DNA of 64,000 bases, from assembly GCA_030704615.1 (NCBI GenBank), contig CM060732.1:27466001-27530000 (forward strand). The letters run 5' to 3'. Positions within the stretch are counted from its first letter, which is position 1. Every line of letters begins with the position of its first letter. Below the pieces are notes generated by a model. That model was given only the letters and a program-made list of their open reading frames with translations, ran no database searches and was not told the origin of the DNA. Shown one piece after another: positions 1 to 64,000 of this stretch. This stretch comes from Takakia lepidozioides. Taxonomy: Eukaryota > Plantae > Bryophyta. A program made the translations under genes and the position numbers.

Positions 1-29
1 CTTTTTGCTCCATTCTTATTCGCGGTTGT

Positions 30-3000
30 TTATTATTTGTATGTGGAATTCTGGTTGCCGACACACTCGTTTTGGAGTAAGGGTTTTCACAAGGATTACA
101 TGCATTGCACTGCTTCTTGGAATTGTCTGGCCGTGAACCTTTGTGGGCCCTTTTCGTGCGAGGTCAGAGGGCAAGCCCTTCTGAATCTCTTGAAGCGCAG
201 TGGTCGGTCAGATTGCGGCAGATGATGGCAGGTTTAAAGTGTTGTGTGGCCTGAAACCCTAACTCTAAACCGTCATTTTGGTAGTTCACTTGTGAGTGAT
301 TGCCGTCCTTGCATCCACTTCTATTTTTATTGTGAGGGAGAGGGAGTCTTCCTTTGTGTCTCTGGAGCTCTCTTGGATTTTTTGCATCCAAATGGCATCC
401 CAAGAGTATGTACAGGGTTAGGGTTTCAAATCTTCATCTGATTTTTGTTACGTCTCTTGCTTCTTGGTTGAACGTTGTTGTGTCTGTCTTCGCAGCCTAC
501 TTTCTTTGTTGGGATCGTTGGTTTTGGAAGCCATGGTTGATGGTTTAGGGTGTCAGATAGTGCGTCAAGGAGGGAGTCTGGTGAGTGTACCACACGTGAC
601 CTGCGAATCAGTAGTGTTGTTCTTCAGAGGATAGAAAGCTCTAGCCGAAATTGTGCGCATGTTTTGAGCTGTTAATTGGTCGATGACAGAATGTGGTTGT
701 TGGTGACTTATGTGAGTTAACCAAAACCGCCTTGGCTGCAAAACCTTCTGTGACAGTGTTCACCCATTAGCTAGGGTGTCAGATAGTGCGTCATGGAGAG
801 AGTCTGGTGAATGTCGATGGGTTGCCTAGGGCAGTCTGAGCCCGTTTGTTTTTATGTTTGCAATTCTGATTGTGGGCAGGCACATTTGAATTCCTGCAAG
901 ACAATTGCAATTTTTTTGGTTTCTTGGCTGCATTGTGCACTCAGGGTTTCAACAGCTTCTCCCAATCCCGTGTGTGATCCTGTGTACGGTTGATACACGC
1001 AGTTTCTTCATTCGATAGATCCATGTTAACAAGTAAATATGACTGCTTTGTTGCTTTTCTTTGTTTTTCTGTCTTGAGTTCGAGTAGTTTAAGCAGTCAA
1101 TGAACACAAGGTCAGGTGCTTAATTTTGCAAATAATTTATTTATTCCGTAGGATGGAATCTGCTCAGATTCAAGATTGGATTGGATTGTAAGGAATCTCT
1201 GCATTTCAGTATGGTCTGTGATTGACCCTCATGCTTTTCTATACCTTCTCTCTTGCTTTTGTTGCTTTTCTTTGTTTTTCTGTCTTGAGTTCGAGTAGTG
1301 CAAGCAGTCAATGAACAGAAGGTCAAGTGCTTAGGGTTTGCAAATAATTTATTTATTCCATAGGATGGAATCTGCTCAGATTCAAGATAGAACAACAATA
1401 GAACAATAGTGGAAAGAGAAGGGACAATTCTTCATGATTAGTTTGTTTCTTAGCTATGGCTAGTGTTAGGGTAGTGACGTGCGGTTAACGATCTCCCTTT
1501 GAAGGTGGGGTTACTTTATTTTCATACTGTCCTCTAGACACCCGATGACAATGCAAATCAGTAATTCTATTGCCGTCGCAAGTGTGCACCGCAGCACTAT
1601 AGTTCATTGCTGCATGTTAGCCTCACCTTACCGTGGGCCCAGGTTATGTAGATTCTTGGCACCTTGACTTCAGAATCTTTGCTTGATTATGACCTGTTGT
1701 TCTACGAGCCCACATACTCATGCAGGTATGCTTTAGGACCGTGTAGGCAAGCTTCTTCCGGAGCTGTTAGGGTTTCGTGCTAAAATGTGTTTGCTAGCTC
1801 TTTGAATGTCCAAGTTTTCCAGACTTAAAGGACTATTATTTTCTTAAGGTTGGTCAGATTGCGGCAGATGAGGGCAGGTTTAAAGTGTTCCGCGTTCTTG
1901 TCTTCTTTTCTCTTCGGTGTGTTACGTTTTCCCAGTCTATATACATTGGCTGTCACTGTTGTGGTTCTTGCCAAGATCCAGGTAGGGTACATGTATTGGT
2001 TGTGCAATTGTTGGTGTTATGATGATTGGCTGTAAGGCCAACCAGAATCTTTTGTCATTACGGCCATGGTGGGTTAAGTTTATATCACTGTACAACTTCT
2101 CCCAGTAAAGCCTCTTCTGATCCCTTACAAGCTGATTGACCTCTTTACGCAGTTGGTAGTATCTAGACCAGAGTCCTTATAGAGCGCCTGCCTCTCAGCA
2201 ATCTTGAGCTTGATCTCATGGGTCCACCAATTTACTGCTCTACCACAGATAATTAGTTTCCTTCCATGACTTGGGTTAGGGTTTCAAATCTTCATCTGAT
2301 TTTTGTTACGTCTCTTGCTTCTTGATTGAACGGTGTTGTGTCTGTCTTCGCAGCCTACTTTCTGTGTGGGATTGTTGGTTATGGAAACCATGGTTGATGG
2401 TTTAGGGTGTCAGATAGTGCGTCAAGGAGGGAATCTGGTGAGTGTAAGTTTGTAGGGTTTGCTACCAATGTGTGAAGAATGAGTTTCTGTTCTCTCTTCA
2501 GTACTTTGATGCATTTGATCTGCGAATCAGTAGTGTTGTTCAAACCTTTACGATTTCTTGAGTACCATCTTCAGAGGATAGAAAGCTCTAGCCAAAATTG
2601 TGCGCATGTTTTGAGCCGGTAATTGGTCGATGACAGAATGTGGTTGTTGGTGACCTTTGTGAGTTAACCAAAACCGGCTTGGCTGCAGAACCTTCTGTGA
2701 CAGTGTTCACCCATTAGCTAGGGTGTCAGATAGTGCATCATGGAGAGAGTCTGGTGAATGTCGATGGGTTGCCTAGGGCAGTCTGAGCCCGTTTGTTTTT
2801 ATGTCTGCAATTCTGATTGTGGGCAGGCACATTTGAATTCTTGCAAGACAATTGCAATTTTTTTGGTTTCTTGGCTGCGTTGTGCACTCAGGTCTTCAAC
2901 AGCTTCTTCCAATCCCGTGTGTGATCCTGTGTACGGTTGATACACGCAGTTTATTCATTCGATAGATCCATGTTAACAAGTAAAATATGAGGAGGGTCCT

Positions 3001-3094
3001 TTGAAAGACATGGTTGTTTGTTATTTATATGTGGAATTCTGGTTGTGCACTACATGATAGATGCAACTCAACAACACGGGATGATGGTTAGAGT
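30..3094 (+). repeat. Composite local repeat, copy I (modules a-b-c-d-e, then b-c again)
   Basis: Near-identical to 5485-6715 (direct) and 9540-11975 (inverted). The same spurious ORF MSMGCLGQSEPV... occurs at 811, 2758, 6377 and 11161(-). Contains an internal ~240-bp tandem duplication (~1045-1400) and an antisense LINE fragment (~2030-2265) matching 28340-28595. Confidence 0.9.
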
Positions 3095-3598
3095 GTCTAC
3101 AATGTTGCACGAGGGGTCCCTTCTCTTCTGGAGGTAATTTCAGAGCCTGAAATGGATCGTAGAGGTACTTATAATATTGAGATCAGTCCGCTGGGCTACT
3201 CCCCGATGTTGAGGTCGGAGAACGATATGAAGCTGTTGGCTCGGGACGTGTTAAAGGCTTTGTCTGTCCTGCATGCGGTAAACCTCGTCCATAGGGATAT
3301 CCGGTTGCCCAATATTGTGCAGGTTTCAGCGGAGGGGTTCATGCTCATAGACCTTTAAACGGTAGCTGAATCTCCATTCAAATTGCCAGAAGGATTTCTG
3401 CCTTTTGCTGATTGGAGCAAGGCCATGTTGGAGGACGGCCACTACACTCCCCAGTCAGTTTTGTATCAGCTGGGAGTACTTCTGCAATCCCGACATTGCG
3501 GTACTGCTCAGAGGTGTATTAGCAGTCTTAAGTCTAGGCAGTGGACTGCAGAGGAGGCATTGAAAGATGCTTGGTTATCTCCTGTACAAATTACATGA
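3095..3598 (+). pseudogene. C-terminal kinase fragment of a Crinkler (CRN)-like protein
   Basis: Reads VYNVARGVPSLLEVISEPEMDRRGTYNIEISPLG...LVHRDIRLPNIV...FMLIDL*...YTPQSVLYQLG...TAEEALKDAWL, with an in-frame stop at 3356-3358. Aligns by eye with the kinase at 7799-8280(-). Its 5' part is replaced by the repeat. Confidence 0.75.
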
Positions 3599-3715
3599 AA
3601 CTGTAGAGGCTGACTCTATTGGCTACACCTGAAGTGATTTGGTAAAATGCGGGAGGCTATAAGAAAGCCTTTCTTATACAGGGAGAGTCCCTTGATCTGG
3701 CAGCTCGCCGGTTAG

Positions 3716-4561
3716 ACACACTAGGAACAACTTAGATGCAGATCTCACATGCGCTACTCGAGAGGGAGTTTACGCCATGCACTAGTATAGACACAGAGCA
3801 CATAACAATGCAATTATCTAAAGCAGGGGATACAAACGCATCTAAAACTTGACAGCTTCAAAGGGCGAGACCAGGCAAGATCATGCAAAGTAGTGAAGCC
3901 AAATCTTTATAAACCCCAGACTAGTTTCGCTCAGCACGTGAGCTCATCAGTGGGAAAGAAAAGGAATGAGATACAAACCCCACCCCCCCATATATTACTA
4001 GGAGTGAACTGCCTCGTGTGGACAATCTTCCAAGTGGATGTCTCGTGAGGAGAAAAACCATCCAACAGATGTCTCGTACGGAGAAAAATCGTCCAAAAAG
4101 TCTCGGTGGGAGAAAGTCATCCAGTGGATGAAAACAAGTTCTCGACAAGAGAGAACCAGATCCAAAGAATAAAAATCATCCAAATAGTCAATTGCATATC
4201 TCTCAAATACAACTAACTCCAGGAGTTTATGACTATGCAACAACCAATTATGTTCAAGTTAGAGCATGTTGTGCAAAGTCATAAGGGCTGAAACCACTTC
4301 GAAAAGAACACAAAACTCGTAAGAGCTTTGCACACGCAGACCATCGCGCAACCATCGTCTTGCTAAAGCCTGCAGCTGTGTTGTCCTGAACGTGTCTAAC
4401 CACGATCCCCACCTTCCGACCTCCAAGAAGAAACACGGCTCGGTCTTCGTATTGTTGCCTCATCAAATGAATGAGCAGCTTGGTCAAAAGAATGAAGATC
4501 AACATTTGCCTCCATTACGTGAAGACGATTAAAGATGTGTTGCAGCTATCACTGTAAGAAC
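3716..4561 (-). mobile_element. Penelope-like element subfamily C, partial copy with hammerhead
   Basis: 3716-4146 is the reverse complement of 41733-42188. ORF 4254-4505(-) ends in MVARWSACAKLLRVL, weakly like the PLE-A RT C-terminus MICWRNPRKLSSFL. Confidence 0.7.
3914..3955 (-). ncRNA. Minimal type-I hammerhead ribozyme
   Basis: Minus strand reads CCCA-CUGAUGA-GCUCA-cgugc-UGAGC-GAA-ACUAGU-C-UGGG. Full catalytic core, stems I and II, palindromic stem III, GUC cleavage triplet. Confidence 0.88.
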
Positions 4562-4764
4562 GTTTAGGGTTCACATAAAGTGTCAAAACAAGTGTAGCAG
4601 TACAACGCGGATGCACCGGGTGCAAGATAAACACAATCCGGGCAAACAAGTTTTGGGGAGGCCAGTTATGTACCCCTGGAAAAATTTAGGGTTTAGGGTT
4701 TAGGGTTCACATAAAGTGTCAAAACAAGTGTAGATGGGTTTAGGGTTTAGGGTTTAGGGTTTTA
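4562..4764 (+). repeat. Alternating TTTAGGG tracts and short 3'-end copies of PLE-C
   Basis: Order is TTTAGGG, ~115 nt of the C 3' end (reverse complement of 42370-42485), (TTTAGGG)3, ~29 nt of the same end, then (TTTAGGG)3. Confidence 0.85.
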
Positions 4765-5057
4765 GACTGATTTCTAGCTTAGTAAAAAAAATAAAAATAA
4801 TGTGGTGTAGATTGCAATAGCAATGTGACTGGCCTTTGATTGAATGGACTAAGAGCAGAGACGAGCGAACGTGGAAATGGTGGAAGTGCGTGGCAACTGA
4901 GAGCTTTACAACCTCAGTGCTACTTTGCTTGTTGGTTGATTCTACGGCTGTGGGGCTATTTAGGGTTTCGGGGTTTGACTTTTGATTTGGATCTTGCTTG
5001 TACAGGGGCATGCTCTTTCCTCTAAGTTTTTTGTTACTCTACCCTTGCATGGAGGCC

Positions 5058-7112
5058 ATGATGGCTAAGCGTGAGCGTGTTCGAAAGCTTTTGGAGACAA
5101 AGCTACCACCAGAGGAGTTTGAGGAAATTAGCGACCAAGATTTGGATATACTTGTGAACAGTGGGCTTACATCTTCAAGTGTACTTACACTTGTTGCTGT
5201 TGACAGAGGTTCTTTGCCCGATGTTCTTCCTGGCTGACGTGGTGTCTCATCAGCATTTAGTGAGCCCCAGCGTTCTGTAGGTATATAAACCCTAAACCCT
5301 AAACTTCTTTGTGGTGGTCTGAGTTTCTCAAGGCTCTGCGGCCTGAGTTTGCTGATAATGAGGTTCAAGTACTTAGAGTTTGTCGTCCCCATATCATTTG
5401 CTCCTTTTGAAGAGGAAATGATAATATTAGTTATGACTCCAGAATCCTTGGTTGATTATGATCTCAAATGCCAATGAGCAGCATATTATTTGTATTTGGA
5501 ATTATGGTTGCCGACACACTTGTTTTGGAGTAAGGGATTTCGCAAGGAATATATGCATTGCACTGCTTCTTGGAAATGTCTGGCCGTGAACCTTTGTGGG
5601 CACTTTTCGTGCAAGGCAAGCCCTTCTGAATCTCTTAAAGCGCAGTGGTCGGTCAGATTGCGGCAGATGATGGCAGGTTTAAAGTGTTGTGTGGCCTGAA
5701 ACCCTAACTCTAAACCGTCATTTTGGTAGTTCACTTGTGAGTGATTGCCGTCCTTGTATCCACTTCTATTTTTATTGTGAGGGAGAGGGAGTCTTCCTTG
5801 TGTCTCTGGAGCTCTCTTGGATTTTTTGCATCCATAACCATAACCGGAACAATTTTGGACAGGCTCAATGGCATCCCACGAGTATGTACAGGGTTAGGGT
5901 TTCAAATCTTCATCTCATTTTTGTGACGTCTCTTGCTTCTTGGTTTGAACGGTGTTGTGTCTGTGTTCGCAGCCTACTTTCTTTGTGGGATTGTTGGTCA
6001 TGGAAACCATGGTTGATGGTTTAGGGTGTCAGATAGTGTGTCAAGGAGGGAGTCTGGTGAGTGTAAGTTTGTAGGGTTTGCTACCAATGTGTGAAGAATG
6101 AGTTTATGTTCTCTCTTTAGTACTTTGATGCATGTGACCTGCGAATCAGTAGTGTTGTTCAAACCTTTACGATTTCTTGAGTACCATCTTCAGAGGATAG
6201 AAAGCTCTAGCCGAAATTGTGCGCATGTTTTGAGCCGTTAATTGGTCGATGACAGAATGTGGTTGTTGGTGACCTTTGTGAGTTAACCAAAACCGGCTTG
6301 GCTGCAAAACCTTTTGTGACAGTGTTCACCCATTAGCTAGGGTGTCAGATAGTGCGTCATGGAGAGAGTATGGTGAATGTCGATGGGTTGCCTAAGGCAG
6401 TCTGAGCCCGTTTGTTTTTATGTCTGCAATTCTGATTGTGGGCAGGCACATTTGAATTCTTGCAAGACAATTGCAATTTTTTTGGTTTCTTGGCTGCGTT
6501 GTGCACTCAGGGTTTCAACAGCTTCTTCCAATCCCGTGTGTGATCCTGTGTACGGTTGATACACGCAGTTTATTCATTCGATAGATCCATGTTAACAAGT
6601 AAAATATGAGGAGGGTCCTTTGAAAGACATGGTTGTTTGTTATTTATATGTGGAATTCTGGTTGTGCACTACATGATAGATGCAACTCAACAACACGGGA
6701 TGATGGTTAGAGTGTGAGATCGCGTTGCCTAGGGCAGTCTGAGCTTGTCTTTTTCTATGTTATAAAGTTTGATGATGAGGAGGCTCCTTTGGTTGTTATT
6801 TCAGATGAACCATCACAAATCTTATGTGTCTTATATGTTAATTAATTACTTCATTAATATGATAATTACCACCATTGTGCATTTCCTTGCTTCTTGTTGC
6901 TCTGTTCTGGTCTGCCTTGCTATGCTTAACTGAATTGTTATTTGTGTCCACCAGAATTGATTGAAAGTTCTGGAGTGTGGATCAATTCTATGCTGCGGCC
7001 TCAGCCTATCAAGCTCCCACAAAACTCTTGTGAGCTAACAGCAGCATTGTTTCCTACGGATCACGGAAAGCTTCCGCTCTTCCTGTTCCGAAATTTACCG
7101 GGAAAGCTATAG
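5058..7112 (+). pseudogene. Crinkler-like gene remnant: helical header exon (5058-5280) spliced to exon 2 (from 6955)
   Basis: Exon 1 is MMAKRERVRKLLETKLPPEEFEEISDQDLDILVNSG..., with an internal TGA at 5235. Donor G|GTATAT at 5281 and acceptor CCAG at 6954 are both phase 1. Exon 2 VWINSMLRPQPIKLP resembles VLVSSWLRPLERLP in exon 2 of the minus-strand gene. Confidence 0.5.
5485..6715 (+). repeat. Composite local repeat, copy II (modules a-b-c), inside the intron
   Basis: Near-identical to 30-400 plus 2270-3094, and to the inverted copy at 10840-11975. Confidence 0.9.
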
Positions 7113-7798
7113 GGACTTCACACAGAGCTACAAAACTCTTCTCTTCACCAACAAACAAACTACACTTGCATAATGTCAATTTAAGAAGCAAGGCACATCG
7201 CCTTGTCACGAAGACTTTTGGGAGAGCTTCCCGGCGGGAATACGACTGTTGGTTACATCAGATGGATGGATGAACGGGTTATCAGATGAATAATCACAGA
7301 CATTGGATGGATGTGAAGTAGGTTGCAGTAGGAGTCGCGTTACTAACTATGTACCTGGATATGGTGGCCACGTGTTGGCCACACACATGCTACACGACAT
7401 CGAGAGCAACGCGTGATTACCGATGGATGAGAATCAATTCGTCCATCCGGGTTTGTTTGTCTACCATCCCAGGTCATCAGAAACTAGGGGAATATACTAG
7501 GGGAATATACCACTTGTCTCATTCTATCTCTCTTCAAGAAGGGGTTGTTCCCCTGGAATTGCAAAGCCACAACTTACAAGCAAACATCCAATAGATTGTG
7601 ACCTGTCTTTCATATCACTGTCTGGTCACAATTGTTTTTCAAAGTCATCTCCTCACACATACAGCTCTCGCCTAATAATTGCTGAACTTTGCATGCAAGT
7701 TACTCTGCATGCATTGGAGATTACAAAACATGGGGACAAGCAAGAGCAACACCTTCATGAAACAACAGCTATGGCACCAGCAGAGAATAGCTCTCCTC

Positions 7799-10700
7799 CT
7801 ACTGACATAAATCACAATTCCCTTCACATTGATAATACTTCTTCAGTGCTGAGTCTGCTTGTGGACGGTTCTTCGTGTTTTCCTCCGCCATCTCAATTTC
7901 CTGAATCTCCTGCATCTGCTGCAGGAGCTTTCCAAGATGATACATATCTGACGCCTTGGTACATAAACCATCCCAATCTGCATGCATGATTCTTGGAGCC
8001 TCCTTATCACGTCCAACACTTTCCATATCAATAATGACCCACCTCGTCCGATCAGGGCCATGCACTTTCACAATATTTTGCCACCGAAGATCACGGTGTG
8101 TGAAGTTGTTCTTGTGCAGCTCTTTGAGGCCACGAAGAACATCATGGACTGCCGGCCTCACCTCGTTTTGATTGTGGCTGTGCTGCTGGGTCACCAACAG
8201 GGTTCAATTTCACCTTGTATAGTTGTTGGCGGTAACGTGTTGGTTCAGTCACAGCTTGCACCAAACATGGATTGCCTTTAATAGAGGCATAAAGTTTCTT
8301 CAGCAGTTCAAATTGGTCATCCTCCATTTTGGGCACAGATTTGAGAACATACGTTGGACCAAACTCAACCTGATTACCATTTGGCCGTCTCCTTGTGGAG
8401 TATAGTGAGCCTAGGACACCAGCACTAGGTAGATGTGCAGCTAGCTGCTGCAACACAAGATACAACCTCATAACAGTCTGAATGAAGAGACGCCTGAACC
8501 TTCGCTCATTCAGATCATAAAGTCTTGATATCGATCTGAAAGATAGCTTCCCGCTCTTGTCTTGGAAAAGAACGAGCCACTGGAATTGACCTCCAGCGCA
8601 AGCCCCTCCAATAACGTATGGAATCTTCCCATAGTAGAGAGGACTCCAGGTGCTCATTTTTTTGATGTTCTCATTCATAGCAACACTGAAATCTTTGAAA
8701 TCTGTCTTGTTTCCCATCTGGCAAGGACTACGCCTCTCACAAGTACTTGAAGGTCTGGCCTTTTCAACCGCATATTTGCGGAAGCTGTGGTACTTTGGGC
8801 AATGCAATCCAACTCATATAACTTAAGGACAATGCATCTTTTGCTGCCACCATTTGATCCACCATCCTTAAAACGTTTGCTGTCATGCTAGCTAGCTGAT
8901 GTGACATTGTTGCCTCCCCTGCAGTCAAATCAAAAGGCTGCCTGCATACTTCTGTAATATAACTTCTCAAGGCTTGCAAATTTGGCGTTTCTCCTGTTTC
9001 TCCTGATCCAACTGTTTCGATTACCGCTTGTGGTGGAAGCTCCACTGGAGTCGCCAAAACTGTCTCCAGGTCTTTCATATCAGGTAGACGCTCCAGTGGC
9101 CGCAACCAAGATGACACAAGAACCTCATTTGCTGCAGGCATTTCTTCTGAATCCATGACCTTCCGTTTCTTTGAGATCTGACCTGAGCCTGCAGTCCAAC
9201 ACCAAAATACCAAGATACGAGCCCCATTACTGAAACACTACCAAAAGAGCCTCCTATGTTATCCACTGCAGCAACCCTGAACCTTAAACAACTGCCATTA
9301 CACCATGGAGCTTGAAAATGTCACTCTGCCTTTCCCAATTCACAGTACCACCACATAGAAGCTTAGGAAGGTATGGAAGATGAAAGGCCCTCACAGAGTA
9401 TGTCCTGGCCTTGAAAGAGGCCCTCCCACACTTTACACAGTCAATCTCTCCTCTTGCCCATGGTGATACAAGGAGGGACGTAGAAGGTGCTGTAGATTCT
9501 TGGGAGAGCTTTGCCACTTCTGCTGCTGATAGAGTCATGCAAGGAAACTAATTATCTGTGGTAGAGCAGTAAATTGGTGGACCCATGAGATCAAGCTCAA
9601 GATTGCTGAGAGGCAGGCGCTCTATAAGGACTGCTGTAATATCAGCAGATCTGGTCTAGATACTACCAACTGAGCTTGTAAGGGATCAGAAGAGGCTTTA
9701 CTGGGAGAAGTTGTACAGTGACATAAACTTAACCCACCATGGTCGTAATGACAAAAGATTCTGGTTGGCCTTACAGCCAATCATCATAACACCAACAATT
9801 GCACAACCAATACATGTACCCTACCTGGATCTTGGCAAGAACCACAACAGTGATAGACAATGTATATAGACTGGGAAAACGTAACACACCGAAGAGAAAA
9901 GAAGACAAGAACGCAGAACACTTTACACCTGCCCTCATCCGCCGCAATCTGACCGACCTTAAGAAAATAATAGTCCTTTAAGTCTGGAAAACTTGAACAT
10001 TCAAAGAGCTAGCAAACACATTTTAGCACGAAACCCTAACAGCTCCGGAAGAATCTCGCCTACACGGTCCTAAAGCATACCTGCATGAGTATGTGGGCTC
10101 GTAGAACAACAGGTCATAATCAAGCAAAGATTCTGAAGTCAAGGTGCCAAGAATCTACAGAACCTGGGCCCACGGTAAGGTGTGGGTAACATGCAGTAAT
10201 GAACTATAGTGCTGCGGTGCACACTTGTGACGGCAATAGAATTATTGGTTTGCATTGTCATCAGGTGTCTAGAGGGCAAGTATGAAAATGAAGTAACCCC
10301 ACCTTCAAAGGGAGATCGTTAACCGCACGTCACTACCCTAACACTAGTCATAGCTAAGAAACAAACTAATCATGAAGAATTGACCCTTTTCTTTCCACTC
10401 TTGTTCTATTGTTGTTCTATCTTGAATCTGAGCAGATTCCATCCTATGGAATAAATAAATTATTTGCAAACCCCAAGGACTTGACCTTCTGTTCATTGAC
10501 TGCTTGCACTACTCGAACTCAAGACAGAAAAACAAAGAAAAGCAACAAAAGCAAGAGAGAAGGTATAGAAAAGCATGAGGGTCAATCACAGACCATACTG
10601 AAATGCAGAGATTCCTTACAATCCAATCCAATCTTGAATCTGAGCAGATTCCATCCTACGGAATAAATAAATTATTTGCAAACCTTAAGCACCTGACCTT

Positions 10701-12639
10701 GTGTTCATTGACTGCTTAAACTACTCGAACTCAAGACAGAAAAACAAAGAAAAGCAACAAAAGCAGGAAGAAAAGCAAAACCCTGCTACCTGCTGTAGGT
10801 GCTACAAAAGCTTTGAGAAGTATCCCCACAACAGCCAACCCATGTTGTTGAGTTGCATCTATCATGTAGTGCACAACCAGAATTCCACATATAAATAACA
10901 AACAACCGTGTCTTTCAAAGGACCCTCCTCATATTTTACTTGTTAACATGGATCTATCGAATGAATAAACTGCGTGTATCAACCGTACACAGGATCACAC
11001 ACGGGATTGGGAGAAGCTGTTGAAACCCTGAGTGCACAACGCAGCCAAGAAACCAAAAAAATTGCAATTGTCTTGCAAGAATTCAAATGTGCCTGCCCAC
11101 AATCAGAATTGCAAACATAAAAACAAACGGGCTCAGACTGCCCTAGGCAACCCATCGACATTCATCAGACTCTCTCCATGACGCACTATCTGACACCCTA
11201 GCTAATGGGTGAACACTGTCACAGAAGGTTCTGCAGCCAAGCCGGTTTTGGTTAACTCACATAAGTCACCAACAACCACATTCTGTCATCGACCAATTAA
11301 CGGCTCAAAACATGCGCACAATTTCGGCTAGAGCTTTCTATCCTCTGAAGATGGTACTCAAGAAAAAGGTTTGAACAACACTACTGATTCGCAGGTCACA
11401 TGCATCAAAGTACTGAAGAGAGAACAGAAACTCATTCTTCACACATTGGTAGCAAACCCTACAAACTTACACTCACCAGACTCCCTCCTTGACGCACTAT
11501 CTGACACCCTAAACCATCAACCATGGTTTCCATAACCAACAATCCCACAAACAAAGTAGGCTGCGAAGACAGACACAACACCGTTCAACCAAGAAGCAAG
11601 AGACGTAACAAAAATCAAATGAAGATTTGAAACCCTAACCCTGTACATACTCTTGGGATGCCATTGAGCCCGTCCAAAACTGTTACGGTTATGGTTATGG
11701 ATGCAAAAAATCCACGAGAGCTCCAGAGACACAAAGGAAGACTCCCTCTCCCTCACAATAAAAATAGAAGTGGATGCAAGGACGGCAATCACTCACAAGT
11801 GAACTACCAAAATGACGGTTTAGAGTTAGGGTTTCAGGCCACACAACACTTTAAACCTGCCATCATCTGCCGCAATCTGACCGACCACTGTTCAGAAGGG
11901 CTTGCCCTCTGACCTCGCACAAAAAGTGCCCACAAAGGTTCACGGCCAGACATTTCCAAGAAGCAGTGCAATGCAGCAAGCTCAACAAAATGGCAACTCA
12001 AAACCATAGAACATGATCCGGCAACTTTTTCTTCAGACATTCTCTGCGGGTAGGAGGCGCTGCGTGCAGCAATCTATCAACCAACAAAATGACTAGGAAT
12101 ATAAATTGGACGCTGCCATACGCTGGCTCTTATCAGACTGCTCGACAGCTCTATGAGCAGGCTGATTAGTATCGTTCTAGAAAATATATTCTAGGGAATT
12201 ACCCTGGGTGATGCCTGCCTGCAGGATAGTGCAGGGAAAGGAAACAAAGAGAACTCATTCATTCAGCAGGAGTAACAACAGATAACCGGATAAGGAAGAA
12301 CTTAAGTAATCTGCTGTAGAGCCATACATACGAGAAAGAAGTACAGATGAAGGCAAACATACGTGCAGGTGGTTCTGAAAGAACATCGGAATGACCATCA
12401 ACGGCAATGACTGCATTGGCGTCCAGATTTAAGGTCTGTTGAATCTTCGTCCAGGTGAGGGTCGTGACACCATCTGTATCCACGGGAATAAGAACCCCTT
12501 GAATAGTTATAGTGCCTGACTTCAAACCCAGGCGTTTGCCTAGCGTTATGAGACTGATTCTGCCATCTTCTTCGCTCAACATAGAGACTGGAGCCTCCAC
12601 TCCCTTCTGAAACTTGATGATGGGGACCATAGCTGCCAC
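7799..12639 (-). pseudogene. Crinkler-like effector pseudogene: header exon 12639-12363, intron 12362-9189, exon 2 encoding PD-(D/E)xK nuclease plus protein kinase, frameshifted
   Basis: Donor C|GTATGT and acceptor CTGCAG|GC are both phase 1, giving PPARSGQISKK. Exon 2 contains KRPDLQVLVRGVVLARWE (~8765-8710, in a frame missing from the ORF track), WSPLYYGKIPYVIGGACAG, and the kinase motifs HRDLRWQNIV, WVIIDME and SDMYHLG. At least three frameshifts. Confidence 0.75.
9540..11975 (-). repeat. Composite local repeat, copy III (a-b-c-d-e), inside the intron of the minus-strand gene
   Basis: Reverse complement of most of 110-2265. Same orientation relative to its host gene as copies I and II. 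Confidence 0.9.
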
Positions 12640-13967
12640 TTCTCAGAACCGATCAGCAGTGCAGAAGCTGTCCTGGAGAGCTGCAAACACCTCCAAAAAT
12701 GCAGCACTACTTCCTTGATCAATCAAGATTTCAAATGCAATGAAATGGTACTTTATAACGTCCGCAGAAAGCCACAAAGGAGAGACAACATACAATTTGC
12801 AAGAAAAGCATGAGAATAAAAAATTGAAACTAACCTCAATTCTCCAGGAATGCCGTCAGCATAAACAGGCGGGGGTGGTGCTGTATATCCACTCTGATAC
12901 GGCTGACACATGTTAGTACAGGTACTATGATTACAGATTCTTCGCTGTTAGCCTGCAATTTTTCTCAAGCTAGCGTGAGAACAATTATTGGTCTTTGCGA
13001 AAGCAGTTCAAGTAGAGTCACAACAGATGGGGCCAGAGGAAGCACATGACTAGTGGTCCCCGTCTCAGAAGAAGTTCAGCGGTTTCCGTAACGTGAATCC
13101 TCTCACACGAGAAAAATAGCTGTCACACCCGAGATTTGCAGAGAAAGGCAAGCAGGAGATTGCTCCGATGCCGGCAAGAGAAAGATGCAGGACGGGGCTC
13201 GGAAAGAGAGAAGCGCAGAGCAGCAGACCTCCACAACACTGCCTGCAAGTAGCACAGATTCAAGAAACAAGTAGTGCAGCAAGGAAAGCGGACGCTAACT
13301 GGGCAAGAGTGTCGTGCCATGAAGACGAGCCCTCTTTTATCATTTTATTTTATTGTTTCATAAATGGCATTTTGTTTTCTCTTTTTTTTCTTTTTTTAAT
13401 GAACAGGGGACAGAGGCCCTGGTGAAATTTATTCGAAAAGTAATCCAAAAATGGTGTGCCTATAATAATGAAGCTTTTGGGGCCTAAATTGTATAAATTT
13501 GCATACTAGGCTAGTAAGATGAACTATTTTGATAGTTAGTGTTATGAGGTTTTATAACTTTAGAATTATCGATTAGTGTTTCATGAAGATGGACCCCTAT
13601 TTTCATTTGCATGATGGCTCTAAATTCTTTGGAATTGACGCATCCTATTGGCTTTACAAGTATCTGATAATTGTTTAAAGCTGTCTACAGAGTACATATT
13701 AGATAATTTGAGAAAATGCAATTTAAGCCAATGGTCGATTGACAACTTATACTAGAATTGTCTTTATAAATGAAAAGGTTGAGCAAAATTCTATGCTCCA
13801 CTATTGTCACTTCCACTCTAGGTATCTTCGTGTCTCCCGAAACTTTACCACCCCCTCATTGACCCTAACACATCGACAAAATTATTCATAACATTATTTA
13901 CTAATCATTGATCTGTAATGAAGCTGGCAGGACGAATATATATCCCTCAAGGTTGCCGGACATACAG

Positions 13968-14527
13968 GCCCTTATCAACCGTTTAGACGATAATTAATAC
14001 AAATTGAAAGTGCCTAACGCGTTTTGGGAATTTTTCAAATTTTGGCCTAATTGCACGGAAATTATGGGTCCAAAGTGCCTAATGCCTAGAAAATTCCAGC
14101 AAAAAACTTTCAAGCCTCTTCTCATGTTGTTTGTAATAAGATGAAAATTTCATTGAACAAAAATCAATACAAATATAAGCGTGCAGAAATAACTTCCTAC
14201 AAATCCCAATCTCTTTGCGAGAGCTCCATGTAACTTCAAAAGCCCCCTGCATAGACTCCACAATGTCTTCATATTCATCCTCCTCGCTAATCATCATGAT
14301 CTCTCCGTCTACCCCTGCAAGCTTTGAGGAGATTTGAGCTCGGCTTATTGGCATGGGACAAGGGACCCATGGGCATTGGGTTTCTATTTTGTATTTTTAT
14401 TCAAAAATAAATGTTTTCTCTTCTCATGTGCCTAATTCAAAAACCTTATAGCATGAAAATGCCTAATGTGAGAAATGGTTTGAGAAACGTGCCTAAGCAG
14501 TCTGTTGGTTTTTAATAATTATTAGGG
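13968..14527. mobile_element. Possible non-autonomous DNA transposon remnant
   Basis: Begins CCCTTATCAACCGTTTAG, which recurs at ~56567. Several GCCTAA motifs inside. No clear target-site duplication. Confidence 0.3.
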
Positions 14528-14754
14528 TTCTCCCTCGTTCCCTGCCTAGAACTGAGTGCGTCAACATACCCAATTTCTTCACTCATAAAAGAGCTCCGTA
14601 AACACATATTGAAGTTTGAAAGACGTCTCTCACTGCTCAGACTTCCCGGACCTTCCGGTTCGAGGTTTTTCACATTGTGCAACAAAATTTTGACGAAACC
14701 ACTTGGCAGCACATGCGTACTCTTACATTTTTTACCCATAACCAATGTTAGGAT

Positions 14755-16335
14755 ATGGTGCCCGGATGGCATGCATCTGCATTTCTGTGTATCTTGGCAG
14801 CGGAAGGCCAGGTTGGATCTGCAACAGGGATGACTGTAAATCAAGTGTCTGAGGACCATGAGGCCAGCAATGAGCAAGGTGGCGCCAAAGATATACATGA
14901 GGATTCAGTTGTGTTGGACTACCTCCGCACTGGAGACACGGCAGCCACTGTGACTGCCAAGGAGAGGGATCGGATCCTACAACGAGCCAAGAGGTTCAAG
15001 TGGGAGGGGACACACCTGCTCCAAGTGTGGGAGGATGGTCAAGTGAGGATTGTGCCTCACCCAACACAGCGGGCACGGTTAGTGCGCCATGCCCATGAGG
15101 AGTTGGGGCATTTTGGGGTGCGACGCACTCATAGTCTACTGCAGGGGCAGTATTGGTGGCGTGGTATGCACACAGAGGTGCAACAATTTGTGGCTAGGTG
15201 CATGGTGTATGACAGGGTGCGTGCTTCATTCAACGCCCCTACTCCACAATTGCACCCTCTTCCGATCATGGGATTGGGCTACAGGTGGAGTCTTGACTTC
15301 GAAGGGCCGTTGCCACTGACCATGCGCCACAACAAGTACGTGTTGGTGATGGTGGAGCACTTCTCCAAGTGGATTGAATTGGTTCCATTGCCTGATAAGG
15401 CTAGTGAGGGAGCTGCGTATGCATTCTTGGATTGTGTGCTTAGCCGATTCGGTGCTCCAGCTGAGGTACTCACGGACCAAGGGAGAGAGTTCTTGGGGGA
15501 GTTTCAGGCTTTGTGTGACAAGGCCTTGATAGACCACCGCACCACTTCTCGGGATCATCCTGAGGCCGATGGCTTGGCAGAGAGAGTTGTTCAGACAGTA
15601 AAGAGGGGTTTGCGCAAGTATGGCTTGCAGAAGGGACACCTAGGAGATTGGGACCTTCAGTTACCCTGGTTAGCCATGGGCTACAGGTTCAGCAAGCAAG
15701 CATCACTTGCCTCCTTCTCACCATACTTTCTTCTCTTTGGCCGAGAGCCGGATTTGCCTACATCCATTCGCAGAGAAGCTGCTACAGTTTTTAACCTTGA
15801 CGATCCGGACGTGTGGGCACGTGCATGTGAGCAGCGTGCAGAGTTGTTCAAGAGAGTCATGCCCATGGCTTTCGAGAACATTGCCATTGCACAACACCGT
15901 GATACGTTGAGGTATGCTACCATACGTGGTGGGGGCTATCGTCCTGGGGTTCGGAGATTCAACCCTGGTGACTATGTCTATCTGCAGCAGACTGTTCCTA
16001 CGACCCTGGATGTGACTGCAGGACGTGTTATTTTGAGGGTTCGAGAGGTCTTGCCCTCAGGCGTCTTGGTCTTGGAGGGTCGGGATGGCATAACTTGGAA
16101 GGACCATGTGCGTAATTGTGCGCCATGTCACCTTCCGAATGTCGATGGCAGGATTGACCCAAACCTGGTAGTGGTATCTGCAGGTTTGAGGTGCATGTTG
16201 TGTGGGTCTGCTAAAGGGGCAGCCACCATGCTGGTGTGCGATCAATGCTCTAGAGGTTGGCATATGGGATGCTTGACTCCACCTCTTGAGATGGTTCCGG
16301 ATGGGGATTGGTTATGTCCACATTGCATTGGATAG
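14755..16335 (+). CDS. Ty3/Gypsy integrase with C-terminal PHD finger (5'-truncated pol)
   Basis: HHCC region HEELGHFG...C..Y (last Cys altered), core WSLDF...TDQGREF...DGLAERVVQT, and C4HC3 PHD finger CMLC...LVCDQCSRGWHMGC...WLCPHC. Confidence 0.92.
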   Translation: MVPGWHASAFLCILAAEGQVGSATGMTVNQVSEDHEASNEQGGAKDIHEDSVVLDYLRTGDTAATVTAKERDRILQRAKRFKWEGTHLLQVWEDGQVRIVPHPTQRARLVRHAHEELGHFGVRRTHSLLQGQYWWRGMHTEVQQFVARCMVYDRVRASFNAPTPQLHPLPIMGLGYRWSLDFEGPLPLTMRHNKYVLVMVEHFSKWIELVPLPDKASEGAAYAFLDCVLSRFGAPAEVLTDQGREFLGEFQALCDKALIDHRTTSRDHPEADGLAERVVQTVKRGLRKYGLQKGHLGDWDLQLPWLAMGYRFSKQASLASFSPYFLLFGREPDLPTSIRREAATVFNLDDPDVWARACEQRAELFKRVMPMAFENIAIAQHRDTLRYATIRGGGYRPGVRRFNPGDYVYLQQTVPTTLDVTAGRVILRVREVLPSGVLVLEGRDGITWKDHVRNCAPCHLPNVDGRIDPNLVVVSAGLRCMLCGSAKGAATMLVCDQCSRGWHMGCLTPPLEMVPDGDWLCPHCIG

Positions 16336-16595
16336 TGGGAGTGGATACAACCATGGAAGGCTAACAAGAAACGCAAGGCCCAGCTACTAGGAGACCTTGA
16401 ACACACGAGGTCCTGGCTCAAGTTCACAGATTGCAAGATGGCGACTAACGATGGGGCTACTCTTGTACCCGGCCTCTTGGTCTATAGAGTTTGAGTACAA
16501 TAGGGACAGTGATAGAGGACTTAGTACGGCTGTGGCTATTACATCTTGTAGCTATCTGGAGGTAGAGGGACCTATCCACCAGCTAGGGGGGCGAT

Positions 16596-17473
16596 TGTGG
16601 CAGACTACTTTATTGTGCATATATGTGTGGTGTGGTTTGGACAGCGATGTAGTTGTGTAGCGATATGTATGCGCACGACAGCTGTCAAGTTAAATAAGCA
16701 CAGTGTGAAAACAGCTAGAATAAAACTAGTTATTTATATTTAACATTTGGATTTAGGTCAAGTGTTAAATCAGATGTCAAGTTTAGTTTGACACCTGGTC
16801 CGTCTTATCTTCACGAGAGCGGCAGTCGTGCGGCTCATCTTTCTCGAGTTGAGCCTGCGCGACCGAGCTCCTTCATGCGTTTAGATCTGAGTGTGCTTAT
16901 GATGGGAGTGTAGGTTGTTGTGGGGTGGAATCCACATAGCGTGGGGTGCCCCTGGCTCGACTTCTATTTTAAAGAGTGATAGCGATGGATTTCATATTTC
17001 TTGTGTTGAGAGTGTGTGTCCTTTTTAGCTTGTTTATCATTGTGGCAGACTACTTTATTGTGCATATATGTGTGATGTGGTTTGGACAGCGATGTAGTTG
17101 TGTAGCGATATGTATGCGCACGACACATGGCTGGTTGTGAAACCCCCGCGGACAGCTACAGAAGTATATATAAGGGGAGTAGTGACCCCGAGAACGGTGC
17201 AAGCCCGTTGGTGACCAAAAACTAGTGAGTAAGCGAGCGAGCCGGAAAGCGACCAAAGAGTGGGGAGCTGTTCCGGACTGCCATCTACCAAAGGGAATTC
17301 CACTAGGCCCAAATAGGTGGAGGGTTTAGTGGGAGAGCGAAGGGGGACCGTTATGTCCCGGTGAGCAGCCGAAGCTCCAAATTGGCCCGGCGGCCAGGTT
17401 GGGAGTCAGGCGCGCGCATCAAAGCGAGTAACTATGACTTGAAGGGGAGCTTACCGAAGTGAGGTGCGCGACA
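16596..17473 (+). mobile_element. 3' LTR region of the Gypsy-PHD element: truncated LTR 16596-16680, intervening TG..CA segment 16683-17039, full LTR 17041-17473
   Basis: Purine tract AGCTAGGGGGGCGA precedes TGTGGCAGAC. The same ~85 bp recurs at 17041, and that copy ends GCGCGACA. Confidence 0.7.
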
Positions 17474-18079
17474 CTATATGGTCATTATCTGATGGACTGC
17501 TTCCAATTCTGTATGAAGCAACTTCACTTCTTGCAACTTGCCTTCATGCTTAACCTGCAACTGGTGTAGCTGTTGCTTACGTACTTCATACAACTTCTCC
17601 TGCTCTAGACCTGCTTCAATCAAAATTTTCCTTCGCAAGCTGTAGGGCAGATTTAGTATTCTCCAACTCTTTCTGCAACTTGAGATTGGCCTCCACATCC
17701 ACCTTGTTTGCACACTCAGTGACAATTCTTGCCTCAAACTCTTGCTTGAGCTCCTCCCGCAATGTGCCAATTGTGTGGAAGGAACATGAGTCTTGACATA
17801 GGTGCCCAATGGGTTGAGAGTCCTACTTATGGAACTCATAAGCATGGCCTGTTGTGGGTCTTCATGGAGAACTTGCTGCTGTTCTTCCTGATTCTTCACA
17901 GTTTGATGTTTCACAAACCAATCAAGCCATGATCCCACAGGATCTTTTTCCTGAGCAACCTCATCTTGTACAGGTGCTGCAGTACCCTTGCCCTTTACCC
18001 CTTTAACCTCCGCCACAAGTTTGGGCATGACTTGCACAACAAGGTTTTCCTTGGGTAGACTTTGCATCTTTGGTACCAT
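17474..18079 (-). other. Q/E/K-rich coiled-coil-like ORF, probably a transposon accessory gene remnant
   Basis: 201-aa low-complexity ORF abutting the LTR. No recognisable domain. Confidence 0.25.
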
Positions 18080-18087
18080 GGGTTCTT

Positions 18088-18625
18088 TTGGGGGTTACAT
18101 GGTCATAACTACATGAGCCGGGGTTACAGAGGGTAACACTAGCCTCACATTGGACGGGAGGTGACACGATGTATGGTTACAGTGGGTGACATGATCGGGG
18201 TTATAGGTGCTGGGGTTTCATTGGTTGGGTCATCATACGCTGACACAATGACATGAGTCGGGGATACATGAATGATGGGGTTACACGGGGGATTACACGG
18301 TTGCAAGTATATGAGACGGGGTTGCATGACGAGGGGCTACAGAATGGGGGTTACATGGGTGGGATTACACGGTCTTGGTTCCATGATCGGGGTTACATGA
18401 CGAGGGGATACACGTCGGGTTACATGTGGAAGGGTTACATGGGACGGGGTTTACAGGAGGTTACAGGTCAGTGTTACACCCCAATTTTTGGGTGGGGGTT
18501 ACACGTCGGGGATGACTCAACACATGGGGCGGGGTAACACTGTGAGGGTTACATGAGGCGGGGCTACACGGTGAGGATTACATGAGGCGGAGTTACAGGG
18601 GCTCACCTACGGCGGGTTACATGGG
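18088..18625 (+). repeat. Degenerate G-rich array of GGG(G)TTACA(C/T) motifs
   Basis: About 20 irregularly spaced GGGTTACA-like motifs. Confidence 0.8.
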
Positions 18626-18880
18626 GTGTGACGAGATGGGGTTATATGGAATTGGCGGGCTGGTGGAACTGGCGGACTGGTGTCGCAAGACAACGATGCG
18701 ACTGGGGCCGACGACGCCCATGGAATGAGAGCAGAGGTGGGGAGGATTTGACCGAGCCTGGGCGGCTGCCTTTCGATGGCCGCCGGAGGCAGAAAACCAG
18801 CGGTACAGGGGCTCGCATTAAGTTCCTACATTATTCCTATTATCTTCCGGCACTATCCCTCCATTGTCTGGGACGCCTCT

Positions 18881-19346
18881 GAATTTTGTGTGGCCTCGTC
18901 GTAATGAGGCCGCACGGCGCAGAGGGGACAGGGACCTGACAGCGGGCCCCTCTACATTAAAACGATCCCTATTGCCCTGTGTCTCTTATATATTAAAAAA
19001 ACAACATTATCTTGCTACGGTGGAGGTTGTGGTCTAGTGGTAGGTCGATTGTGTAGTAGCGGTGGGGGACTGGGATTCCATTCCCTGAATGTGGTTCTGG
19101 TGGTTGGCGCTGACTACAACTACTTCCATGGAGGTAGTATGTAACTACTCTCATGCAGGAAGTTCAGCTTGGTTTTGCAACTACATTCATGTAGAAAATC
19201 CTAAAACTACCTGCATGGAGGTAGTTGTAAATTCCATACACCAAAAAAATTCAAAGGTAGTTTGCTTCTATATTAATTGAGACAGCGGGCCCCATCATGT
19301 GACCAGCCTCTGACCAGCCTCATTACGACGAGGCCACACAAAATTC
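18881..19346. mobile_element. MITE-like element with a perfect 30-bp inverted repeat
   Basis: GAATTTTGTGTGGCCTCGTCGTAATGAGGC at 18881-18910 and its reverse complement at 19317-19346. A 13-bp internal direct repeat GACAGCGGGCCCC flanks ~330 bp. Confidence 0.7.
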
Positions 19347-20036
19347 CGAGCCGTCTGGGACATCGTGCCGAGCCTAACCTCCGGCAAACTAGTGGGAACA
19401 GCCCTTAACACCGCTGGCCTCGATACAATTACTAACTACTAAACTTGTGAAGTGCACTGGCAAGGGTACGAGATCGGCCAGCCTCTCCTTTGGCTGATGT
19501 ATGGGGAAAGGGAGGAGAGAGATATGTATACTCAGAAAGAACTAAAGGAAGGAGACGTAAAATGCGGCAGCAAATGATAGTTCACACCTAACGTTTGCGT
19601 GATCCTTGAAACCGAATGATCGTTTCCCAAGTATAGAGGGGCCTCCTGTTGCAATCGTTTCTTGCATCGGGGTTGCAAGTACACGGACCCAAATTCTCAC
19701 TCACAGGCCGGGACACCTGCGTTCTTCTGAAGGCGCATGCCCACCCCCTACGCAAGGCCCTGTCCTCTCGCTTCGGTCATGCGAGAGGCCTCGTGTCATG
19801 CACGGATTAAAGGCTTGGGCTGTGGAGCTGAAAACGGCACCCCCCTTGGCAATGCGCAGAGGACGGAGTCCCTTGCATATGGTGGCGATGACGCCTTCAG
19901 TGATGCCATTCCAATCAGGTAATAACACAAAACACTTCGCGGTTTCCTTTTGGGAGTCGCTGTGTTGAACGTAGGCTCCGAATAGTCTTTTGCAATTCAG
20001 CATAGACGGAAAGACAAGGCCGATCATCGGTATATC

Positions 20037-21590
20037 TGGCGCGTAGGTCAACGCTGGAGCATGGAACATTGCTGGCAGGAGTTCTTTAAAGATCCTTCAC
20101 AATGGTGGGAAACTAGCCTTGACAAGGTAAGCTTTCTTCATGTAGGATGAGAAGGAGTCTCAGGGAGTTTGACTGAACTCTGGTAAAATCGTATTGTGTG
20201 GACTGTATTGAACCCGTAGTTGTTGAGTGAAGTTAGAATCTTGCGTTGCTCTGCAAAACCTGCTTTTAACTGGCCGTATGAGGCTGTTCTTCCTGAGCAG
20301 GGCATGAGAGTAGAATATGAAGATGCACAAGGTCTTTTCCCTGGAGTTTGCAAGGTGCTTGGGAGGGTTGAATGTGGCTGTTCCCAGGTCGCTTTCACAG
20401 ACCACTCCAAAACTCCAGACTACAGACTTAAGCTTGTTTAGCATCAGTGTAAGTTTGGACATGTTCCTCATTGTGTAGAGTCCAATGTAGCCCAAAGAGA
20501 CTTGCATGACTGCTGTTAAAAGCTCACTAGTACTCCTTCATGAAGGAACTTGTTGATGGCGAATTTTCGGGCCCGAAGGTCTACTGTGGAGAATGGAGCA
20601 GAGCTGGCAATTTTTAAAAGATCCTTCACAATGGTGGGACAACCGCAATTGCAAGGGGTGGCTTTCTTAATTTATGATGAGAAGAAGTTTGTCCATCCTG
20701 CAAATGTGGGCTCTTTGTACTATTATCATGATGTGGTATTTTTCCTGGTGTTTACAAGGTACTTCGAGGGTCAATTTGGTCTAAGGAGGCCAAGTTTAGA
20801 TGCATGGCTGCTCAGCTGCACCGCGGTGTTTCTCCTCATAGACCAATCCACGATCACCTGACTACAGACACAAGCAGCACACACACAAGGTCCTTTTGGG
20901 TTGATGGTCGGTTGAGTCCTCCATGGGTGAAAGAAAAGCTACATGCTTTCTTGACACCAGGTCAAGGACAATGTGGTGAGGGCACCTTCTTCAACACATT
21001 TCAGCCTGTTTTTCCCCCTCATCAGAATCATCCCTCGTTTTGTATGTTGAATTCTGCAAGTAAGCTCGTTGGGTGGATCTATGGTGGTTTGGAGTGATTT
21101 TGACATGTTACTGCCAATGTGGCAGCAGGAAAGTATCCAAACACAGATAACAGAGACAAGGAGAAGCTTTGGGATGAATATTTTTCGGGCCCCAATCAAT
21201 CGTGGGACAATCGAGGCAAAAAGGTGAATGCCTGTTAGATTACCGAGAGAAGCAGACAACAATATGCAATGCAAACTTTGTTGGAAACTGTCATCCTCTC
21301 TCTCCCCGGCACATTTTTCAAGTCTTGGGAGTCATTCAAGTTTCGAAGTAGTGTGTGATAAGTAGGGTTGGAGTGCTGGCTAGAACAAATCTAGGCTGTC
21401 ATTGTCAGCCACTAGCAGGGAGGCGAGGATTAGGCGTGGTCATGCAGGGACAGGGATAACTGAAGCACCGGGGATAGAGTGTGGGTCCAGATTCATCCAA
21501 GAGGACCGGATTTCAACCACAATATTACCTATGATACCCTGTGGATCGAGAGCTACAAGAAACCTGCATGGGTAGATGCTCAACTGGAAG
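20037..21590 (+). pseudogene. 5' exons of the PPR gene encoding three OSB-type PDF repeats (some frameshifted)
   Basis: Segments read WQEFFKDPSQWWETSLDK|GTAAG; KTPDYRLK; WQFLKDPSQWWDNRNCK; TNPRSPDYRHK...WVDGRLSPPWVKEKL; LWDEYFSGPNQSWDNRGKK|GTGAAT; CAG|IHPRGPDFNHNITYDTLWIESYKKPAWV. These match the OSB PDF consensus W..FF..P..WWDNR..K.NP..PDFKHK.T...LW. Confidence 0.8.
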
Positions 21591-24500
21591 CAGCAGCAGC
21601 AGCGGCACAGTTGATAATATCAGGCACCTCGACCATGACCACAGCTTCCAAAAGAGGACCAAGAGAGGGAGTCCACAATGCCTCTTCTGGCACTTCTGGG
21701 CATGTGAGGATGCTCTGTGAAGCAGGGCAACTGACAGAGGCTCTACAGGCTTTAAATCAAGGAGGCATTTCAGCAGATTCAGATACTTATGTCTGTCTCT
21801 TGCAGAAGTGCATCAAGGTGAAATGCCTGGAATCTGGAAAGCTGGTGCACGCTCACATTATCCAAAGTGGATTCAAGCCAAACGTTTTTCTACACAACAC
21901 CCTTGTCAACATGTATGTTAAGTGCGGGAGCATTGTCGATGCTCACCAAGTGTTCAACAGAATGCCTCGACGACGATTAATCACGTGGAATATAATGATG
22001 GCAGGATTTACCAAGCATGGGTATGGTATAAATGCTTTGGAGACATATGAGCAAATGATGCGGGAAGGTGTGAGACCCAACTGCATCACGTTTGTTTGTG
22101 TTTGCAATGCATGTTCAAGCCTGGCTGCCCTGGAAAAGGGGAAAGAGGTCCATGGTGACATCATTAAAGCTGGAATTGTACCAGATGTCATTCTGAACAC
22201 TGCCCTGGTGGACATGTATGCCAAATGCCGGAGCATTAAAGATGCAAAGGGAGTGTTCGATCATATGGCTGAACGAAATGTGGTGTCGTGGAACGCGATG
22301 ATTGCAGGATACGCACAGCAACGGTGTGGAATGGAGGCTTTGGAGACCTATGAGCATATGATGCGGGAAGGGGTGAAGCCCAACCACATCACATTTGTTT
22401 GCGTTTGCAACGCGTGTGCATGCCTGGCAGCCCAGGAAAAGGGCAAAGAGGTCCATGGTGACATTGTCAAAGCTGGAATTGTACCAGATGTCATTCTGAA
22501 CACAGCCCTGGTGGACATGTACGCCAAATGCGGGAGCATTGAAATTGCGAAGGGAGTGTTCGACAATATGGCTGAACGAAATGTGGTGTCGTGGAACGCG
22601 ATGCTCGCAGGATATGCACAGCAGGGGCATGGGAGGGAGGCTTTGGAGACTTATGACCAAATGATGCGGGAAGGGGTTAAGCCCAACCACATCACGTTTG
22701 TTTGCGTGTGCAATGCGTGTGCGAGCCTGGCAGCCCTGGAAAAGGGCAAAGAGGTTCATGGTGACATCATCAAAGCTGGAATTGTACCAGATGTCATTCT
22801 GAACACTGCCCTGGTGGACATGTATGCCAAATGCCGGAGCATTGAAGATGCCAAGGGAGCGTTTGAGAAGATGGCTGAACGAGACGTGGTGTCATGGAGC
22901 GCAATGATCGCGGGATATGCACAGCAGGGGCATGGGATGGAGGCTTTGGAGACCTATGAGCAAATGATGCGGGAAGGGGTGAAGCCCGACCTCGTCACGT
23001 TTGTTTGTGTTTGCAATGCATGTACAAACCTGGCAGCCCTGGAAAAGGGCAAAGAGGTCCATGCTGACATTGTTAAAGCTGGACTTATAACAGATGTCAT
23101 TCTGAACAATACCCTGGTGGACATGTATGCCAAATGTGGGTGCATCAAGGATGCAAAGGTAGTGTTCGACACTATCACTGAACGAGATGTGATGTCGTGG
23201 AACGCGATGATCACAGGATATGCACAGCAGGGACACGGGATGGAGGCTTTGGAGACCTATCACCAAATGATGCAGGCAGGAGTGAAGCCCAACCACATCA
23301 CGTATGTTTGCGTTTGCAATGTCTGTGCAAGCCTGGCAGCCCTGGAGAAGGGCAAAGAAGTCCATAGTGCCATCCTCAAAGCTGGAATGGGACCAGATGT
23401 CATTCTGACCACCGCCCTGGTGGACATGTATGCCAAATGTGGGAGCATTGAAGATGCAAAGGGAGTGTTTGACAATATGGGTGAACGAGATGTGGTGTCG
23501 TGGAACGTAATGATCGCAGGATATTCAAAGCAGGGGCGCGGTATGGAGGCTTTGGAGACGTATGAGCAAATGATGAGGGAAGGAGTGAAGCCCAACCACA
23601 TCACATTTATTTGCGTTTGCAATGCATGTGCCAGTCTGACAGCCCTGGAAAAGTGCAAAGAGGTTCATGGTGACATTGTCAAAGCTGGAATCATACCCGA
23701 TGTCATTCTGAACAATACCCTGGTGGATATGTATGCCAAGTGTGGGTGCATCGAGGATGCAAACAGAGTGTTTGATCAAATGGCGGAGCGAGATGTGGTA
23801 TCGTGGAACACAATGATCGCAGGATATGCAAAGGAGGGGCGAGGGATGGAGGCTTTGGTGACCTATGAGCAAATGATGCAGGAAGGTGTGAAGCCCACCC
23901 ACATCACGTTTGTTTGCGTTTGCAATGCGTGTGCAAGCCTGGCAGCCCTGGAAAAGTGCAAAGAGGTCCATGGTGACATTTTTAAAGCTGGAATTGTACC
24001 AGATGTCATTCTGAACACAGCCCTGGTGGACATGTATGCCAAATCCGGGAGCATTGAAGATGCAAAGGGAGTGTTCAACAATATGGCAGACCGAGATGTG
24101 GTGTCCTGGAACGCGATGATTGCAGGATTTGCCCAGCATGGTTGTCATAGGGAAGCCTTGCAACTATTTGAAGGATTGCAAATGGAACATTTGAAGCCAG
24201 ACAGTATCACCTTTATATGTGTTCTCACTGCATGCAGCCACGTTGGCCTACTGGATGAAGGAAGACGCTACTTTCATTCCCTGAGTCAAGATCATGGTGT
24301 TACTCCAACAATAAAGCACTTTGGCTGCATGGTGGATCTTCTTGGACGCGCGGGGCGATTGGATGAGGCAGAGGACCTCATTAATAAAATGCCAACCAAA
24401 CCAGATGCTGTGGTGTGGAAAGCCTTGCTTGGTGCCTGCAGAATTCATGGCAATGTGGAGATGGCTGAACGTGTGGCAACATCTATTCTCAGGTGGGATG

Positions 24501-24688
24501 GACAGGATGCCGCGACTTATGTGTTGCTATCAAACATCTACGCCACTGCTGGCAGGTGTGCTGATAGTGCAAAGGTGAGAAAAGTGATGAAGGTCAGAGG
24601 GGCTAGAAAGGAGGCAGGTCACTGCTGCATTGAGGTTGGCAAAGGGTGCACACCTTTGGTGCAGATGACAAATTGCATCGTAAATTAA
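21479..24688 (+). CDS. PLS-class pentatricopeptide repeat protein with E1/E2 domains (RNA-editing-factor type); main exon starts at 21491
   Basis: About 8 near-identical 101-aa P-L-S triplets, followed by P2-L2-S2, then E motifs VVWKALLGACRIHG and ATYVLLSNIYA, and a PG-box-like RKEAGHCCIEV. Confidence 0.93.
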   Translation: MWVQIHPRGPDFNHNITYDTLWIESYKKPAWVDAQLEAAAAAAQLIISGTSTMTTASKRGPREGVHNASSGTSGHVRMLCEAGQLTEALQALNQGGISADSDTYVCLLQKCIKVKCLESGKLVHAHIIQSGFKPNVFLHNTLVNMYVKCGSIVDAHQVFNRMPRRRLITWNIMMAGFTKHGYGINALETYEQMMREGVRPNCITFVCVCNACSSLAALEKGKEVHGDIIKAGIVPDVILNTALVDMYAKCRSIKDAKGVFDHMAERNVVSWNAMIAGYAQQRCGMEALETYEHMMREGVKPNHITFVCVCNACACLAAQEKGKEVHGDIVKAGIVPDVILNTALVDMYAKCGSIEIAKGVFDNMAERNVVSWNAMLAGYAQQGHGREALETYDQMMREGVKPNHITFVCVCNACASLAALEKGKEVHGDIIKAGIVPDVILNTALVDMYAKCRSIEDAKGAFEKMAERDVVSWSAMIAGYAQQGHGMEALETYEQMMREGVKPDLVTFVCVCNACTNLAALEKGKEVHADIVKAGLITDVILNNTLVDMYAKCGCIKDAKVVFDTITERDVMSWNAMITGYAQQGHGMEALETYHQMMQAGVKPNHITYVCVCNVCASLAALEKGKEVHSAILKAGMGPDVILTTALVDMYAKCGSIEDAKGVFDNMGERDVVSWNVMIAGYSKQGRGMEALETYEQMMREGVKPNHITFICVCNACASLTALEKCKEVHGDIVKAGIIPDVILNNTLVDMYAKCGCIEDANRVFDQMAERDVVSWNTMIAGYAKEGRGMEALVTYEQMMQEGVKPTHITFVCVCNACASLAALEKCKEVHGDIFKAGIVPDVILNTALVDMYAKSGSIEDAKGVFNNMADRDVVSWNAMIAGFAQHGCHREALQLFEGLQMEHLKPDSITFICVLTACSHVGLLDEGRRYFHSLSQDHGVTPTIKHFGCMVDLLGRAGRLDEAEDLINKMPTKPDAVVWKALLGACRIHGNVEMAERVATSILRWDGQDAATYVLLSNIYATAGRCADSAKVRKVMKVRGARKEAGHCCIEVGKGCTPLVQMTNCIVN

Positions 24689-25016
24689 GGAAATCCATGC
24701 CGAGCTGAGAAGATTGTCTGGGCAGATGAAGGAGGCAGGGTATGTGCCTGACGCCCTTTGTATTGCATGATGTGGGGGAGGATCAAAAGGAATATTCTCT
24801 GTGCCACCACAGTGAGAAGCTGGCCATTGGTTTTGGGCTGAGCAGCACTGCCCCTACGACACCTGCCCATCTCATCAAGAATCTTCCGGTGTGTGGTGAC
24901 TGCCACACATCCACGAAGTTCATTTCAAAGATTGTTGGTTGAGCAACTGCTGTACAGGACACTAACTGCTTTCACCACTTTGAAGATGGGGTTTGTTCTT
25001 GTGGGAGTGCTGGTGA
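24645..25016 (+). pseudogene. Disrupted DYW cytidine-deaminase domain
   Basis: Across frames it reads [36 protein letters not shown]...[12 protein letters not shown]...[10 protein letters not shown]...IVG*...FHHFEDGVCSCG, then ECW*. About four frameshifts and one stop. Confidence 0.9.
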
Positions 25017-26659
25017 AATGATGTTGGAAGGTGCAAGTGTCTTGCTTTTCATTGATTTGTGTAGCTACTCAGTTGATCCACCATTTCCTGAGAGTAGGGA
25101 CCGTGATGTGATATTGAGGGCGTTTCCTGTGGCATATCCACACGAAATGGTAGTGGGTCTCCCAGCATATCAGCCCGTAATTGCACTCGACTGGAGGAGG
25201 AGATGCTTGATCGTCATTGTAGAGATCAAGCGCAGCGCCACCACCACTTAACCAGATCTGCCACGCCACCAAACAATCTACAGGGAGCCGCCCTGCAGCT
25301 GAGCTTTTGCTGCACAGGAGTGCAAAAAAAAAAGCACTGTTGACTATACAATGAAGCCTGTTCACCAGAAAAAGCTCTATAGCTCTAATGGGATCGTCCT
25401 TCTGAACAGATACACTTCATCCTTTACTTCCCTCAGACAACGGCACTCACACAAATCGCAGAGGCCACTATCAGACCACCTTCACATGACACAGCCGAAG
25501 CAATTTTAAGTCTGACATGCAATGAATCAGGGTCACCAAGACCTTCCCTTACTGAGCTAACATAGACAGCTCTTATACAAAGAGCAAGTCCAGGGTATAG
25601 ACCAGTGTCAGATCGGTATCGTACCAGCCAGGGTCTGGTATTGTCAGTGAAGAGGCCTCCTTCATACCTGGCAGGTAATGGTCAAAGTGTATATTAAACT
25701 TTTAATGTACCAGTCTGGTATGTACATTATTTTTGTTTGGCATGGTATGGTATGGTATCAGTATTGCAAATTTCAAATCTTATAAGTACTGGGGGTATAT
25801 CAATACTGGTATCAATGTGACAGCTCCATGGTAGAAATTCTCCATGGCAAGTATAATTTGGACAGTTTATTTATTTTTCAATAAATATACAATGCTGAAT
25901 GCCGCACTTCAGCTGCCGAAGTTCACCACTTCAACCACTGACTGCTGAAGTCCCCACATTGATACCTAGGATGCAAGTGACGGCGGAAGACAGAGTACTG
26001 GTATCGACAAAGCTGCGTTCCTTGCGATACCAAGCTGGTCTGGTGGGAGCCCAGGTATTAGCGTTTTACTATATTGCCCCCAATATGTACTGCCAGTTGC
26101 TTAGAGCATCCCCACCGGTGGCTCGGTATGTGGGTACATCAATTGCCTTTTATTGAGGCATATGCAGAGCCCGCAAGAAGAGGGGGGGTGCAGGCGGAAT
26201 GCTCCCCACCGGTTCACGACAAACCTCCCGCTCAACCTCTCGCTCGCCAATGTCTCGCGTGTCGGATGCTCGCTTGACTCCACCTGTGCCTGCATTTATG
26301 GTGAGTGGGAGATAGCGGGCCCGGAAGGACGCGGCAAGGTTCCGGGTCCCCAGACAATTTGGAGTGCAAACCCTAAACTTTACCGTGCGTTGTAGCGTGC
26401 ACCTTGGTGGGGCAGGGTTTGTGGTTTTTTTCTCTGACACGGAATTTTGCCGCTTCCGTGGCTGATAGCGACCCTGGTGGGAATGCTCTCGCCTGGTCTA
26501 GTACCCTAGTGTGATACCCTTACACGTGCTGATACCCCGCCTCGCCTCATATATCGGTCCAACATCGGTATAGACAAGGGGGTTGGTATCGCGTGACCAT
26601 GCTCACGCACGCGTAAGCACAACCCACGGTCATGGGAGTTTCATGTTTTTCTAAGCTCG

Positions 26660-26915
26660 GTCATAGGTACAACCTTGAGCTACACCTTGGTCAATGTCAA
26701 AGAAATTAGACTTCTCGCTATTGACCACAACACAAGCTTTGGTGTTCGCATGCAGGTTGTGAACCATCCTCCATATCTTTCCCCTGACCCCAGAAGCTGT
26801 AGAACAACTGACGTGGCTGCTCAGGGCGAGTTTGGAGTACCAGCCTTGACGTCTCAACATGATGAGTTCAAGGTCAGATGGTACAGTCAGCTGAATCGCA
26901 TGCCTCATACCAGCG
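26660..26915. mobile_element. LINE RT fragments in inverted arrangement
   Basis: Minus strand 26790-26660 encodes GVRGKIWRMV...DIDQGVAQGC (RT core). Plus strand 26790-26915 encodes TTDVAAQGEFG...VRWYSQLNRM (post-RT region). Confidence 0.65.
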
Positions 26916-27582
26916 ACCCTATGATAAATACCTGAATATTATGAAGGAAGAACTCACCCTGCTAGATGAAGCTGACGTGGAGGCTTAAGTGTCTAAGGCC
27001 ATGTCAAAAGCATGAAGAATGTCCGAACAAAACAATGTTAGGCATAAACTTCCCTGAACTCGTTTCCAGTTTGTGACATGGGTGAGGACTTTGAGGATGA
27101 TCTTAAGGGCAGACCTACCCTTGGCACTAGACTGAAAATTTTACCTCAGGATGGGGAGTCTACCTTTGAACAATAAACAGATGCAGAGAGGAAAGGGAGA
27201 TTGTCAATGCTCACTGGTGTGGGTGGCCTGAAGACAATGTCCATTTTCTGATACAAGTCTGGGGTATTCTCATCAAAGAGCGACCCTCTTCAGGACCATC
27301 AAGAACATAGTCCCTGCACCTCTGTTCACCAACTTTCAATATCTCAAGGCTGAGTCTAAAGCGGTGGCCTTGTTGGGGTCTCATTGCTTGGCAGCCCACA
27401 TACAACATATTGATGCTTGTGTGAAGGGCTTTCTAAAAGGAATCTGGAAAGCCTGAACTAATGTTTATAACACGGTAAATCCTACTACTAGAGTGAGCCC
27501 CTCATGTCTGTTCCTTCTTGTTCTGCTGGGCACGGGCAAGGTCTGTGGCCACAAGGCTATGATAAGCAACTTCTCAGGAGTG

Positions 27583-27585
<3 letters not shown>

Positions 27586-27640
<55 letters not shown>
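27586..27640. repeat. (TC)n microsatellite
   Basis: About 27 perfect TC units immediately before the LINE fragment. Confidence 0.98.
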
Positions 27641-27643
<3 letters not shown>

Positions 27644-27654
27644 AGTCTCGAGAA

Positions 27655-28898
27655 CGAAGGACCTCTTTGTGGGTTGTGTTTACATGCCCACAGAGGGGAC
27701 GCTCACAAGCTGATGCAGACAAAGCCTTCGAAGATGTAAAGCTGGACTGTGCTTCGTTCCTTGCCAAAGGTCAGGTGGTGCTATTGGGTGACTTCAATGC
27801 CCGGGTGGGCAAAGGGCTCCATCAGGACGATATCATTGGACCTTTTGGTGAGGACGAACTGAATTCTAATGGCAGACGGTTAATTAACTGTCTAGAAGAT
27901 CTTCAGCTTTTGACCTTGAATAACAGGACAAGAGGTGACCAAGTGCAGTGGACTCGTGAGAAATCCCAAACTGGGGAACGTTCCATTGTGGATTATATCA
28001 TAATGGACAAAAATTTGTTCCCCCAGTGTGCCAATGTGTTGATCGACAGAACTGATATTGGTACCTCTGACCATTTCTTGGTTTGGAATGAGATCAAAAG
28101 GTGTTTTCCCAACACCAGAGATATGTGAAACATTCGATTCGGAAGTGGCGCATAGAAAAACTCCATAATGAGGAGGTCAAGGCTGAGTATGTCCAGCCTT
28201 GACCTGAGGGTCTCCCTCATTTTGTCCAATCGCTCCAAGAACTTCAGTCTCGCTCTGATAACGCAAGAAATGAAGTCAAAAGAGCAGGGGACTCTTCGGA
28301 GAGTTTCGTTTCCTCCGTGGTTGACAAGATCATTGGGATGAAACTAATTGTCTATGGTAGAGCTGTTAATTGGTGGACCAATGAGATTAAACTCAAGATA
28401 GCTGAGAGACGAGCCCTCTATAAAGAGTGCTGCAATTTGGAAACCAACAGAGAATTGTGGGCGAGGTACTACCAGCTCCGTAAAGATATCAAACAGCTTG
28501 TTAGGTCTCAGAAGAAATTATACTGGGACAAGTTATACAGTGAAATAAACTCAAACCACCATGGTGGTAATGACAAGAAATTCTGGTTGGCCCTTCAACA
28601 TTTGTACAAGCCGAAAAACGGTCAGCAAGTACAAGCGCTGAAGACTACTAAAGGTGCAGTGGTGACTTCATCGGTTGACATTGTCAAAACCTTTGAAACT
28701 CACTACAGTATCCTTGGCATAACTTCTAGGTCTAACAGTGAGGGGTCTTCTACTGAATGGAGGGACACAATTGGAAAAACTGTTCCTATGATGCAAAACA
28801 GCCCTGATGAACTGGAGTATATTTCAATGGCTTATAACGCTCCCATTAGTCCTTCTGAGATTGTGGAAGCAATTGAACATTTAAATGGATATAAAGCT
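27655..28898 (+). mobile_element. LINE ORF2 N-terminus (APE endonuclease and linker), truncated before RT
   Basis: Motifs VLLGDFNARVG, NSNGRRL, SIVDYII, SDHFLV, then WWTNEIK...KKFW...LNGYKA. Frameshifted and joined directly to CACTA sequence. Confidence 0.88.
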
Positions 28899-31733
28899 GT
28901 GTGTTGTTCAGAAGGGAGCTTCAGAATTTGGAGGTTTGTCCAAAATGTCAGGCACGTCGTTATGTGGTGGGTACGAAGACACCAGTACCTCGTAAGGTCC
29001 TTCGACATTTCCCTATCATTCCAAGGCTGCTTCGAATGTATAAAGCCAAATCCATCTCAGAGTTAATGTCATGGCACTTTAAGAATCGAAGTCTGGATGG
29101 CTTGGTTAGGCACCCAGCAGACAGCAAGGCTTGGGCCCACATTGACCAAAAATGGCCTGAGTTTGCAGCGGACCCCAGAAATCTGCGATTGGGTCTCGCA
29201 TGGGATGGTGTCATTCCTTACAGTGATAAATCAAACAAATGGTCAACTTGGCCTGTCATGTTGGTAAACTATAATCTTCCACCCTAGCTGTGTACTAAGC
29301 CATTTTTCACGATGTTGGCTTTATTGATTCCTGGACCACAATCTGTGGGAAATGACAATGCAGATGTTTATCTGCAGCCCCTTGTGGATGAGCTAAAATT
29401 GTTGTGGGAAGTTGGTGTGGAGGCATTGGATGGAAGTAGCCTAGTGGGGCAACAGTCATTTCGCATGAGGGCCATCTTGATGTGGTCAATCCACGACTTT
29501 CCAGCTTATGGGTTGTTAGCAGGATGCGCACACGGGGGATACAAGGCTTGCCCAGCTTGCGGCCCTAATGTTGATTCCAGGTACTCGAAGGCATGCAAAA
29601 AAGTTTTGTATCTTGGTCATAGGAGATACTTGCCTGCTGTTCATCCTATAGGAATAACTCGTCCCACTTTAACGGACATGTGGAACATAGAGCAGCTCCT
29701 ATGGTGGTCACTGCAAGTGAGCAATTTGACCGGGCTAAAACCAGAGAGTTGTATCTCGCAATGGGAGGGGCTGAGGGGGGAAAACAGGACCCTTCAAAGG
29801 AACATGGCATGAAACGGGTCACTATTTTGTTCCAATTGCCATACTGGAAAGACTTACTCATCCGATACACACTGGATGTGATGCATTGTGAAAAAAATTT
29901 GTGTGAGAATGTGCTGAGAACCATTCTTGGGGAGAAGGACACAACCACATCTAGGAAGGATATGGAACTCAATGTCATTCGTGAACACTTGTGGTTGAGA
30001 CCCCATCCCTCTCACCCGAACAAGTTGGTGAAGCCTTTGGCCCCATATGTTCTTACTGAAGATGAGAAGGTGTGGTTTTTGGAAACATTGGCTGCAGTAA
30101 AGGCCCCCACAGGTTATGCTGCCACATTCCAGAAACATGTGGCTGACAATAAATTGTCTACAATGAAAACCCATGACTACCATGTAATGATGCAGCAGAT
30201 TTTACCTCTTTGCATTCGAGGGGTATTGGGAAAGGGTCCACGGATGGCAATTATGAGGCTTTCTCGAGTCTTCCGAAAAGTGTGTGCAAAGATCATTAAT
30301 CCAACTGAGCTACCGGCCTTAAAAGAAGATGTTGCAATCACTATGTGTCTGCTGGAGAAAGAATTCCCTCCGTCATTTTTTGATATCATGACTCACTTGC
30401 TTGTACACCTTGTGGACGAATTGGAGGTGTGTGGTCCCGTGTCTGTATCCTATGGAACGGTATATGAAGACATTAAAAGGCTATGTAAGGAATATGAGCC
30501 GACCTGAAGGGAGCATGGCGGAAGGGTATGCTTTGGATGAGGCCCTAGGGTTTCTAACTGAGTATATGGCTGAATTTCATGCTACAAGCCGAAGGGTGTG
30601 GGACTCCAATGAAGAAGACTCAGTTAGTGGGGAGGTGGTTCAAGGATTGGGAAGTGTACGAGTCCTCACCATTCAAGAACGAGACAGTGCACACGAGTAT
30701 ATTTTGCACAACACAGATTGCATGAAACCATTCCTTGAGTAAGTATGTTGCTTATCATATCCTGTGTGTTTCATTTCTGCCAATGGTATAAGCTGTAATC
30801 CTCAATTCTCATTTGGATAGGGCCTATGAAGAGGAGATGGCACTCATAGAAGCATCCCGCACTGAGTTCAGAACAACATTCCTTTGTGGACAAGACCAAG
30901 ACCACCACAATGGAGAAATTCCATACCCAACAGATATGCGCTTACTGGCTCCATTCCATGACTGGATTGAAGGTGCTGTCCAACGCAAGGTGAGTTCAGG
31001 TGAGTCCTATGATTTGGACATATGCCATTTATGTATACCACCAGCAGTACAGTCCTTGGGCTTCAAGTCCATGTATGCTTACGGCAATCACTTTCGAGCA
31101 ATACGTGATGGGACTGGCGCCACAGACAGGGTGACATTTGATTCTGGAGTTGCTCAAGTATTCCATCATGAAAGCGAAAATAGAGCAGGTATGTCCAAAC
31201 GAGTGTTATCCCAATTGGAATATGTGGGTGTTGTAACAGAAATAATTCAACTGGATTACGGAATTCTTCACCCAATTTTGTTCTTGTGTAGATGGGTGAG
31301 GTCACACATGGTGGGCCGGAATGCCACCATGAAACGAGATGATTATGGCTTTCTCTTGGTTGACTTCAGTCGCATGTTACCTCGGATGGAGCAGCCCTGG
31401 ACATTCCCTAGTCAGGTGGAGCAAGTTTTTTTCTCGGATGAAAAAAGTTCACGAGGGAACTGGAAGGTGGTCCTTCACAAGGACCCTCGATCCCGACGAG
31501 TGGTTCACGATATTACAGAAGTGGCACTGGGTGAGGGAGACACTTATGTAGGCATGGTGCCTCATGAAATTCCTTATAACATCATGACTGAGCTTGCTGT
31601 TTGTGTTCCTTTGAGTGAGGCAGATGAATTGGCCATTGCCAACTTGAATGCACTTGCAAGGCAGAGGCAAAATGGTAGAAGGCGGAGGCAAGCTCCACAT
31701 GGGAGGTACCAGGCCAGTTGTGCTATGGTCTAG
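28899..31733 (+). mobile_element. CACTA (En/Spm) TnpD-type transposase pseudogene with DUF4218/DUF4216-like regions
   Basis: Motifs CPKC..RY, LRHFPIIPRL, RHPADSKAW, DPRNLRLGL, IHDFPAYG, LDVMHCEKN, MKTHDYH, MYPMERYM-like, FPSQVEQVFF. Stop at 29285 and frameshifts. Probable intron ~30739-30820. Confidence 0.92.
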
Positions 31734-31875
31734 AGTTGGTTTCTGCTATTGCATGTATTTTTCCAGGGTTTAGACTTGATACAGCATGGTACCTTGCATG
31801 GGTGGGAGTGACTGAGCTGTTGGGGTGGGCAAAATTCTGACAAACACACTTTCATTTGTGACAGTGAACCCTAAA

Positions 31876-32900
31876 CAGTCATGGAGTTGTGGCCTGCATA
31901 CTTTTCTGACCCTAGTCAATGGTGGGCCAATTGTGGCAAAAAGGTGAATGCATGTTGGATTATAGAGAGTAGCAGATGCAATTGAGCATAGGAACTAGTG
32001 TGAGAAGTTGAGTTGGGTGTTTCCTAGAACAAATGTAGGCTGTTATTGTCAGTTGCTACCAGCAAGGCAAAGATGTATGCATGATTTGTGAGAGGCATGG
32101 ATAGCTGAAGGAGCAGGGATAGAGTGTGGGCCCATATTCATCCAAGAGGGCCACATTTTTGGAATTGTACCTGATGTGATTTTGAACAATGCCCTCGTGG
32201 ATATGTATGCCAAATGTGGGAGCATCAAGGGCAAGCCTGCCAGCTCTGGAAAAGGTTCTGATCAGGTCCATGGTTTCATTGTCAAAGCTGGAATTGTACC
32301 TGATTGTGATTGTGGACAATGCCCTCGTGGACAAGTATGCCAAATGTGCGAGCATCAAGGGCAAGCTTGGCAGCTCTGGAAAAGGGAAGAGGTCCATGGT
32401 TTCATTGTCAAAGCTTTGGCATACATGTCCACGAGGGCATTGTCCAGAATCACAATCACCTACAATGCAAGCTTTGACAATGAAACCATAGACCTGATCT
32501 TCCCTTTCCCAGAGCTGGCAGGCTTGCCCTTCATGCTCCCACATTTGGCATACATGTCCACAAGGGCATTGTCCAGAATCACAATCAGGTACAATTCCAG
32601 CTTAGACAATGAAACCACGGACTTGATCTTCCCTTTTCCAGAGCTGGCAGGCTTGCCCTTGATGCTCCCACATTTGGTATCCCTAAAGCATGGACCTAAT
32701 CTTCCCTTTTCCAGAGCTGCCAGGCTTGCCCTTCATGCTAACACATTTGGCATACATGTCCACGAGGGCATTGTCCAGAATCACATCAGGTACAATTCCA
32801 GCTTTGACAATGAAACCATGGACCCGATCTTCCCTTTTCCAGAGCTCCCAGGCTTGCCCTTCATGCTGAAACATTTGGCATACATGTCCACGAGGGCTCT
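31876..32900 (+). pseudogene. Second PDF-PPR paralog remnant, rearranged into a fold-back
   Basis: MELWPAYFSDPSQWWANCGKK|GTGAAT, an intron similar to 21223-21490, IHPRGPHF, then internally deleted PPR units forward (32160-32414) and inverted (32414-32900). Confidence 0.8.
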
Positions 32901-33294
32901 TCAATGTTTTCGTTTATCAGCCCTTTAAAAATTAGGAAAGCAAGAGATTTGGGTTACAGATGGGTGATGCCGCCATACCAGCACTTATGAAGAGATGAGG
33001 CCTTATCAGGCCTTGGAGTACACATCTGCCGTGTGGGTTGGCCAACTCCAATCATGCTAAAACTTTAGAATCCATTCAGCTTTTGGTGCTCAAAGAGAGC
33101 ATGTCAGCGCATGCACCATAAGATGTCAAGGAAGGAAACCTTTGTAGAAGGAAGGTGTCGTTCTAGGACAGAGGTTTCCTTAGAGGAACGGAATAAAACC
33201 ATAAGCGGGTATAGAGGACCAGTGCATATATACAGTACATCTGCGTCAATTTCGCAAGGCGAAAACTTCAGTAGAGTAGCCAAGAACTTGCAGC

Positions 33295-33545
33295 GACGAG
33301 TTTCGCATTGAGGAAGACGTGGTGATATTGACACAAACCTATGTAGCGGTGGGTTTCGCATTGAGAAACCCTTCCTGGTATTTGAGACAGACTTGGTGAT
33401 ATGGACACAAACGTATGCAGCGGTGGGTTTCGCATTGATAAACATTTCCTAGTATTTGAGAAATACCATACAGAAGTGGGTTTCGCTTTGAGAAACTCTT
33501 ATTGGTATTTGAGAAATACTTTGGTGATATGGGCTTGGTGATGAG
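33295..33545 (+). repeat. Degenerate tandem repeat with core GTGGGTTTCGCATTGAGAAAC
   Basis: Four imperfect copies at 55-75 bp spacing. Confidence 0.7.
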
Positions 33546-33748
33546 GACTTTAATAGTGAGTTTGTCATATTTTCTGCTGTAGTGGATTTCTTGTCAGGCT
33601 GGTTGGTAAAGAGTTTCGCCCTGCGAAATTATCAGGTTGTCTGGTACATATTCCTTTCGTGAGAAATTAGCTATGGGTGAGGACCTGCAATTTTAGTTGA
33701 AGCCTCACCGTATACTCTCGTGTCTATTATGGAGAAAATGTCACGCCT

Positions 33749-34136
33749 TGTAACATGGTAGAATCTAGAAGGTCCTAGATGTCCAGGAGGAAAGTTCCCC
33801 TAGAAGTTTCCAAAATAATTAGGAAGGTTCTTAAGAGTTTGACTTAAGGAAGTTTGACTTGAGGCTCTCAAGTCAAATCTATAAGATATTTATATTATGG
33901 AGAATAGGTCAAATGTTTGAGAAAGTCATATTGTGGAGAATATGTCAAACCTAAGAATGTTGACTTTAGGAAGTTTTGACTTGAGGCTCTCAAGTCAAAC
34001 CTTTAAAATAATCATATTGTGAAGGGTTTATAAACCTGCAATGAAAGCCTAGAATGCATGGAGTGTTTTGGGAAAAAGTTGACAAGCACTTCAATTATAG
34101 TCTTTGTGATCCTGGGTGTTACAATGGTATCAGAGC
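33749..34136 (+). mobile_element. LTR (33749-34123) with tRNA-Met primer-binding site
   Basis: TGTAACA...TGTTACA termini followed by A-TGGTATCAGAGC. Confidence 0.85.
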
Positions 34137-34722
34137 CTAGTGTTGCTTGAAGTAGAGAGTAAATACCATTTTTGGGAGAATACGATTACGATGTTTTCTT
34201 TTATGGTTGTCAATCTATTTGAGGGATGCCATAATAGGTAATAATGATGGTGCATCATAACGATAGGATAAAATTTTATGGACTTAAATCGACCCCCTGT
34301 TAGTGATTTTCCTTCGAAGTGTGAATTAAAGTTATATGTCGTCATAAGGCAGAGATTAGAAATATGATAGTACGGAGATTTGGAGAGGAACGATATCAAG
34401 AAGCGTTACAAGATCCACGACCTGTTGTTTTTTCTATAATTAGAAATTGGAGGGTATACATATGTGTATATACATAGCCCATCGAGCGAGGTAGATACCT
34501 ACCGCCTAATTTTCCACCGCCAAACGTATTCAGTATCAATGTGCGCGCCATTGACAAACATGACGAGTTGTGCATTCTGAGAAGGAAGGATGCACATTCC
34601 ACACAAGTTCGCACACAATGGGGTTTTTATTCATGTGTATGCATTCCAAATGAAGCACGCATATTGTACTGAGGGTGCATGCAAATCTAAAGCGTTTTGC
34701 CTTATAAATACAACTTACGAAG

Positions 34723-35295
34723 TCAACGGCACTTCGACTGGCCTAAAACAAGCTCATGAGTCATCGGGCTTCTCCACGTAAAAAAAATTACGGCCGTTCT
34801 TCGGTCCCTGTTGATCTTCACCACAATGTCGTGCCCTTCAATGAAACCACCATCAAATATCGAAAGCTTAACCGTGGACCCGGAGTGTCCGTGCGTTTCG
34901 TCCTCCAATCCAACGCGAATGTCCCTATACGCTGGGGAAGAGGACCGTACACTTGTAGGAGTATACGTGACACCGATGGACTCTACCCACGCCCATTGGC
35001 AGCAGTTCCACCACCAAGGCATAGCACTGCTCATTCTCTCCGGCTGCTGGCCGTAGATGGGGAAATTTGAATCAAGGATGTGCAGGAGCCACAGATTGGA
35101 CAGACCAAGATCGTCACCCCGCTCAAAAGCATATTGCCCTGGCAAATACTCAAAAGCAGACAATGTTTCACGCTCGACCCCACTGTTGTCAGTGCAAACT
35201 GTGTGCCAAATGACGATGTCCCACGGTGTGGCAATATAGATTGCATGATCCACGCCTCCGTAAGGGCACTCGTTGTGGTTCCGGAAGCAAGGCAT
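34723..35295 (-). CDS. Hypothetical protein, paralog of the 38112-38501 domain; probably frameshifted at its 3' end
   Basis: EDETHGHSGSTVKLSIFDGGFIEGHDIVV...VIFFTWRSPMTHELV aligns with EDESYGHRVSTTKISIYDGAYIGEHDTIV...IVFIYRHPVSHELV. Confidence 0.5.
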   Translation of the reverse strand: MPCFRNHNECPYGGVDHAIYIATPWDIVIWHTVCTDNSGVERETLSAFEYLPGQYAFERGDDLGLSNLWLLHILDSNFPIYGQQPERMSSAMPWWWNCCQWAWVESIGVTYTPTSVRSSSPAYRDIRVGLEDETHGHSGSTVKLSIFDGGFIEGHDIVVKINRDRRTAVIFFTWRSPMTHELVLGQSKCR

Positions 35296-35782
35296 CGTTG
35301 GAAACGAGACCGGAAGGATGAGTCTGATGTCGAAGAGAATGAGACCTTAGAGACAACAACAAAGCCCTTTCAAATTCTCCGTGGTCAGAACCACTCGCCA
35401 CTGCGGGCTGCAATAATGGATGCACTGGGTCCCACCTATCCACCTATCATCCCCGTACGTCTTCATGAGGCCCACCGACGGAAGGAAAAGAGGCTTCTCA
35501 TTCTCATCCCCGTGCCAACTCCTCCATTCATTTCAAACAGTATCCCGGCTTCAGATTACTCCGAAAAAACAATGTTATGTCATTCCTTCACGTACAGAGC
35601 GTATGGGATAGCGATAATCCCATCGGCTTTCCATGCATTTTGTACTTTGCATGCCACACATTGCTCTTTTCATGCCGAAACACATGTAGTCGTCACCGAC
35701 TACATGTCAATGTAATTGACTGATTCCATATGGATTTTCAAAAGGGGTGAACACGTAGCACTCTCTCCAACTGTTGAAATTG

Positions 35783-36756
35783 AAGGTCGGTACCGACTAG
35801 AGCACATAAGGTAATGCAAACTTCCGGAATTGGGCGAATGAGGTCATGGAATTTGTGGAATTTAACATATTAAATGGATTTTGCACTCTTTCATACGGCA
35901 ACAGTAAAGGTCGGTGCCGACTAAAAGTATATGAGACCGTGGAATGTGCGGTCTTCATCAAATTATATGGAAATTGATCTATTTCGAAGGGCTAACAGTG
36001 AAGGTCGGTGCCGACTACATGCGCACATCCTCTCACTGAAACGTGGTATATGGGATATTGTAGGCAAATCCCACAGTTCTTCCGCCCAACAATGAAGCTA
36101 TATGCCGAGTAATAGCATAAGACCACCTTCCAACAGTCAGAATTGGCATATTATGGGTTCATTCTAATGGACCAACGGCCATGAGTGATGGTCGGTGCTG
36201 ATTAGAAGCATATGAGGTCAAGGAAACAACGGAATTGGTCATACAATAGGCAAATTGAACTGATCGAGGGGTTTTCAATGGAGGTCGGTGCCGACTAAAG
36301 GTACATGGGTCCATGGATACGACGACAATGATGGCATATTATAAGAAAATACGATTCCTCCGCAACGAGTACATCCCAATTATCCAATGGCTCTCATGAT
36401 TGCACAGGATAGTCGGTGCCGACTTCCGTTGGCGGATGCACAGATGGAGACGTGGCTTCACTGAAGTCGGTGCCGATTATCACCCAATGCGGCCCCATAA
36501 GCCACCAACACTGTGGGTTTATTTCTTATATGAGTGTAGCCGTTGCCGACTTTCACAAGAGGAAGCAGATGTGCGCTCCGAGCACGACGACCTCATATCT
36601 GTGAAACTACCTTGGTGTCCAACATTTGTAGTGAATATCCTATGGTTTCCTTGAAGTCGTCAACGACTTGAAGCAGTGCATTTTTTTTGGTATTCCAATC
36701 CGGTGCCTTGGTACGATTTCTATTTCGAATTGGAAGAAGTCGGTGCCGACCACAGT
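35783..36756. repeat. Array of quasi-palindromic GTCGGTGCCGAC motifs
   Basis: About nine copies, near 35786, 35910, 36004, 36191, 36284, 36412, 36467, 36541 and 36739. Confidence 0.85.
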
Positions 36757-37564
36757 TTCAATAGAACACGTCGCGGAGGATGTGAGGGTATATGATAATG
36801 AAGACGTCTTCATTCTAAGTGTAATGCCTCACATTCTGTTTCTATTCATAAACTTTATTCTCCTTCCGCAAAGGTAATGCGATGGAAAACATTTGTATGG
36901 TGGCGGAAAAGTGGCCGATAGGGTGTGCTTGTGTACTTGAAATCCGTGCCGACCATTGCCACCACAATCGTGAATGGATGGAGACGGATGGAAAATAGTA
37001 TTAAACACAAACGGATGATAGATTTTCATAAATTTTTGACCGTTGACAGTACAGTTCGTTAGTCCGTTGCATAGATTCCATGCATGCTTGCTGCTTTTCG
37101 TAGGATTGGGGTGTCCGTGTCCACACGCTCTGTGCATTTTTCCACTGTACCACACCTGCGCGTGTTCGATAGCACTGTGGCAAAGTAGTGAAGCAGGCGA
37201 TCATGGATCCCTTTGTGCTGGTGAATTGCCCACCTGGCACGGACGACATCAAGGTGATGGCGGAGGGACAACATGTCTTTCTAAAGGACAAAGTAATTCG
37301 GGGCAGATTTGGTATCGACCCATTCTCTTTGGTTGTTGAAGAGGAGGAGATCACTGCTGGTTCCGGCACAACATTGTCAGTCTGAGGTGATAGGGTTTTG
37401 ATTGCTAGTAGTGGTGAGGTAGAAACTGTGACCTCAGAACTAGATACTTATTGTTCAAGGTTTAGAGATTTCCTGGCTTTAGAACAGTTAAAATGAGGGG
37501 TAAACATTCTGTTATGACGCATCTAATTCATTTCTTTTAAATTACCAGTCTACTTTGTAAATAA

Positions 37565-38501
37565 ATGGACAGGTCTTCTCCATACATCGGGTGCATTCCT
37601 TTTCTGATGAGGTACTTAATGTATTGGTTGCAGGGACCCACATCTTGGGGCGATTGGATGCATACAGCTTGGCACAAAGTGCAGCAGTTTGTACACACTG
37701 GCGAGCTGAAATCACAGCTGATGTACTGTGGCAACTAATGTGTGAGCAGTTTTGGTTGAAACGAGTACACCTCCATTTGTGTCTCATCCAGCGAGACTCC
37801 TCTACCATCAGACTCTGACTTGTGTATGCAATAAGCTTGACTGACTCACAACAGGTCCGAGCACCCTCGGATGGAAATTTGGCCCCGTTTTTCCATCCGG
37901 GGGATGATCTTTGGTAGCCACGTGTCGGCCTCTCCACCTGAGACGACTTCATCCGAGCCCCTTCGGATGGAAATTCGGCGCCGTTTTTCCATCCGGGGGA
38001 TGATCCCTGGAAGCGAGGTGGGGCCCTCACCCTCTGGCACGACTCCATGTAAGCCCACATGGATGGCAGTATCCGCCTGCATGGAACATCCCCAAAAGCC
38101 GCACGGCCTTCTTGTATCATTGGAGGTGCTGCCAGTGGGCCTACGAGGATTGCATCGGGTGTACGTACATGCCAGAGAGGATTCCATCGCAAACAGTGTA
38201 TGGGGACATTCTCATAAGCTACGAGGATGAGTCCTATGGACATAGAGTCTCCACAACAAAGATCTCGATTTACGATGGTGCATATATCGGAGAACATGAC
38301 ACCATTGTCCACTACACCAAAGAAAAGCGGGCTGCATCCATTGTTTTCATCTACCGACACCCTGTCAGTCATGAGCTTGTTGAGAGGCCAATCGAGGTTC
38401 CAGCTTCTTGGTTCCGGATGCCCTCGAATAGTCCGTTCAAGGAGGGAACTGAAAGAAGATATTGCCGTCGACGTCTGCGGGAAGGCATGTCACAGATTTA
38501 A
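37565..38501 (+). pseudogene. F-box-like gene remnant with an unrecognised C-terminal domain
   Basis: FSDEVL...ILGRLDAYSLAQSAAVCTHW...DVLWQLMC fits an F-box. Stop at 37816, an internal ~96-bp duplication (37865-38005) and frameshifts. Confidence 0.6.
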
Positions 38502-38720
38502 TTGCAAACTTTCTGTAGTCCAGCCCAGCCAGCTCCGAGCGGTGTCCCTCCATGTGAAGCCCTCGCAGAATATCAAGAATGGATCGAGTTGCTGGGGGGG
38601 TGCTATTCCGTGAGCCTGGAGGCGTGAGCCTGTGAGCCCAGGAAACCGTGAGCCCAGCACAGGCTCACGCCACGTCAGCATACATACAGGGCCTATTTCC
38701 GCGGGTGTCACATATTTCAC

Positions 38721-39539
38721 CATTACCTTGAGTTCAATGGTAGTTTTTGGCACCAAATTCACGGGACGGCGATGGGGAGCAACTTTGCAGTTGTTTATGC
38801 TTGTTTGTTCCTTTGTCGGTTGGAGATGTACATGGATTACTTGTGCCCATCGGAGCAAGAGCTGCTTTATCTTAAGCGCTATATCGACGGCGGCTTTGGC
38901 ATCTGGGTAGGCTCCGAAAAGAGCCCCCTGTCCTAGTTACGGAACTACGGTTCCATGTTTGATGGCATCAAAATCACGACCGCCATAAGCCCGACGTCCG
39001 CCGACATCTTGGATATCACCTTCTTCAAATGAGACGACTTCATCCAAACTCGACGGCTCTTTACTAGATGTCATCAAAAGGCCCAGAACAAGTATCCATA
39101 CTTGCCTTGGTCCTCGTGGCATCCACATCACCAAAAGAAAGCTTTCGTCATCGGCGAGCTCCAACGGTACGTAATACGAGAAAGCACCATCCAAGGGTTC
39201 AACCATTTGCAACTTTTGTTTTACAAACGTCTTCGAGCCCGAGGTTATCCGGCGGCGTTCATCCGGAGTTGCTTCACCAAGATCTCCTAGGACCTTAGAT
39301 CCGCTCTACTCGACCAACAGACGCAACGCGCAGTTGAGGGTAAACGGGCCCCCTTTGTTCTTAAGCTCGACTACTCTTCGTACACTCGAGCCTTGAACTT
39401 GGGGGCCACCCTAAACCCTAGACTCTACGAGTTGCTTCAGCAAGTCCCGGAGCTTCGGTTTCTTCCTCGAGCGATGATTTGTTGGAGGAATCCGCGAAAG
39501 CTGAGTTCATTCCTAGTTAAATCTAGAATGATAGGATGA
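38721..39539 (+). pseudogene. Penelope-type reverse transcriptase C-terminal half, no C-terminal GIY-YIG domain
   Basis: YLEFNGSFWHQIHGTAMGSNFAVVYACLF...LKRYIDGGFGIW (YIDD changed to YIDG), ILDITF, YLPWSSWHPHHQKKAFVIGELQRY, RLRARGYP, ending WRNPRKLSSFLVKSRMIG*. Stops and frameshifts present. Confidence 0.88.
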
Positions 39540-39790
39540 TTTTGTAGTGCAAATATCCCTAGCATTATTAATTTTGCCTCTTTGATAGCCCTAGTATTGA
39601 TGTTAAAGTCAAAGGGTTCCAACAATTAATTTGGACCATTGACTAATTAATGCAGTCTTGACTTGGAGGCTATATTAGTGCTTTAGTGGCATTATTATTG
39701 CCTTGGGAATTATCCCATATCGTTTGCACATAGTGAGGGTGCCTTTCTAGTATATAATGATAGGCTTGGCTCTTAGGACTTCATCTCTTG

Positions 39791-39844
39791 GTGTTCCACT
39801 GATGAGCTTGAGCAATCAAGCGAAACTTGTTTGGAATAAAACAC
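39791..39844 (+). ncRNA. Minimal type-I hammerhead ribozyme (PLE-A)
   Basis: UUCCA-CUGAUGA-GCUUGA-gcaa-UCAAGC-GAA-AC-uu-GU-U-UGGAA. Stem I is extendable through GUGUU/AACAC. Confidence 0.88.
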
Positions 39845-40713
39845 CTTAACTCTTTTTGTGTCTCCACACTTAGAGAAGTTGAGAGTCTAGTCCTTGCCCG
39901 CCCGGGCAACTTGGATCGAAGGGGTGCTCGGCTCCAAGGGGAATCCCAACCCTTGGATACTTCCGAGGCCTTTTTTCTTTCCGAAGCACAGGCGTATAGA
40001 GCCTTCCGTTTGACGCCATCTTAGCCACCTCTTACAATGGGGAAGGTGGCTGGGGGTATATGGTAATCGTGTCGGGCAAGCTAATTTAGCCCCAACTACA
40101 CGGTTCCCCCTGTCGTACGCCCGATGGTCGGAGAGAAGGGACTTGGTTGATCCTCCCTCGAGTTCATCTCGAGCGATCAGAGGACTATGGGCATGCGCAA
40201 GCCTCTGCCGACCTAACCTTCTCGTCGATGACCTTATGCGGTAATCCCTCTCATTCTTCCTTAGAGGTACGAACCTCTTTTTGAAGGTGGGGCATATAAG
40301 TTTTCCAACTAGGGGTTGAGACTTGACCCTATGTTTGTGAGTGCCTTGAGCGCATGCTTGCCCATAGTGAGCAAGATTTTTTGTCGCTAAACAAGGAGAA
40401 GCAAACATAAAAAAGCTTATGGTTGGAGTGAAAATGCATCATTCTTCAATTAGAGAACCTTATCTCGTGAGGGCGAGAGTCCTTGCATAAGACATAATAG
40501 TCTTATTGCATCCCTTTAGGCACGATAGACGCACTTTGTATGCATTTGTCTTGGTTTCCATTGCATTTGTATTTGGATCCGAACCGGCCCCCCTTAAAAA
40601 TTACTGTGTCTTTTTCCAGTATTTTATCTACTTTTTGTTATCTTTGCAGCCTTTGTTGACCAGCCCTAACCCTAAACCTAAACCCTAAACCTGCGGATCT
40701 TTTAGAAGATGGT

Positions 40714-41121
40714 CTAGGGTTTAGGGTCTAAGGTGGTCAATAAAGGCTTGCAAAGGTAACAAAAAGTAGAAAAAAGTAGAAAAAGACAGTAAATTTTAAG
40801 GGGGGGCGGTTCGGACCCAAATACAAATGCAATGAAAACCAAAACAAATGCATACAAAGTGCGTCTATCATGTCTAAAAGGATGCTATAAGACTGTTATG
40901 TCTTATGCAAGGACTCCCGCCCTCACGAGATAAGGTTCTCTAATTGAAGAATGAGGCACTTTCGCTCCAACCGTAAGCTTTTTTATGTTTGCTTCTCCTT
41001 GTTTAGCGACAAAAATCTTGCTCACTATGGGCAAGCATGCGCTCAAGGCACTCACAAACATAGGGTCAAGTCTCAATCCCTAGATGGAAAACTTATGCCC
41101 CACCTTCAAAAAAAGGTTCGT
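40714..41121 (-). mobile_element. Inverted 3'-terminal copy of PLE-A attached to TTTAGGG repeats
   Basis: Reverse complement of ~40268-40660, preceded by TAGGGTTTAGGGTCTAAGG. Confidence 0.9.
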
Positions 41122-41122
41122 T

Positions 41123-41718
41123 AGTTGTCTTTTTATCTTATGCTCTTTTTGAGACAACACTTATTCGACAGTATACTGGCGGTGAGGCTCATTGCACTTC
41201 ACTCCATTTCTTTCTTCCCACTGAAGAGCTCAGATTTTGAGCGAAACTAGTCTGGGGCTTATAAAGATTTGCTAGTATTCTGCATATAAGTGTGTTTTGT
41301 CTCACTTTCCCCTTTGTGTTGTTGTACCTTACAGTTGCATTGTTTAGACTGTCTATCTAGTCTTGCCTTTGCTGCTAGGTTTGTTCTCTAGTGTGTGTTT
41401 TCTCTTCCATAAGAGATAGATTTTTGTTATCCTGTATTTACGGTGAAACAGTCTCAGTCATACACTTTAGTCATTTGCATGTCTTTGTTCAGAACATATC
41501 AACATCACTCATATCCTACCTTTGTGTCTTCAGAATCATCTCTTTGAGTTTTTCTATAGATATCTTGAAGTTTTTTCAGAGCATAACCGGCCCTCCTAAA
41601 AACTTTTTAGTCTGCACTGTGTTACTATTGCACCCGGTGCATTCACGGTTCAAATTTGTTGTACTGCTACATTTAGTTCCAATCTTTTGAAGACCCTAAA
41701 CCCGAAACCCTAAACCCA
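41123..41718 (+). mobile_element. PLE subfamily B 3' unit (hammerhead to telomeric tail)
   Basis: Hammerhead at 41216. Shares AACCGGCCCTCCTAAAA and the TGCACCCGGTGCA hairpin with subfamily C. Ends CCCTAAACCCGAAACCCTAAACCC. Confidence 0.8.
41216..41257 (+). ncRNA. Minimal type-I hammerhead ribozyme (PLE-B)
   Basis: CCCA-CUGAAGA-GCUCA-gauuu-UGAGC-GAA-ACUAGU-C-UGGG. Confidence 0.88.
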
Positions 41719-41732
41719 CGGAGTTAATTGTA

Positions 41733-42507
41733 GTCGATAACTTGTTTTCATCCACTGGATGATTTTCTCCCACCGAGACTTTTTGGACGATTTTCTCCGT
41801 ACGAGACATCTGTTGGATGGTTTTTCTCCTCATGAGACATCCACTGGAAGATTGTCCACACGAGGCAGTTCACTCCTAGTAGTATATAAGCGGGGGGTGG
41901 GTTTTGTATCTCATTCATTTTCTTTCCCACTGATGAGCTCACGTGCTGAGCGAAACTAGTCTGGGGTTTATAAAGATTTGGCTTCACTACTTTGCATGAT
42001 CTTGCCTCGTGGTCTCACCCTTTGAAGTTGTTGAGTTTTTCGAAGTTGTCGAGTTTAAGATGCGTTTGTATCCCCTGCTTTAGATCATTGCATTGTTATG
42101 TGCTCTGTGTCTATACGATAGTGCATGCCATAAACTCCCTCTCGAGTAGTGCATGTGAGATCTGCATCTAAGTTGTTCCTAGTGTGTCCATTCTCTTGCA
42201 AAACAGAGACAGGGTTCTATTCTCCTGTGCATCCAGTGAAATAGTTCTCATACGCACTTTTGCCTCGTGCATAGGTTTGCAGTTGCATTTCATGACACCT
42301 CACATACTTCTATTCTAGTTTCCTGTCTCTCAGGATCTCTCCTTTCAGGTTTGATTCACAGGATCTGAAATTTTTCTAGGGGTGCATAACTGGCCCCCCT
42401 AAAACTTGTTTGCACGGATTGTGTTTATCTTGCACCTGGTGCATCCGCGTTGTACTGCTACATTTGTTTTGACACTTTCTGTGAACCCTCAACCCTCAAT
42501 CCTCAAC
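41733..42507 (+). mobile_element. PLE subfamily C 3' unit
   Basis: TATATAA at 41883, hammerhead at 41925, and a degenerate telomeric tail AACCCTCAACCCTCAATCCTCAAC. Other copies at 3716-4146, 4570-4733 and 49208-49303. Confidence 0.82.
41925..41966 (+). ncRNA. Minimal type-I hammerhead ribozyme (PLE-C)
   Basis: CCCA-CUGAUGA-GCUCA-cgugc-UGAGC-GAA-ACUAGU-C-UGGG. Confidence 0.9.
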
Positions 42508-42529
42508 ATTCAGCCCTTTCAATTGCCTC

Positions 42530-44000
42530 GTTCAAAGTCTTAGGTGGCTTCTCCTCCAACTTCCGCCTGGCCCATGGGGCCAGTCCCGCCACAAAGTTGA
42601 AGCCATTTCTGGTTCTGCCATGTCCGCGACTTTGAGTAACAACACATTGAAATCCTGAACATATCCCCGAATGTCATCCGTTTGCTTCAAATTCCTCATC
42701 TTGTCGCAGGTGAGCCAGGACGCGTTGAGGGGCACAAACTGTCTCTTCATAAGTTCTTTGAACCCACTCCAACTCAAGGTTTCCGAGTTTGGATCTTGGT
42801 TGTGGAGACGTTTCTGCCACCATTGTTGGGCATAGCTCCTCAAATAGGTGGGAGCCACTTCCACCCGATCCTCGTCGCTCAACTTGGCCGCTCGGAAGTA
42901 TTACTCTAGCTCCAGGAGCCAGGTGTTGAGTGCCTTCCGATTTCGGACGCCCTCAAAGGTGCCGGGTTCCTTAGGCTTCACCTTAAACTTGCCTTAGTGG
43001 AAGTGACATTAGCCGCCTTCAACACGTCTTTCAACGTCCCGCCAAACTGCGCCAACAACCCTTCCCAAAAGGCTGCTGGCATGGGAGACATCTGTTGGTC
43101 TGGCGGAGCCTCTTGAAGGTCCTCGGACTCCGACTCCCAAAATTCCTCCCGTCCTTATGCGGCCTCGCTCTCAGAAGCATGAATCGCCTCTTCAAATTGC
43201 CGCTTCGGTGACACGTCGCTCCCACCGGCCTCACCAGGATCATAATCTTTCGGGTTGTTCTGCTTTCGCTTGGTCTTGTCCGACCCCATGATGAGGCTGA
43301 TCTCAAGGACGATCACGTACTGAACTCTAAGCTCTGATACCAAGTGTTGCGTACCGAATGGTCGAGGGTCTTAGAGACGGGCGGCCCTAGAACCGCCAAG
43401 TCCTTCCTTTCAGGGGACCGCGGATAGCGCGAGACCCTCCACCATTGTTGGGGGCTCCTCTCCAGGGGTTCAGGTAAGGGCGGGACAGTCGAGGGTCTCG
43501 GCCCTCGAGTGTCGGGCTGCGAGGGAGGGGTGGGGGGAAGGCGCGACGGTTGAGGGTCGCGGCCGGCCGGAGACCATCGACCATCGTGGAGGATGCGTAG
43601 GGCTGAGCTGGTCGAGGGTCTTGTCTCGCGCTCTGGAGACCCCCGAGCACTGGGGCAGGGAGGGCCGGTGCGGTCAGAGGGTCTCGGCCTGCACGAGATT
43701 GGGCTGCTCTAGGGGGTCGGGACGGTCGAGGGTGTTGTGCCGCGCTCCCGAGACCTCGACCACTGGGGCAGGGAGGTCCGCGGCCGGCCGGAGACCCTCG
43801 ACCACCGTGGAGGTTGCGCGGGGCCTTTGCCGGTCGAGGGTGATGTCCCGCGCTCCCGAGACCCTCGACCACCGAGGCAAGGAGGGCCGGGACGGTTGAG
43901 GGTCGCGGCCGGCTGGAGACCCTCAACCAAGTCCGCAGGTTTCGCCCCTCAATGGCTTCCACGCCGCGACCCTCGACCGTCCGCCAACCGCACTTCCGTC
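42530..44000 (-). mobile_element. Ty3/Gypsy fragment: partial GC-rich 5' LTR (from 43345), tRNA-Met PBS (43331-43342), gag remnant
   Basis: PBS TGGTATCAGAGC on the minus strand. Gag reads KEPGTFEG...YLRSYAQQWW...SWSGFKELMKRQF...LKQTDDIRGYVQDF. The LTR has repeated GAGACCCTCGACC motifs. Confidence 0.85.
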
Positions 44001-44034
44001 CTCAGAGGGTTTAGAGGGTTTAGAATTCACAAAT

Positions 44035-44137
44035 TTAGGGTTTAGGGTTCAGGGTGGTCAACGGCTTGCAAAGGTAACAAAAAGTAGAAAAAATACTCAA
44101 AAACGACACATTAAATTTTAAGGGGGGCCAGTTCGGA
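44035..44137 (-). mobile_element. TTTAGGG repeats plus a short 3'-end copy of PLE-A
   Basis: TTTAGGGTTTAGGGTTCAGGG followed by TGGTCAACGGCTTGCAAAGGTAACAAAAAGTAG...GGCCAGTTCGGA, matching the reverse complement of 40577-40660. Confidence 0.85.
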
Positions 44138-44139
44138 GG

Positions 44140-44410
44140 TTTACTATTTCATGAGCAGAAACCATGAGCCATGAGCCATGAGCCATGAGCCGCATGAGCG
44201 GCGAGCCGAAGTTTAAGACACGCGGTTTTCATGAGCGGACTCCTCCAAATTTGGAAATGCGGCAGATTAAAAAAGTATTAAAATAATAGTTTTTTTTTAA
44301 TTTGACCTTGCCATTTTTGAAAATTCCAGATCCTGTAATGCGGCGAAGATATGTCGTGTGTAACAACTCCGCTCATGGTTTTGTAGATCCGCTCATGGAA
44401 ATGAGTGACT
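44140..44410. mobile_element. MITE-like element with CATGAGC subterminal repeats
   Basis: Left end ACTATTTCATGAGC with (CATGAGC)n; imperfect inverted right end GCTCATGGAAATGAGT. Related ends at 54871 and 38602. Confidence 0.5.
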
Positions 44411-46946
44411 GGACAACGAGAAATCCAGTATACCATGGCAAAAGGACGTCACATACTGGCCTGTATAGAGTATTCCGCGGTTTTACATGCCTTAACATTG
44501 GAATGAAGCTGACCCTTCTGTCGCGATTGAACCAATAGAGTCTGCACCAATAGAGTCTGTAGTACTTCACAATTCTGTCATCTTCGGGTATTTGGCAGGA
44601 AAAGTTTGTGACTCAACTGGGAAATGCGGTGCCGCATTACGGTTCGTACGTGTGAAATTTCTGGGGGGTTTGGTGTTGGCGACGGTCGTGATCAGGTCAA
44701 CCGAATGATCACCCAATTTTTGAATGACCTGCCAAGCTTCATGATACAATTATGCTAAATGCCCTTGTTTGCATGTAGACCTCGCCCTGGTTTGGAGCTT
44801 TGGAGGTCGGATCTCTCAGAGCTCGTTGTGGTTGTTTATGTTTCATATTCAATTTTTTAGTAAGCTAAAAAGGTATTGGTATTCTATAGAATGAGCTTGG
44901 AAAATTGAATGTAATGTTCAAGGCAGTTAATTTTGGCATGTTCTCTTAGTTACTCATTGTGCAAGTTTTTGGTGCAGGATTCTAGGGACTCTGGGCAATT
45001 CTTGGTCAGTTCTACTCATTTATGTTTCTACCCTTGTCTACTTTTACAGGCTAAGGGAGTCCGGCTCTTGCACCAAGTTAAGTTGAAGACTAAATTTCAT
45101 TAAGTTCCTTCTACATGATTTGAGGGCCATCATTCACTTTTCCTGATTGTGGTTTCACATCCTTGGGCATTGTTGGTCCAATGAGAAAGCCTAAAATTTG
45201 TAAGGTCAATTATAGAAATTGTATCATTCTACTGCTGCTTATACTTAGCATGGTTAATACATGCAATAAACTTCTGAACCTCTCCACATGCCTTGAACTT
45301 TGGGGTTCGAATTTGTGAGTTCAGAGGGCTATCTTTCAGAGTGTCCTTTACAAATATTATCTTGTTTGGTGCGACTGATGGATTACCTTCAAGTAGACAC
45401 TTGTAGGGGTTGGCTTGTTAGTTCCTCCTAGTTAGAGTTTCAAGAAATCGTGTTCTGATTCATCATAGATTTTAATCTAAACAAACCACCAGAGTCCTCA
45501 AAAGTTTTAGGGTTTAGGGTACTTCACCCTAAATCCCCCATTTCGGTTCAGCATTGAAGCAATATCTTTGTTTTTCGTAAACTTGGTGAAATTTTTAGCA
45601 TTTGAAATATATAGCATGAAACAACGTTGTTGTCAAATTGAAAAGTACTGCTCTGTAAACAGCCTCTGGTTTCATATACAATGAAGTGCCTTTCTCTTTT
45701 CTTGTTTTGTTCCGAGGAATAATAATGACACATCAACAAAAATGAATACCTTGTTTACTCGAGCGAAAACTAAAACGGAAGTTTTAGTTTTGTCTTTATC
45801 ACATCTACGTTATCTGATGGAAAGCTAAGCTTGAAGAGTGAACTGTGAGTTCAACATGGAATCATGATTACACGGGAAGCTCAGAAACAGGGATGTTCTC
45901 AGAATTGGTGAAACCACCTATGCAGTTGCGGAGGTCAAATCCTGCCTCAATGGCAACATTCAACACGACGTGCCGGAGAACAAGATGAGAGTGCATCAAG
46001 GGATTGGACTCGAATTTGAAATCATGGAGTCACTAACTGAGGCTGTCATGGCCAAGGCCATCTGCAGAGTCCAAAAAATCCAGTAAGGCCAACAAAGACA
46101 TCTCCTAAACATTAAGAAAAACAGTGCTGTCATTGTACTGTACAGATCTATTGGACCTTGACCAAAAAAACCTCTATACACTCTGGGTACAAGGATCTCT
46201 GGTTCATTCTCCTAGAGTACACGATGGCAGAATGAGGTTCATGGGTTTCCAAAAATTAAACCAGCAACACTTGTCTCCAAGAAATAAGTTCTTCGGTATC
46301 AACATTCTGCACATATCAATATTCAGTGTACACACCCAGCAGGGATGCCCCCCCTATGAGCAAGATCGCCGAGTTTCTGCACATGTTCCAACATGACTTC
46401 CAGTTGCACACACTCTCTCTTGCGATCTTCAGTACTGGTGATGGGTCGTGAAATACCAAAATCGATCAAACAAACACCTTAATGCCCCCTAAACATCGAA
46501 TGTCCCCATGAAGAAGTGCACAGCAGCAAGTGCATCAACAGTCGCTTCCACCGCCTCTAGTCAAAACTCCTGCAAACGACACATCCAACATATTAGACAA
46601 CCACTTTGCTACAAGCTTAAGCAAGAACCGCAGACAACTCTTTCGCCTTTTACCAAGAATTACAGTGCAATCAGAATGAATTCCAACAGCTCCAGTTTTC
46701 TGGGATTCCCTCTCATTTGGCCAGCAACAATTACCTCTCATTCTTTTTAGTCTATTTGATTAGATCATCTAGAATTATGTGAAAAACTGGAGGTGCCATA
46801 AAACAGTGTACAAAAGGTCAATCAGAGAATATAGGTTAAAGAGAATCCAATTGCAGATTTAAGAGCAGAGCCTCAAACATGTAGCAACTACGGACAAGGT
46901 TTTACTAACTTGCACAAACATCAGCAAACATCAGCAAACATCAAGG

Positions 46947-47205
46947 TCACAAAATGAGAGATGAATTAGGATAAACCCACAACATGAGCTCTGATAGCCA
47001 AGGATGTTGTAATGCCTGTGATGAACTGAGTTGTTTGTTAGTGAGCTTCCTTATAAAGTCTTCAACATGTGCTGTCCTTGCAACGGGGATATACTCATCC
47101 AGGAGTTTGCCAACACTATACATGTCTGAAAAGGGCGTATACTGGTTGCCCTCATACATCTCCGGATCCCACGCTGAGAAAGGCTGAAATCCACATCCAC
47201 AAGGA
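46947..47205 (-). pseudogene. C-terminal fragment of another Crinkler-like kinase
   Basis: GFQPFSAWDPEMYEGNQYTPFSDMYSVGKLL...SSSQALQHPWL aligns with GFLPFADWSKAMLEDGHYTPQSVLYQLG...TAEEALKDAWL at 3383-3598. Confidence 0.65.
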
Positions 47206-47252
47206 ACTAAGAAGCTTAAAAAATCAGGCCCCTACATATGAGTTCGAACGAC

Positions 47253-49200
47253 CTACACAACTCCATCCGAGAACCACCAAGAAGAGGAAGAAGAAGGCAA
47301 ATTTACCATCTCTCCCAGACGATCCCCCTTCGTAAGGTACATGCTGTTCACACAATTCCATGTCTTCAAGACTCTCATGCCCGAGGCTTTCAAATAGCTG
47401 GCAAGTGCACGGCGACAGCGAACGTCGGTGGACTGTATGAGCACCAAAACACTTGCAACGGACAGGAAAAAATTGCAAAAGGAGAAAACCCACCGCCAGT
47501 AGCGCTCATCAAAAGCATTCCAACCCGGACAAGCACCCGATGGAGGGACATCCGGGACTGCCAACCCATCAGGGATGTCCAAGATTATGAGTTCGGCTGC
47601 ATATTGCTTCTCCTTCCCGTTCACCCAGGATTTGGTCATTTTAGCCTGCAAACAAAATTACAATGGAATACTCAAGAGGATTGAAACGATCCATGCCCAC
47701 AGCAGAGAAGAAGCAAAAGAGAACACGCACCATGCCGAGGAACTCCACAATCTTCTCCCACACTGGTGATGGCTCGCCCTTGTAATCAGATTTCTTGGAC
47801 TCCATCATGGCAAGGAATCCGACATTGGCCATCTCCAACCTGGTAGGGCGAATGACCCTCGTGGGATATTCCACTGCATGGTACGGGTCCTTGGGATCAA
47901 CCACCCCCTTGTTCTTTCTCACGGATCCCCTACCATGCGGTGGAGTCTGCTGGACATGCACCACTGGGCCAATATCTGCAACACTTCCCTGCCCTTGTGC
48001 CACCTTCCCTCTACCCCTTCCTTTCCCCACAACACCAGCAACATCTTTTCCCTTTGCCTTTCTACCTCTACCCGGGGTATCCCGAGTGGGAGGCTCCTTC
48101 TCTGCAAGAGTCCTCAAATTTCGTTCATGAATGTCGAGGTCGGCTACTGCGGCAGTGGCTGCAATACGCTCATTCTCTCTCCTCAAAGACACCTCCGGAG
48201 CTGGGGTCTCAGAAGGAGGGCAATCCAAATACCAACCACAAGAAGAAAGATGGTCTGGGCCCCAGTCATGCAAGATCCTAGTAGTAAACATGGTCTAGTT
48301 GCCAGCAGGGACAAGCCAAAGGTCCACGAAATCTGGATGTTTGTCTAAGCAATTCTCTTCCATGAGAACAAACTTTATGTACCTGCAGGAACAGAGACAG
48401 CCTCATTATGCAATGCAATTATTGTCTCTCAGCTTTTCCATCACACCAGGAAGACCCCCTTAAACTGTATGCGTCACAGTACATTGCAACCACAGCACAC
48501 TAAGTAGCCTGAACGGCCCAGGGTGTGCACCTGTAAAGGCATCGTTTCCAGGCTTCCTCTGTCATGTGTTCGACTGATGCCACCCTCCTTGCTGAACTCT
48601 CTAAAGAAACAAGAGTACCACACTGTGGCTCTCCATTTCCTCATGTATGCTTCGAAGGAGACCTTCGGTGCTGTCATAGTGATGCCATAGTCAGCCAGCT
48701 GAGTATGCAGAACCGACCGTGCCATTTCTTCCAACTGCAAAACAATTCAAATGCAAGAATGAACCCAAAAACAATCACAGCGAATGTGAGAGGCAATGGA
48801 AAGAGAAGGACATGAAAAGAGAAAGTGACACAGGAAAGGACATCACACCTGGCTCCAGTAAGTGGCCTTGTGAAGCCATGTGTCCAGCACATTGTCACTG
48901 ACAGGAATGACACGCTGGGTCTTCTTTTCTTTCTCCGGCCTAGGGAACATGTGGGTATCCCTAATTGTGGGATCGGAGTTCCATATCTGTAGCCACTTCA
49001 CCTTCTGTTCTGAAGACACAACGGCGGTAGACAACCTGTGCAACTTCTCCTGGGCCATCTCTGGCTTGCCTGGCTTGTTATAATGGTTTTTTATCTCCAG
49101 GAGAAACTGCGATCCGAATGATGGGTCGGCAATTCTCAACTGCTTCACAAAAGCACTCATTATAGTCTTTCTTGTAGCGGTCATCTCTTTCTGGATGTGA
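47253..49200 (-). pseudogene. Multi-exon or frameshifted gene remnant ending in an amino-methyltransferase-like domain
   Basis: AELIILDIPDG...PGWN...WVFSFCNFFL...VLVLI resembles the DLIxxDPPY strand, following helix and strand of beta-class N6A/N4C methyltransferases. Upstream ORFs 49200-48843, 48740-48474 and 48291-47641 are collinear. Confidence 0.4.
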
Positions 49201-49207
49201 GCCCCCC

Positions 49208-49303
49208 GCTCAGCACGTGAGCTCATCAGTGGGAAAGAAAAGGAATGAGATACAAACCCCACCCCCTGCTTATATACTACTAGGAGTGAACTGCCTCGTG
49301 TGG
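49208..49303 (-). mobile_element. 96-bp PLE-C fragment (TATA plus the 5' part of the hammerhead)
   Basis: Matches 3928-4021 and the reverse complement of 41855-41952. Lacks the AAACTAGTC half of the ribozyme. Confidence 0.85.
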
Positions 49304-51211
49304 TCTGATTTCGCAGTTAATTTCCAGTTCAAAGAGTGTAGCCGATGTACCATGTTATGCTCCCTTCTATTTAATTTCTTTAAATTCCAGTTCCCTGTCC
49401 ACGTTGAATTGGGCGCCGTTATGTAAAATTGAATTTGTTAAGTCTTGTATGTTTATGAATGATGCTATATAATATTTTATATACATAAGAAAGGAATTCA
49501 TAAATATTTTTAATTATTTTCTTGACAAAGAATTATTAAACTCAATAATTCATTGTAGTGGATTAGGTTACAGACATCAAGCGTTTCCTACGAATGGCTC
49601 AAAATTCAGATGCATTTTCACTACCACCCGCCACGTTGCAGCGTGGTTTTCAGTTCATATTTGTACGATGCCTAAGTCTCTAGTTGATTTTGTCGCCGGG
49701 GTGTGTAGAAGAATTCCACAAATTAATATGAGAGCCTCTAACTGTCCAGAAAGTTGGAGGACCATGAATCAGAATGTCACATGCAAAGGATGTTGCACCG
49801 GTCCCACGAGCAATTGAAATCTTGAAGAAGTTGTTTCTTTTCAGAATATCTAATCTAATAGATGCAAAACACACATCCCTCGTTTTATCTCCTTTGACAA
49901 ACATATAAACAAAAATCATGTGCAAAGCTATTGTGGTCGGCGGATCTTTTATGGGATTGGACACGCTTACAACAGCTTTTCCATAAGTGCTAGAGAGCTG
50001 TGACATGTCCAGACAATACGAGAACTCCAGGGCATCAATCAGATGCAACTCCATCCAAACGGGACAAAGGTCGAGTTACTCAAATTAAAAAGATAGAGGA
50101 AAAAATTAACCTAAACAGGGCCATAATGTAACATTAATTGAAGAAGATTTTTTTAATTGAACTGCATGTCATTCCTAGCCATGTGATATAGGTAGACCCT
50201 GCCCATTCATTTACTTTTGGGTTTTAGTACTTCCATGTGCAAATAAACATTATTTTTGGGATTTGCATTGCTTTGTGTAGTCTAGTGGAGGAGACAATAG
50301 CTCCATGAAGAGAAAGCACACAATATTTACAAGTGACATGTTGTCATTTGCAATATATATACATATATTTTTTTTTGTGACGTTGCTTGTTTGTATAAGT
50401 ACTTCATCTTGGTTATATGATATACTTATTATAAATGACCTACATAATATTGGGGGGTACATGTGTCATGTACATTGTAGAAATGAAAATTAAATTGTTA
50501 AATATTATATGTATTTATAAATGATGCTATATAATCTTTTTATATTTCGTTTGTCACATCCTTGTGATTTTTTATTGAGAACATTGCCTTGCATGTCTAG
50601 CAATACAAAACATTCTAAGTTTTATGAACACAATATTTCAAACATTTATAAGTATTTAAGTAAAAAAATGCATTGACTATATATCTATACATCATCTCTA
50701 AATCATGCAACCTATGTATAGGTCACTTAGGAGTATTTTTGAGTTCATGCAATACACATAAATGATCAATATAATAATAGAAGGTGCATGTTAGAACTTA
50801 GAATGAATATTAAATTATAAAATCGAATATGCATATTAAAATGATATTTGCTATTCATTTTTTCAATTTGATCTCCCAAATCTATGTGTTTTAAAACAAC
50901 TTATGCATGACAATGAAAAATATTTGGGACTCTGTACACATAAATGATCAATATAATAATAGAAGGTACATGTAAGAATGAACAGGGAATTATGATATTT
51001 TATATGCATTTATGAAGGAGTCATGCAGTTCTGTCGAGAGGTTGCGAGTTATCTATTCTAGGAAATTTTAGGGGAGAGTTCTTGAGCAATGCAAGCATTT
51101 CTATGGGGCGGTAGATGTGCCTTGGACTTCTCATCATTGCCAAATCTATGTGTGCCCTGTGTTGAAAGGTGTTGGATTAGCTTTTGAAATAAATTACACT
51201 TGCAATTGTGA

Positions 51212-51331
51212 AGCTGTTAGGGCCCAGATGCGCCACAAGTGGCAGGAAAGTAGGCGCAAATCAGCTGCCAAAGAAGAAGTCAATGTGACCCGATGGAGAC
51301 AACTAAAACAGAACTTGGAGTCTAAGCAAGA
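51212..51331 (+). pseudogene. PRIM1: Inverted downstream exon of the DNA primase small-subunit pseudogene
   Basis: AVRAQMRHKWQESRRKSAAKEEVNVTRWRQLKQNL|GTAG resembles the plant primase segment ELRGKWQ..RRSS..EDINVVRWEQLK, but lies on the opposite strand to the other exons. Confidence 0.6.
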
Positions 51332-51869
51332 GGTAGACTTCCCATTTCACATCTGAGTTGGATGTGTCTGAGTCAAGCTACTTTCCCTTAAAGCAATGTG
51401 CACAGAGACTAGTTCAGGCGTCCAAAATCTTCTTGCATGAGGGGGGTGTCTCATGAAACACAATTTGAATTATGCTCTTGGACAATGTTGGGTGTATAGC
51501 AGGGGCCAGCCTTGAGACGATGTGTGGAGGAGATTGTGTTTTTCTTTACCTACCCCATACTGGACTTGGAGGTATATTCTTAAAGGCTGTTGGTATTAAC
51601 AAAAGAACACTCCAGTGTGTATTCATCTTATATCCTGGCTCCTGGTGTAATGTACAGGCCCCAATTTTGAATTGCTAAAATGAACAAATGATGGACTACC
51701 TTTGAACATCTTTCCAGAAGGGGTCAAGAAAACTTCTTGCCCTTCCATGCTGCTGCTTCAGTCCAAGCAAAGAAATTCGTCTGTAGTGAGCAAGGTTGAA
51801 GTGACTGGTCGTACATATTCTGAAAATTTCTGCACTTAACAATCATGGTTCTCTCCCGTGAAGTTTTCT

Positions 51870-54438
51870 TCACAAATTTGAAATCTATACTACAATTGCT
51901 GATATGACCACAGTTTCTAGACCTGTTCAGAGAATGGGGTGGGATCCACCCAAAGCAAGCCCCCCACCGACAGCCCAACATTTCCAATCACAGAGATAAC
52001 CCATTAGGTGTGTACTACGAGGACCCTGCTCACCAACAAGTCTATGAGAAATTCTTCCATATAGCTATGCATCATGTGCAACCCTGACCACAAATGACAG
52101 CCAAGACAACGGTGACTAAAAGAAGTTGAGTAGACACCTGCTTTATCTTGGATGACAAACCCAAAAATGGACACCACGTCAACCCCTATAAACCCATAGT
52201 ACGTGCTCAAATCCAAAGTCCTCTGCGAGAACAAATGAACAAAAGTATATTGAAGCCATTCATGATATGTGCAGCCATGAGAAGCTTAGTTGCAGCTTCA
52301 AGACACAATGGCTTAAGGAGAAGTGTGCTATTTGGAATCTCTAGAGGGCCAGGAACAAGTTTCACTGTGAAACTTTTAATCACATGCATGCCTCAGACAC
52401 AATTACAAGCTCAACCATAATCATCCCGTATCAGAACCTCCAAAAAACTATGTGTATGGGGAAAATGACCGTTCCTCGTCGGATAAGTCAATGCGCCAGA
52501 GCACAATCTATTATAAGACCTTGTGGGATCTTGACGAAGTAAACTAAGAGGGGAAAAAATATTAGACCTCTGAAAGCAGTATCCATAACTTTGATGGCAA
52601 TTGTCATGAGAGGCCAACATTGCAGACATACATCTGCCCCGCTTCAACAATGGCGAATGTCATCATAGTCTGTCATATCCTGCCAGAATTACGACCCCTT
52701 CAGCACAGCTTTAAGACAGCATGCCCTCTCAGACACGCAGCTTCATTCTTCTGCTTTATTTTATTGAAAGGGCGGGGCATCCCCCTAATTGGGGTTGCAT
52801 CACAAAGCCGATGTCCTGAATTTGTGCTTTAATTTTTTCTATCATATTTTGTCCCATGGGCTCTCTCGCTCTCATGGGCCAAGGCAAACAATGTCTTATG
52901 AGTACATTCTCTCTCATGGGCAATAGTTTTAGTCTTTTCATATGCTTTTTTGGTTGATATATTTGTGTCACATGCACATAAAACTTTCAGATCAGGGCCA
53001 GAAGCTCACAATGTCAAAAACAAACTCCTTCTCCATAGGAGAGAAGACTCGGTCTACTCCCAGGCTTGAATTATGCTGTCCTCTTAGCAGGCTGCAGCAC
53101 CACTACATTCAATCGGTATGTAGCCATAAACTGAGATGTAGTGAAGAGACAAATCATCATCCTCGCTGCTCCATGTCTGTAACGTAGACTTAAAAACCCA
53201 AGTTTACACCAAACAAATGACTTCATTTGTCCACTGGCTGTTCATCTTGTAAAAGTTATTCACTCCAGGAAAAACAACAGATGCATAAATTCAATGAAAG
53301 AATCAGGTAACCTTAAGTGGACTGCTATGTTCATGGTTTCCCACAACTGAAGTAGCTATTGCTCAGTGATGGCTCCCCAAATACTACAGACTTGACGTAA
53401 GAATCCTACATCAATATTGTAAACAACCCCTATGTCAATCTTGTGAGGGCACTTGTCCCTTATAGCCACCTTCATCCCAGCAGCATTGTGGAAGGACAAG
53501 TAATGCACATAGACGTCATGCTCCAAGGTGAGCTTAAGCTTCCTCCTCCCGAAAAAGGAGAGGTCGCACCCTGGATGCTTTCCATCTGTAGACCCCACAC
53601 ATGCAAAATTGCAGCCCCTTCTCTCCTGAGGACAAGCCATCTCAAATCATTGCTTCAAGTGTAAACGGTTGCTAAAAGTCACAGCTCATAGTTAGAGCAG
53701 CAAAGAAGTGAAAGTGCGACTTGTAACAGCTACAGTTCCCTTACTAAAGTCATCCGCTCCACTTCAAATTCCTACAGGTCTTCGTATATGTTAAAAAAAA
53801 AACTTTGCTAAGTCCAAGGAAAGCTCAAAGAGCTCAAATACAAAAGAAAGCAGGGTACAAGACAGAATGCTGAACAAGGAGTCCAAACGCAGCTACTCTA
53901 AGGTGGTAAACAAACAAGGAGAGATGACGAACTCCCGAGTCATTGACAAAGACCACATTGTTTGGGAATTTACCTTGTCCATATGACAACCACTTGTGTA
54001 TCTCTGCGTAAGGAAACAACCTTCTTGGTAGCACATCAAACACGTGAGCTCAATCTACGGGCGTGGAATGCGAAGGTACGAAAACAAACGATTTGCATCA
54101 ACATCAACAATAATGTTTGAATGAGGTGGCAAAGAGACCTAGCAGCTCAAAATGGCAGACCGGGCAAATCAGACGCATTGTGCGTGTACACGCGCTGAAT
54201 TCATGTGGAGTCTACCGATAAGATTATGACCAGACAAACCAATATGGGAGAAGACATAAACCAGGTCCTGCAATTCACACTGTCAGGCCATCCAAGACTT
54301 ACCATAATAAAGCCGCACATAGTCAGGGCTAAATCCTTCACACAGCTGGCGGGTTTCTGTAGTGTCTTTATTCGCATCTTCGTTCTCGTCAAACTCCGCG
54401 CGGTCCTCATCGATGGGCTCCGGGGGTTGTTCTCCCAT
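51870..54438 (-). pseudogene. PRIM1: DNA primase small subunit (PRIM1/POLA3-type) pseudogene with introns
   Basis: Exons: 54438-54303 (...GFSPDYVRLYYG), 54024-53974 (RLFPYAEIHKWLSYG), 53585-53410 (DGKHPGCD...CPHKIDIG), 53091-53010 (PAKR...EKEFVFDI), 52679-52568 (DMTDYDDIRHC*SGADVC), 52222-52138 (DFGFEHVLWVYRG*RGVH). Several stops and a broken acceptor. Confidence 0.9.
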
Positions 54439-54440
54439 GC

Positions 54441-54863
54441 TTAGGGTTTGGGGTGGTCAACAAAGGCTTGCAAAGGTAACAAAAAGTAGAAAAAATACTG
54501 GAAAAAGACACAGTAAATTTTAAGGGGGACCAGTTCGGACCCAAATACAAATGCAATGGAAACCAAGACAAATGCATACAAAGTGCGCCTATCGTGCCTA
54601 AAGGGATGCTATAAGACTATTATGTCTTATGCAAGGACTCCCGCCCTCACGAGATAAGGTTCTCTAATTGAAGAATGAGGCACTTTCGCTCCAACCGTAA
54701 GCTTTTTTATGTTTGCTTCTCCTTGTTTAGCGACAAAAAAAATTGCTCACTATGGGCAAGCATGCGCTCAAGGCACTCACAAACATAGGGTCAAGTCTCA
54801 CCCCCTAGTTGGAAAACTTATATGCCCCACCTTAAAAAAGAAGTTCGTACCTCTAAGGAAGAA
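54441..54863 (-). mobile_element. 3'-terminal copy of PLE-A attached to TTAGGGTTTGGGG
   Basis: Reverse complement of ~40254-40660. Confidence 0.9.
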
Positions 54864-54867
54864 GATG

Positions 54868-56195
54868 TTAGCTATTTCATGAGCATGAGCGGCATGAGCG
54901 TAGTAGCAAGACAATATGAGCATAAGTACAAATTCTTCCGCTCATGCGAATTCCGAGCGACATCTGCAAAAATGGCGCCGAATTTCGCGGTAATAGGTTC
55001 CGCAATCGGAGAAATTTACGACGTATTTCGACATCTATTTCGACATCTATTTCGACATCAACCTCTTCAGGTAAATGTAATACAAATGCTTGCACGGATA
55101 ATACTTTGAACCCTTCTTTGCTTCCATCACGAGAAGTCCGTACAATTGCAAGTCGGCTCCACTCCAATTGTAATTGTGTATACATCGTCGCGTACAGCTG
55201 AGCCCGCCGTTGCCATCCGATAAACACGTCCAAGGCCGGGTGGGGGTACGTCCACGGAGCTCTGAATAGTGCAAGCCATCCCAAGAGCATTGGCAATCCG
55301 AGTCTCATTCAACTTGTTGGGAAGGTGTCGTCTTTTCACTCTTCCGAATCGCATTGTGGGATGTGCAGAATTGTCCAATCCGTCTCTACTGGACCGAGCA
55401 GTCTGCAATGGCTGGGTCTGAGGAACTGGAAATGTGTGGCCGGGACGTCTTTGCGTTGCACCATTCGAAATCTTGCTGCAGAAAGAGCATCCGCCTCATT
55501 CTGAAAGAGATTGCAACCCGGTGCAACATGCCAGACGCCCGGAGGCTCTGGTATTCCCTGAATCTCGTACTTGGGCTTGTCAAATACACAGGTCATTATG
55601 TCGTGCTTACAGAACCAAAACGTCCGCGTTGTTGCGTGAGCAAATGTGAGAGTAAAAAATCTACCACTGAAACAAGGTGCAGGTACAACACCGTGTGGGT
55701 TCCTCCGAATCATCTCACCACAACGTGCTCTCATATCCACCTGGATGGCGCAGCACTTCCCACGAAATGTTGGCAATGTCCTTGCAATTCTCCACTGTGA
55801 CTCCGACACTCTTGTCTCTACAATGGGTATGTTGTACTGCGTTACAATAGATGGCTCGTTATGTTCCCCGGACATGTGCCATGTGCTCAAAGGAGATGAC
55901 GATCTTGAATGTGCAGGACTTGCGGTGCTCGACGAGACCTCCTCGGGCAATATCACGGGACCACGAGGGAGCGTTCGAATATTCTTGTCAGCTCGCCATG
56001 AATCCTCTTCTCCGTCAGATGCCTCATCAAGTCTTCGTCTTACTGGAGGGGTGTGAACATCTCCTTCCAAGTGTTGGCCTCTTCGAAGCAATGGCATGTC
56101 CCGAAGGCCCCTATCGCAAGGCTGCCGCCCACTTCCGAGGATTCTTCGATCTGGAGGCAGTCCGCATCAGCATTTCTTGCCTGTCCGGCCCCAAG
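54868..56195 (-). mobile_element. SWIM zinc-finger gene remnant next to a CATGAGC-type terminus
   Basis: DVYTITIGVEPTCNCTDF...YPCKHLYYIY (CxC...CxH) split across frames. Cys/His-rich ORF 55336-56097 upstream. Ends at GCTATTTCATGAGC repeats. Confidence 0.6.
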
Positions 56196-56213
56196 TTTAG
56201 GGTTTAGGGTTTA
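56196..56213 (+). repeat. Interstitial telomeric tract
   Basis: TTTAGGGTTTAGGGTTTAG at the boundary between the GC-balanced SWIM segment and unrelated AT-richer DNA. Confidence 0.8.
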
Positions 56214-57442
56214 GAGAAGTGCAAAGGAAGGAAACTAAAGAACAACATTATTTTGATACTTTGACTTCGAAAGTGGAGTTTCTCCAGCAATCTTGATTGA
56301 ACTGTGTGTTGGTTTTTTCTTGCCTATGCAGTCTTCATCCTGTCAACGAGGTTTCCTGTATTTACTGATTGCAATCCACATGGCCAAGTACTTGTTAGTA
56401 GAAAGTCAACCTCACACTCTCAAAGACTCGCCTGAATTTGATATTTTTTCGATTCAATTTTTTTTTGAACTGGATATGTGTGCTTATATGGAACGTCCAG
56501 GGTATCTACTAGGGCTCTTGCATCCTGTATCTTACTCAGCTCGATGACTCCAGGAACGGCTACCATCCCTTATCAACCGTTTAGGCATTTTTGCGCCTAA
56601 TATGAACATTGCTCTTAGAAGTCGTCACTAGTAGAAAAATGGGAAGCAACACGTAGTTCTGGGACTAACAATGAACCTAACAACCAACATTTAGCGCAAT
56701 GGTAAAGGCAAATCACATGTTAGATGTCGCAAATGTGATTACCTTCCCATGATCAAAAGGCAATAGCCATTCGGAGTTAAGTAGCACCATAAGACTTTAA
56801 GTGATCTAGTTGTTTCGCCATGGCATTCACATTATTAATAATGAATTGAACATCTAGCTAGTGGAAGTCCAATGTCATGGATACTCGTTGAAGACTAATA
56901 AGGTTAAAGGCCTAGAACTTGAATGTTGAGCTAGTGGTACAAAGTACTGCTACAAAGCTACTGATATGCTCTTGTTAACTTGAAAACTTATGCATAATTA
57001 AAGAGGGGGCCAAAGAAAAGAGAGCAAAGGTACTGGATGTGCCAAAAATGAAATAGAGATGGTCAGCCAGTGGTCAATCTGAGATATCTAATACGATTTG
57101 TGCCAGTACTCATTTGCAGACAAGGGAAAAATTGAATAACCTTTAAGTAATGAAAATTTCTGACGACAACTTTGTAAAGCTGGAGTGTATTACTTTTTGG
57201 GGATTTTCTATTCTATCAGCTATCAGCCATCAGTCATCAACCTCAATGTGACGTGGATGCGGAAACGGCGGCTACGTGGCAATATAATATTTTTCTCGGG
57301 CTGCCCGTAATTGTATGCTTGGATTTGTGAGAAACAATAATGAAAAATGACACGGGATTGTACTGACACGCCACCTTTGGCTGTCGAAGGTGGAGGCTGA
57401 GCGGGAGAACATAAAGGTAAAAACGAAATAAACGGATGTCGG

Positions 57443-57477
<35 letters not shown>
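57443..57477. repeat. Poly(A) run of 35 nt
   Basis: Direct count. Confidence 0.95.
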
Positions 57478-57479
<2 letters not shown>

Positions 57480-59759
57480 CAATATGATATATGGACTTCT
57501 AACGTGGAAGAATTTTGCATGTTTTTTAGCCATTTTAATCTCTAGCTTGGATTATCGTATGCTATGGAAATGTCCAGGGATGCTGGTGAAAAATATATAT
57601 ATTTGTTGGACCTAAGTTGAACGAAGGTGGCTCTTCTGTCCTTGTACAAGGTATTTTTTGCTTTTTGGAATGTGATCTTATTATCAATTTCAAACTCTAA
57701 AATTTAATTTTTTCCGGGCAGGTTCATTGGGCAGATTGAAATGTTCTTGTTCACCTTCGTTGACCTTCGTCACTGATGGAATTGCGTTGGTAACTGACAG
57801 AATATGAGCTCTCTTACTTTCGGGTTTCCATTGAGGGTGAGCCTAACGCCCTGGCCCTATCAAGATGTTATTGCTAGGCAACAACAGAAGATCATGGATT
57901 ACAATAAAATGACTAATCATGAGGCTCTCTTTGCACTCGACCTCTTGATCCATAGACTTCAGATTTTAAGAAGTGTGCAACGAGGGACATAACAGGGATC
58001 CAATAAGGGTTGATACATGGTTTACAGATGTAGCCACCAGCTAAAATGATGATTGTGGCATAACTTTCTAGGATTGTATGGTATGAAGGATGGTTGGACA
58101 ATGATGTACGTTGTAGCACAATGCTTAGGTGCAAGACATCAACTTTATTGAGGGTTACCTACATAAGCATGCATTTCTATGGACTACAATGTTGCTTTCA
58201 CATAGATCTTAGTTTAATCATTCTGATTGAAAGTCTTTGCACCTTGATGAGACCATCACAGTTGTATAAGTTATTTATAATTAGAGAGGTAAAAATATAG
58301 TAATTTGATCCAGGTTCATGATTTGAATATCCATAGAAGTGTCTTTTGGAAAGCTTGAAATATAAACTATAGCTAGATTTGGGATCAATAAACATTTCAA
58401 TTATATGTGCTCAAGAAGGCTATTGTGCCAATAGTCTTGTCTCGCTACATATTGCGATAATCATCACAGGCGCGCCCATAGGAGAGCCTCATGTGTGAGG
58501 GGCCCGGGAGGTGGGTGCGCAAGGCCATTGCCGGACCAGGAGTGTTGGGTAGCGGGGCCCAAGGCTCCGAATACACAGTCCCGGGGGTGCGGGCTGGCGT
58601 AAGAAGAAAGCTCAAGGGGGCATGTAAGTGGGCTAGAGTAGTATGAGTGGGTAAGCTGGAATGTAGAGATGAGGAATTTGAGGATGTCGAAGGGTATAGT
58701 GCTATGGGTATATGCTTGAGCTAGTTTATCAGGGGTGTGGGGTTTTTTCGTGGGGGTATCGCGTAAGTATCAGTCAACAAGTCAGCAGACCTCACTGGCG
58801 AAGTCTTGTTTTGGGGGCTGTAACAGGATGGTGTCAGTTGAGGAAGCGTCATATCTATTCCAGAGCCAGGCGGCCTAACATTAGAGATAGGGCCAGTGAA
58901 GTGACCATTCAGTGTATAGATATGGGATGTCAGACACCTAGGCCATATAATGGGGGAGATTTGGTTAATATCTTTGTCGGGGTTGCATTCAGAGATATGT
59001 ATATGGGTGAATGCAGGGTTGACTGGACCAAAATGGACGTTACCAACACAGTTTTAGATGACTACAACTGATTGTGTCATCAATTGAATTTGAATTACTC
59101 ATTAAAACCAGAAAAAATATATGTCAGTGGATTCCTAGCTTCAATACGCACCCATAGCAACTCTCCAATCATGAATCCAATAAGAAATGACTCCGCTATG
59201 GACTTTTGAACACCGTCATTGTGGACTATTACCGCAATGAATGGAATTACAATGGACTCAAGTTCTCATATGTACCATTGGTGAATTCCACTGAAATTTG
59301 GATATAAGGTGGCCATTTTGGTCCACATCATAGGTGTGGTTTGAAGTGGCAAAATCATTTGTCATTTGACTCATATGGACTAATATATGTAAAAAACAAT
59401 AGACGTTTTTTGAAAAGTCCATAGCTCATCTTGTTTTTTGGATTTTGGGAGTCATTTTTTTTCTAGAGGTATAAAAACCTATAATCTTCAATGGCTAGGT
59501 GGCATATTGAATTTTTTTTGTAAACTCTAATTTTTAGTTTTTCATAATTTATCTAAATAAAAGACTAAAATATTTAATAAATTATATCTTTAATATTTGG
59601 GATAGGACTCTTTACTAAATATCTTCAGTATACCATTATCTATCACTAAAAAAATATTTTGGATAGTATCCTCAACTTTTGTTTTTTTGGTCATGGACTT
59701 TCATGGAACAGGATCTGCCGTATTTGGTCCACTCAACCTTGCAACTGCCCATATGAATA

Positions 59760-60860
59760 TGTGGAGCGTTTAGGGGGGTGCAAATGTATCGAGCGTCGAT
59801 TGGTTGGGTTTGATAAACATGATGTTGGTGGGTGAGCGCTAAGTAATTGGTGTTAGTTGTTCTGTAGAAGGTGATAAGGAGGTTACGGTTGTGAATAAGG
59901 TCGCAATCATCATGGGACCCAAAGAGGTCGTCTTCGATCTGCCAGGTGTTATCAGTTGCAGGGAAACCCGCCCATTTACATAGGTAATATGTGTCAACAC
60001 AAGTGGCGCCGTATACGTCAAGAGAGGTTTGAGTCTTGATGCCGAGAATAGCTTCAATGACAAAGGCCTCGGGGTGGTTGGGGTTGGCTAGGCAGGGGGA
60101 AAGATGGGGGGTAGGGGGGTTTAGAGGGTGGGGGGGAAGTTGCTCATGGCAATTAACGGGGACAGGGGGGGGGGGGGGGGGAGAAGCGGGGGAGGGGGTT
60201 GGGAGTCGGGGAGAGGGAGCTTCGGAGAGTTATGGAAGGCCGTAAGCTGTTGTAGTATTGAGGGGGCTAGGGCCGTTTTGAATTATGGGAGGAGGTCTTG
60301 CTTGTTATGGGGGAAGAGTAGGCATGGTAGGTCACAGTCGAGGGTGCACAAGGCTGTCTGGTGACAAAATAAAGATCGGAGATGAAGCATGTATCTACAT
60401 GTTTTGATGGTAGCACGGGAGTGTTTCAGGGTAAATTGGTTTGGAGTAAGCAGCCGGTTCCCCGTGGCAGTTGTGAGCTGGGTGAGAGTAGTAATATGAC
60501 GTGCCTTAAAGTAGGCAAGGACAAGTTTCCTTTCACGGGGGTGACTGGTTTCAAATTGAGTGAAGAATGGGCTGCTGAGCCATGCCCGTTCAAGTTGAGA
60601 TATGGAGTTGGGGTATCCGGGGAGGTCGGTTTGAATGCTGATTTTCAATTGTCGTAGGATAAATAACGTGCGGGCGGTGGGGGAGTGGAGGCAGGATTGG
60701 GAGTGGAGAGGTGGGAGGGAGTATAAGCCATTATATTTATACGCTATGTGTTTAAAGAGTCATCGGAAGATTAGTCCGAGGCGGCCTGGGTCGTTAAGGG
60801 CCTCTATAAGTTGGGAGCTGAGGGTGTGAGCGTATGAGATGATTAGAGGGCTAGAACCGA
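59760..60860 (-). mobile_element. Inverted fragments of a Dualen/RandI-like LINE
   Basis: Strongly C-rich minus strand with the same bias as 61040-62900. Broken ORFs such as HITTLTQLTTATGNRLL. Confidence 0.45.
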
Positions 60861-61039
60861 TCCCAAAACTATCCTGGGGGAGTTCTTATGTGGCCAGAAC
60901 TCATAACATGAAAAAACAACCAGATAGGCAGCGGGTCTCCAAGAAATGAACCTGCATTGCATGAGACATAGGGAAAACAGTCCAAACATCTACAACTTCC
61001 TCCAGAAGTAATACCGTTAGCCGCTATTGAACCCAACCA

Positions 61040-62900
61040 TCTTCGCTACACACACACCCTACTATTCCCAAAATACCTCTGCCACAAGGAAACTACTCTG
61101 ACCCTAATTCTGTTTGTCTAAGCTACCTCATGCCCCCCCATACCCTCCGACTTCCCCGCTCATCTCAATCGTCTACTTTCCGATACCCATAGCATGTTAC
61201 TCACGCCATACTCACCTCCACCCACATGCAACCCCACCGCTAGACTACCCATTAAGCTAAATGCATGGACCTTAGCGCCCCCCCACCCCAGCCCCACCCA
61301 TACTATCTCCCACAACGCCCCCCCCCCCCCCCCGGTTCACCTTGGGCCCACTTCCCCAAAATACCCCTCCCTCCACTCATACTACACAGACGGCTCCCAA
61401 TCTGGCTCTCGCGCCGGATACGGCGTCTACCATGCCACTACTAACAATGGTACCGCACATCGTCTCCCAGGCCCCGCGACCATACTCCGCTCCAAACATA
61501 TGGCCATTTTTTAGGCTCTGTCAAACTGGCCTCGTTCCCACCCCCATCCTATACATTCACAGATAGCCTAAATTCTCTCTTTATACTTCGCAACCACTTG
61601 GCTTGCCCCTCCTCCCACCTCCACCACCCCGATCGAAACCTTATCATTATCAACCTAGCCATAATTTCCATCAATAAACCTTTTCATCTTCTCAAAGTTC
61701 GTTCACACATAGGTATCCACGGCAACGAGGAGGTTGACCTCCTCGCCCAACCAGGTGCCTCCCAACCTACAGTTGAACCCTTGGATGACCCCATACACAT
61801 CGCTCATACTCACCCATTTTGGCTCATACACCCAGTCCCTGATCCCCTAGCGCCCAGGCCAATCCGTAATCTTCTGACTACCCTGACCAAATAAGCCAAT
61901 AAACAGGCCTCTACCTCTCTCAGCCATACCAAACTGCATATCCAAAAGTGGACCCTCTCCGATGTACTCCACCATAAACTCTCCAACCACTCCCGGCACA
62001 CCAAAGCTGTATCAGACGCTCAAATACGACAAACCCTTAAATTCCGATACGCCCAGTACATGGGCTATCAACGCAAACACATCTTCTGGCCAGCCATATA
62101 CCCCTCACCAAACTGCCCTCTGTGCTCCCACATCCACGCCACACGTGATACCTAGCTCCACCTGCTTAGCCAATGCCCCCACCCCGTCATTCATGGGCTT
62201 CGTATTGCACGACACAACCACGTTGTATGGCACATCCACAAACTCCTACAACGACGTAATGAAACTAGATGGTTCTCCCTCATCAATGCGGGCACCTACC
62301 AAGGTCGGCCCCAAACCACACGATACCTACGTGGCTACTCCCCTGTATATGTCGCCCCCACACATCATGTACATGCTCTTCCCGCCTCTGTCCGGATATC
62401 CTCGTAGTCCATGGGCTCCCCATCAATGCTCCACCACCCTCTGCTCCATCTCCCGCCATTACCATACACTTTTTAGAATTCATATTTTGCAATGACCGCT
62501 TCCCCAGCTCCTCCATCCTCGAAAAACGCCAAAAATATGCACCACTCATTTTTGCTATCGGCCGGACGGGATGAGCCACAGGCCCCCTCACTGTCATCAC
62601 TACCGGCACCAAAGGGGGTATCCACAATGCCAGCATCTCTGAACTTCAAAATAACTTTAATCTTCCCATCATCTCCATCCATAAATGCTTCAAAGCTATA
62701 CACCTCACGGCCCTCCGTTCTCTCACTGCTATCATCACCAACAAAAGACAGCTCGAAACAAACCGTGTTCTTGCCTCCTAGATACATATACATGGATACC
62801 CGGCAGGCACCCATGGGGCCTCCCCTTGGGTATGACACCGTACCGTCTCTACCAGATACCACTCCCCCCGACTGGTTAACCGGTGTCCCCTGGACACCGG
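61040..62900 (+). mobile_element. Dualen/RandI-like LINE 3' part: RNase H, CCHC finger, restriction-like endonuclease
   Basis: RNase H motifs YYTDGS...FTDSLNS...KVRSHIGIHGNEEVD. Finger CPLC...HLLSQC...IARHN. Endonuclease LCPDILVV...FLEFIFC...EKRQKYAPL. Confidence 0.82.
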
Positions 62901-63049
62901 TTATTTTTACATAGCCTTGGCCCACCCCTGAAAATGGGCAGTAGCTGCAAGGCGAAGTGGCTCTTAGTTACGCCGGCCTCGGCCGGAGTCTTCTCTCTCT
63001 CTCTCTCTCTCTCTTCAAGGCATCATCGAGCTTCGAGCACCTCAACTAT

Positions 63050-63990
63050 TAAGCGAACTTGGTGGCTCTTGCAAGTTTCGAGTGAGCCTTCGGTGTATAC
63101 GGATTTTTTTACAAACGTATCTTAACTGGTCATACCGGGTTTCCACCACCGCTGCTTCAAAACTACAAGTTGATTGGGCGCAAGGGACCTTGATGGCCCA
63201 AAGGGTAGCATATTACCTGGTTAAATTATTATATAACATTCCACCTGAGCTAGTTGTGAACACGGACCCAACAGGGGTGCACATCGTTCCTGTAGGAGGT
63301 GAAAGGACATGGGAGACTAAGGGTTCTAAGCACATTCATGTGATAGGCCAAGATGACAAAAGACAGATTACTGCAGTTGTTTCATCTGTAGCTACAGGAA
63401 AGTGTCTACCGTTATAAGTGATTTCAATGGAACCACAACTCGTTCACTTCCACCTGCAACTCTTGGTCAAAAGTAATGTCTAGCCGCTGGTTTTCATTTC
63501 ACCAATACTCAAAATCATTGGTCTACCATACAGACTTGCAAGCAGTTTGTGGACATGATCTTATTGCCATACTACGAATCACAATGCAAAGAACTTGGCC
63601 TACCCAATGGACAGAAGATGATATGGCTCATCGATTGCTGGTCAGTACATACTAGTATTGAGTTTAGAGACATGGTGAAGGAATATCCTCAAATATATCT
63701 ATTGTACGTCCCTGCTAATTGTACCGACGTCTTGCAGCCAATAGATGTGGTCATTCAAAGGCCTTTCAAGAATGCATTCAAGAGAGAGTTCAATGGATGG
63801 ACCTGCAACGTAATCAAGTCAAAGCTTGTGAATTTCCTAAGGTTGATCTCCGTCTTGTGACACTGAAATAGCACCTACCCTGTTGGTTGTACAACGCATG
63901 GAACCACATCACACGTGGACGAGAGTGTGAAGAAAGGTTGGAAGAAGATAGGTCTGGACAGGGCATTCAATAGTGACTTCTAGATCGCAG
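63050..63990 (+). mobile_element. pogo/Tc1-mariner-type DDE_1 transposase pseudogene
   Basis: LVVNTDPTG, DDKRQIT, NHWST, LIDCWSVH, VPANCTDVLQPIDV. Stops and frameshifts. Confidence 0.88.
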
Positions 63991-64000
63991 CTATGGAGCC

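Follow-up and report, generated by a model that had tools for sequence, protein, structure and literature searches.

The window, by which we mean the whole 64,000-nucleotide stretch of Takakia lepidozioides DNA analysed here, carries on its plus strand between positions 20040 and 21580 three intron-split PDF motifs. The third of them joins in phase a frame encoding a PLS-class PPR array with E1 and E2 motifs, which is followed by a broken DYW deaminase. The first-pass annotation had proposed three PDF repeats, each divided by an intron, and all of the halves were located on the plus strand, as were all other features described below. The first half of PDF1 (A1, 20040–20126; RVGQRWSMEHCWQEFFKDPSQWWETSLDK) ends in WQEFFKDPSQWWETSLDK at a GTAAGC donor and has ETS in place of the DNR triplet. 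Its second half (B1, 20388–20441; VAFTDHSKTPDYRLKLV) reads ..KTPDYRLKLV up to 20438, is then closed by TAG and does not contain the LW..PPWV part. The first half of PDF2 (A2, 20575–20655; EGLLWRMEQSWQFLKDPSQWWDNRNCK) ends in WQFLKDPSQWWDNRNCK, and its splice donor is destroyed, with GG where GT is expected. The second half (B2, 20842–20941; TNPRSPDYRHKQHTHK, with TNPRSPDYRHK..) is broken by one frameshift near 20886–20891, so that its tail (SFWVDGRLSPPWVKEKL, 20891–20941) is read in another frame.

In PDF3 the first half (A3, 21128–21223; GKYPNTDNRDKEKLWDEYFSGPNQSWDNRGKK) ends in KLWDEYFSGPNQSWDNRGKK at the donor AAG/GTGAAT and is separated by an inferred phase-0 intron (21224–21490, GT..CAG) from the second half (B3, 21491–21586; IHPRGPDFNHNITYDTLWIESYKKPAWVDAQL), which starts at CAG/ATT with IHPRGPDFNHNITYDTLWIESYKKPAWV. 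The in-phase splice into the PPR frame that had been suggested earlier was recovered, with the donor at 21223 instead of about 21222 and the acceptor at 21491. PDF3 deviates from its family by a change of W to S and of PDFKHK to PDFNHN, whose second K does not vary among 48 relatives. Of the three motifs, the first two are dead and PDF3 is stripped of near-invariant residues.

B3 shares its exon with the PPR array and is read in phase with it, within an open frame of 1069 codons (21479–24688, stop codon at 24686–24688). From 21587 to 24688, Pfam and a motif parse resolved a linker, the PLS-class array, P2-L2-S2, E1, E2 and the first DYW residues. The first ATG of this frame is codon 52, downstream of the PDF half. 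Upstream, no start codon or targeting-peptide exon able to feed A3 was identified; A3 has no ATG and is preceded by two in-frame stops (21095–97 and 21101–03) in the former exon that joined B2, a linker and A3.

The Pfam matches on the PPR frame were PPR_2 (3e-139), PPR (4e-113) and E_motif (1.3e-14, residues 990–1052). A Transpos_assoc match to two short stretches within the PPR array was judged spurious. The motif parse gave eight P-L-S triplets followed by P2-L2-S2. Seven of these repeats form an unusually regular tandem array at 21995–24138, in which the 303-bp unit corresponds to one P-L-S triplet (TRF: 7.1 copies, 85% matches, indels 0). The units are 82–90% identical and diverge chiefly at positions 5 and last, those that specify the RNA; the PPR code read-out is periodic, Y-?-A/G/U. 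Throughout the 3.2-kb core there are no stops and no indels, and E1 and E2 are intact. Ka/Ks among the triplets ranges from 0.15 to 0.83, with a mean of about 0.35, at Ks values of 0.17–0.67, which implies that selection acted after the array had expanded. The open frame thus carries the imprint of earlier purifying selection.

The DYW deaminase relic extends from 24643 to 25016. Pfam DYW_deaminase matched an out-of-frame piece of it (24742–24939, 6.8e-19), and the HSE and CGDCH motifs can still be recognized. An intact, in-frame deaminase with PG box, HxE, CxxCH and C-terminal DYW is not present. The relic contains at least three frameshifts (at about 24638–42, about 24672 and about 24755) and a TGA at 24940–42 where intact homologues have Arg. 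Its PG box is degenerate (AGHCC), and its C-terminus reads CGSAGE.. in place of CGDYW, so that the C-terminal DYW triplet is gone. Because the DYW reading frame is broken, this copy cannot be a cis-acting deaminase. The lesions that had been claimed for the PDF exons and the DYW domain were confirmed: stops, frameshifts and a lost donor were all located.

A second remnant, which had been taken as a hint of a family, lies downstream. It consists of a PDF first half (31875–31943; ELWPAYFSDPSQWWANCGKK before GTGAAT) and of a PDF second half with PPR debris (32136–32928; IHPRGPHF at 32136–32159), in which the half-motif is fused through a deletion to fragments of L and S motifs. Its DNA is 78% identical to 21353–21504, intron included. 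Next in this part come scrambled sense and antisense PPR fragments, arranged as inverted repeats that are about 89–91% identical.

Identity of the PDF motif

The motif in the window has the features of the PDF motif of OSB proteins, namely a length of about 50 residues, W..F..P..WWDNR..K, Pro-Asp-Phe and LW..P.WV, with PDF3 deviating as described. HMMs built solely from non-PPR OSB-type proteins were run against all 3023 six-frame pieces of the window. The A-half model found A2 (8e-5), A1 (2e-4), A3 (2e-4) and the A half of the second remnant (9e-3), the next match being at E=2.1. The B-half model found B3 (7e-7), and the next matches were at E>=0.14, including the two pieces of the broken B2, which matched weakly (0.14 and 0.41).

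The reciprocal profile was built from five PPR-linked B halves only. At a cut-off of E<=1e-3 it matched 514 representatives, with named OSB1 and OSB3 proteins down to 1e-28. The non-PPR proteins among the matches have an N-terminal Pfam SSB OB-fold and 2–6 C-terminal matches, and they also bear the A half, which was absent from the query. Their source names include OSB3 (Amborella, 4.6e-23; Cardamine, Cajanus, Canna and Chenopodium), organellar ssDNA-binding protein 3 (Euphorbia) and OSB1-like (Populus). The agreement of the two profile searches indicates that the window motif is the OSB PDF motif, beyond chance, as the first-pass annotation had recognized.

The half-motif exons were searched separately and by reference rather than as a spliced product, and full PDF motifs were taken only from unsplit references (Logan contigs L006–L009). 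Pfam has no family for the half-motifs, for whole PDF motifs or for the three-PDF stretch. Consequently, the motif is invisible to domain-based surveys. A sequence search of the PDB with the halves and a full-motif profile returned nothing but one chance match (E=1.6), a feature search of the ESM Atlas with the PDF region of the family member P0021 gave no usable match, and fold searches starting from a PDF model turned up nothing analogous (Foldseek E>6; VIA Z<=2.4). When the opening 100 residues of the 1069-codon frame were used in a word search, there were no matches. The same kind of search with the PDF region of another member, P0027, recovered only Diphasiastrum PPR proteins and not a single OSB, an outcome that its word filter and length window probably explain; OSB proteins were reached solely by exhaustive profile search.

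Relatives of the locus and known systems

The closest homologues of the locus are PLS-DYW proteins of Diphasiastrum (52–55% identity), Ginkgo, Cryptomeria and ferns. Annotated or intact genes that combine PDF motifs with a PLS-PPR array, with or without E and DYW, were found in Sphagnum (P0227, P0261), Calypogeia (P0086), Adiantum (P0217) and Diphasiastrum. In Diphasiastrum, 25 of the 36 top PPR matches contain PDF, and the word search returned at least 71 clusters. A Logan contig, possibly cDNA (P0179/L006), has three unsplit PDFs in a single open reading frame with the PPR array, and complete DYW ends with HSE, CxDCH and GDYW are present in P0008, P0048, P0077 and P0078. In the 48 family members compared, the PDF residues show no variation or almost none.

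Four other PPR-linked loci have in common a phase-0 intron placed five codons before P-D-F (L001, the annotated gene L003, L004 and L005), and an intron is found at the same position in all three PDFs of a Parasponia OSB gene (L010). The locus in the window shows the same arrangement, with PDF upstream of the PLS array, the phase-0 intron, and the final half-motif sharing the exon of the PPR array (junction 21223/21491). On the evidence of these shared gene structures, the combination of PDF with PPR-DYW is genuine and widespread among mosses, liverworts, clubmosses and ferns; the fusion is no chance adjacency. The first-pass annotation had named the lack of any spliced transcript or intact homologue joining PDF and PPR as the observation that would speak against it; intact homologues with a shared intron position occur in several plant lineages, and a family does exist, as had been suggested from the second remnant. 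Its statement that no characterized protein is known to have this architecture agrees with our literature search, which found no paper describing PDF modules in PPR proteins. As far as that search shows, the PDF-PPR family has no published description, and a kingdom-wide survey makes no mention of the PDF motif (PMC13386178).

With the PLS-class PPR-E-DYW editors, such as PPR56 and PPR65 of Physcomitrium and the DYW-type proteins of Arabidopsis, the locus shares P-L-S triplets, the P2-L2-S2 and E1/E2 motifs, and a DYW domain marked by HSE and CxDCH. It differs from them in placing OSB-type PDF modules after the presequence and ahead of the PPR array, in its broken DYW frame and in the unusual regularity of the seven-triplet run. 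With OSB proteins it shares the PDF motif of about 50 residues, in one to several tandem copies, and the same phase-0 intron. However, OSB proteins have an N-terminal SSB-like OB-fold followed by C-terminal PDFs, whereas the locus has no OB-fold and its PDFs are N-terminal to the PPR array; by this definition it is not a member of the OSB family. The frame stops just after E2, as it does in the E/E+ (E2) PPR proteins, which lack DYW and use a deaminase in trans (DYW1, DYW2 and MEF8 in Arabidopsis). E+ proteins arose through loss of the DYW domain, and seed-plant E-class PPRs borrow the deaminase in trans. At the locus, in contrast, the truncation is a frameshift with a decaying DYW relic downstream, and no functional 5' end was found. 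The editing accessories MORF/RIP, ORRM and OZ, and RRM-PPR fusions (PMC13386178), embody the same idea of a general nucleic-acid-binding or helper module joined with a PPR specificity factor, but the PDF module is unrelated to them in sequence.

Decay of the locus and competing explanations

We think it probable that the locus belongs to a large family of PLS-class PPR editing genes of seed-free land plants and has decayed. The lesions in PDF1, PDF2 and the DYW domain, set against the open and selected core, indicate that the DYW end and the 5' modules were lost long before the core. The most likely reading is now a pseudogene, although a DYW-less derivative is possible. The latter would be a living gene minus DYW, with a product of PDF3, the PLS array and E1/E2, or a PDF-less product from the codon-52 ATG, that acts as an E2-type factor with a deaminase in trans; the dead PDF1, PDF2 and DYW pieces would then be left over as relics, in the 5' region and in the 3' UTR. 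The absence of any stop or indel in 3.2 kb, set against the five lesions that crowd into some 380 bp of DYW, is in line with such a gene, since the chance that five evenly distributed lesions would all fall in DYW is about (400/3600)^5, or roughly 2e-5. The selection on the triplets after their expansion, the concentration of their differences at the code positions and the intact E1 and E2 motifs point the same way. Nevertheless, we regard a living gene as unlikely, because A3 has neither an ATG nor a targeting exon in phase with it, the ancestral B2-A3 exon has two stops and a frameshift, PDF3 is without several near-invariant residues, and the PG box is degenerate. In addition, no trans-acting DYW partner is known from seed-free plants.

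Two further explanations were rejected. One is that an OSB pseudogene adjoins an unrelated PPR gene by chance, in keeping with the broken upstream modules and with the fact that the PDF motif was earlier described only in OSB proteins (PMC6963530, PMC13393729). Yet no OB-fold or SSB similarity was found anywhere in the window (best tblastn E=0.24, with scattered matches), the last half-motif lies in the PPR exon and frame, annotated or intact genes of four other lineages have the same layout and intron, and the second copy in the window repeats the junction together with the intron; chance adjacency is hardly credible. The other is that errors of sequencing or assembly have made an intact gene look damaged. 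Indel errors do occur in long-read assemblies, and some of the damage consists of single frameshifts. However, the TGA at 24940–42, the TAG after B1, the stops at 21095–21103 and the change of GT to GG at the A2 donor are substitutions, which indel errors would not produce, parts of B1 and the C-terminal DYW triplet are missing altogether, and errors would not spare the central 3.2 kb, so that this explanation is very improbable. The decayed family member remains our preferred reading.

Possible role of the PDF module

In the model of a Sphagnum PDF-PPR-DYW protein, the PDF region has a pLDDT of 82–94 and is followed by a low-confidence linker (148–156); modelled alone, the PDF reached a pLDDT of 92.8. 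The module is predicted to be a mini-domain of about 55 residues, composed of a helix, three short strands and a helix, on a short flexible linker. Family members encode a targeting peptide, one to three OSB-type PDF modules, a PLS PPR array, E1/E2 and usually DYW. Each module is coded as two halves around the phase-0 intron five codons before P-D-F, with the final half-module in one exon with the entire PPR-DYW body. In the present copy, PDF3, the eight PLS triplets and E1/E2 together still make one open frame of about 1,100 codons.

From the OSB literature and the predicted structure, we infer a role for the module in PPR proteins. In intact relatives the module stands immediately ahead of the PPR solenoid, where its most likely activity is to bind single-stranded nucleic acid, with no sequence specificity, beside the RNA that the PPR array reads. 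Such binding would raise affinity or hold the target single-stranded while DYW deaminates the downstream C. The first-pass annotation proposed a factor that tethers an editor to nucleoid ssDNA or transcription bubbles, or that deaminates ssDNA, and the sole biochemical datum on the motif is indeed ssDNA binding by AtOSB proteins, for which the PDF motif of AtOSB1 is sufficient (PMC6963530, PMC6451138). Under that explanation, factors placed on nucleoids or transcription bubbles would edit co-transcriptionally, or DYW would act on ssDNA; the strong conservation of the module in PPR proteins and its predicted separation as a mini-domain on a linker are compatible with it. However, neither our analysis nor our literature search found evidence for it, enzymes of the DYW type are known to edit RNA, the module lies at the 5'-RNA side of the PPR tract and could equally touch RNA, and many ssDNA binders bind ssRNA too. 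We consider the ssDNA explanation quite unlikely at the level of the family, and binding of ssRNA beside the PPR tract at least as likely as ssDNA tethering or deamination.

Physcomitrium PPR56, which may or may not have a PDF motif, remains an efficient editor in E. coli when its N-terminus is missing (PMC10482289), an observation that we count against the proposed role.

More broadly, and only tentatively, a large share of the organellar editing factors of seed-free land plants may carry their own general single-strand-binding module, derived from an OSB-type gene by exon shuffling and needed in vivo, either to hold the RNA open and raise affinity or to park the factor on nucleoid ssDNA. The locus would then represent the shedding of modules, DYW first and then the PDFs, toward an E-type factor or death. 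If this is true, the PDF module would be a built-in counterpart of the MORF and ORRM helpers of seed plants or, alternatively, would park the factor on the ssDNA of transcribing nucleoids and so lead to co-transcriptional editing.

PPR-DYW proteins edit RNA in plant organelles and underlie programmable RNA base editors; OSB proteins protect organellar genomes; and heterologous editing assays routinely remove the N-terminus. The presence of the OSB PDF module, with the same intron, in many editing factors links the editing and OSB systems by descent and offers a testable idea for how editing may work in plants without MORF-type helpers. Within this family, the Takakia locus would be a decayed three-module copy that reveals in what order its parts disappeared and preserves an array of near-identical triplets differing mainly at the code positions.

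The PDF module and its identity

The plus strand at 20040-25016 contains a motif of two parts in three copies, along with a long open reading frame for PPR repeats and a disrupted DYW domain. The first half of the motif follows the pattern W..(F/L)(F/L).(D/G)P.Q(W/S)W(D/E)(N/T)(R/S)..K and ends at the expected position of a GT donor; the second half, ..P.(S/G/T)PD(F/Y).(H/L).., begins after AG. In module 1, the first half, A1 (20040-20126), is followed by the donor GTAAGC and the second half, B1 (20388-20438), by TAG. The donor of A2 (20575-20655) is now GG, and B2, which starts at 20842, carries one frameshift and has the tail SFWVDGRLSPPWVKEKL at 20891-20941. Two stops (21095-97 and 21101-03) stand upstream of A3 (21128-21223), which ends at AAG/GTGAAT. 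An intron of 267 nt separates A3 from B3, which starts at 21491 (CAG/ATT), reads IHPRGPDFNHNITYDTLWIESYKKPAWV and is in the frame of a 1069-codon ORF (21479-24688). Pfam assigned PPR repeats and an E motif to this ORF, and placed the DYW deaminase match on an out-of-frame piece downstream of it. The coordinates and phases of the first-pass annotation were correct to within one base.

The PPR region gave two further signals. Pfam Transpos_assoc (PF13963) scored 3.2e-14 on the PPR ORF (21479-24685; residues 98-135 and a second stretch) and is also annotated in two PPR proteins of Ginkgo, P0051 and P0099; cysteine-rich L/S motifs are the probable cause of this cross-match. On the minus strand, the PPR array (21943-24163) is crossed by long antisense ORFs, the longest of 214 aa, which recur with its 303-bp unit; they appear to be a consequence of the stop-free repeat rather than genes.

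The PDF motif of OSB proteins spans about 50 residues with a conserved Pro-Asp-Phe, lies C-terminal to the OB-fold and is sufficient for ssDNA binding (PMC6963530, PMC6451138, PMC13393729). Because the motif has no match in Pfam or PDB, we tested its identity in the forward and reverse directions. The exons were used individually in these searches, and complete PDF motifs came from unsplit contigs alone. In the forward test, a profile of five second halves taken exclusively from PPR genes (the window and the plant loci L001, L003, L004 and L005), was searched against 1.84 billion representatives and gave 514 matches at E<=1e-3. Many were proteins of 300-530 residues with a Pfam SSB domain at the N-terminus and two to six motif matches near the C-terminus. 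Their source names included “protein OSB3, chloroplastic/mitochondrial” in Amborella (4.6e-23), Cardamine, Cajanus, Canna and Chenopodium, “organellar single-stranded DNA binding protein 3” in Euphorbia, and “OSB1, mitochondrial-like” in Populus; the OSB-named matches also contain the first half-motif, which was absent from the query. In the reverse test, HMMs built only from 71 non-PPR OSB-type matches were run on all 3023 six-frame pieces of the window. They recovered A2 (8e-5), A1 (2e-4), A3 (2e-4), a second, scrambled PDF-PPR remnant (9e-3) and B3 (7e-7). For the first half, the next match came only at E=2.1; for the second, all remaining matches were at E>=0.14, broken pieces of B2 among them (0.14 and 0.41). 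The two profile tests therefore show that the window motif is the OSB PDF motif.

Distribution and descent of the fusion

We surveyed the best 120 relatives of the PPR ORF for PDF motifs. Among these, 25 of 36 Diphasiastrum complanatum proteins have one to three complete PDF motifs before the PLS array, as do one Calypogeia fissa protein and three ORFs from metagenome or ENA contigs; in the small seed-plant sample, none of the approximately 49 Cryptomeria and Ginkgo proteins has one. The closest PPR relatives are those of Diphasiastrum (52-55% identity), and several of the PDF carriers (P0008, P0048, P0077 and P0078) have a perfect C-terminal DYW domain. With one PDF region as query, a word search returned at least 71 clusters of Diphasiastrum PPR proteins. 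An exhaustive search added Sphagnum P0227 (PLS-E, present in five species) and P0261 (PDF-PPR-E-DYW), Adiantum P0217, and P0179, encoded by a 4755-nt Logan contig (L006) in which a single ORF with its own start codon joins three unsplit PDF motifs to a PPR array. The joining of PDF to PPR(-DYW) proposed for the window is thus matched by intact homologues in Diphasiastrum, Calypogeia, Sphagnum and Adiantum. In full-text searches of open-access papers and preprints, no paper was found to name the PDF motif alongside PPR or DYW proteins. PPR proteins go unmentioned in a study of OSB evolution from 2026, as does PDF in a kingdom-wide survey of domain fusions of editing factors from the same year.

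The motif of L001, L004 and L005, and that of L003, an annotated gene of Calypogeia, is interrupted exactly where it is in the window: ..WWD(N/H)RSEK, a GT..AG intron, then five codons before P-D-F. In an OSB gene of the angiosperm Parasponia andersonii (L010, 8937-11400), all three PDF motifs are likewise split by a phase-0 intron. This phase-0 intron, five codons before P-D-F, is common to the OSB gene and the PPR-linked modules, which suggests that the split module has a common origin, with exon shuffling as the simplest route. From the intron positions in the Parasponia gene, PDF arrays seem to grow by duplication of a unit composed of second half, linker and first half.

PDF motifs also occur elsewhere. 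In a 521-residue protein of the snow alga Sanguina aurantia (Chlamydomonadales; P0180/P0328), five PDF motifs match well and Pfam detects no SSB domain. OSB genes are stated to be absent from Chlamydomonas (PMC13393729), and PDF modules may therefore predate OSBs or be more widely distributed. Unusual carriers in angiosperm annotations, which may be gene-model fusions, are P0175 of Kingdonia uniflora (1160 residues, 14 PDF stretches), the kinesin-motor protein P0236 of Coptis chinensis (three PDF stretches) and the ICR2-named P0196 of Striga hermonthica (SSB domain and three PDF stretches).

Decay of the window copy

Alignment to intact relatives placed DYW frameshifts at ~24638-42, ~24672 and ~24755 and a TGA at 24940-42, and the C-terminal DYW is lost. 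At the 5' end, B1 contains a stop and lacks its second part, and from PDF2 onward the A2 donor is lost, B2 is frameshifted and two stops precede A3. The lesions in both regions agree with those that the first-pass annotation had reported. A3 and B3 are open, yet they have lost residues that 48 relatives conserve with little or no variation (NQSW for SQWW in A3, PDFNHN for PDFKHK in B3). The 3.2-kb core has no lesions. Its array repeats a 303-bp P-L-S unit 7.1 times, with 85% matches and without any indel; the seven units, compared pairwise, have Ka/Ks of 0.15-0.83 (mean ~0.35) and Ks of 0.17-0.67, and most of their differences fall at the RNA-specifying positions, 5 and last. The lesion-free core, the Ka/Ks of ~0.35 and the differences at code positions indicate that the core evolved as coding sequence after the array expanded and that both ends died earlier.

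Our reading is that the locus is a pseudogene. A start codon or targeting exon in phase with A3 was sought and not found, and the first ATG of the 1069-codon ORF is codon 52, past the PDF half. The main rival, that the open core is a surviving E2-type gene without a DYW domain, appears unlikely to us. The substitutional stops, the GG donor and the missing pieces are beyond what sequencing error can produce. Nor is this an OSB pseudogene that adjoins a PPR gene by chance: that explanation is excluded because no OB-fold was found in the window and because a second copy, at 31875-32928, repeats the junction of half-motif, intron and half-motif with 78% DNA identity across the intron. This second copy is the remnant that the first-pass annotation placed at 31876.

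The second remnant is itself rearranged. A deletion joins IHPRGPHF straight to an L/S-motif fragment, upstream of a mosaic of PPR fragments in both sense and antisense orientation (32176-32928), in which, for example, 32191-32402 matches 32897-32685 in inverted orientation (89% identity) and direct repeats are ~90% identical. Three plus-strand ORFs (29680-31733) with Pfam DUF4218 (1.7e-16, 6.4e-12) and DUF4216 (9e-8), domains characteristic of genes associated with CACTA/En-Spm-type transposases, end about 140 bp before the remnant. A transposon may have inserted beside the remnant or may have carried it.

Predicted structure and proposed role

For P0261, the PDF-PPR-E-DYW protein of Sphagnum compactum, the AlphaFold2 model computed with 48 relatives has a disordered presequence (residues 1-85), a PDF module (88-147, pLDDT 82-94) of helix, short strands and helix, and a low-confidence linker (148-156) leading into the PPR solenoid. 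The isolated module, predicted with an alignment of 11 sequences from OSB and PPR genes, reached a pLDDT of 92.8; no solved structural analogue of the model was found. The confident fold and the low-confidence linker thus indicate that PDF is, in these models, a separate mini-domain, located at the PPR-tract end oriented towards the 5' side of the bound RNA.

It is possible, as the first-pass annotation proposed, that PDF tethers the editor to nucleoid ssDNA, or that the factor acts on DNA, ideas that this analysis does not support. PPR56 lacking its N-terminus is still an efficient editor in E. coli (PMC10482289), which would be a caution on any PDF role if PPR56 carries the motif. Given that OSB PDF motifs bind ssDNA, the most economical idea by analogy is non-specific single-strand binding by the PPR-linked module. 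In intact members, PDF would bind single-stranded nucleic acid non-specifically beside the PPR site, and this binding would raise affinity or prevent the target from folding.

Follow-up and report, generated by a model that had tools for sequence, protein, structure and literature searches.

A probable decayed cluster of endonuclease-lacking Penelope-like elements and protein-free derivatives in Takakia lepidozioides

Among retroelements, none stands closer to telomerase than the endonuclease-less Penelope-like elements (PLEs). Their published plant host is Selaginella moellendorffii (Gladyshev & Arkhipova 2007; cited through PMC4209133, PMC8557442 and PMC12477314), and among plants a 2025 review names Selaginella alone. 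Coprina-clade PLEs combine a reverse transcriptase (RT) without GIY-YIG, a 3' end made of short telomeric repeats in reverse complement, a non-coding hammerhead and head-to-tail stacking, all of which we find again at the locus described here. The locus also resembles the Athena elements and Terminons of bdelloid rotifers (Arkhipova et al. [quoted passage not shown]

We analysed a window of 64,000 nucleotides of T. lepidozioides (GCA_030704615.1 CM060732.1:27466001-27530000; one strand, positions counted from its first letter), in which a PLE cluster made of the units A, A', B and C spans positions 38691-42507. Our reading, to which we give a probability of about 0.6, is that the locus is a decayed cluster of an endonuclease-lacking PLE of the Athena/Coprina kind together with its protein-free derivatives. 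The cluster and its flanks contain the following features:

37639-38501, + strand: host-like F-box gene of the left flank, with an F-box-like domain at 37639-37746 (Pfam PF12937 at E 1.7e-07, which passes the curated cut-off; translations) and the last-exon stop at 38499-38501
38596-38690, no strand given: "E-like" piece, GCTATTCCGTGAGCC and then GTGAGCC-type 7-mers, adjoining the truncated 5' end of A's RT
38691-39535, + strand: RT remnant of unit A, from motif B (GTAMG) to the C-terminus (translation, tblastn)
39752-39758, + strand: TATATAA box of A, 47 nt ahead of CUGAUGA (alignment of A/B/C)
39790-39841, + strand: hammerhead of A, predicted cleavage after U 39831
39842-40663, + strand: 3' body of A, with the conserved 3' box GAACCGGCCCCCCTTAAAA at 40581-40599 (alignment)
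40664-40691, + strand: tail of A, CCCTAACCCTAAACCTAAACCCTAAACC
40692-40710, no strand given: 19-nt spacer between the facing tails of A and A', with the near-palindrome ATCTTTTAGAAGAT inside
40711-41124, - strand: unit A', inverted 5'-truncated copy of the 3' end of A, with a G-strand stub at 40711-40733 (repeat search, self-BLAST, alignment)
41125-41717, + strand: unit B, non-coding and 5'-truncated, with a degenerate TATA and a tail at 41693-41717
41212-41262, + strand: hammerhead of B, predicted cleavage after C 41252
41720-42507, + strand: unit C, non-coding, with the full 5' end GGAGTTAATTGTA, four ~29-nt motifs and the 3' box
41883-41889, + strand: TATATAA of C, at the same 47-nt spacing to the hammerhead core as in A
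41921-41971, + strand: hammerhead of C, predicted cleavage after C 41961
42484-42507, + strand: variant tail of C, AACCCTCAACCCTCAATCCTCAAC, three times CCCTCAA
42508-44033, - strand: Ty3/gypsy fragment of the right flank, gag, cut after ..AIERAEC (Pfam PF03732, E 5.8e-13; translation)
44034-44137, - strand: further 3' end of A type, about 100 nt long and carrying the stub TTTAGGGTTTAGGGTTCAGGG, for which the gypsy fragment's right end would have been the primer

A, B and C each have a TATA box and a minimal type-I hammerhead and end in a tail of CCCTAAA type, and their cis elements follow one order, TATA, about 47 nt, hammerhead, a body of 0.4-0.8 kb with the 3' box, and tail. A previous sequence-only reading had described three diverged units with a hammerhead and such a tail, and every item that it listed is present in the sequence. 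It had also joined A, B and C into one chain; the fourth unit A', which is inverted, sits between A and B, so that A does not stand in a chain with B and C. B and C do follow each other head-to-tail with telomeric repeats between them, as it had noted, and the "15 nt" that it took for a separator turned out to be C's own 5' end, a sequence that is also found at the start of the copy at 4.2 kb. A' is placed tail-to-tail to A and head-to-head to B, and the units form two complexes, head-to-head with their tails outward to host DNA (complex 1: W / E-piece ~ A-tail / 19 nt; complex 2: 19 nt / tail-A' ~ B-tail-C-tail / gypsy fragment). A-type copies at 44138 and 54864 likewise have a piece resembling the E-like one next to their truncated 5' ends.

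The RT of A lies in a single 5'-truncated frame that carries three in-frame stops (38934, 39030 and 39288) and YIDG in place of YIDD. Its motifs GTAMG, RYID(D->G), SxHP, GELxRY and RLRARGYP agree with the consensus of 59 relatives, and the thumb piece, used as query in an exhaustive HMMER search, gave 1348 matches. In tblastn, the relatives P0006, P0007, P0014 and P0017 align to A through their last 240-280 aa (E 1e-26 to 3e-90), and the RT of A ends within 1-12 aa of their C-termini; the full-length relatives aligned to A are 555-623 aa long, A covering their C-terminal halves. The RT is of Penelope-like type and has no GIY-YIG after it, as the sequence-only reading had proposed. The domains of the relatives are DUF8422, HTH_animal and RVT_1, the same as in the nearest ESM Atlas clusters, which are commonest in Rotifera, and A's RT has as its nearest neighbours one copy each from Selaginella and Puccinia and clusters rich in rotifers. 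P0017, an endonuclease-less PLE, comes from S. moellendorffii; the Selaginella copy is 46.6% identical to A over 277 aa and is flanked on both sides by CCCTAAA tracts. Pfam gave no match on four stop-free RT pieces of A, and a PDB sequence search with P0014 gave nothing useful. Within the ORF, about 115 nt before the stop, CCCUAAACCCU is telomerase-template-like and conserved at the nucleotide level, with identical codons in four diverged lineages.

Copy A being truncated, natural full-length relatives rather than an element consensus were used for the endonuclease test. GIY-YIG was found at neither end in any of 77 long relatives (E<=0.01), four of which have complete N-termini and 47-53% identity to A, nor in the upstream ORFs of the two relative loci L001 and L004; the N-terminal GIY-YIG with CxC linker that is typical of Naiad/Chlamys was also not found in the full-length relatives or in these upstream ORFs. 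The family thus lacks this endonuclease, as had been supposed, and the 77 relatives leave little weight to the reservation that an N-terminal enzyme of the Chlamys/Naiad type might exist. It is extremely unlikely that the truncation of A hides an endonuclease (an N-terminal GIY-YIG as in Naiad and Chlamys, or another ORF) by which the target was cut. A has lost the N-terminal ~300 aa and any ORF1, and copy A alone would leave room for one, but the relatives and the L001/L004 ORFs argue against it, and Naiad and most Chlamys have no canonical hammerheads (PMC8557442), whereas the family here has them. Also, no target-site duplications were seen at the locus, neither flank having a second copy within the window for comparison. 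The ORFs at 54880-56097 (- strand) show no similarity to the ORF1s of the relatives, which are mutually unlike too. An antisense 173-aa ORF in the 3' UTR of A has no similarity to the antisense ORF of L001, and we treated it as a chance frame.

The hammerhead pattern CTGANGAG..CGAAA is found at 39799 (A), 41221 (B), 41930 (C) and 3925 (- strand). There are 6 pattern matches in the window versus 0.10 expected by chance, and 4 of the hammerheads are intact, with an invariant core; the core of B reads CTGAAGAG, a change permitted at core position 7. In stems I and II, pairing is kept across 4 double-sided changes (A, B/C and one relative), and 96% of the cells are paired versus 18-40% in slid controls. 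Helix III consists only of AC/GU with a 2-nt loop, its hexamer being the palindromic ACUAGU in B and C and the imperfect ACUUGU in A; from the ACUAGU form, cleavage is predicted to depend on dimers. Rfam returned no hammerhead at the gathering score with both thresholds (best 19.6 and 16.4 bits), and we accepted the hammerheads, at scores below gathering, on core, stem and covariation evidence. Our hammerhead model has no match in the Selaginella locus or in L001-L003, where the ribozymes differ. Unlike the elements of Selaginella, whose hammerheads are described as canonical, those of Takakia belong to another plant lineage and have a minimal hammerhead with a 2-bp helix III. Ahead of the TATA of A, a USE-like TCCCATATCG at 39713-39722 is weak (1 mismatch); as a snRNA-type USE it is a single match at chance frequency in the window, and we keep it as a lead only.

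The same architecture is found outside Takakia. In L005 the order is telomere repeats, ORF, RT, TATA, hammerhead, 207 nt and (CCCTAAA)n; in L001-L003, units that carry a hammerhead follow each other head-to-tail, separated by a telomere stub or array, and telomere-type 3' tails also occur in L003, L005 and L006. Relatives from other organisms thus share RT, TATA, hammerhead and CCCTAAA tail in this order, and we take the family as a member of the known Athena/Coprina kind. We noticed three departures from that kind. First, the ribozyme lies 0.4-0.8 kb away from the tail. The distance is 832 nt in A, 440 nt in B and 522 nt in C, as compared with 207 nt in L005 and ~550 nt in L003. In Athena/Terminon, according to PMC6431247, the telomeric stretch is directly 3' of the hammerhead, which forms the 3'-terminal fold, whereas the hammerheads of the locus are 436-832 nt upstream of the tail and 47 nt behind the TATA. 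Second, there are protein-free derivatives. Third, the units form head-to-head complexes whose tails face host DNA, namely the F-box gene and the gypsy gag fragment. In addition, the units measure 0.6 to about 5 kb and are not giant, unlike Terminons.

The protein-free units B and C, which have no ORF above 99 aa, share TATA, hammerhead, 3' box and tail with the 3' UTR of A and outnumber the RT copy in the window. The non-LTR retrozymes of animals have been proposed to derive, as non-autonomous elements, from PLE pseudo-LTRs (PMC7229834; bioRxiv 10.64898/2026.07.22.740005), and like them B and C are without protein and keep the PLE type-I hammerhead and flanking cis sequences. Unlike them, B and C have telomere-complementary tails, stack via telomere stubs rather than as plain tandem monomers, and reside in a plant. 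We rejected B and C as plant LTR retrozymes, which are defined by type-III hammerheads in LTRs, PBS/PPT and a 4-bp target-site duplication, since the hammerhead of each is single and of type I, terminal direct repeats are absent and the tail is telomeric.

Telomere-type 14-mers occur 24 times in the window versus 0.28 expected. All recognisable 3' ends of the family in the window (8/8) meet telomere-type repeats in C-strand polarity, the polarity that the sequence-only reading had given, with tails or stubs of 9-28 nt. The 5'-truncated copies begin at A-coordinates 40254, about 40266-40269, and 40578, and such varying truncation points are expected of synthesis starting at the tail. A' and B are joined directly head-to-head, two truncated copies with no filler. 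A' is a 411-nt inverted copy of the 3' end of A and 89% identical to it, an arm identity low enough to argue against an assembly artefact; inverted 5'-truncated partner copies are a published hallmark of PLEs (PMC8557442). Because the 19-nt spacer is nearly palindromic, A' may be a duplication rather than a retrotransposition product, and the A/A' palindrome may alternatively be a fold-back copy made at a break.

Both flanks are non-telomeric. On the left, where we discarded the idea of a remaining part of the gypsy element, the F-box gene ends 95 nt from the cluster; on the right, element tails face both ends of the 1.5-kb gypsy piece, so simple terminal stacking cannot produce the layout. 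This bears on a possible though rather doubtful alternative, namely that the locus is the fossil of a true (sub)telomeric array, as in the rotifer Terminon, whose units were later internalised and brought into mixed orientations by inversions, fusions and ectopic recombination. B-stub-C is indeed a classical head-to-tail stack, longer (CCCTAAA)n arrays terminate L002, L003 and L005 at contig ends, host genes are interspersed in the Terminon arrays described in PMC6431247, and further elements 3.5-21 kb before the window point to a large cluster. Against a fossil array, orientations alternate inside 7 kb, tails face 19-nt and 1.5-kb host fragments from both sides, stubs measure merely 9-28 nt, the end of a host gene is within 95 nt, and the contig continues for at least 9.9 Mb past the window on one side. 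Two points speak against an origin at breaks: three complexes in 7 kb, with 19-nt and 1.5-kb host scraps between them, are many for independent events, and the copies are all old (67-95% identity, RT with stops), which makes later rearrangements likely.

We return to the endonuclease-lacking PLE of the Athena/Coprina kind, for which the layout agrees with copying that started at 3' ends where DNA had broken. The RNA tail would pair with, or simply be copied onto, a free DNA 3' end, which the RT would extend; synthesis would often abort, giving 5'-truncated copies; and where a chromosome broke, extension of the 3' ends on either side, followed by joining of the two products, would bring units to lie head-to-head with tails outward. 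When LINE-1 inserts at breaks or at dysfunctional telomeres independently of its endonuclease (Morrish et al. 2002, 2007, in the list of PMC4700185), a pre-existing DNA 3' end likewise serves as primer and the patch has no target-site duplication. That system differs by its unrelated RT class and by having been demonstrated experimentally in repair-deficient cells, and it involves no telomere-complementary tail or ribozyme. The break-repair idea has precedents, as both the repair of breaks by L1 without endonuclease and the capture of host genes in Terminon arrays are published.

The sequence-only reading had gone further and proposed a telomerase-plus-retroelement break-patching system: telomerase would add TTTAGGG at an internal break, the RNA tail would anneal there for extension by the RT, and re-ligation would follow. 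Taken in full, this would be a dedicated system that benefits the host. The reading's premises on endonuclease lack, tail polarity and truncation hold. The outward tails do meet host DNA, and at 4562-4764 telomere stubs alternate with abortive copies of 29 nt and 126 nt, one stub capping the last cDNA with no element behind it, so that something added repeats to a cDNA end. But we consider such a system improbable: the stub of C consists of three CCCTCAA variants, not the telomerase product, so that at least this stub looks like a copy of the RNA tail of the element itself; all copies are dead and in decay; and it is already the standard view that retroelements without endonuclease use free ends opportunistically (for L1, Morrish 2002 and 2007, listed in PMC4700185; for PLEs, PMC8557442). 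Nothing at the locus indicates a host-serving function or host benefit.

Only a little less unlikely, in our view, is that the family is a self-contained end-healing machine, in which a telomerase-related RT acts on its own mRNA, the carrier of CCCUAAACCCU, and on small non-coding RNAs, so that both 3' ends of a break are extended and rejoined. The small RNAs may then be TATA-driven, hammerhead-processed and provided with telomere-complementary tails, and head-to-head patches as at this locus may be left after internal breaks.

The kind of endonuclease-less PLE described here has been reported before, in rotifers, in fungi and in a spike moss, and the locus is useful rather than unprecedented; as a single decayed locus it is one more instance, not proof. 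It adds a second plant lineage after Selaginella, in which the family has spawned protein-free, ribozyme-bearing derivatives, and its units end up against ordinary genes and transposons, not at chromosome tips alone. If the end-healing reading were true, a land plant would harbour, in this family, a living form intermediate between retroelements and telomerase. If head-to-head, tails-outward complexes mark broken chromosomes, they would be datable scars of break repair, and the family would offer a natural system for how a telomerase-like RT picks its DNA end.

By translating 37500-43500, we found that unit A carries in a single frame (38691-39535) the C-terminal half of a Penelope-like (PLE) reverse transcriptase (RT), with the motifs GTAMG, RYIDG, SSWHP, GELQRY and RLRARGYP in order, RYIDG standing where relatives read RYIDD. 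There are three in-frame stops (38934, 39030, 39288), and since the frame has no continuation upstream of 38691 in the translated region, copy A is 5'-truncated and dead. An exhaustive search (E ≤ 1e-3) with an 85-aa piece of the thumb gave 1348 matches, and the nearest ESM Atlas clusters, richest in rotifers, combine DUF8422, HTH_animal and RVT_1. Against full-length relatives, the remnant aligns to residues 366-603 of 604 (P0006), 276-545 of 555 (P0007), 305-576 of 580 (P0017) and 339-611 of 623 (P0014). Because these alignments run up to the C-termini, A's RT terminates where complete relatives terminate, in agreement with the sequence-only reading that it ends without a GIY-YIG endonuclease domain. 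That reading had left room for an N-terminal nuclease, a point now answered as far as relatives allow: GIY-YIG was found in none of the 77 relatives of at least 480 aa taken from the best 150 matches (cut-off E ≤ 0.01), nor in the upstream ORFs of the two relative loci scanned, L001 and L004. This kind of element, an endonuclease-deficient PLE, is already known. P0017 comes from Selaginella moellendorffii (GCA_000143415.2), which is the one plant with published telomere-associated, endonuclease-deficient PLEs (PMC4209133, PMC12477314).

Within the RT ORF, about 115 nt ahead of the stop (39408-39422), the telomere C-strand is spelled out by the codons ACC CTA AAC CCT (T L N P), which recur at the homologous position in Selaginella (L006, 6614-6628), L004 (3735-3745) and L007 (the P0004 ORF, codons for SLNPK: TCC CTA AAC CCT AAA); the RTs sharing them are just 47-53 % identical in amino acids. 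L005 (about 3218-3229) has other residues (F L T L I), yet its DNA still reads AACCCTAA, and the motif is absent from L001. Judged from sequence, the RT mRNA seems to contain an internal motif, resembling a telomerase template or a telo-box, that is conserved at the nucleotide level; our searches brought up no description of it.

Downstream of the RT, the units A, B and C show an identical order of parts: TATA box, hammerhead core, body and tail.

Features of the cluster and related copies
3715-4146, minus strand: copy of C, 90.6 %
4562-4764: abortive copies of C's last 126 and 29 nt, stacked between telomere stubs
Ending at 38501, plus strand: host-like F-box gene, left flank (PF12937, E 1.7e-07)
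38596-38690: 95-nt piece with GTGAGCC-type 7-mers, adjoining A's truncated head
39752 (A), 41883 (C): TATA box TATATAA, each 47 nt ahead of CUGAUGA
39799 (A), 41221 (B), 41930 (C): hammerhead cores
After 39831 (A), 41252 (B), 41961 (C): predicted cleavage sites
40664-40691 (A), 41693-41717 (B), 42484-42507 (C): C-strand telomere-type tails
42508-44033, minus strand: Ty3/gypsy gag, right flank (PF03732, E 5.8e-13), cut after ..AIERAEC
44034-44137, minus strand: A-type 3' end
54441-54863, minus strand: A-type 3' end, 95 % identical

With three cores and three tails present, the earlier description of three units, each with a minimal hammerhead and a CCCTAAA-type tail, holds. In the window, the hammerhead pattern has 6 matches against 0.10 expected, and telomere-type 14-mers number 24 against 0.28. 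By alignment, the bodies (0.4-0.8 kb) close with a common box (GAACCGGCCCCCCTTAAAA in A). B has a degenerate TATA box and lacks about 95 nt at its 5' end; its shortened start meets, head-to-head and with nothing in between, the likewise truncated end of A', which repeats A's 3' end in inverted orientation. The 15 nt thought to separate B from C are C's own 5' terminus, also present in the 4.2-kb copy. Four tandem motifs of ~29 nt (..GGATGATTTTCTCCCACCGAGAC..) precede the TATA box of C (41745-41870); kept in the copy at 4.0-4.15 kb, they may be promoter or enhancer repeats. At 39713-39722, 30 nt ahead of A's TATA box, TCCCATATCG matches the plant snRNA upstream element in all but one position, and such one-mismatch matches occur in the window at chance frequency (4 found, 3.3 expected).

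At its thresholds Rfam called no hammerhead in the window, which is no surprise where helix III has just two pairs (A-U, C-G) and a two-base loop. We therefore rely on an alignment of five hammerheads, those of A, B, C, the copy at 3909-3959(-) and L005, a relative from another organism. First, no base varies among the 11 of the core or in the cleavage triplet. Second, pairing in stems I and II is kept through four double-sided changes, with 96 % of stem cells paired versus 18-40 % when the partner strand is slid. Third, folding recovers both stems. In helix III, the hexamers of B and C (ACUAGU), L005 (ACGCGU) and L001 (AUCGAU) are palindromes, that of A (ACUUGU) an imperfect one. The form of A, B and C is the minimal, 'dimer-type' one of animal PLE hammerheads, unlike the canonical hammerheads of Selaginella PLEs (PMC4209133). 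Elsewhere, 97 nt of the TATA and hammerhead region of C-type units recur as a fragment (49197-49303, minus strand; 97 % identical) that breaks off within the ribozyme (..CTGAGCG), 10 nt ahead of the cleavage site, and is directly followed by a Ty3 capsid-like ORF.

The final 411 nt of A recur in inverted orientation as A' (40711-41124), which matches A at 89 % identity and carries a G-strand stub of its own. It lies between A's tail and B and had been missed, so that the proposed chain A-B-C stands for B and C, which adjoin with a tail between them, and is interrupted between A and B. The 5' truncation points of A-type copies differ (A-coordinates 40254, about 40266-40269, 40578). The recognisable family 3' ends in the window all abut telomere-type repeats in the expected polarity (8/8). 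The minus-strand stack at 4562-4764 opens with a telomere stub, followed by a C-type 3' end of 29 nt, a second stub, a C-type 3' end of 126 nt, a stub of 9 nt and finally unrelated DNA. It preserves several rounds of repeat addition and aborted copying at a single DNA end, which was afterwards joined to other DNA. Further stubs of both polarities lie beside sequence matching none of A, B and C (4959-5303; 45506-45520; 56196-56216). One case is a 320-nt segment with TTTAGGG at one border and CCCGAAACCCTAAA at the opposite border; a different stub lies 100 nt ahead of minus-strand ORFs of 253 and 143 aa, which gave no family match.

Neither flank has a second copy within the window. The gypsy piece is bordered on its left by C's tail and on its right by a TTTAGGG stub and an inverted A-type end. 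The last exon of the F-box gene (38046-38498, plus strand) has a diverged paralogous segment 3.5 kb off (34744-34968, minus strand), the two reading ..EDESYGHRVSTTKISIYDGAYIGEHD.. and ..EDETHGHSGSTVKLSIFDGGFIEGHD.., and no Pfam family was found for either. Pieces similar to 38596-38690 also occur at 44138-44200 and 54864-54900 (plus strand), beside the truncated heads of two further A-type copies. This piece starts (G)CTATTYCRTGAGC, continues in 7-mer repeats (CATGAGC / GTGAGCC) with the period of the telomere unit, 7, and directly adjoins the shortened 5' end in three A-type copies, each truncated at a different point. It could be the terminus of a different element family, attached through template switching, or a 5' region of the autonomous element.

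The layout host / inverted tail-unit ~ unit-tail / host occurs twice in succession. If both 3' ends of a break were extended and the two products joined, exactly this tails-outward, head-to-head pattern would result, which favours end priming; PLE insertions are known to be marked by inverted partner copies truncated at the 5' end (PMC8557442). We give a probability of roughly 0.6 to the A/A'/B/C arrangement having arisen where exposed DNA ends, from breaks or from erosion, served as primers. Terminal stacking on one chromosome end leaves a single orientation and cannot alone yield a two-sided layout; a fossil telomeric array with later rearrangement is judged less likely than end priming. Instead of a second insertion, A' itself may have arisen by fold-back duplication at a break beside A's tail: the tails of A and A' are separated by a 19-nt spacer that holds the near-palindrome ATCTTTTAGAAGAT (6/7 pairs, roughly p 0.05 allowing for choice of centre), and the three-way site patterns (10 A-specific, 20 A'-specific, 8 specific to the 54-kb copy or common to A and A') do not decide between the two.

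Priming on exposed ends had been proposed to begin with telomerase. C's tail is CCCTCAA x3 in place of CCCTAAA, with the same change in every repeat. Since telomerase would not make it, the stub looks copied from the RNA tail, and prior telomerase action is not required; its sequence points to a variant repeat of the element's RNA having been copied reiteratively. At 4739-4763, a stub closes off a cDNA behind which no element follows; repeats are thus added to cDNA ends as well, and to that extent the telomerase-first model keeps a footing. Nothing speaks for a host-serving break-patching system.

Break repair by endonuclease-independent retrotransposition is known for LINE-1 (references in PMC4700185), and hammerhead-bearing non-autonomous PLE derivatives have been proposed for animals (PMC7229834; bioRxiv 10.64898/2026.07.22.740005). 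Rotifer Terminon arrays are interspersed with host genes (PMC6431247). Set against the known kind, the cluster differs in a host lineage other than the published plant host Selaginella, in a minimal, dimer-type ribozyme placed distant from the tail behind a TATA box, in the protein-free units B and C with telomeric tails, and in head-to-head complexes against ordinary host DNA. Our literature search returned no paper combining Penelope, liverwort and telomere.

L005 is a complete unit, with telomere repeats, a small ORF, RT, TATAAATA, a hammerhead 38 nt on, a 207-nt body and (CCCTAAA)n at the contig end. In L001-L003, hammerhead-bearing [ORF1][RT] units of about 4.9 kb follow one another head-to-tail, with a short stub at one inter-unit boundary, 25 nt ahead of the next ORF1; L002 and L003 have longer telomere arrays at contig ends, and CCCTAAA tracts flank the Selaginella copy on either side. 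As the layout recurs in relatives, the TATA - hammerhead - body - tail module is a trait of the family and no local accident.
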